DNA of 52,057 nucleotides from Octopus bimaculoides (GCF_001194135.2 NC_068983.1:135830833-135882889), one strand, 5' to 3'; shown: positions 1 through 52,057, counted from the stretch's first letter. The notes: generated from the sequence alone by a model not told the origin. Made by a program: numbers and translations.

Positions 1-11707: not shown

Positions 11708-12479
11708 GATGACCATCTCCAAGTATAACAATGTCAAATTTATATCTTTGCTTCAAAATGAATTATCAATTTTTGCTGTGGGTAAGTCTTAACTCTTTAG
11801 CATTTAAACTGACCTTATCCAGCCCAAATATTCTACTTGTTTTATGTTCAAACTGGCCATATCCAGCTTCTTACACTTACAAGGTCATTCTAAAAATGAA
11901 CAATTACATTATTGAAATCCCAAAGCTATGAGATAATGCATGATCATTTCAAAACAATGTGAATAAATGGGCAATACATTTGACAGAGTAATCTGAATGC
12001 TAAAGGACTAAGCTGGCATAGTATAAAGGAAAGGGATATTGTTTAGGCAGTACACAAAAAACTAGTCATGTAAAATGAAATTACCACCAAGCTTAAAGCA
12101 AGCAGAAACATATCAATTGCTCTTCAAGATATAAAAAATTTATATTATGAAAAATATTTATTGGCTAAATCAATATCAAGAAATATAGAAGTCAAATGTG
12201 GTAACAGAAATAACAAGAAAAAGCTATCACTTGAAAGCAAGTATAGTCTGATAGCTTGTATCAAACTTTTGTCATTTGTTTTTAGTTTGTAGGTAGTGAC
12301 AAACAGAAATAGACACCTTCTTGACTCTCTTACTCTCTTCTGTCAAAAATAATCAGAACTTCTCTGAACCTACAAGCAGCTGATGGTTTTTTTGTTTTTT
12401 TTCCAGCTTGTATTTTCCTTCATAATGCATTTTGTCCCTGAGTTCACTTAGCCCTAACTCTGAAACCACTAATCACTTA

Positions 12480-12935
12480 TCTATGTCGGTCAATACTTTC
12501 TTCACCAGATAAAGGCATAAATTTACAACCTGTCACATTTCCTGATGAAGCTAATACTTATCTAGTCCGTGTGTTTTCCCGAATTGGTAGGGTATCAGGT
12601 GACAAGTCAGTTTCTTGAAGTTCATATTGCAAATAGTTAGGTCACTTGTATCACAGAATTCCAGGAGTCCTGATCCTTCCTTATTTCTCATACTATATCC
12701 ATAACCTCCATATACGTCAGAGAAGCCATCATAACATTGCCCAATATGTCTATCAAAATTTCCAACCATGATAATGGGGTCACTGTTATTTGTTGTTAAG
12801 GTAGTTCGTAGGAGTGTCTTTTAAAAGCAGTTTTTCTCTTCACCCACCAGACCTGTGCACTGCTTGGTGAGAAGGGTGGTATTTGACCACCCTGTGAGAT
12901 GAAAAGCAAGGCCTGTCAAAAGGCAGATGAACTCA
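12480..12935 (-). mobile_element. RTE-type LINE AP-endonuclease fragment
   Basis: ORF 12551-12769: VGNFDRHIG..YGGYGY..RNKEGSGLLEFCDTSDLTICNMNFKK..HLIPY, the degenerate GDFN.HVG..G.G.RN.EG..LLEFC motif. Confidence 0.8.
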
Positions 12936-12963
12936 AGAAAATCAACAGACATTCAATTAATAA

Positions 12964-13032
<69 letters not shown>

Positions 13033-13697
13033 CATCATCATCATCTTCATTTAACGTCCATTTTCCATGCTGGCATGAGTTGGATGGTTTGACAGGAGTT
13101 GGCAAGCTAGAGACCTGCACCAGGCTCTAATTTTCTGTTTTGATATGGTTTCTATTACTGGATGCCAACCGTTTTACAGAGTGTACTGAGTGCTTTTTAC
13201 ATGGCATTGGCACATATGCATGTATGTATGTATGTCATTATTCAGTTTATTTCAAGATTTCTTGCCAGTAGAGAAAGAACCAGTTTCTAACCTAGATCCA
13301 AGGCTCCTTCAGTGGAAATTCAACATCAACAACTAAGTATTTTTGTTTGTTTGTTTGTTTGTTTGTTTGTTTGTATGCATGCATGTATGTATGTATGTAT
13401 GTATGTATGTATGTATGTATGTATTCTTTTTTTTTATTTGTTTTAGTCATTTGACTGCTGCCATGCTGGAGTACCACCTTTATTCGAATGAGTCAAACCC
13501 AGGACTTATTCCTTGTAAGCCTAGTACTTATTCTATTGGTCTCTTTTGCTGAACCGCTAAGTTATGGGGACGTAAACACATCAGCATTGGTTGTCAAGCG
13601 ATGTTGTGTGTGTGGGGGGGACAAACATACACATACACACACACATACACACATACACACACACACACATACACACACACACACACACACACAACAC

Positions 13698-15415
13698 ATC
13701 AAACACATTGTGGGCCACTGCTTTATTTGAATGCAGAGAGTTCTGAGGTCCAAATTTTCTTTATGCGGCTGTTTTGTTACAGGTGCCATTGTAAGATATA
13801 TTTTCATCCACCCCTAGATACCTGTAACATTCCTCGTCAGATACAGGGGAAACAGTCAAATCATTGATGGAGATGTTACTAGTTTGGTTTATAGTTTCAC
13901 TCCTTTTCACAACCATATAACAATATTTATCCTGACCAAACTCCAGCCCTACATCCTTTGAGAATGTTGTAACTAGGTCAAGGCTCTTTTTTATCTCATG
14001 CATATTCTTTGCATAAAGTTTTAAGTCATCCACAAAGAAACGGTGTGTAAATTTTGGTATTTCTGTTTCCTTGTGAACCAGTGAAATATCCTTCAGACTT
14101 CCTTAACATGAATAACAAGGGGTTTACAGAAAGTATAAACAACATCACAGAGAGGCTGTCTCCTTGGAATATGGCTTTGCAATACTGTATTCTATCGGTG
14201 ATAATACAGTCACTCTTTGTGTCTAATTCTAAGATGGTGGACCACAATGAAGTCAGGTCAGCTATGACTTTGACTGTTCTCACTGAAACTTTAGCAAGTT
14301 GAAGGGCTTCTAGCATCCATATGTGGGGAACAGAGTCAAAGGCATTCTTGTAGTCTAGCCACAGTGAAACTAGGTTCCTCCTGTGCTCTCGCATCTCTGA
14401 AATCACAGTTTTGTTGATTAACAACTGCACAGCACATCCCCTGACACCCTTATTCCCAACTGCCTGTTCTACTGTGATAATGTTATTGGTTTCACAATGG
14501 TCCTGGAGGAAGAAGTTTAAACATGCTGTATATATCTCATATATTAAGTTCTGGCATGCAATTGACTGGTGGTTTTTTGCCATGTGGGTGGTTCTGCGTT
14601 TGGAGCTCAATTTTGTCTCTGCCAGAGCTAACCAGCATGGTATGCTACTGTTTCCAATGAAAGCTTGCTGGTACAGATTGATAATATATGGTCGGTAGAA
14701 TATTAGTTTCTTGTACCAATATCCGACAATCAAGCCTCTTCCAGGTGTTTTTCCATCCTGGAGTTTCTGGATCAATTGCAAGAGTCTCACCATCAATGTT
14801 GTATGTCTTGGATGTAACGCAGGAGCAATAACTTTTTTGGATTTCTTGGTTAAATTCCTTCTTTTCACTTCAGATTTTCCTCCAGAAAGAGTCTATGTCT
14901 TCTTGTGAAGGAGCTTCCTTGATATTTACTGCTACTCCTCTCATGTATCTGTATACTGCTGCTTGGTTGTGGTTAAATGTTTTGCTTATTGTTCTTTTCT
15001 TGGTTATTCTCTTCCCATGTTGGAGTTTTTCACTGACAGCTTTTAGCTCCTGCTTGAGGGTAATCAATTTGCAAGTGCGTGTCCTCTTTTTGCTGTTTCC
15101 AAATAGCATTTCTATATCCTTCTTTACTTTCTGTTGATGGGATGTATAGTGATCTACTTGTTTGCGTGCAGTAAGCATCATTACATGACAAATGGTATTC
15201 TGTAAACCAGTTATTATTTTCCCTGTCTTCAAAACCCATAATGGTGCTTTCGTTGTTAAATCGGCATTGTTTACTTTTAGATTATCATTCATGTACTGTT
15301 TTACAGAAGTAGCAAGAGCATATAGACAGGCGTTAATTTCCCAGTATGTGGGTTCATCACACTGTTGTAAATATTCATCACCAATTTTGTTAACAGATTT
15401 TAATACCATATCAGG
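13698..15415 (-). mobile_element. Frameshifted R4/Dong-like non-LTR retrotransposon fragment (reverse transcriptase)
   Basis: Consecutive - strand ORFs 14870-15409, 14026-14868 and 13761-14033 give WLDYKNAFDSVPH, IFQGDSLS, (V)DDLKLY and YRYLG, followed by RIKKIWTSELSAF. These are RT domains 3-7 in a style I associate with the R4 clade. Confidence 0.85.
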
Positions 15416-15429
15416 TGGTATTTTACTTA

Positions 15430-18400
15430 CTTTGTACGTATGTATGCATGCATGTATGTATGTATATACGTACGTACGTAGGTATGTATGTACATACGTA
15501 CGTAGGGATGTATGTACGTACGTGCGTAGGTAAGTATATACGTACGTCAGTAGGTATTATGTACGTACGTACGTACATACGTATGTATGTACGTACGTAT
15601 GTATGTATGTACTATGAATGTAGGTATGTATGTAAGTACGTACGTAGGTGTGTATGTACGTACGCACGCACGTACCTAGATATGTACGTAGGTAGGTACT
15701 ATGTACGTAGGTAGGTACTATGTACGTAGGTAGGTAGGTAGGTACGTACCTACGTACGTAGGTAGGTTTGTATATACGTACGTAGGTACCTAGGTATGTA
15801 CATATGTACGTACGTAGGTATCTATGTACGTACGTACGCACGTATGTATGAACGTACGTNNNNNNNNNNNNNNNNNNNNNNNNNNNNNNNNNNNNNNNNN
15901 NNNNNNNNNNNNNNNNNNNNNNNNNNNNNNNNNNNNNNNNNNNNNNNNNNNNNNNNNNNATGTGCGTAGGTATGTACGTGCGTACGTACGTACGCAGGTA
16001 TGTATGTACGTAGATGCATACGTATGTAGGTACGAATGTACGTACGTACGTAGTTATATACATACGTACGTAGTTATATACATACGTACGTACGATGGTA
16101 TGTATGTACGTACGTACATACGAACGCAGGTCTGAAAGTACGTACGTCCTAAGGTTTCTATGTACGTACGTAAGTACGTTTGAAGGTATGCATGTACGTA
16201 CCTACGTATCAATGTACGTACGTACATAGATATCTATGTACATACGTACGTACATAGGTATGTATGTACGTGCTTACGTAGGTATGTATGTACGTACGTA
16301 CGTAATTATGCGTCTATGTACGTACGTACGTAGGTATCTGTGACCTTACGTACGTACGTAGATATTTACGTATGTACTTACGTAGTTACGTACATACGTA
16401 CTTAGATTCGTATGTACGTACATAGGTATATAGGTACTTATGTATGTTGGTAGGTATATGCGTACTTAGGTATGTATGTACGTACGTATGTACATAGGTA
16501 TGTATATACGTACGTACGAACGTAGATATGTACATACGTACTTACGTAGGTATGTACGTACGTAGATATGAATGTACGTATGTACGTACGTACGTGCCTA
16601 AGTATGTAGGTACTACGTACATAAGTACGTTGGTATGTCTGTACGTACGTACGTAGGTGTCTACGTACGTACGTACGCAGGTATCTATATACGTACGTAG
16701 TACGTACGTAGATATATGTATGTATGTAGATATATGTATGTACATACGTCCGTAGGTATGAATGAACGTACGTTCGTAGGTATATATGTATGTATGTATG
16801 TAAGTACGTACGTAGATATGCACATACGTACGTACGTTTGTCGGTATGTATGTAAGTACGTACGTAGTAGGTATGTATGTACGTACGTACGTAGGTATGT
16901 ACCTACGTACGAACGTACGTAGTTGTGTGTGCATATACGTACGTGTGTAGGTATGTAAGTACGCACGTACCTACGTAGCTACGGATGTACGTACGTACGT
17001 AGATATGTACGTTCGTAGGTATGTATGTACGTACGTAGATATGTACGTTCGTAGGTATGTATGTACGTACGTACGTTGGTATGTATGTATACACTTATGT
17101 AGGTATGTATGTAAGGAGCTACGTACGTAGGTATGTATTTATTGATGTATTTACGTAGGTATGTATGTAAGGACGTACGCATGTATGTATGTATGTACGT
17201 ACATACGTACGTAGGTATGTATGTTCGTACGTACCTAGGTATGTGTGTACGTACGTACGTAGGAGTGTATGTGAGTACGTACGCAGGTATATATGTACGT
17301 AGTTATGTATGTACGTACGTACGTAGGTATGTATATACGTACGTACTTAGGTATGTATATACGTACGTACGTTGGTATGTATGAACGTACGTACGTACAT
17401 AGTTGTTTATGTTCGTAGGTGCGTTCGTATCTATATGAGGACGTGCGTACCTATATATTTTCGTACGTACGTACATACGTACGTAGGTATTTATGTACGT
17501 ATGTAAGTAAGTCTGTAGGTATGTATATACGTACGTACGTACATAGGTATGTATGTACGTACGTTCGTACATATGTATGTATGTACTACGTGTGTATATA
17601 CTTATGTATGTACTACGTATGTATATACGTACGAACGTATGTAGTTATGTATGTACGTACGTACGTTGCTATGTATGTACTTACGTCGGTGTGTATGTAC
17701 GACGTAAGTACGGAGTTTTGTATGTACGCCCGTTTGTACGCCCGTATGTATGCCCGTGTGTACGTCCGTATGTACGTAAGTATATATGTAAGGACGTACA
17801 TACGAAGGTATGTATGTACTTACGTCCGTAGGTATGTATGTACGTACGTACTTTGGAATATGTGTACGTACGTACGTACGTTGGCATGTATGTACGCACG
17901 TACGTACGTTGGTATGTATGCACGTGCGTACGTTGGTATGTAGGTACGTACCTAGTTACAAACCTACCTACTTTGATATGTACGTAGGTATCTATGTACG
18001 TACATAGATAGTTATGTACGTACATAGATAGTTATGTACGTACGTAGGTACGTACGTACGTACTTACGTATGTAAGTCGATATCTATGTACGTACGTTCG
18101 TATGTATGTACCTACGTAAATAGGAAGGTATGTTCGCTCGTACGTANNNNNNNNNNNNNNNNNNNNNNNNNNNNNNNNNNNNNNNNNNNNNNNNNNNNNN
18201 NNNNNNNNNNNNNNNNNNNNNNNNNNNNNNNNNNNNNNNNNNNNNNNNNNNNNNNNNNNNNNNNNNNNNNNNNNNNNNNNNNNNNNNNNNNNNNNNNNNN
18301 NNNNNNNNNNNNNNNNNNNNNNNNNNNNNNNNNNNNNNNNNNNNNNNNNNNNNNNNNNNNNNNNNNNNNNNNNNNNNNNNNNNNNNNNNNNNNNNNNNNN

Positions 18401-19045
18401 NNNNNNNNNNNNNNNNNNNNNNNNNNNNNNNNNNNNNNNNNNNNNNNNNNNNNNNNNNNNNNNNNNNNNNNNNNNNNNNNNNNNNNNNNNNNNNNNNNNN
18501 NNNNNNNNNNNNNNNNNNNNNNNNNNNNNNNNNNNNNNNNNNNNNNNNNNNNNNNNNNNNNNNNNNNNNNNNNNNNNNNNNNNNNNNNNNNNNNNNNNNN
18601 NNNNNNNNNNNNNNNNNNNNNNNNNNNNNNNNNNNNNNNNNNNNNNNNNNNNNNNNNNNNNNNNNNNNNNNNNNNNNNNNNNNNNNNNNNNNNNNNNNNN
18701 NNNNNNNNNNNNNNNNNNNNNNNNNNNNNNNNNNNNNNNNNNNNNNNNNNNNNNNNNNNNNNNNNNNNNNNNNNNNNNNNNNNNNNNNNNNNNNNNNNNN
18801 NNNNNNNNNNNNNNNNNNNNNNNNNNNNNNNNNNNNNNNNNNNNNNNNNNNNNNNNNNNNNNNNNNNNNNNTGTACGCCCGTTTGTACGCCCGTATGTAT
18901 GCCCGTGTGTACGTCCGTATGTACGTAAGTATATATGTAAGGACGTACATACGAAGGTATGTATGTACTTACGTCCGTAGGTATGTATGTACGTACGTAC
19001 CTACATAGGTATGTATGCTCGTACGTACGTACATGCGTACTTATG
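15430..19045. repeat. Degenerate tetranucleotide satellite built from TACG/TATG/TACA/TAGG units (two internal N gaps)
   Basis: Continuous tacgtacgtatgtagg-type sequence; gaps at 15860-15959 and 18147-18871. All the YVRT/TYIH ORFs in this span are artefacts of the repeat. Confidence 0.97.
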
Positions 19046-19299
19046 TATGTAGGAAAATATTTTGACAAATTGAATTTAAATGTTGAAGTGAATCTAACGC
19101 CTTTTGAGTGTTATTATATATGGCTTATAAACACTTTCAACGCTGCAATTGTTTTCGTTCCAACACACGATCTCAGATCAGGTCACTTGCTATGCAAGTA
19201 CATCTCTGTAATATATATATATATGTGCACAAGGACTTAGAAATTTTTAGTTTGGTGCCCAGGTATGCAGTAAACAATTTCCCAGGATGAGTTAGATTG

Positions 19300-20030
19300 T
19301 TAGACTCTAAGCTGTGGCAAAAGCAACTATCTCAGGAGGTTTAGAACTCTAATAGAAAAGACTAAAATATGTTGTTCACTGACTTTATGGCAAACATTTG
19401 CACCAGTCATTTTCCATAAGTAGGTTGAGGACCTTCTGCAATTCGTTCTGGATCTCGACAGTGGTGTTACAACAGCGACCTTTGAGCTACCTTTTCATCT
19501 TGGGAAAGAGATGGAAGTTCACAGGTGTTAAATCTAGTGAGTAGGGTGGGTGCAAAGTGATACCATATTGGTTTTGGTGAGATACTCATGAGTGAGGAGA
19601 GCTCAGTAACAGGGCACATTGTCATTGTGAAGAATCCAATTCTTCATGCTCCTCGGATCCAGTCGCCTTCACCAAATGTCCTCCCTCAAATGCTTCAAAA
19701 CATCGCAATAGAACTGGGGGATGAATTTTCGATACACAATACCACATTTCCAGGAGTGACACTTGTGGCAGGTCTTCCAGATTGCTCATTGTCTTCCAGG
19801 GACATTCTTCCACTTTTGAAGCACCTGTGCCACTTGAAACATTGTGTACATTCCATTGCCTTGTCAACGTAAGCTTGCCAAAGCATGCTTGACGTCTCTG
19901 TAGTAGACTTCCCAAGTTTAGTGCAAAATTTCACATTGGCTCTTTATTCCTGTCCATGACAAAATCACAACCTACAGCATACATGTGATCACAAAAAGAC
20001 AAATTTCACAACTTGCAAAGTAAACACAGT
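19300..20030 (-). mobile_element. Internally deleted, decayed mariner transposon
   Basis: Minus strand gives KFCTKLGKSTTETSSMLWQAY..KWHRCFKSGRMSLEDNEQSGRP (N-terminal HTH), then WILHNDNVP and HPPYSLDLTPVNFHLFPKMK. These are degenerate HHDNAP and HPPYSPDLAP.DF.LF catalytic motifs. Confidence 0.88.
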
Positions 20031-22849
20031 GATGTTACTTGGTACACTGCCTCATGAAGGTTACTGCTAGCCCTCATTGTGCTTGCAACCATGTGCTGCC
20101 ATCTGTTGACCACTTCATATGTATGTGTGTATGTGTGTACATGTCTGTGTGTGTGTGCATGCATGCGTGTGTGTGTGTGTGTGTGTGTGTCTGTCTGTCT
20201 GTCTGTGCATATGTGTTATTGACAATTGATTTCCTTCATCTACACTTGTGTTCACTCACTGATCGTAAACAATGGCTTCAGCAATGATGTTATTTGCTTG
20301 CAGTTCACTGTGAAAGTATGTCTTGGCTGTTTGTTGTCTGATACACTGTGACATTACTTCACTTGGAAATAAATGAGGTTTGGCAATGGAAAGGGCATCA
20401 AACTATAGAAAACTCTGATCCAGCATACTTTAGTCTCACACATGTAAGCATGGAAAAATAGATGTTAAAATGATGATGATGATGATGATGGAGGTGATGG
20501 TGGTAGTAGGGGTGGTGCTGCTGGTGGTGGTTTTGATGATGATGATGATCCTAATCATCATTGTTGTTTAACGCCTGTTTTCTGTGTTGCCATAGGTTGG
20601 ATTGTTTGACAGGAGCCCTCAATCCAAAGGACTGCACCAAGCTGCAATATCTGTTTTGGCATGGTTTCTGTGGCTGGATACCCTTCCTAACACCAGCCAC
20701 TCCACAAAGTGTACAGAATGTTTTTATGTGTTACCAGCAGAAGTGAGGTCACCAAGTAATCTTGCACAATGAGACTCCTCAACTGAGATGGGTGTTGTAT
20801 TGAAAGAGGGGGTGTTAATGCCAAGTATGATAAAGGGATAGAAACTAGTGTCTTACAGTAGAGGAGATACTTTGTTGTCCCAGTTGGAAAAGGAGAGAAA
20901 ATGGAAAGTAAATACATGTTAGTGTATACAGATTCAATAAAAAAGTATTCACTACAAAAACTAGAGTTACATGTTTTCTCTTTTCTGTTCTTCAATTGTA
21001 TATAAGAATTAGAGATAAGTAGTTTTATTTTCACAAAAGCATTTGAGAGCAGTGAATTAACTTTACTGATTAGTCCAAATAATGGAATAGTCAGCATATG
21101 ACAGTTGTTAGATTTTACAGATATTCACAGGTCAGAATGTAGATGTGGTTATAAATAAAATGAATATATCCTGAATTGTTATAGAATTGTTATACTGTGA
21201 ATTAACAATTTAAGATATATATATTTCAAACATTTCACAGAAACACAACAAACAGAAAATTTGACAAAAACACAACAAATGAAAAATTTGTAGCTAATTC
21301 CAAAAGATCCTTACATTTTTAACCTTTAATGTTGATATTGTTCACTTTTGGTGGCACCAGCAGTAGAAAGTCACTGGGAATAGCTAACGATTGTACAGGA
21401 CAATGACAAAATCAAAAACAGCAAAATAAAATAATCATATATATATACAACAAAATTTGGGTGTGCTGCCACAAGTCAAACAAATATGGGGTAACGCAAA
21501 GGAAAATGAAAATGTTCTGTAGGTCTGGAAATGAGAAAGAGATGGAAAGAAAATCAGAGTGAAGGATGATGTAACCAGACTGTGTAGGAAAAGTGTAGGA
21601 GCACAGGGAAAACATGACCAATTGAGTCATCGGTAAAGTGGAAAAGGCTGAGAGAGATGTGAATGTCCATGGGTCACGTGGTAGTGGGACACATGTATGT
21701 GTGTGTGTATCATCATCATCATCATTTAACATCAATGTTTCATGTTGGCATGGTTTGGATGGTGTGGCAGGATCTTATGGGTTCAAAAAACTGCTTCAAT
21801 GTCTACTTTGGCATGATTTCTACAGCTTGATGCCTTCCTAACACAAATCATTTTACAATATTTACTGGGTGCCTCTTTCATGCTACCAGCACTATTGAGG
21901 TCATTCTGCTGCTCACAAGACTATGAAACCTGAGGAAGGTGGAGAAGGTGCAGCTTTATTCCTTGGGATAAGAGGTTAGAGTATAAAAGAATGGGTGGGG
22001 TGGAGCAGGTTCCTAGCTTCTACACTGAGATTGCAAAAAGGGAAGTGAAACTTCTTTTGTCTTTTTTTTTTTTTTTTTTTGATAAACCTTTATTCTACCT
22101 ATTCTGATTAAATTTCTCAAAATGAAGTAGGACTTGCGCCACCAAATCAGAGTAAGTTCTCACCTACAATATAGCCATCATAAAACAGATTATTTTTTAT
22201 TTTCAGACAAGAAAAACTGCCAAATATGCTTCCATCGGTTGTAGGCCCTTGCAAACTAAAGAGTTTCCCATAAATGGAAATTATGATTTGGAGATTTCAG
22301 ATCACTAGTCTTATTTTCATAGCAATGCTAAAGAGTTTATTTTAACATATTGTATACTATTTTACGTGCAGAAGGCTTACAGACAGACAGATACATAGAT
22401 AGATAATGAGAGAGAGAGGGGGAGTGAGAGGGAGAGAGAGAGAGGAAGGAAGGGAGAGAGAAACAGAACAGAGAGACTAACAGAAGACAGACAAACAGAC
22501 AAATAGACTTGTTGCATACTTAAGCAAAATAAATGCCATCTTGAAACATGTTTTGTGCTAAAATAATCAGACGACATTAAGTGGTATCTAAAGATAAAAA
22601 GAGCAGATTCTATATGCATCAAATATTTCCTAAATTTTGACCTGTACACAATGCAGCAACAAATTTAACGCAAAACAGACAGGCTGTAGATAAATAGATC
22701 ACTAAGCATTTTTTATGGAAAAACCCAGGTTTTACCTACTCCTTCCACAACACCAATCTTATGAAGTCTGGTGGTGAATGTGACCTAAATATCAAAGTCA
22801 ACAACGATCTGTGTTAAGTAAACCACATTTCTAAAATTGTTGAAATGGC

Positions 22850-23330
22850 CATAAGTGTCTTAGTGAGTAAGATTTTTGTCAGCTGCTCAAGACCTATCTA
22901 TCTAAAATTTATATATGGCTATAGTATTTCACACATTTGCATCTCCAGTTTGTAACCTCCATCTTGCTCAGAATATCGGTCTACTTGTAGCTGTTCAGAA
23001 ATGTGCAACCAGATTAATCCTCCATTAGTCACATACCATATATTAAACATCTTGCTTTTCTAAGCATAATTTCAATGTCTAGCAGCTGACTTGATAGAAG
23101 TCCAGAAGATTATCCACCATTAAAATTCCAACAACTTTGGGTACCTTTTTGAATTCAGTATACCTACCACCTATGGACATAATTATAAAATCAAAATATA
23201 CTCCAATACTCATGAGTTTCAGAAACATTTTATCAATTCAGAATTGTCAAAACATGGAATAAACTACCTGCATTGGTTGTTAGCTGTCAGGACACTGTCT
23301 CCTTCAAAACTTCCATGCTTCCCAAAATTC
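22850..23330 (+). mobile_element. 3' fragment of a CR1/L2-type LINE
   Basis: VQKCATRLI (22993+), DLIEVQKII and FYQFRIVKTWNKLPALVVSCQDTVSFK, the degenerate VQRRATK, D.IEV.KI and F..R.V..WN.LP..VV C-terminal motifs. Confidence 0.75.
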
Positions 23331-23574
23331 ACTAATACTACTCCTGATATGCATATGTACCCTTTCTTCTTTATGACTATTTTACTGCTTTTTTTTCTCT
23401 TTTTCTGAATTTGATCTCATGTAATATGCCTGTATCTTTGGCTATAATTGCTGTCTTTTTTACTACTGCTTTCTGTCCCTTCTTTTACCTTTTCCTGCAT
23501 TGTACTGCACCTGAACACTATAAACAATAAGCTGTTATTTATATTATTTTTAGAGATAGGAAGGCATATAGAAA

Positions 23575-23681
23575 AATAGACAGACAGATAGATAAATAGA
23601 TACACAGACAGATAGATGGACAGAGAGACGGACAGACAGATGGACAGACAGACAGACAGACAGACAGATAGACAGACAGAC

Positions 23682-23731
<50 letters not shown>

Positions 23732-23760
23732 ATGGATAGATAGATAGATGCCTGGATGGA
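23575..23760. repeat. (GACA)n/(GATA)n compound microsatellite
   Basis: Read directly from the sequence. Confidence 0.95.
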
Positions 23761-24279
23761 TATCTATTTATCTACTCACTATCACCACATAAAATTTCTT
23801 GTTGAACCGGTTAAATAAATAGTGTCCCAATTTCTGAAAAAAGAGTATTTTAACAAGTTTAGTACATTCATCTATTATTTCCTATCATATCAGTTTGGAA
23901 AAAAAAAACATTGCAGCCATTTGTATTTTTCTATTTTCCTTTCCTTTTTTCTTATTTCCTTTCATGTTATTTTTGAGTTACATTCATATCAGACAAGTGA
24001 GATGGTTGTTAGCTAACAATCACGCATTGTCACTAGTTTTGTTTAATATATTCTATTATGCCCAGGAGAAAGATGGGATGGTTGTTATAGTGAGAATGCA
24101 TTTGAACATAGGTCCACTCAATCAGAATAACCTGGATATAAACAATAACAGTTAATGCCTCTTACAACATGAATAAAAAATAATGTGATCTTCTGTCAGA
24201 TACCTATTTCAAACTTAAATATCATCTAAGTATGAGCCCACAATTCACCATATTGATTCAAAGTGCTTTTGTAATCTCA

Positions 24280-26290
24280 TAATTGCAAATCTCATCAAAG
24301 ACAATGTCTCAGCTACCATAAGAGTAATTGTCTTGGATGACCTAATCTCAATGACAAATTACTGATCACCCTCTAGCTTAACCACCTGCAGATCTCACAT
24401 CTTTCCTTTTACCAAACACTACTACTATGTATGTAGCCTCCAAACAAAATGTTATCTGCAGGCTATCTTTCCCTATAATAGTGACAGAAGTGCTGATGGC
24501 TTTCAAGCTGCTAATATTAGAGATTTTGTAATCACTCTGTACTACAGAAGCCAGTCATCATCTGCTGTGGGTGATTGTAGAGATCACTACAATGATCTGA
24601 ATCTCTATGCTTCTGATTTCTTCTTTTTGACTAATTTGAGTACTCTGAGCTAGGAAAGAATGTGATATATATGCCATAGTTATGGAGAGGTTTGCAGCAA
24701 AAGTCATTTGTAAGTCTGTGATATGTTAATTGGGCAAAAAAAAAGTGAAAATCTGTGAAACTTGGGATTAGTGTCACAGGTGGATTTGAGTACACTATCT
24801 ATGCTTCTAGTCAATTTATTGAAGGCTCTCCATCTCAGTCCAAATAGTGGACTATTGAGGTTTCATCATGAAACTTGATATGAAGAATGCTTTAGAACTG
24901 CACAAGTTGAGCCCACACTGAGCATTTGCCTTAAATGAATACTGCCCATCAACTTATTGGCCAGTTGTCTTTGCCTTGCTTAGAATTGAACTAAAGATTA
25001 ACTCAACTAAATCTGAGGCCATAAAAGTTAATTGATGGTTTCTACATCACCATCAGGAATGTGCAATAGACATTTCATCAGAGTCCATTGACCCCAAAAG
25101 AGATGTCATCGTTCTTGGTTCCCCAATTCTTCTGTTTGTTATTCGACTCATCATCGAATACAAAAGACTTGTGAGCAAACTGCATTTGATTGATATGCAT
25201 CTGGCCTTCTTCCTCTTGAAGAATTGCTTTGCCATAGTGAAACTGCTGTATACATTTTACAACAGTTTCAGTTTGGTGTCCTGATTGATGCTCTGCTTCA
25301 TCAAATGTTAGAAATTCTATTGTGGATATATATCAGATTCAGTTTGATTATACTGGATGACAACTAGACACCCTTCCTGCTAGATATGGTGGCGTTGGAT
25401 TTCAGTCCCTCATTAATTTAGCACTTCCAGCATATTTATCATCACTAGTCACATGGTGTACCCTCATCACCAAAGTTCTCCACAATTTATCATAATTAGG
25501 GCATACAAAATAAATGATTCAGCCTTCAACCTGCAGACATTTCACCAGTTCAGTATAAATGGGATACTATCCAGTGCTGTATAGTTGTAGACACCCTTGT
25601 TAATTACTTGTCCAGCATTAATTGGTATGTTTCAGCTCTGACCCCCAGTCCTACAGTGGTGCATGACTGGTACACAATTGGATAATTGTCCTTGAATTGA
25701 TATTTCATTCAGATTTGTGAACAATACAAATCCTTTTGTGGTCTACAGTAGACATTTCTAGACTCCATCTATTGTCCATCTATTGTCCATATATTAAACA
25801 TCTAGCTACTTTCTCCAGTAAGACACCTTCAATGATATTACCAAATAGGATCTGGGTGCAACAGGTTTCTGTCACAACTGAAGCCTGCACAATTAGACTA
25901 CTATCATGATAAAAGACTGGACGATATTACTAGCTTCCATTATAAGGTAACAAGTCTTTCATTTGAAATGCAATCTGCAGTGACACCTTCTCAAGCAAGT
26001 TAATATCAGACCCAGACCTTTACCTGACAGGTAAAGGACTGCAGGCTTACAAAGTACTGACCTCTCTCCAGTAGGTTTCTCTTCAATTCTATCGCAGTGG
26101 AAATGTCCAGCATCCTGGGTCCTCGGCTCCCAAAATACTTTCTCAGTCTGATCAAGGTAGAGATTGCCATCCACAAGAATGAGTCCTGTGAAGTAGAATG
26201 GTTCTTCCAGTGCATTTCCTTCACTATTCTTTGGAATAAAACATTTGTAATTTCAGCCACTGAGACTATGAAACACTCTATGACTGTAAT
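24280..26290 (+). mobile_element. Decayed CRE-clade-like non-LTR retrotransposon (RT plus restriction-like endonuclease), copy 1
   Basis: Recognisable peptides in order, across stops and frameshifts: LGISVTGGFEYTIYASSQF, IMKLDMKNA (24865-24891), ELKINSTKSE, DVIVLGSPIL, HLAFFLLKNCFAIVKLLY, LPARYGGVG..LALPAYLSS, DKRLDDIT, CSDTF, KY*PLSSRFLFNSIAVE..WFFQCIS. The QGD and YxDD segments appear deleted. Confidence 0.75.
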
Positions 26291-26669
26291 TTCTCAATAA
26301 ATTTGAGGAGATTGCTTTTTAATAATAAAAAAAAAATGGAAGACAAGAAAATGGTAAAATTTTCAAGGTATTTATGTATTTATGAGAACAGCAACAAGTG
26401 GCACAGTTCAATACATTTGAAAATTATATTTATTTGCATTAACAAGAAAGAAGGCCAAGTAAGTGATTGCATCAACTTTTTTTTTTTTTTTTTTTTTTTA
26501 ACGATGAGTAATTTTTTTTACAAGCAAAGAACTAAGAAAGAGTTCTGAATGACTGAATGAGTTTATAATATTTTCAATGAAAAAATGTCTTTTAAAACAC
26601 TTTTTCTTAACTCCACACTCCTCCTTCCAACAAATTTTATGAGGACCATAATTTTAAGAGCTTCTTATA

Positions 26670-28400
26670 TTAATCATATTCCTGTGTTATAGCCATAGGA
26701 AGTTGTTAACAAAGAAAAAAATGTTTGTACATGTTGTCTGTTTATTCAATATGTTTATTCATTATGTTGCACATGCTGATCATACCATATGTAGCCATGG
26801 TCTCAAATGCTATGGGTTGAAACTTACAATATATTATTATTTGACCATATTTAATGTTTTTCCATTGTCCTGCCTATGTTGCAACATCAAATATATCAAT
26901 TGATGAAGGTATAACATATTTGCACAAATGTGTTACTGTGGTATACTATATGAGACACTGATCCTGTCTCCAAGGCAGACCATCTAGTCTTTTTACATTT
27001 GACTAATACAACCCTATAAACTCCAGTATATACATGACAGCACAGTTTTCAAAGGATCGTTTTGAACACATTGATTGTAGTATGTCTGGTGTGATGTATT
27101 GGCATTATACTTACAAGTTATAGCATCATGGTCCAAGCATTCATTCACCTGTCACAATGACATCTAATTTCATCATTTAATATGCATACACTATAATGCA
27201 TTAGCAATCAATATGAAGCTATTCCAGAGATAATAACAAAGTTCCTTGACTGGCAACTGGTAACTCTAACTAGATTGTTAAAGAACACTCTTAGGCTGTT
27301 AATAACTTGAAGCATACATGTCAACTTTCTGTAACAAACTATCAAACAGTATGCCATTCTATTCTCCTATCTTATATCTGAAAGTCAGATGTTATGTCTC
27401 CTGTCCCAGCAATCGATGTAGTCTCCAGATTTGACAAGAGTTCACTGATCAGGATGCCAAACATGTGAACTGATTCAAGAAATGTGGAGAGGACAACATT
27501 CACTAAAATCTTCAAGCCTAAACTACCATGCTGGCATGATGAATATTTATTGTAGAGTTGAACATTGATAATATTTTTGAAGATTATTTAATCAAAGTTT
27601 TGTAATCTACAGTAGATAACATGGAAAAAACCACAATGTTGATGTTGGAGATATAGAAAGAAAAGTTGATCTCAGAGCAGTGATGTACAGAAAGAGTTGC
27701 TGTAGTGCACAAGGCCAACTGTTACCAAAGTGGAAATACATAACATTAGTATCCAGGGTAGTCATAGCAGCATCATATAGGCCACTGGGCAAAGAAATGT
27801 GCAGAGCCTATAGCATTTATTTATTGACAGCAAACCACAGCATGCATATTTTTATATTGGACTCCTAGATTCATGGAGCCTTTTGGTAACTGTTGAATGT
27901 ACTCATGATTTAAGACAGCGCTATCAAGAATACACTGATGTTGAATCATTGCCGATATATTTTTAATTGACTTTGGAAAATTAATCTTATAACTTTTAAT
28001 GTCATTTTTCTATTTTCTCAATTTTCATCTAAAAATAAGACCACTCAACTGATTAACATGAAGTTTCTCATCAAAACACAAATCTTTGGCCCACAAGGAA
28101 ACTCATTCTGTCTTTTCTATCTCAACAACAGTGGCCTCTGTTCCTCAGAACTGACTATTCTGGTACTCGCTTAGTCTTTGTCCACCTGACTGAACTTGTC
28201 TTCCTCTCTTGTCAGCCATATTATGTCTGTTACTACCACCGTTGTACTAACAACTACACACCCTTCCTCAGTAGAATATCAATCCTTTGGAATTTCTGTA
28301 ATGGCCAACTTGAAGTTGTTCCAGAACATCAGCCATATTGATCATACCAGTCATGTTGAGGCCATGGGCGCAAACCCTGCATTCAGACCAACCCAACAAC
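26670..28400 (-). mobile_element. Decayed CRE-clade-like non-LTR retrotransposon, copy 2, convergent with copy 1
   Basis: Minus strand gives HGSLGLKILVNVVLSTFLESVH (thumb), KRLDGLPWRQDQCLI*YTTVT (26993-26940; RPDG..PW..G..L.WD.T endonuclease motif) and FQPIAFETMATYG..FLC*QLPMAITQE. The boundary towards 28400 is uncertain. Confidence 0.7.
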
Positions 28401-28639
28401 AACAACAAACAAAACGATTACCTGAAAATGACAACAGAGTGCGAACCTTAGAGTCCCTAAATTGTTGGGTTCACAAAAAAGAATAGAAAATATTGGATAT
28501 TTCTTCACTCAAGTTTGAAACATCAAATATAACTGAGTGGAAAATAGACATCGATAGTGTTAATACCTTTCTCAAGAGTATATATTCATCTGGAAACTGG
28601 AACACTAAAGTTTTGGATCAAGACCCTGAGAATTGTCTG

Positions 28640-28823
28640 TCACTGGTCCCATCCTTCATAATCGGAAGTTGCTACGTCTGAGGTACCAAAAATAACGTTT
28701 CTGGTTGATAGAGCCTGTAAAGGTACGCTCTGATTTTATCTCTTCGTTTTGCACTTTTCTGCCAGGAGTTATGTTTTCTTCAGTTCCACATTCGTGAGAG
28801 AAAAGCAAATTAGCCAAAATACG
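28640..28823 (+). promoter_or_regulatory. Candidate promoter/5'UTR of PRDX5 exon 1a with an ETS-type CGGAAGT motif
   Basis: CGGAAGT at 28663-28669, about 155 nt upstream of the ATG. CpG dinucleotides are visibly more frequent from about 28660 to 30030 than in neighbouring unique DNA (seen by eye, not counted). Confidence 0.4.
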
Positions 28824-28838
28824 ATGGGTGCCATAAAG
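28824..28838 (+). CDS. PRDX5: PRDX5 alternative first coding exon 1a (MGAIK), predicted short non-mitochondrial isoform of 160 aa
   Basis: acgATGG good start context, ATG GGT GCC ATA AAG, then a perfect GTAAGT donor at 28839 in phase 0. MGAIK|VGD parallels the mammalian short-form start MAPIK|VGD with the same intron position. Confidence 0.8.
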
Positions 28839-29233
28839 GTAAGTAAAGCTCATGTATTTATTGATATATATATGTTTGTGCACGTATTTACGAAATTGTA
28901 TTCAAATATGGGTAAAGTGGATCGAATCCACTTCACGCCTGCCAGGTTCCTATAAAATCAATGGGACGATGAATATTAGGAGATAAATGAAAAATTAATA
29001 TAGCAGTTTTTTATTGTTTTTAAATGGCTATAATGGTTCTTCACGGATATCACTTTCTCTTGCTATATATATATAGAGATATAGATATATATAGTATAGA
29101 CAGAATTACGTAAATATATGCAAACCAAAAGAAAAAGGTATTCAATAATATGCAGTTAATGATAATTTTCATTTATTTTGCCACCAGGGCTGATTCATCT
29201 GTATAAAATATGCTACAAAAAGTNNNNNNNNNN

Positions 29234-29428
29234 ATATGGGAGAATATACAAATAATAACAACAGACGAGGACAGGTGGTGTAAATAACAAAAGTATATAT
29301 TAGTATGACGCTCGGGAATACGGAAAGTCTTTGACGTTTCGAGCTACGCTCTTCAACAGAAAGAATACGGAGACAAGGAGAAAAACACGGAGAAAAAAAA
29401 TTGAATAGTGTTCAGTCAACGGTCAATC

Positions 29429-29430
<2 letters not shown>
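29234..29430 (-). mobile_element. Penelope-like element terminal-repeat (pLTR) fragment carrying the hammerhead motif
   Basis: Contains the hammerhead fold typical of PLE pLTRs. A homologous but truncated copy lies at ~36468-36547 (gggagaat..acaaa..agacga.gacaggtg.tgta.a.aacaaa..ta..tattagt.t.acgctcg), showing it is a dispersed repeat. Confidence 0.5.
29328..29364 (-). ncRNA. Penelope-type minimal type-I hammerhead ribozyme-like motif (core variant CUGUUGA)
   Basis: Minus strand reads UCUUU-CUGUUGA-A-GAGC-GUA-GCUC-GAAA-CG-UC-AAAGA. Stem I is 5 bp and perfect, stem II is 4 bp and perfect, helix III is reduced to the palindrome ACGU, and the cleavage triplet is GUC. Confidence 0.6.
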
Positions 29431-29465
<35 letters not shown>

Positions 29466-29915
29466 TAGTGATAGAAGTGTTTACTATATGTATATAATTT
29501 TATTGAAGAAATGTATAAGCTATTTAAAATGTGTATTATGATATGAGAAAAAGACATTCAAAATCTCTCACTCTCCGTATGTGTGTGCGAATATTTATCT
29601 ACATCACTTGTTAGCCACAAATCAAATATAAATTCCTTTTTACATTTCTTTTCTTTCATATGCACACGCACACGCGCACACACATTTATTTATGTTCTGC
29701 ACACTGATACGAAGAAAGCGGTGCCTTTCAAGTAGAAGTGTGTCCTATTTAACACTTAAGAACAGCTGATTACCAAGCTGTGCGAGTCAGTTTCAATCGA
29801 GTTTCTGGTCAAACCAAATGTGACAACAGTTCCCGCTAAGAACGCACTAAACAAAACTACAGTTGGAAACATTTAGCTTTTCCATTGTCAAGTGTGTTTG
29901 TACTTCTTTTATAAA

Positions 29916-30017
29916 ATGGCGTGCAGTCGTATTTCTGCTGTTATCCGTTGTAAAAGTTCTTATATAAATGGATCACGGAGACTATCGACATCGAATCCGG
30001 TCCGAGCTGCGCTCAAG
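29916..30017 (+). CDS. PRDX5: PRDX5 alternative first coding exon 1b encoding a mitochondrial-type presequence, predicted 189-aa precursor
   Basis: aaaATGG context. Translates MACSRISAVIRCKSSYINGSRRLSTSNPVRAALK: 5 Arg, 2 Lys, 7 Ser, no Asp or Glu. Donor GTTAGT at 30018 in phase 0; ends ..LK|VGD in frame with exon 2. Confidence 0.85.
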
Positions 30018-30325
30018 GTTAGTCGGAATTTTTTGTTTTGTGAGTTTTATTAAAAGAAAAATGGTTTGTCTTTGGTGATATCAAAATTAGAAGGAATATA
30101 TTTGTACGTGGATGTTTATCAACACTAACCTCTTTCCAACCAACTTAGGTGACTGATTTTAAAAGATAGTTTGATTGTTGAGGGGGGAAAATTATATTTT
30201 CCTTTTTAACTTTATCACATTATTCAATGTTATGTCGGTGTTGTATGTGTTATATAAAAACATAAATTTCTTTTAGCATGTGCTTTTTGTTTCTGACTAA
30301 TGAACAATTGACCGATACATATATA

Positions 30326-30528
30326 CAGGGTGTGTACAAAGTCTGGGTACACTGAGTAAATAAAATTATAACATAAACAATTAAATATAAGAAATAATAA
30401 TTTATTAAAGCATGTGTTAATCCCCATGTGGGTACATGGAGTAAATAAAATCATAACAAAATATAAGAAATAATAATTTCTTGAAGTATGTGTTAATCCC
30501 CATGTACCCAGACTTTGTGGACACCCTG
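30326..30528. mobile_element. 203-bp Tc1/mariner-type MITE with TA target duplication
   Basis: TIRs CAGGGTGTGTACAAAGTCTGGGTACA (30326-30351) and the reverse complement of 30503-30528 match at 24/26, with TA on both sides. The interior is an imperfect ~80-bp direct duplication. Confidence 0.9.
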
Positions 30529-30686
30529 TATGTATATATATAAATGTTAGGAAAGGTATTGGAGTCAACCAAGCCCTAAAGATACAGGTAATACCGAGTA
30601 AGTGCTGTATACCGACTAGTTTTGCCCCTGTCGTTGTAGCAACATGGGTGGGGAATATAACATAGGTCGTGTATTAGCGTGTGTAA

Positions 30687-30790
30687 AGAAAGAAAAGGGT
30701 AAAGAGACCAATGGCAAAGTTAGAATTATATTATATATACATAAAATATAATTCTAACTTTGCCATTGGTCTCTTTATCCTTTTCTTTCT
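30687..30790. repeat. 46-bp near-perfect inverted repeat with a 12-nt loop
   Basis: 30687-30732 versus 30745-30790 match at 45/46; the single difference is a G-U wobble in + strand RNA. Confidence 0.95.
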
Positions 30791-30796
30791 GTATAT

Positions 30797-30830
<34 letters not shown>

Positions 30831-31410
30831 AATTTGTGAGAGAGCGTTTATATTTGATAAGCACTAATGCAGGTAACTCTCGGCCCTTGAGGCATTTTTG
30901 TAATTGTTTGCCGGTTAAAATACATTAATACATTCACACATATATTCATAATAGTATATACAAATTGTATTACATATATAACACGTAATAAAATATTCAT
31001 AATAGACCTTCATGTTTTGAGTTCTCTCAAACCTGTGTGTGTGTGTGTGCGCGTGCATATATACATGTATATATATATATATATTATTAATTTTTCAAAA
31101 TTGATTTATTTAGTTTGTACATTAAACGTGAAAATAGTTTTATATATATGCATATGTAAATGAAACTATGTGCCCAAAAAAGGGCTTCGTAGGTCTTATG
31201 TTACTCTAAGATAGAGACGATACATATTGAATGACTCCTTCGAAATCAGTCAACATTCTTGTAGAAGTTTAATAAACATGTATTGATCGAATAAATTGAC
31301 ATACCTACACAAGTGTGTTCCCACCGAATTTGGATATTTCTAATGAAATCCTTCAGTTTAATGTTAAATTGCCCCTATATATAATTCAACATAAATACAT
31401 ATGTATGCAC

Positions 31411-31453
<43 letters not shown>

Positions 31454-32609
31454 TAAACTACAAATTATAGACCCCACCCGCCCACCGAATTTGATAACTT
31501 TGTGGAAAATGATACAGATTACGATTATATNNNNNNNNNNNNNNNNNNNNNNNNNNNNNNNNNNNNNNNNNNNNNNNNNNNNNNNNNNNNNNNNNNNNNN
31601 NNNNNNNNNNNNNNNNNNNNNNNNNNNNNNNNNNNNNNNNNNNNNNNNNNNNNNNNNNNNNNNNNNNNNNNNNNNNNNNNNNNNNNNNNNNNNNNNNNNN
31701 NNNNNNNNNNNNNNNNNNNNNNNNNNNNNNNNNNNNNNNNNNNNNNNNNNNNNNNNNNNNNNNNNNNNNNNNNNNNNNNNNNNNNNNNNNNNNNNNNNNN
31801 NNNNNNNNNNNNNNNNNNNNNNNNNNNNNNNNNNNNNNNNNNNNNNNNNNNNNNNNNNNNNNNNNNNNNNNNNNNNNNNNNNNNNNNNNNNNNNNNNNNN
31901 NNNNNNNNNNNNNNNNNNNNNNNNNNNNNNNNNNNNNNNNNNNNNNNNNNNNNNNNNNNNNNNNNNNNNNNNNNNNNNNNNNNNNNNNNNNNNNNNNNNN
32001 NNNNNNNNNNNNNNNNNNNNNNNNNNNNNNNNNNNNNNNNNNNNNNNNNNNNNNNNNNNNNNNNNNNNNNNNNNNNNNNNNNNNNNNNNNNNNNNNNNNN
32101 NNNNNNNNNNNNNNNNNNNNNNNNNNNNNNNNNNNNNNNNNNNNNNNNNNNNNNNNNNNNNNNNNNNNNNNNNNNNNNNNNNNNNNNNNNNNNNNNNNNN
32201 NNNNNNNNNNNNNNNNNNNNNNNNNNNNNNNNNNNNNNNNNNNNNNNNNNNNNNNNNNNNNNNNNNNNNNNNNNNNNNNNNNNNNNNNNNNNNNNNNNNN
32301 NNNNNNNNNNNNNNNNNNNNNGAGAATAATGACAACTAGTCAATGATGTTTATCAGCGAAATTCTATAAAATTCACAAAACAATAAAACTGTTTTGAAAT
32401 ATATGGTCATGCCGATAAGTTGATTTGACCTTAGCTGTATTTAAACGTAAACAAACAGGAATTTTCTAAATCAAAAAGCTCAAACCATTTTCTGTAGTTT
32501 ACTTTCTGATTAAATACTTCGTTTTAGATTATAATCGAGTAAGAGGACAACTTGAAATTGCGAATCGGTTTCGATTTCTGGCAGTAGCTGTGGCGGAATT
32601 CTGCATTAA

Positions 32610-32832
32610 CCCGTTAAGTCTCAGAGTACTTAAATTTCTGAATATTACTTTTAAATTTTTACAGATGGTTGAAAATAGATTAGAATGAAAAAATTAATTA
32701 TCAAAACTCCTTTACTTCAAGTAGAAATTGAAACACTCAGTGTCCAAGAAATAGGACACTGAGACACTGTGATATAGCTTATTTAATGTTTTCATTTAGT
32801 GTCCTATTTGTAGGACAGTGGGACTTAATGGG
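32610..32832. mobile_element. 223-bp piggyBac-type MITE with TTAA target duplication
   Basis: TTAA|CCCGTTAAGTCTCA ... TGGGACTTAATGGG|TTAA (TIR 12/14). Subterminal inverted motifs cagtgtcc..ggacactg and agtgtcct..aggacagt. Confidence 0.82.
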
Positions 32833-33319
32833 TTAAGCACCTCATATAACTCCTCATAACGTTTTTATTCTTTGGAATTTTCAACAAATTTTTGTGAATT
32901 TACGTTCTACACTGGGGAGTTCATACGATTATACAAAAAAAAATGCGAGTGATTTAAGGGCTGTTTAGCTGTTGTTTTAGCACATCTCTCGACCACTTGA
33001 TAACTTTGTTTCACTTCACTTCTGAATGTTCTAGGAAAATGCGAACTTCACGATTTCCATTTACCTCCATTTAACCTTTGGTTTTGAAGTCAAATGAAAA
33101 CTGTACATGGCTAATTAGTAGACTTTAGGAAATACCAACCGTACAGGTGCAATTCGTATTTCTAGCTTCTCTTAAATAACTTGATCCATTTAGATGTGGT
33201 AACTGTAAAGTTTAGCAATCAATCAAGGGAATTTGTACATTATCCATCGACCTGCTAGAAGATGCAATCCATGTCACCCTATCTTCTGGGGAAAAATTAT
33301 ATACAATATATATATAATC

Positions 33320-34000
33320 ATCATCATCATCATCATCGTTTAACGTCCGCTTTCCATGCTAGCATGGGTTGGACGATTCGACTGAGGACTGGTGAACCAG
33401 ATGGCTACACCAGGCTGCAATCTGATTTGGCAGAGTTTCTACTGCTGGATGCCCTTCCTAATGCCAACCACTCCGAAAGTGTAGTGGGTGCTTTTATGTG
33501 CCACCGACACGAAGGCCAGTCAGGCGGTACTGGCAACGGTCACGCTCAAAATGGTGTACTTTACGTGCCACCTGCACAGGAGCCAGATATCCATTGAAAT
33601 AAATTAACACCAGCCGGAGACACACATAACACACAACACAAACAGTAATATAACAAAAGACTGCATGACCACTTTGTAGAAAAAGGAAAGAAACTGACAC
33701 AGTACATACAATACGTGGAAGAGTTTGCACACTCTCAACAACAGAAAAGAACACACAACACCATTTGAGCGTGGACGTTGCCAGTGCTGCTGGACCGGCT
33801 CCTGTGCAGGTGGCACGCAAAAAAACACCATCCCGAGCATGGCTGCCGCCAGCACCGCCTGACTGGCCCTCGTGCGGGTGGCACGCAAAAGCACCCACCA
33901 CACTCTCGGAGTGATTGGAGCCATCTGGTTCGCCAGTCCTCAGTCAAATCGTCTAACCCATGCTAGCATGGAAAGTGGACGTTAAACAATGATGATGATG
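33320..34000. repeat. Head-to-head inverted pair of (GAT)n-tailed repeats in PRDX5 intron 1
   Basis: - copy at 33320-33595 and + copy at 33765-34000, separated by ~170 bp of unique DNA. Confidence 0.88.
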
Positions 34001-36467
34001 AATGTTGCATACATTCCAGCAACACTGTGGCTTAGCAGGTGATGCAGTAGAAATTTGCCTGAAACTACTTGTGGCAGACGCCCCCCCCTCCCCAGGTGAG
34101 AAGTGGGCTTTCAAACACCCAACTTTTATATTTTATGATTTCACCTTTCAAACATCCATCTTGCGATCCTATTCATTCAGTTTAATTATTAATTATTTTC
34201 TCAATATACATCCTTCTGCCCATTGTTTTTTTAGATCTAATCATAATGTGTTTATAATTTGCTGCTAACTTTCATATCCATCACCCACCCAACTGGTAAC
34301 AAAAACCACTCAGTTCTGTTTTGAAAGTGAGTCACCCAATTAAATTTAAATGTTTATTCGTTGAACTGAATTATATGATATCATATCATATTATATTACA
34401 TGTACCATCACAATTTTAATTCAGTATTTATAACAGCTGTTCAACAAATGGGAATGTGAAACTCTGAGTAACAGTTCTGTGATAATTTTGCAGTTTAAAT
34501 AAAAGCATATTGTTCTACCTTTAGTAATTGAGTACTATTTTTTTCCACCTTATTTTGCATTTATGTGCTTCCTCATGAATATTTATTCTTTTGCTTGTTT
34601 CAGTCATTTGACTGCAGCCATGCTGGAGCACTATCTTGTTGGGTTTTAGTTGAACAAATCGACCCAATGATGTATTTTCTGAAAGCTTAGTACTTAGTCT
34701 ATCAGCCTCCATCACCGAACCGCTAAGTTACAGGGGACATAAACACACCAAACAGAAACACAAAGACGCACACATATCTATACATATATATGTTCATCAT
34801 CATCGTCGTTGTTCAACGTCCGCTCCCCATGCCAGCATGGGCTGGACGATTTGACCGAGGACCGGCGGACCAGGAGGCGACACCAGGCTCCAATCCGACT
34901 TGGCAGAGCCTCCATAGCTGGATGCCCCTCCCAACGCCAACCACTCTGAGAGTGTAGTGGGTTCCCCCACATGCCACTGGCACGAGGGCCACATTCAAAA
35001 TGGTGCATCTCACATGCCACCCGCACAGGAGCCAGTCCATCGGCACTGGCAACGNNNNNNNNNNNNNNNNNNNNNNNNNNNNNNNNNNNNNNNNNNNNNN
35101 NNNNNNNNNNNNNNNNNNNNNNNNNNNNNNNNNNNNNNNNNNNNNNNNNNNNNNNNNNNNNNNNNNNNNNNNNNNNNNNNNNNNNNNNNNNNNNNNNNNN
35201 NNNNNNNNNNNNNNNNNNNNNNNNNNNNNNNNNNNNNNNNNNNNNNNNNNNNNNNNNNNNNNNNNNNNNNNNNNNNNNNNNNNNNNNNNNNNNNNNNNNN
35301 NNNNNNNNNNNNNNNNNNNNNNNNNNNNNNNNNNNNNNNNNNNNNNNNNNNNNNNNNNNNNNNNNNNNNNNNNNNNNNNNNNNNNNNNNNNNNNNNNNNN
35401 NNNNNNNNNNNNNNNNNNNNNNNNNNNNNNNNNNNNNNNNNNNNNNNNNNNNNNNNNNNNNNNNNNNNNNNNNNNNNNNNNNNNNNNNNNNNNNNNNNNN
35501 NNNNNNNNNNNNNNNNNNNNNNNNNNNNNNNNNNNNNNNNNNNNNNNNNNNNNNNNNNNNNNNNNNNNNNNNNNNNNNNNNNNNNNNNNNNNNNNNNNNN
35601 NNNNNNNNNNNNNNNNNNNNNNNNNNNNNNNNNNNNNNNNNNNNNNNNNNNNNNNNNNNNNNNNNNNNNNNNNNNNNNNNNNNNNNNNNNNNNNNNNNNN
35701 NNNNNNNNNNNNNNNNNNNNNNNNNNNNNNNNNNNNNNNNNNNNNNNNNNNNNNNNNNNNNNNNNNNNNNNNNNNNNNNNNNNNNNNNNNNNNNNNNNNN
35801 NNNNNNNNNNNNNNNNNNNNNNNNNNNNNNNNNNNNNNNNNNNNNNNNNNNNNNNNNNNNNNNNNNNNNNNNNNNNNNNNNNNNNNNNNNNNNNNNNNNN
35901 NNNNNNNNNNNNNNNNNNNNNNNNNNNNNNNNNNNNNNNNNNNNNNNNNNNNNNNNNNNNNNNNNNNNNNNNNNNNNNNNNNNNGATCCATAGGAATCGG
36001 TGATGTTAAAAATGTAAACTTCTCCTCAGGGAAAAGTATGAGAACCAGCTTAAATGTAAGACATTATAATCGAATATGAGAACTATAGTTAGAGAAGGTT
36101 ATAACGTAATTCATTTGAAAAAACCGTTAGAGAATAGGACGCTACCAGATAGTCCGTTGGACAAGAAGTGAAGAAGAGAAAAGAAAAAAGAAAAAAAGGG
36201 GAAGGAAAATTCAGAGTGTAGAATTGTAATTCTTCGAAACATATGTCGGAATAAAAGTATGCAGTTATAATATGCGTTTACTCCATTCTTTAAATTTATA
36301 TATACTCAAATACCCAAAATATCAAGGAGTTTCTACCTCATAAACAGGAGTTACACCACGGTTATTTTGTGATCTTTGCTACCCCGGTACCTATTAACCA
36401 ATTTATTTTATCCGAGATATTTTTTACTTGGAGAAAATAAATACATATAATAATATATATATATGTA

Positions 36468-36547
36468 TATAGGGGAGAATTCACAAAAAAAAAAAAGACG
36501 AAGACAGGTGATGTAGACAACAAACAGATGTATTAGTTTAACGCTCG
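36468..36547 (-). mobile_element. Second, truncated copy of the 29234-29430 repeat (stops before the hammerhead)
   Basis: Aligns by eye to 29234-29315. Confidence 0.55.
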
Positions 36548-37858
36548 CAGTCTCTTTTGCCACTAAATTATGTGATATATTGTGTATTTTAGTTATCATT
36601 AATCAAACTGTAAAGGTAGCAAAAATGGCCTAATTTCAGAAGGGTATAACTAATTTTTGTAAGAAAAATGAATAATTTGTCTACTGCATAGCAAATTTAT
36701 GAAACCCTTTTAGACTTGTCTTTGTTCTGTATGTAACAAATGTGTTCCTATGGTGTTTACAACTAAATATTGCTTTATAAATATTTAGTTTACTACTAAA
36801 TCTTTATCTAATAACTACTTATTAAACATAGCTTTTAGCTAGATTTGTCAGATTATTTTTTTAAATGTACTGCTATAGGGACTTATTTCATTCATCAACA
36901 CCCTTCACAAAAAAGAAAAAAAAAATGAACAAATTCACAACAATGAATTATCTTTGTTATAGAGCTAAAAGTATCTTGTTCCTACAGATGCTAGAGCTTA
37001 CAATATTTTCACAATCTTCAGAGTAACCCACTTTACCACATATTCTTCCTAAAAACCAAGTCTGCTTCACAAAGGATGGACTTACTCTTCAGAGCCAGAA
37101 AAATATATCAGTCTTGAGCAGTTACTAAGTTCATACAATAGGCAGATTTGCTTAACACTAGAAAACTATATCTGTCCTCCACACATATTCTAGAGCACAT
37201 TAAAAAAAAAAGGTATCTATCTGAGAAGCAAGCCTTTTGTTAGTATCACTCTGAATATTTGCCTACCATTCCTTCTCTCTATTCATTTCTCTTAATTCAT
37301 ATTGTCTCACTGAAATATTTCCCAATACTTTCTAAGCAATGGATTCTCATGCAGTTCCTTTTCCTTACAACTTTAGCCTTGCAAATAATTCAAATTACGA
37401 ACATTAAAACACATAAATTTTATCCACTTTTCCAGCCTAGAAGAGTTTTAAAAATGCTGCTCTCTTCATTAAATTTGTGAAAAACAACTAACCCCGAAAT
37501 ACCTTCATTTTGTGATTTCTAAATCTCTAACAGGGTGAGAGATTTAGAAATCTCTCTGAAATTTATCATTGATCACTCTACAAAACTTAGCACTCTCATA
37601 AATATCATTATACAGCAAGTAGTTTGTGAGAAAATTGTCATTTGGACTGATAATTGCCTGCAAATGAATAATAAAAAAACGACAATGAATATAACTTGTA
37701 ACTTTACATCTCTATAAGAACACCATATATGCTACCATTAAAGTACAATTTATACACAATAATGAAATTATTAAAACTGAAAAAAAGTTACTGTTGGTAT
37801 ATATTCACATATTCATGTGTGTGTATGTATATTTGTACTGTTTTCTTCTTCATTATAG

Positions 37859-37993
37859 GTTGGTGATGCTATCCCCAGTGCCAGTCTCTTTGAACACAAC
37901 CCTAACACCAAACTGAATTCTAGCGAACTGTTTGGTAGTGGAAAGCATGTTATTTTTGGTGTACCAGGTGCATTTACTCCTACTTGTTCAGAA
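37859..37993 (+). CDS. PRDX5: PRDX5 exon 2 (peroxidatic Cys)
   Basis: AG at 37857-37858 and GTAAGT at 37994. Translates VGDAIPSASLFEHNPNTKLNSSELFGSGKHVIFGVPGAFTPTCSE, containing the PGAFTPxCS active-site motif of Prx5. Confidence 0.97.
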
Positions 37994-39783
37994 GTAAGTT
38001 GCTTCTTGTTTATTTTCTAGAGATCTGATAGCTTAAAGGATGTATGTAATATGGGGTAAATTGGCTCCAAGATTAAAATACTTGACTGCTGACTGGCTTC
38101 AAGTTTAACTCTTACTAGTGCCTCTGTGCAATATACCTAACTCTACTTGTTCCAGTTGGCTGAATGTTATTCTCCATATTTTGTCTCCACTCTTTGACTA
38201 ATCATTGCCATTGTTAGTGCACCAGTTGCTGCTCATATGGTGTTTACAGTGCTCTTAGTGCCCTATATACTAAATCAATTGAAAATACTTAAGGAACCAC
38301 TGAACCTTGCAACCTTTAATGTCAGAACTTTGTGTCAAGTTGTTTAGAAAACTGATTTCACTCCCAGACAACATTTATGGACTCAATTTTGTTTATATTT
38401 GCAAAATAAAATTGTTGCTAGGGTGTATGTGTGATGTGTCCTTGCCTGCTATAAGCTTTTAAGTGAAGAGCTATATCTGTAGTGTTATTTCCATTTCCAA
38501 TTAACAGCCAAGCCTTTTGCTATTTTGTTATTGTTAGGAAAGACATGAATGTTACAACTGTCACAAGATATTTCATTGAAAATCTTGATCTTCATATACA
38601 CCTGATGAAGTCAGTAATAGAGAAAATTATGCAGCAAATTGTTGTCATTAAGCATCTAGTATCACAGATACAGTGTAGTAGTTTGCATGTAACTAATAGC
38701 ACTATAACTGATTTTGATTAAGTATAGTTCTGTGATTCAAACCTTACATTGTTTGATCTGATGTTTCATCTGTAAATAAAACTAATTTTGGATCGCATAA
38801 GGAAGAAGTGTCGCTCTTAATGTGAAGTGTTAAAGTACTTGAATATTTGTGGTGTTTGATGACTTTTGGCCTAGATTTTAATCCCGCACATGCATTTTAC
38901 CAGTAAATAAGGCTGAGATTAGGATCCTGTTCAAGAGAGTAATTATCATATGAGCAATTAATCTTATCTATACATTTACAATATTCACAATTGCACTTGT
39001 TATTATTGTTTATCCCAGGATATTTATATGGTTGATGAGTGGATTCAAACTAGGAGACTGTATTTCTAAACTAAGAGTAATAATATCCTTAGTCACTTGG
39101 CTAAAAGCACATAACTACTTTTGATTTAGAAATGAAAGTTCCTATTTTGAATCCTGTTTGTACCCAAAAATATGTTACCTAATACCCACAGTGGTTTACT
39201 TGATAAGAAAATGACTACCTTTTAATTTTCCAATAAAGGTTGAATAATAAAATATAAGAGTTGTTGAATCGTGTCTGGACCTTATGCATACTCAGAAAGA
39301 AGATTCTTTGTGTGAAAGTGAATCAAACCATTCAGAACCTAGAACAGATGCAAATGTAAATACACACTCTGAAGATTAAATTCATAGTCCAGAAAATTAT
39401 TATCTTATTAACAAATCATTTCAGGCATTTAATGAAATATCATGCTGCTTAATCCTATGGGAACTAAGGTAGGGTCTAGATCAGCAAACCAGAAAAATAG
39501 TGGTCTATGTACACACTTTAATACACATATCATCATCATCAGCATCATCATCATCATCGTCGTTTAACGTCCACCTTCCATGCTAGCATGGGTTGGACGA
39601 TTTGACTGAGGACTGGTGAAACCGGATGGCAACACCAGGCTCCAATCTAATTTGGCAGAGTTTCTACAGCTGGATGCCCTTCCTAACGCCAACCACTCAG
39701 AGAGTGTAGTGGGTGCTTTTACGTGTCACCCGCACGAAAACGGCCACGCTCGAAATGGTGTCTTTTATGTGCCACCCGCATAA

Positions 39784-41177
39784 GAGCCAGTCCAGGGGCA
39801 CTGGCAACGATCCCGCTTGAAAGATTCATGTGTCGCCCGCGCATGAGCCAGTCCAGGGTCACTGGCAACGATCCCGCTCGAAAGATTTCATGTGTCGTCC
39901 GCACATGAGCCAGTCCAGGGGCATNNNNNNNNNNNNNNNNNNNNNNNNNNNNNNNNNNNNNNNNNNNNNNNNNNNNNNNNNNNNNNNNNNNNNNNNNNNN
40001 NNNNNNNNNNNNNNNNNNNNNNNNNNNNNNNNNNNNNNNNNNNNNNNNNNNNNNNNNNNNNNNNNNNNNNNNNNNNNNNNNNNNNNNNNNNNNNNNNNNN
40101 NNNNNNNNNNNNNNNNNNNNNNNNNNNNNNNNNNNNNNNNNNNNNNNNNNNNNNNNNNNNNNNNNNNNNNNNNNNNNNNNNNNNNNNNNNNNNNNNNNNN
40201 NNNNNNNNNNNNNNNNNNNNNNNNNNNNNNNNNNNNNNNNNNNNNNNNNNNNNNNNNNNNNNNNNNNNNNNNNNNNNNNNNNNNNNNNNNNNNNNNNNNN
40301 NNNNNNNNNNNNNNNNNNNNNNNNNNNNNNNNNNNNNNNNNNNNNNNNNNNNNNNNNNNNNNNNNNNNNNNNNNNNNNNNNNNNNNNNNNNNNNNNNNNN
40401 NNNNNNNNNNNNNNNNNNNNNNNNNNNNNNNNNNNNNNNNNNNNNNNNNNNNNNNNNNNNNNNNNNNNNNNNNNNNNNNNNNNNNNNNNNNNNNNNNNNN
40501 NNNNNNNNNNNNNNNNNNNNNNNNNNNNNNNNNNNNNNNNNNNNNNNNNNNNNNNNNNNNNNNNNNNNNNNNNNNNNNNNNNNNNNNNNNNNNNNNNNNN
40601 NNNNNNNNNNNNNNNNNNNNNNNNNNNNNNNNNNNNNNNNNNNNNNNNNNNNNNNNNNNNNNNNNNNNNNNNNNNNNNNNNNNNNNNNNNNNNNNNNNNN
40701 NNNNNNNNNNNNNNNNNNNNNNNNNNNNNNNNNNNNNNNNNNNNNNNNNNNNNNNNNNNNNNNNNNNNNNNNNNNNNNNNNNNNNNNNNNNNNNNNNNNN
40801 NNNNNNNNNNNNNNNNNNNNNNNNNNNNNNNNNNNNNNNNNNNNNNNNAAGAGCCAGCCCAGGGGCACCGGCAATAATCCCGCTCGGAAGATTTCATGTG
40901 TCGCCCGCACATGAGCCAGTCCAGGGGCACTGGCAACGATCCCGCCCGAAACATTCCATGTGTCGCCCACACACGAGCCAGCCCAGGGGCACCGGCAACG
41001 ATCTCGCTCGAAAAACCTCATGTGTCACCCGCACAAGAGCCGGCCCAGGGGCACTGGCAACGATCCCGCTTGAAAGATTCATGTGTCGCCCGCGCATGAG
41101 CCAGTCCAGGGTCACTGGCAACGATCCCGCTCGAAAGATTTCATGTGTCGTCCGCACATGAGCCAGTCCAGGGGCAT
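39784..41177. repeat. GC-rich 61-62 bp minisatellite expanded from the internal repeat of an RTE-3'UTR element (gap 39925-40848)
   Basis: Unit gagccagtccaggggcactggcaacgatcccgctcgaaagatttcatgtgtcgcccgcacat, with starts at 39784, 39845 and 39907 and about five more units after the gap. Confidence 0.92.
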
Positions 41178-42473
41178 AGTATACATTTATTAAGAATAAT
41201 TCATTCAAAATATGCTAAACGTTTTGATGAGATTCAAAGCACATATTTCTTGCTATCTCTGCAAATATGTACTATTTAATATGATTTATGATAAAAACAT
41301 ATTAACTTTTGGGATCAATGAAATAAGTACCAGTTGAGCACTGCAGTTGATGAAATTGACCAGCCCTCTCCTCCAAAATTTCAGACGTTGTGCCTTTATT
41401 ATTATTATTATTATTATTATTAGAAAGGATTATTGTTATTATTCAAAAGGATTATTATTAGATATGTCGAAGGTAGTGAATTGGCAGATTCATTAGGGTA
41501 TCACAAAATACCTTGGGCTGTTTGTCCTGGCTCTTTCCATTCTAAGTTCAAATGCTGCTGAGATCACCTTTACCTTTCACCTTTTCAGAGTTGATGAAAT
41601 AAATTACATCTGATTCTTCTTATACCAAATATTTCACCTAGTTCATTAGTAATTTGTCGCTCATGCTCACTAACCAACATCTATGTCCAATGGAACCTTC
41701 TCACCTCATATCTTTCCAGCATTCACAAATCTTCCAAGAAGCCCTCTGAGTATTTGAAAAAATTTATTTTTATAGGTGTTCTTCCCATTAATTATTTTTG
41801 TACATCTGCTACATGTGGTGGCCTTGTCCTGCAGCTTTCCTATGATCCCACTATATCTCTTCTCTTGTACATCCAAAGTTTACATAGGACACATGGCAAA
41901 AATGGTGATTGATTTGGAAGATCCTAAAGTAAGTGCCCTAAGTATTTAAGCTGATCACTCTCAATGCTGCACACCAGCATGCATGAGGATGTTGAAGTCC
42001 TGTGAACTCAACAAACAAGGAATATATATATATATATATCTTAATCTTTATACCTACATCCCCTCCCACACATACATGTGCACATACATTCATGTGTGTG
42101 TGTGTGTGTGTGTATATTAATAGATAGATATAGTACAGGCTACATATGTTCCTTGCAAGGAAGCCTCTACATAGTCACTCAACCTGCAAGAAGTGCATCC
42201 AAATCTTCCTGAAATACTACTGTAAGCCCTATATTATACATATTAGTAGCTCGCTTGGTTGAGCCGTTAATAATTAGGTTTCTTTGCAAATGATACAGTG
42301 CAGCACTGGTGGTTGGGATGTCAGTTTTTCACCCTTTAGCCACAAAATAATCAACTATGGCCAACTGCTTTATTGCTGAATTAATGATAGCTTATATAGT
42401 TTTTATGATCTGAAAAATCTTTAGCTAACATATAGTGATACATGTAAAATAACATATACTTTTGATTTTGCAG

Positions 42474-42605
42474 TCTCATTTACCTGGTTATATTGAAAAA
42501 CATAATGAACTCAAGAAGAAAGGGATTGTGTCTATCAACTGCGTGGCAGTCAATGATCCATTTGTTATGAAAGCTTGGGGTGAAGCCCATAATGCAACAG
42601 GAAAG
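42474..42605 (+). CDS. PRDX5: PRDX5 exon 3
   Basis: tttgcAG at 42472-42473 and GTGAGC at 42606. Translates SHLPGYIEKHNELKKKGIVSINCVAVNDPFVMKAWGEAHNATGK (HLPG and C.AVNDPFVM.AWG motifs). Confidence 0.97.
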
Positions 42606-42914
42606 GTGAGCCTTTGATTCTACTTGGAATGGCATCTGGAGTAAGACAATAGTTACATATTTTTTTCTTTAAAATAGTATAATCATTTCCAGATATAGGT
42701 TATGATATCACACCATCTTTTGGGAGGCTTCACTGGACTGGGGTTTCCAATTTTGTGGTAAGTTTCAGGAACTTAAAAGTTTTTGAGCCTTATACCAATG
42801 TAACAATGGTTAGTACTGCCAATGTCAGATTTACTTTCATATGCTTTAAGGTTGAATAAACTAAATGAATAGTATAAAGGATTGATTTAATCACCAATAT
42901 CAGCCTCACACAAG

Positions 42915-43610
42915 TTTGATTTTGTGCTAATATAGATGGTCATGTGATGCGTAAGGATGAGGACAGCTGTGTGAAGATGATCCCAGTGGAGGGAACCTGT
43001 AGAAGAGGTAGACCCAGGAAGACATGGGACGTGGTGGTGAAGCATGATCTTCGAATGTTGAACCTCACAGAGGCAATGACAAGTTACCGAGACCTTTGGT
43101 GGNNNNNNNNNNNNNNNNNNNNNNNNNNNNNNNNNNNNNNNNNNNNNNNNNNNNNNNNNNNNNNNNNNNNNNNNNNNNNNNNNNNNNNNNNNNNNNNNNN
43201 NNNNNNNNNNNNNNNNNNNNNNNNNNNNNNNNNNNNNNNNNNNNNNNNNNNNNNNNNNNNNNNNNNNNNNNNNNATGCTGATGCCAGTGTCGTGTAACTG
43301 GCACCTTTTACATGCCGTGGGCAGTGACAAGTGATCAAGGCCTTTGGCAATCTACTATGCTTGAAAAGACTTGTCAAGCCAAATGAGATCATTGTCATGA
43401 TTGATGCTATACAAGTGGCACTTATGCCAGTGGCATGTAAAAAAACCCAGTACACTCTTGGAGTGGTTGGCATTAGGAAGGGCATCCAGCCATAGAAACC
43501 ATGCCAGATCAGAGTGGAACCTGGTGCAGCTCCCCAGCTTACTAGTTTTCAGTCAAACCATCCAACCCTGCTTGTATGGAAAATGGGCATTAAATGATGG
43601 TGATGATGAT
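42915..43610 (+). mobile_element. RTE LINE 3' end (ORF C-terminus, gap, 3'UTR, (GAT)n tail) in PRDX5 intron 3
   Basis: GHVMRKDEDSCVK..VEGTCRRGRPRKTWDVVVKHDLRMLNLTEAMTSYRDLW, then the shared repeat body ending ttaaatgatggtgatgatgat. Confidence 0.85.
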
Positions 43611-44051
43611 AGGGAATTATTTTGCTTTAGCTCAGATTCATTCTTATTCCTGGTAGGATTTATGTGGGTAGCAGGTTACTACATGTAACCTTAGGTATCC
43701 ATAAGTTTTCAACAGTCTTTCATGTGCTTAGAACCCACCTGATAATCCTTACTGTCCCTAAGAGACAAACTCTCTGTAGGAGCTTTACTGGACATTCTAT
43801 TTCAATCTCCTTCAGCCATTTGTCTATATCTTTGTTCCTAATGCACCAATTATTATAGGTACAACCTTTACTGTTCATATGCTCCAAATTCTTTCTATTT
43901 CAAATTTTAAGGGATTGTATTTTCTTTGTTTTTCTTCTTTCTTTACAATCTTAGAATTAAATGGGCATGATGGGTTGATAAGTAGCTTTGCTTTTCCTTA
44001 TCTATAATCATTATATTTGGTCTATTATTCAACATGTTTTTAAAATTTCAG

Positions 44052-44090
44052 ATACGAATGTTGGCAGACATACAAGCAGAATTTACAAAG
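44052..44090 (+). CDS. PRDX5: PRDX5 exon 4 (39 bp)
   Basis: tttcAG at 44050-44051 and GTAAAT at 44091. Translates IRMLADIQAEFTK, equivalent to the 13-codon VRLLADPTGAFGK segment of human PRDX5. Confidence 0.93.
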
Positions 44091-45190
44091 GTAAATTTCA
44101 TTTTTAGTTTTTTTTTTTTTTTGTCAGTGTTACCTTCTTAGTGTTTTTTTTTTTTGTCTTCATTTTCATCAAGTTCATGATTTTGTCTCTCATGAGTTAC
44201 TATATACACTATTATTGAAATGATGGTGATTAACAGTTGGAATCCTTAAGGATGGGAGTTAATACATTGCTTTCACAAAATATCCTGTCTATATTTCATT
44301 GCAGTTCTCTCTTCATATCCATTCTTCTTGGTGCTTGATTTGTTGAGCATTTAACTTCATCTATGAAACCTACTTTATTTGTAAGCAGCAAACATCACTA
44401 ACAGATAGTCTCTTTATTTCTCTCCAAGCTATACTTAAAATTAACGCTGAATTCAGTTCTGCAGCTGATCAGAAATAGTGCTTGTATCATCCCCATATTA
44501 ACCTGTCTGTAACTAAGTTGACCAGGCCATTAAGAGTTAACTGTTTTGCTCGAAGTCACACTTGTGTGTTCATAGCTCAATGAAAGTACTATGAAACTGC
44601 CCCACTGTAATTCACTCTATTTATAACTGCCTCAAATATTTGTGCTTAGATCTTTCATCTTTTTAGTATCAATGAAAGTTAGTTCCAGTAAAATAGCTCA
44701 GTTGGTTACATTTCCACCCTCTTGAAAATTTGCCATCTTCTTTGGCAAAAAATATGAGTTCCATATTTTATTAGAAGTTTCATTTTTAGAAAGACAAGTT
44801 TTAGCATCTCATTTTTTGTCTACTATAAATCTGAAGTTTTATATCTATATAGGTTATTTGTCCAAGTAATAATATTAAAATTGAAATTGAAATATTAACA
44901 GTTTGAACACTGAAAACCTTCTAGAATTTACTATCATCTCTCAGCATGCTGGTCAGCTTTGTCTTCTGCCAGAACTGATAAAATACATACCAATTGTGTA
45001 CTTGTTGCTCTCTGGTATAAATTTTTTATCTTGAGCTAATATAATAAACATTTAACATTGAACTAAAGAAAAAGCAGTAAGATTAATGTGGCAGATCAGT
45101 TTTTCATCCCTCCACAATAAAACTGGCCTTGTGTTTAGTAAATAAATATTCATAGTCATCATTCTTATTATTCTTCTTATTACATTTTAG

Positions 45191-45246
45191 GCTCTTGGTC
45201 TTGAGATCGACCTCTCAGCAGTGCTAGGAAATGTTCGATCAAAGCG
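45191..45246 (+). CDS. PRDX5: PRDX5 exon 5
   Basis: cattttAG at 45189-45190 and GTAAGT at 45247. Translates ALGLEIDLSAVLGNVRSK+CG (LG..RSKR motif with the catalytic Arg split across the intron). Confidence 0.95.
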
Positions 45247-46249
45247 GTAAGTCTATAGCATAAACCTGTGAAAGCTTCATCTAAAAATAGTCTCATTTCC
45301 TTTCCTTGTAACACACCACCACACATCTCTTTTTATTCTACCAATGTTCACTCCAGGACAAACTATTATACCTGACACACATTGATTTAGAAAAGGCCTG
45401 TCAGATCATACACCATTTTGTGGCAGTCAAAGAAGAATAGTTTGTGTGCTTTTGTGCAAGCCATGTATAGGACTGCTGTTAGTAAACTGAGGGTAATGAG
45501 TTCAGTGAGAATTTAGTATGCTGGTAATTGTCCAGTTTTCAGTTCCTCGTCTCTATTTTTTATAATAATAGAGTAGTTTATGGGAATTCCTGTTTGCTGA
45601 TAATCTAGTTATGATAGCAGGATCTAGAATCAAGAAGCTTAATTATCTGTTCAGCAAAGATGAAGGTCTTTAATTAATATAATGGAAAACAAAGCATTAC
45701 ATGTACCAGTGTGATGTGTACCCTGTGCAAACAATGGGCACACAAAGGTTTTAAGTGGGATCCCTCAGAGATAATAGGATGATGCACAGTAGTAGCAGTA
45801 ATAATGCCTTTCAAATGTACAGAAGGTTTATTTGGAGCAGTAGGCAGCTTCTATTGCCTCAGGGATCTAATCAGCAGTGGAAGTAGTAGTTACAAAAGTA
45901 TAGTAGCTTGAGCAAGATCAATGGGGAAATATTACCTATGTTGGCATCAAAGGGCTTCTTTCTCTGACTGAGGATAGGTTGTATGGTGCTTGTATTTGTA
46001 GTGCAATATTTCAATATCACAAGACATCAGCACAGCTTATAGAGGATATACGAAAGCTGGAAAGAGGTGAGATAGTCATGCCCTGCTGATGTACAATGTT
46101 AATTTGCATGAATGTTAGAGCACAAATACCTAAGAGAAAAGCTAGGCCTTAGATGTATCAGCTGTAGTGTGCAAAACAGGGCTGTATTGGTACAAGTATG
46201 TGATGGACATGAAGAATGATGAGTGAAAAAGTGTTAAACCATGCAAGAA

Positions 46250-46960
46250 AGAATCTGGAAAAGTAGGCAACCAAAAATGTACAGAAATTGAGAAGTCTTA
46301 GTTCAAGATGCAGGGCCCTCACAAAGATAAAGGGCTGCAAGTGCTGTGTTGAAACCAGTCAGTCCCACCCACCTATGCCAACTTATAAAACCAGATGTAA
46401 AAATGTTGCTGTTACATTCCACTCATGCTGACACAGACCCATCTATCCTTGTGTATCTGATTACATTATCAAGATACCTTATAATTCCAGAAATTTTGGT
46501 ATCAACAACTGTTATTGTGTGGCTGAGCTTCTTCAGGCTTCATTACTTTAAGTACAACCTAAAGAAGTTGTGTATTCTTAAACTCTATAGCTGTCCATCA
46601 GTATGATTTGGAGCAGCTTATTTTTCAGAGCTCTCAAAACTGTAACAATTAAGTCTGTTCTAGATGCCCATACTGATATTTCTTATCAAGTCATACCTCA
46701 ATTCCTGTTCATCAATCACTACATTCACCTCTACCCCCATCTTTAACCATCTGGTACTCTCCTTCCACATTCTTGTAACCATTTTCACCTTATCTACCCT
46801 CTTGAGGGTTTTGTTCTTGCACCCTATCACTACCATCTTAACTTTTTTCCTGGATACTCCATCCACCCCTGGAGTAGCCATATATCTCTGTAGCAAGACA
46901 GCTCTGCTTGCCCCTGGCCTAAAATCACCTCTCTACCCTCTCAAATACTCCTCTCACTTA
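46250..46960 (-). mobile_element. Old RTE-like LINE fragment in PRDX5 intron 5
   Basis: Minus-strand translation ..GVDGVSRKKVK..RVDKVKMVTRMWKESTRWLKM.. resembles a decayed RTE ORF C-terminal region. Weak support. Confidence 0.4.
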
Positions 46961-47665
46961 GTTGAAAGGGCTTTTCCCTTGTCTCCCTTCCTGTCTTGCA
47001 AGTTATTTGGCAACCCCACTAGGGCCAATTGCACCCAATACACACTGTAAAGTGCTTGGCTGGGAAGAGTATCTAGCTTAGAAACCATGCCAAAACTGAC
47101 ATGGAGCACAAGGCAGCCTTGTGACTTATAGGATCCAGTCAAATTGTCCAACCCATGCCAGCATGAAAAATAGATGTTAAATGATGATGACTATTGTGAC
47201 TTCTTCATTTGAAAATATGAGACCAGGTTCAATGTTGCGGAAGTATTTTCTGGACTTGAGTGAGAGGTGTAAGATAGCCCTTTCCTTTGTAGTTATCTCG
47301 AGACTCAGATTCATTCTTTTATTTGTAAGCCTTAGTGCTACCCACAAATATAAACCATCCGTGATAGTAACTTAGCTGCTGACTGTTTCTCTTTTCTGGT
47401 TTTTCTCACGATCTTTGAACAAGGTGCCTCTCTTTGATGTCCCTGTATGTTACATATTCTAATTTCATTCATTTACTGAGTACTGTGATCTTTCTTTTGC
47501 ACACATACACAAAGATCATAATGAAGATGAATTTATATACACACCCTTTTCTTTATTTTTACACCATCATTAGACTGTGGCCATGTTGGGGCACCACCTT
47601 AAAGAAATTTCAGTCAAATGAATCAACCCCAGTTTTTTTGTGTATATTAATTTCTGTTTTTGCAG

Positions 47666-47771
47666 GTATGCCATGGTTGTTGAGAATGGTATTGTCAAGC
47701 ACCTACTTGTAGAGCCTAGTGGAATAGAATTAACTTGCAGTGCAGCCAATAAACTGATGAGTGAAATTTAA
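47666..47771 (+). CDS. PRDX5: PRDX5 last coding exon (resolving Cys)
   Basis: tttctgtttttgcAG at 47664-47665. Translates (R)YAMVVENGIVKHLLVEPSGIELTCSAANKLMSEI*, with the LTCS resolving-Cys motif of atypical 2-Cys Prx and stop TAA at 47769-47771. Confidence 0.96.
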
Positions 47772-47973
47772 AGATTCTTTTCAAGAGAAAATGTGAGATA
47801 TGAACTAACTACCTAAACATAGCAAAAAAAAAAAAAAAAAATTTTAAACCAAACCAGTCTCAGTGAAGTGTTTTGTATTTTGGCCACTGACTGGGAAATG
47901 TTTGTCACATTAAAAAACTGTTTTGTAGAGTTAGTTTTAAAAAGATTTTATTCTGAAGTTAATTTCTAATATT

Positions 47974-47985
47974 TGTACAAATAAA
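47974..47985 (+). terminator. Likely PRDX5 polyadenylation signal
   Basis: TGTA (47974-47977) immediately followed by AATAAA (47980-47985), ~210 nt after the stop codon, with T-rich sequence downstream. A second AATAAA occurs near 48088. Confidence 0.55.
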
Positions 47986-50900
47986 AGGGATAAAATATTT
48001 TTTGTATTTTTCTTCCATAATTTGTTGAAGTATTTCTTTTATGAATTTTGTACTCAGATCACCATATTTATGATGAACAATTCTACAAATAAAAATGCAT
48101 GATAATGAGAGTGCTTAACTTTCAATGGGCTCTCTTAATTGATAACTCTACAGTAAGCCTTCGCACACAGCCTGCAAAGTTGTACAATCAGTCAATTGCT
48201 TGTTTTCTTAGGTTAGTATCAAAATGGATAAAACCGACTGAGAACCCCCTTGGTTCTCTGGTACAAACTTCCTGTTTTAGAGTCGTCCACATGAAAATTT
48301 CCAAACATTAACCTAAATGAAAATTAAGAGTTATAAAAGGAACCATCTGCTTGCCCTGTAAGTATGGAAAAAGTGGACATTAGATGATGATGATTTGGTA
48401 CTTATTTTATTGTCCCTGGAAGGATGAAAGGCAAAGTCAACTTCGGCTGAATTTGAATTCAGAACATAAAGACAGACAAAATGTTGCTAAGCATTTTGCC
48501 TGCTATGTTAACAACCCTGCCAGCTTTCCACCTTAACGACAATAGTCCTGGAAGGGCTCAAGTCCAGTTCTACTATAATCTATTTCTCTAACTACTGCTC
48601 TTAGTTGAAACCACTTATTTTTCTTAATCCCTAAAACTATTTCACTTGTTATCAATCTGTCATCCATTTATACTGTTCTCTCCACTCACACTACAGTTGT
48701 CACCCACCAAATTATCTCCCACTCTTATACACAGCACTTGCCTCTTCTTTCCCAACTTGTAAAGCTTCTCTTTTAACTATTTGATATTGCTCTTTTTAGG
48801 CCTGCCTTTTATCTTTTATGGATCTACATTAATATTTAGACACCACATTACCATAGTCAGGCTTGAACCTTGCTCCAGTCACAGATTTAATTTGTAGCTT
48901 TCAACAGGTTGTCGTGTAGAACCTCCAATTCCTTATACATCACCTAGAATTTCTCTCAACCTCTGTTTATAAGAAATTTGTTTCAATTTCTATGCTCTCT
49001 TTCTCAGTCCAACCAGCACTTACCCTGAGGTCACTAATCATTGGTACTGAGTGTTACACTATTCACAGAAGAAAAAATATTTACAACCAACAATCATGTT
49101 TTCTGGGGAGAATGAAACCTGAGACTTAAACCTTTTCCTGATTAGAAGGTGACCGAGTGACTGGTTGGTTTTTCTGAAGTTTGTGTTAGACTGTTTGCAT
49201 TACAAAACTCTAAAAACCTCATTTCTCAAACCATATCCATAGCTACCATCTTGGTGCTGCCCAACCTTCCCATTGAATTCACAGACAAGACAATCCTGTC
49301 GTTTGTTATCAAATTGGTTCACTGGAAGTTCTCAAAAGAACTGTAATACATATTCAGTGACAACAGTTTTTGCTGATGCTTTACCAACACTTAGTTTAAA
49401 ATATTTTACATTGCCCCGTCACTTCTAATTTTTCAGTCGCCAGTAAACCTATGCTGCCTAAACCAGTATTGTTATCTACTCAGAAGAATTTGTACTAAGT
49501 AAGGATATGGCTGTGTGATCAAGAAGTTTGCTTCTAACTATATTAGCTCAGGTTCAATCTCACTGCATGACACTTTGGGCAAATATCTTTTACTGGTGTG
49601 TGTGTGTGTGTGTGTGTACGTACGTCTCAACCTCATCACACAAGCAGTGTTATTCATTTCTAGTCTGGCAAATAGGAAAATATTACCTTGCTTGGAAATG
49701 GGAAAGGCACGTGGCTGTAGAAACTCTGCTTAAAATTCTGTCTCACCCAAGCAAGAATGGAAAAGTGGACATTTTTTGCTTGATGAGTTTTGCTCGCATG
49801 CAGCACAGATCTGTCTACCTTTGTTCTAGTGTCTCTATAATCTCAGACATACCTTTCAATGTATCCACAATGACAGTTGCAGTACTGAAGGGTTTTTCTC
49901 TCTTTTACCCAATAAAAATAGCACTTGAAGTCTGTTTTCTACACCTGAAAGAATATATGCAATTTTTTGATGGTCAAGGCATTCTTGGCCAGGTCTCCAC
50001 CTAACCCCACTAAACATTCACAACACTAGTATAGAGTTAGTTTTGTATATGCAATCAGGATTTTAAATTGAATTAGATATTTTCATGATTTTGGCATTAT
50101 TTTGCTAGTTAGATACCCTCTTTAAAACCTCTTCAGAATATAGAATGGTTGTGTTTTATCAACGAGTCAGTTTTGAGGTACTGCTCTCCTGGATGGGTTA
50201 CCTTTATTGCAGCTTGAGAAATCCATGTTTTTCCAGTAAAGACTTTCAATTACAGCCTACAATACTTAATATTGTTAGGCACAACTGTATATTAAAGAGA
50301 GAATGAATAGAGGAGTCCTATAAGAGAAAGGTATGTAAGCAGGAGATAACAGAGGGAGTGTATGACAAAGAACAGCAGGGAGTGAAAGGGATACATGGAG
50401 AAAAGAGAAAATGTAATAAGGGGGATATATGCTGACCAAGAATGAATTCAAAGTTCTAGCATAACTGCATAAGTTAGCAAGACATGAGATGAAGTCAAAA
50501 AGACAGGGATAAGTAGAGAGAAATAGACAGGATATGACATGAGAAAAGGGACATAGAATATGCATACCACCTGAGAATATAACTATAGCACAACTACATG
50601 GTTTAGTTACCAAGAGGAAGGTTTTGTAAGAAAAGGCATATATCATGTATATGTGAGAGGAACAGAATATGCATGTTGTGTGAAAAACGAGACTGCTCAT
50701 GGTTATCCAGTAAAGTTCAGTAGTCAAGGAAGCAAATTCAGAAAGCCTTATGGGAATTTTTTCTCCCAGCCACTAAGCATTCATAGCTTTGTCTATTTCA
50801 TTGCAAACAGTAATTTATAAATATGTCAAAGTAAATATTTGAATTCCAAGATACTAAACTTATCAAGTTCAAAAAAAAAAAAACTTTAATAAAATAAGTA

Positions 50901-52057
50901 AATACAATCATGTCAAACTTAACAAAATCAGAATGTCTTAGTTTCATAAGTATCATGACCTTCCAATTTCAAGATAATGAGATAGCCATTCCTGCAAACA
51001 GAAGGCATTTGTAGTCCCTCTGGCTATCTGTCACACCTCAACAGTTATTTCATAGACAAAATTGAAAGTAAATACAAGAATGTCATTTAGTGTTTGTTCT
51101 TATCTATCTTGTGATAATCATTTCTATACATGTTCATACACACCCAGGCATGGTTGTGTGGCTAAGAAGATCAAACTTTATCAAGTGGTTTGGGATTCAG
51201 ATAGACTTAACTTCAGTGAAATTTGATAGAAGAAAACTGCATGAAAGCCAGCCATACACATGCTGAAAACCATTCTTGTCCAACACTGAACATTGGCAAG
51301 TCAAATTAAGACTACCACAAGAAGTCACATTTAACGTATACCAGTATGATGGGAAAGACACAGAAATAATGCATATGTGTTTGTCTCTGTATACTATCAC
51401 ATTTACATCACCTGAACAGTAATGATGTTGTTAATGAGTCCTGTAAACAAAATGACCTGTAGCTTGGTAGATTCAACATGCATAAACCAACAGAATAAAA
51501 AATATCTTATAATATTTTGTTTAGTCTATGCTATATCACTTGTGAATGATGACTCCAACAAAAGCAAATTTCCCTCCAGGTTGTGCAAGATGATATTGTG
51601 TGTGCTGAGACTGTGTACAGTCCTGTGTCCTACATAAATTCATGGATATATGTCACGTGGGCCTGACCACAGGGTTATGGAAAAAAGGCAGCGACAGGTT
51701 GACCTGTTCAACAAAAACAATGGCCTGCAAATTTTAGCCATCTTTAATTGTCTGGCTGACAGGCAGTGAAGATCCTTATGGTAATTTGTTTGATATATGG
51801 CATCATCATCGTCATCATCATCATCATCGTTTAACGTCCACTTTCCATGCTAGCATGGGTTGGACGACTTGACTGAGGACTGGTGAAACCGGATGGCAAC
51901 ACCAGGCTCCAATCTAAATTTGGCAGAGTTTCTACAGCTGGATGCCCTTCCTAACGCCAACCACTCAGAGAGTGTAGTAGGTGTTTTTACGTGTCACCTG
52001 CACGAAGGCCAGTCAGGCGATACTGGCAATGGCCACGCTCGAAATGGTGTCTTTTAT

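What the first reader, a model, noticed from the sequence alone, without database searches (positions are those of the whole stretch)
28824..37993. PRDX5 appears to split its mitochondrial and non-mitochondrial isoforms into two alternative first exons
Seen: two phase-0 donors can join exon 2. Exon 1a (28824-28838) encodes only MGAIK with a perfect GTAAGT donor. Exon 1b (29916-30017), 1.1 kb downstream, encodes an Arg/Ser-rich, acid-free 34-mer ending AALK with no internal Met. Established: mammalian PRDX5 makes both forms from two in-frame AUGs in a single exon 1 (..MAPIK|VGD). Here the presequence exon has no second AUG, so the short form needs its own exon, and that exon lies upstream. The similar 3' ends (GGTGCCATAAAG|GTAAGT versus GCTGCGCTCAAG|GTTAGT) hint at exon duplication. 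Inference: organelle partitioning of this peroxidase is set by promoter choice and could be regulated by tissue or stress. I cannot tell whether this has already been described.
Basis: partly seen in the sequence, partly recalled or inferred. Interest (0 to 1): 0.78.

Follow-up and report, generated by a model that had tools for sequence, protein, structure and literature searches.

The report
Octopus PRDX5 alternative first coding exons
The octopus antioxidant gene PRDX5 really does have two alternative starting exons, one giving a short form and one adding a mitochondrial address tag, but both forms are already in public gene annotations and the mechanism is a familiar one, so this is a tidy evolutionary variant rather than a surprise.

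Summary
The window is the Octopus bimaculoides PRDX5 locus. Exon 1a (28824-28838, MGAIK|GTAAGT) and exon 1b (29916-30017, a 34-residue acid-free Arg/Ser-rich peptide, |GTTAGT) both join exon 2 (37859) in phase 0. The resulting 160-aa and 189-aa proteins are identical to RefSeq isoforms X2 and X1. All three assembly gaps are intronic. The gap-free O. sinensis and O. vulgaris loci are collinear and carry both exons.

The mini-exon is conserved across coleoids: MDVIK, MATIQ, MATIK, MSTEIK. Cuttlefish- and squid-like transcripts show a direct 1a>exon 2 junction. Every other lophotrochozoan examined keeps the mammal-like internal Met (..MPIK|VGD). So 1b is the ancestral presequence exon that lost its second AUG, and 1a supplies the short form.

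Two parts of the interpretation are not shown. "Promoter choice" is untested, and one squid-like transcript splices 1a in frame into 1b, so splicing control remains possible. Exon duplication has no support beyond 12 constrained bases. A scallop has a similar upstream mini-exon (MYRT).

Dual targeting through alternative first exons is a well-known mechanism. Verdict: real, already annotated though apparently not discussed in the literature searched, and of modest interest.

The parts
27587..28823 (+). Region upstream of exon 1a: putative promoter A plus the 5' UTR of the short-form mRNA (extent inferred)
   Evidence: 87-98% identical to O. vulgaris per 60-nt window (most at or above 0.90), unlike the poorly aligning stretches of the intron just downstream. 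Decapodiform short-form transcripts carry 130-375 nt of 5' UTR before the 1a ATG. No in-frame ATG lies between the upstream TGA at 28731 and 28824. Kozak context aatacgATGG. The TSS itself was not mapped.
28824..28838 (+). Exon 1a coding part: ATG + 4 codons (MGAIK), donor AAG|GTAAGT, phase 0. It starts the 160-aa short (non-mitochondrial) isoform.
   Evidence: Exact match to XP_014774824.1. Orthologues: MDVIK|gtaaga in O. sinensis/vulgaris; MATIQ, MATIK and MSTEIK in decapodiform transcripts. The I-K aligns to the first residues of solved PRDX5 structures.
29224..29233 (.). Assembly gap (10 N) in the 1a-1b interval; intronic
   Evidence: The gap-free L002 and L003 keep 1a upstream of 1b in the same orientation.
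29697..29915 (+). Sequence just upstream of the 1b ATG: putative promoter B and/or 5' UTR (inferred). It contains only weak candidate acceptors.
   Evidence: 92-97% identical to O. vulgaris. Candidate AGs: the only one giving an open in-frame 1a-1b fusion is at 29877 (pyrimidine fraction 0.47). The best pyrimidine tract is at 29893 (0.76, AAG|T, out of frame). Real acceptors of this gene score 0.59-0.82.
29916..30017 (+). Exon 1b coding part: 34 codons, a mitochondrial presequence-like peptide ending AALK, donor AAG|GTTAGT, phase 0. It starts the 189-aa long isoform.
   Evidence: Exact match to XP_014774823.1. Charge +7/0, 24% Ser/Thr, hydrophobic moment 0.47 against 0.45 for the human PRDX5 presequence. 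It shares the R-x-[FL]-S-x-[ST]-[ST] stretch with bivalve, gastropod and cuttlefish presequences. Kozak context tataaaATGG; upstream in-frame TAG at 29874.
31531..32321 (.). Assembly gap in the 1b-exon 2 intron
   Evidence: The flanks align to L003 11869 and 12564, about 700 bp apart.
35055..35984 (.). Assembly gap in the 1b-exon 2 intron, flanked by copies of an interspersed repeat
37859..37993 (+). Common exon 2 (VGDAIP...PGAFTPTCSE), with the peroxidatic Cys motif; the acceptor shared by 1a and 1b
   Evidence: Acceptor pyrimidine fraction 0.82.
42474..42605 (+). Exon 3
44052..44090 (+). Exon 4 (IRMLADIQAEFTK)
45191..45246 (+). Exon 5 (ALGLEIDLSAVLGNVRSK-R)
47666..47771 (+). Exon 6 coding part with the resolving-Cys motif LTCS, C-terminus -SEI and the stop codon

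Best explanation
This is the Octopus bimaculoides peroxiredoxin-5 gene. It has six exons per transcript and two mutually exclusive 5' coding exons.

Exon 1b is the ancestral exon 1. It encodes a cleavable-type mitochondrial presequence, but in octopus it has lost the internal Met (..M-P-I-K|VGD) that other animals use to start the short form. Exon 1a lies 1.1 kb upstream. It is a five-codon mini-exon (M-x-x-I-K) with a consensus donor, and it supplies a start codon plus the first two residues of the mature fold.

Splicing 1a>2 yields a 160-aa enzyme without a presequence, presumably cytosolic or nuclear. Splicing 1b>2 yields a 189-aa precursor, presumably imported into mitochondria and processed to nearly the same mature protein. 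The arrangement predates the octopod-decapodiform split.

Shown: the exons, their phases, the exact annotated products, conservation of both exons, and direct 1a>2 and 1b>2 junctions in decapodiform transcripts. Inferred: mitochondrial versus non-mitochondrial localisation, and that the choice is made mainly by using two transcription start sites, one before 1a and one between 1a and 1b. I put that last step at about 50-60%.
For: - Gene model and products. The products are identical to RefSeq X1/X2.
- Family: Pfam Redoxin 2.8e-37. The best solved-structure matches are PRDX5 of Arenicola and human, aligned from the I-K of exon 1a.
- Both exons, ATGs, frames and donors are kept in the gap-free O. 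sinensis and O. vulgaris loci. O. vulgaris carries both isoforms, in an annotation where alternative forms were added by PASA from Iso-Seq/RNA-seq.
- Decapodiform transcripts: L004 MATIQ|VGD with a 300-nt 5' UTR lacking 1b; L005 and L006 MSTEIK|VGD; L010-L024 1b|VGD with 23-870 nt of upstream sequence lacking 1a.
- Ancestral state: chiton, bivalves, gastropods, horseshoe crab, a fly and human all read ..M-[PS]-[IV]-K-[VE]GD in the long form.
- A squid-like sequence still has RMPVK in 1b and also has 1a, which looks like an intermediate.
- Presequence-like composition of 1b.
- No strong acceptor precedes the octopus 1b ATG. This fits 1b being a true first exon.
Against: - No octopus read-level junction or TSS data could be examined here. 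The RefSeq and PASA models are indirect evidence.
- L007 shows 1a spliced to 1b in a squid-like species, so 1b is not always a first exon.
- The 470-870 nt upstream of 1b in the ten longest cuttlefish contigs is AT-rich with several ATGs. It could be retained intron rather than 5' UTR.
- In the cuttlefish cluster the long form was assembled in about 84 samples and the short form in one, so the 1a>2 mRNA may be minor.
- Localisation was not predicted with a dedicated tool or tested.
- O. bimaculoides and O. vulgaris are too similar (about 89%) for conservation of 1a between them to mean much on its own.
Confidence: 0.75

Rival explanations
1. There is one promoter upstream of 1a, and the isoform is chosen by alternative splicing. 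Every transcript starts with 1a. Skipping 1b gives the short form. Including 1b through an acceptor just upstream of its ATG gives the long form, either as an N-terminally extended presequence (in frame) or with the 1a AUG acting as an upstream ORF (out of frame).
For: L007 (squid-like) reads ...ATGGCTACAATCAAG|TTGTGTAATTCAATAGCACAAAAC ATGGCG..., which is 1a joined in frame 24 nt upstream of the 1b ATG. Cuttlefish contigs have a textbook polypyrimidine tract plus TAG 6 nt before the 1b ATG. In octopus an in-frame AG exists at 29877 and a pyrimidine-rich AAG at 29893.
Against: The octopus candidate acceptors are weak. RefSeq X1 starts at the 1b Met rather than at an extended ORF. None of 15 cuttlefish long-form contigs contains 1a. 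L007 is a single contig from a metatranscriptome.
Confidence: 0.2
2. Exon 1a is essentially a non-coding leader exon of a minor upstream start site. Its AUG is fortuitous, the 160-aa protein has little biological role, and non-mitochondrial PRDX5, if any, arises from incomplete import of the long form.
For: The scallop Pecten maximus has an annotated upstream mini-exon whose peptide (MYRT) is unrelated to M-x-x-I-K. This shows that such leader exons can carry arbitrary short ORFs. The short-form contig is rare in cuttlefish assemblies. Two of five 1a codons differ between O. bimaculoides and O. sinensis.
Against: The ATG, the frame (with length 5-6 codons), the donor position, the penultimate Ile and the final K/Q are kept in octopus, cuttlefish-like and two squid-like lineages. 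The final residue matches that of 1b within each lineage (K/K or Q/Q). Both ATGs have A at -3 and G at +4. The lineages that lost the internal Met have no other in-frame AUG upstream of the catalytic Cys.
Confidence: 0.08
3. It is an assembly or annotation artefact: 1a and 1b sit on different contigs of a gapped scaffold and may not belong to one transcription unit.
For: A 10-N gap separates the contig holding 1a from the one holding 1b, and the newer public assembly keeps the same gaps.
Against: Two gap-free assemblies of sister species have the same order, orientation and spacing. L007 physically links 1a, 1b and exon 2 in one transcript.
Confidence: 0.01

Closest known systems
Human/mammalian PRDX5 (L-PRDX5 and S-PRDX5)
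   Same: It is the same enzyme family, with the same six-exon layout per transcript and the same outcome: a presequence-bearing long form and a short form starting M-x-x-I-K-VGD. The mature proteins are nearly identical (PMC3759418).
   Different: Mammals encode both start codons in a single exon I and choose between them by several transcription start sites and AUG usage. Octopus has no second AUG in the presequence exon and puts the short-form start on a separate five-codon exon 1.1 kb upstream. The human C-terminus is a weak PTS1 (SQL). Octopus ends in -SEI, which does not fit the usual PTS1 pattern (own knowledge of the consensus).
Genes dual-targeted by alternative first exons or promoters, such as UNG1/UNG2, DUT-M/DUT-N and GPX4 (named from my own knowledge, not tested here); reviewed generally in PMC13082882 and PMC12718117, which the searches listed but I did not read
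   Same: The logic is the same: one 5' exon encodes a mitochondrial presequence, the alternative 5' exon does not, and both join a common exon 2.
   Different: These are different gene families. In octopus PRDX5 the non-mitochondrial exon is only five codons long and lies upstream of the presequence exon. Whether two promoters are involved was not shown.
Pecten maximus PRDX5 isoforms X1/X2 (RefSeq models)
   Same: An upstream ATG-bearing mini-exon (MYRT|gtaaaa, L105 10001-12) and a downstream presequence exon (ATG at L105 10128) are both annotated as joining exon 2 (VGD...).
   Different: The mini-exon is only 115 nt upstream and its peptide is unrelated to M-x-x-I-K. The scallop presequence exon still has the internal Met (NMSAK), so the scallop does not depend on the mini-exon for a short form.
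Decapodiform cephalopod PRDX5 (Sepiella maindroni AKN23455.1 cluster and related transcripts)
   Same: These are orthologous 1a (MATIQ, MATIK, MSTEIK) and 1b exons. The cuttlefish 1b has also lost the internal Met (RIPIQ).
   Different: One squid-like sequence keeps the internal Met (RMPVK) and shows 1a>1b splicing. The C-termini (-NDL, -KEL, -EDL) differ from octopus -SEI.

Membership tests
Peroxiredoxin-5 (atypical 2-Cys peroxiredoxin, Redoxin fold) | Redoxin / AhpC-TSA domain over the whole mature protein | tested here: met
   Pfam PF08534 E=2.8e-37 (residues 34-174) and PF00578 E=4.3e-11.
Peroxiredoxin-5 (atypical 2-Cys peroxiredoxin, Redoxin fold) | Closest relatives are PRDX5 proteins rather than other peroxiredoxin classes | tested here: met
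   The top solved structures are PRDX5 of Arenicola (2wfc, 1.8e-52) and human (1hd2/1h4o, 5e-49). The top database hits are named peroxiredoxin-5.
Peroxiredoxin-5 (atypical 2-Cys peroxiredoxin, Redoxin fold) | Peroxidatic Cys in PGAFTPxCS, resolving Cys in G.xLTCS, and a conserved Arg in R-S/L-K-R | tested here: met
   VPGAFTPTCSE (exon 2), RSKRYAM (exons 5/6) and IELTCSAA (exon 6) align to the human motifs. The roles of these residues come from my own knowledge of human PRDX5.
Peroxiredoxin-5 (atypical 2-Cys peroxiredoxin, Redoxin fold) | Six-exon gene organisation | tested here: met
   Each transcript has six coding exons (1a or 1b, then 2-6). Human PRDX5 has six exons (PMC3759418).
Cleavable N-terminal mitochondrial presequence (exon 1b peptide) | Net positive charge, no acidic residues, rich in Ser/Thr/Arg | tested here: met
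   +7/0 and 24% S/T. The first 34 residues of the short form are +3/-3.
Cleavable N-terminal mitochondrial presequence (exon 1b peptide) | Amphipathic helix potential | tested here: inconclusive
   The maximum 18-residue hydrophobic moment is 0.47, similar to the human PRDX5 presequence (0.45). This is a crude home-made measure, and other molluscan presequences score 0.27.
Cleavable N-terminal mitochondrial presequence (exon 1b peptide) | Processing-peptidase motif (Arg at -2/-3) and a predictor call (TargetP/MitoFates) | not testable with these tools
   RRL|STS and VRA|AL are visible by eye, and R-x-[FL]-S is shared with other molluscs. No predictor was available.
Cleavable N-terminal mitochondrial presequence (exon 1b peptide) | Import into mitochondria demonstrated | not testable with these tools
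   This needs GFP-fusion or fractionation experiments.
Dual targeting by alternative first exons / alternative promoters | Two mutually exclusive 5' exons, each with its own ATG, joined to a common exon | tested here: met
   Exact RefSeq X1/X2 and O. vulgaris isoforms. Direct junctions in decapodiform transcripts.
Dual targeting by alternative first exons / alternative promoters | A separate transcription start site for each exon | not testable with these tools
   No CAGE, 5' RACE or read-level data were reachable. The 5' ends of cuttlefish contigs are only suggestive.
Dual targeting by alternative first exons / alternative promoters | The downstream alternative exon is never used as an internal exon | tested here: inconclusive
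   Octopus acceptor candidates are weak, but a squid-like transcript splices 1a into 1b.
Peroxisomal targeting signal 1 on the short form (as in human S-PRDX5) | C-terminal tripeptide of the [SAC]-[KRHQ]-[LM] type | tested here: not met
   The octopus C-terminus is -SEI. The consensus is from my own knowledge. Human uses SQL.

The most novel reading that the evidence does not exclude
Coleoid cephalopods replaced the ancient metazoan 'two AUGs in one exon' solution for PRDX5 dual targeting with a dedicated five-codon exon. The choice among three outputs (1a>2 short form, 1b>2 precursor, and 1a>1b>2 with a masked or extended presequence or an upstream ORF) would then be a regulated switch combining promoter use and splicing. 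That switch would tune mitochondrial against cytosolic peroxide defence by tissue or stress. The squid-like RMPVK sequence would be a living intermediate of the transition.
Probability: 0.2. Interest if true: 0.45.

Novelty: new member of a known kind. Interest (0 to 1): 0.3.

Why it matters
If the two exons are driven by separate promoters, octopus could set the mitochondrial-to-cytosolic ratio of a major peroxide and peroxynitrite reductase at transcription. That ratio could be read from ordinary RNA-seq junction counts, which is harder in mammals because there the forms differ only by start site within one exon.

It also gives a small, clean example of how a dual-targeting mechanism turns over in evolution. 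A backup start exon appears first, as in the squid-like intermediate and possibly the scallop. The internal AUG is then lost, in octopus and in cuttlefish; whether those are independent losses was not tested.

It does not change what is known about PRDX5 function. Both isoforms are already in RefSeq and UniProt.

Tried and rejected
- Exact-sequence lookup of the 160-aa form returned 'not on record', because only the longest product per gene is indexed. I used the 189-aa form instead.
- The newer public O. bimaculoides assembly has the same gaps as the window, so it could not resolve them. I used the gap-free O. sinensis and O. vulgaris loci.
- Argonauta hians locus (L009): neither blastn nor tblastn found an alignable 1a or 1b. 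Its annotated isoform X1 first exon is a diverged copy of a LYR-family exon 9 kb upstream, so it says nothing about 1a/1b.
- The Logan contig L008, the only octopus-like transcript contig, is a chimera that breaks inside exon 2. It is uninformative about the 5' end.
- The metagenome/metatranscriptome scan with the squid-like protein found no further cephalopod transcripts; the best hit was 64% identical.
- Exon duplication test: local alignment of ±150 nt around the two donors scored below the shuffled mean. Duplication is neither supported nor excluded at this age.
- An alignment of the 5' UTRs upstream of 1a across octopus, cuttlefish and squid was only weakly alignable (54% mean column identity) and showed no clear conserved element.
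- N-myristoylation of MGAIK: rejected by eye. Val at position 5 after Gly does not fit the usual pattern, and O. sinensis has Asp instead of Gly (own knowledge).
- The Drosophila Prx5 papers (PMC2842572, PMC2430878) that might describe fly isoforms were not held. The fly comparison is therefore untested.
- Literature searches for PRDX5 with cephalopods, alternative first exons, alternative promoters or molluscs found nothing on this arrangement.
- The bacterial promoter/terminator scanner was not used, because it does not apply to an animal gene.

Full report
**What is in the sequence**

The window is AT-rich animal DNA (36% G+C) with nine assembly gaps. tblastn with human PRDX5 placed three exons, and I found the rest by eye. 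The model is 1a 28824-28838, 1b 29916-30017, exon 2 37859-37993, exon 3 42474-42605, exon 4 44052-44090, exon 5 45191-45246 and exon 6 47666-47771. All boundaries are AG/GT.

Exon 1a is ATGGGTGCCATAAAG|gtaagt (MGAIK). Exon 1b encodes MACSRISAVIRCKSSYINGSRRLSTSNPVRAALK|gttagt. Both end in phase 0 and read straight into VGDAIP... of exon 2.

**Identity and prior annotation**

The 189-aa product is 100% identical to 'peroxiredoxin-5, mitochondrial isoform X1 [Octopus bimaculoides]'. An exact-sequence lookup shows that the 160-aa product is XP_014774824.1 (isoform X2) and the 189-aa product is XP_014774823.1 (isoform X1).

O. sinensis and O. vulgaris carry the same pair: a 160-aa form starting MDVIK and a 189-aa form. 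In the O. vulgaris annotation, UTRs and alternative forms were added by two rounds of PASA updates from Iso-Seq and RNA-seq assemblies (PMC10700109). That is indirect transcript support. So both isoforms already sit in public databases. I found no paper that discusses them.

The protein is a bona fide PRDX5. It matches Pfam Redoxin at 2.8e-37. The best solved-structure matches are Arenicola and human PRDX5, and the alignment starts at the I-K contributed by exon 1a.

**The gaps**

The program's warning was tested first in substance. The three gaps inside the finding (29224-29233, 31531-32321, 35055-35984) all lie between exons, so no reading frame crosses a gap.

The chromosome-level O. bimaculoides record is identical to the window, gaps included (L001), so it does not help. 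The O. sinensis (L002) and O. vulgaris (L003) loci have no gaps. They are collinear with the window at about 85-93% identity over the aligned blocks. Both contain 1a (ATGGATGTCATAAAG|gtaaga), then 1b 935-964 nt downstream (|gtcagt), then exon 2. Order, orientation and continuity are therefore confirmed.

**Is it more than chance?**

From sequence alone it is only marginally so. In the 13.9 kb upstream of exon 2 there are 3-5 ATG-initiated open segments that end in phase 0 at a strong donor. What lifts 1a and 1b above chance is the exact match to annotated products and their conservation in distant cephalopods.

**Conservation and evolution**

Cuttlefish-like and squid-like transcripts from public RNA assemblies show the short form directly:
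- L004 reads ...ctaataATGGCTACAATCCAG|GTTGGCGAT (MATIQ-VGD). Its 300 nt of 5' UTR contain no 1b sequence.
- L005 and L006 read ATGTCTACTGAAATCAAG|GTTGGTGAT (MSTEIK-VGD).

So the mini-exon pattern M-x-x-(x)-I-[KQ] is shared by octopods and decapodiforms.

The long forms of cuttlefish end ...SSALRIPIQ|VGD, with no internal Met, as in octopus. A squid-like metatranscriptome sequence ends ...SSALRMPVK|VGD.

Every non-cephalopod long form I looked at keeps the mammal-like internal Met directly before the exon 1/2 boundary:
- chiton: SNMPIKVGD
- Solemya: AAMPIKVGD
- scallops: ASMSVKVGD
- oyster: SAMSIKVGD
- abalone: LNMPIKEGD
- Limulus: KKMPIKVGD
- a fly: GVMSQIKVGD
- human: AAMAPIKVGD

The octopus 1b peptide also shares the R-x-[FL]-S-x-[ST]-[ST] stretch of other molluscan presequences.

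The simplest history is this. Exon 1b is the ancestral exon 1. Exon 1a was added upstream before the coleoid radiation. The internal AUG was then lost in the octopus and cuttlefish lineages, and the squid-like sequence retains both devices. Within each lineage the last residue of 1a equals the last residue of 1b (K/K or Q/Q). This fits selection for nearly identical mature N-termini.

**Presequence character**

The 1b peptide has +7/0 charge, 24% Ser/Thr and a maximal helical hydrophobic moment of 0.47, against 0.45 for the human PRDX5 presequence. The first 34 residues of the short form are +3/-3 with a moment of 0.18. This is a crude, home-made measure, and no dedicated predictor was available. 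Mitochondrial import is therefore inferred, not shown.

**How the choice is made**

In its favour:
- No strong acceptor precedes the octopus 1b ATG. The only AG that would give an open in-frame 1a-1b fusion (29877) has a pyrimidine fraction of 0.47. The best tract (29893, AAG|T) is out of frame. Real acceptors of this gene score 0.59-0.82.
- RefSeq X1 begins at the 1b Met.
- Fifteen independent cuttlefish long-form contigs carry 23-870 nt upstream of the 1b ATG without 1a.
- The regions upstream of 1a and around 1b align to O. vulgaris at about 87-98% per 60-nt window, while parts of the intervening intron align poorly or not at all.

Against it:
- L007 reads ...ATGGCTACAATCAAG|TTGTGTAATTCAATAGCACAAAAC ATGGCGTGT.... 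This is 1a spliced in frame to 24 nt upstream of the 1b ATG. So 1b can be an internal exon in a decapodiform.
- Cuttlefish have a textbook polypyrimidine tract plus AG 6 nt before the 1b ATG.
- The long 'UTRs' of the cuttlefish contigs could be retained intron.

I therefore give about 50-60% to two promoters and about 20% to a single promoter with splicing control. The remainder goes to mixtures of the two and to the minor rivals.

**Exon duplication**

Anchored on the donors, 16 of 42 positions match. The best local alignment of ±150 nt scores 10, against a shuffled mean of 11.2. Duplication is neither supported nor excluded.

**Comparison with what is known**

Mammalian PRDX5 uses one exon I with two in-frame ATGs and several transcription start sites (PMC3759418; PMC5806436). 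Octopus differs in placing the two starts on two exons.

Placing a presequence on an alternative first exon is a well-known mechanism of dual targeting; the examples I know (UNG, DUT, GPX4) come from my own knowledge. It is not even unique among molluscan PRDX5 models. Pecten maximus isoform X2 starts MYRT|VGD from a mini-exon 115 nt upstream of the presequence exon. That peptide is unrelated, though, and the scallop keeps its internal Met.

The octopus C-terminus (-SEI) does not resemble the weak PTS1 of human PRDX5. The short form is therefore probably cytosolic or nuclear rather than peroxisomal (inference).

**Verdict**

The case is a new member of a known kind of mechanism, already present in automated annotations and apparently not described in the literature searched. 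Interest is modest (0.3). It rises somewhat if junction and TSS data show regulated switching among the three transcript types.

Noticed in passing
L007 81-290 (JGI metatranscriptome 3300018952, squid-like): This transcript has exon 1a (MATIK) spliced in frame to 24 nt upstream of the 1b ATG. It predicts MATIKLCNSIAQN+MACYIK..., a presequence with a 13-residue N-terminal extension. Its 1b still ends RMPVK, so the internal Met is retained.
   Followed up: partly
L105 10001-10226 (Pecten maximus LR736840.1): The scallop PRDX5 has an annotated alternative mini-exon ATGTACAGAACG|gtaaaa (MYRT) only 115 nt upstream of the presequence exon (RefSeq isoforms X2 and X1). Upstream leader exons that bypass the presequence may be widespread in molluscan PRDX5.
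   Followed up: partly
L009 10001-10147 and 791-961 (Argonauta hians BAAFZT010000015.1): The annotated first exon of Argonauta PRDX5 'isoform X1' is a diverged copy (58% aa identity) of a Complex1_LYR-family exon lying 9 kb upstream (Pfam 4.7e-12). It could be an exon capture or a chimeric gene model. No counterpart of octopus 1a or 1b could be aligned in that locus.
   Followed up: partly
window 15454-18133 (continuing beyond the gap at 18147-18871): There is a large degenerate tandem array based on CGTA/TACG (periods 4, 24 and 28, about 540 copies, 66-75% matches). It creates long spurious 'TYVRTY' ORFs on both strands and is interrupted by two assembly gaps.
   Followed up: partly
window 14026-14868 (-), with the adjacent ORF 14870-15409 (-): This is a reverse-transcriptase ORF fragment (Pfam RVT_1, 1e-07), presumably a decayed non-LTR retroelement about 14 kb upstream of PRDX5.
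   Followed up: partly
window 33300-33600 and at least 12 further copies (for example 3-183, 5080-5242, 6616-6795, 7742-7997, 34779-34991, 39543-39790, 43430-43610, 51805-52056): An interspersed repeat of about 250 bp occurs in both orientations at 74-94% identity. Related pieces are also scattered through the Argonauta locus. Several copies abut the assembly gaps at 35055, 39925 and 43103, which probably explains those gaps.
   Followed up: partly
L008 (Logan SRR16213285 contig, 1551 nt): This octopus-like PRDX5 contig is chimeric. Antisense sequence of an RRM-domain gene is fused inside PRDX5 exon 2, so the called 137-aa product starting MNSSELF is an assembly artefact.
   Followed up: no
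window 27330-27516: This 187-bp segment aligns to O. sinensis and O. vulgaris at 96% identity but in the opposite orientation, directly next to the collinear block that starts at 27527. It is a small inversion or an inverted repeat about 1.3 kb upstream of exon 1a.
   Followed up: no
window 47757-47771 (C-terminus): Octopus PRDX5 ends in -SEI. Decapodiform orthologues end in -NDL, -KEL or -EDL and human in -SQL. The peroxisomal signal described for human S-PRDX5 does not seem to be conserved in octopus.
   Followed up: no
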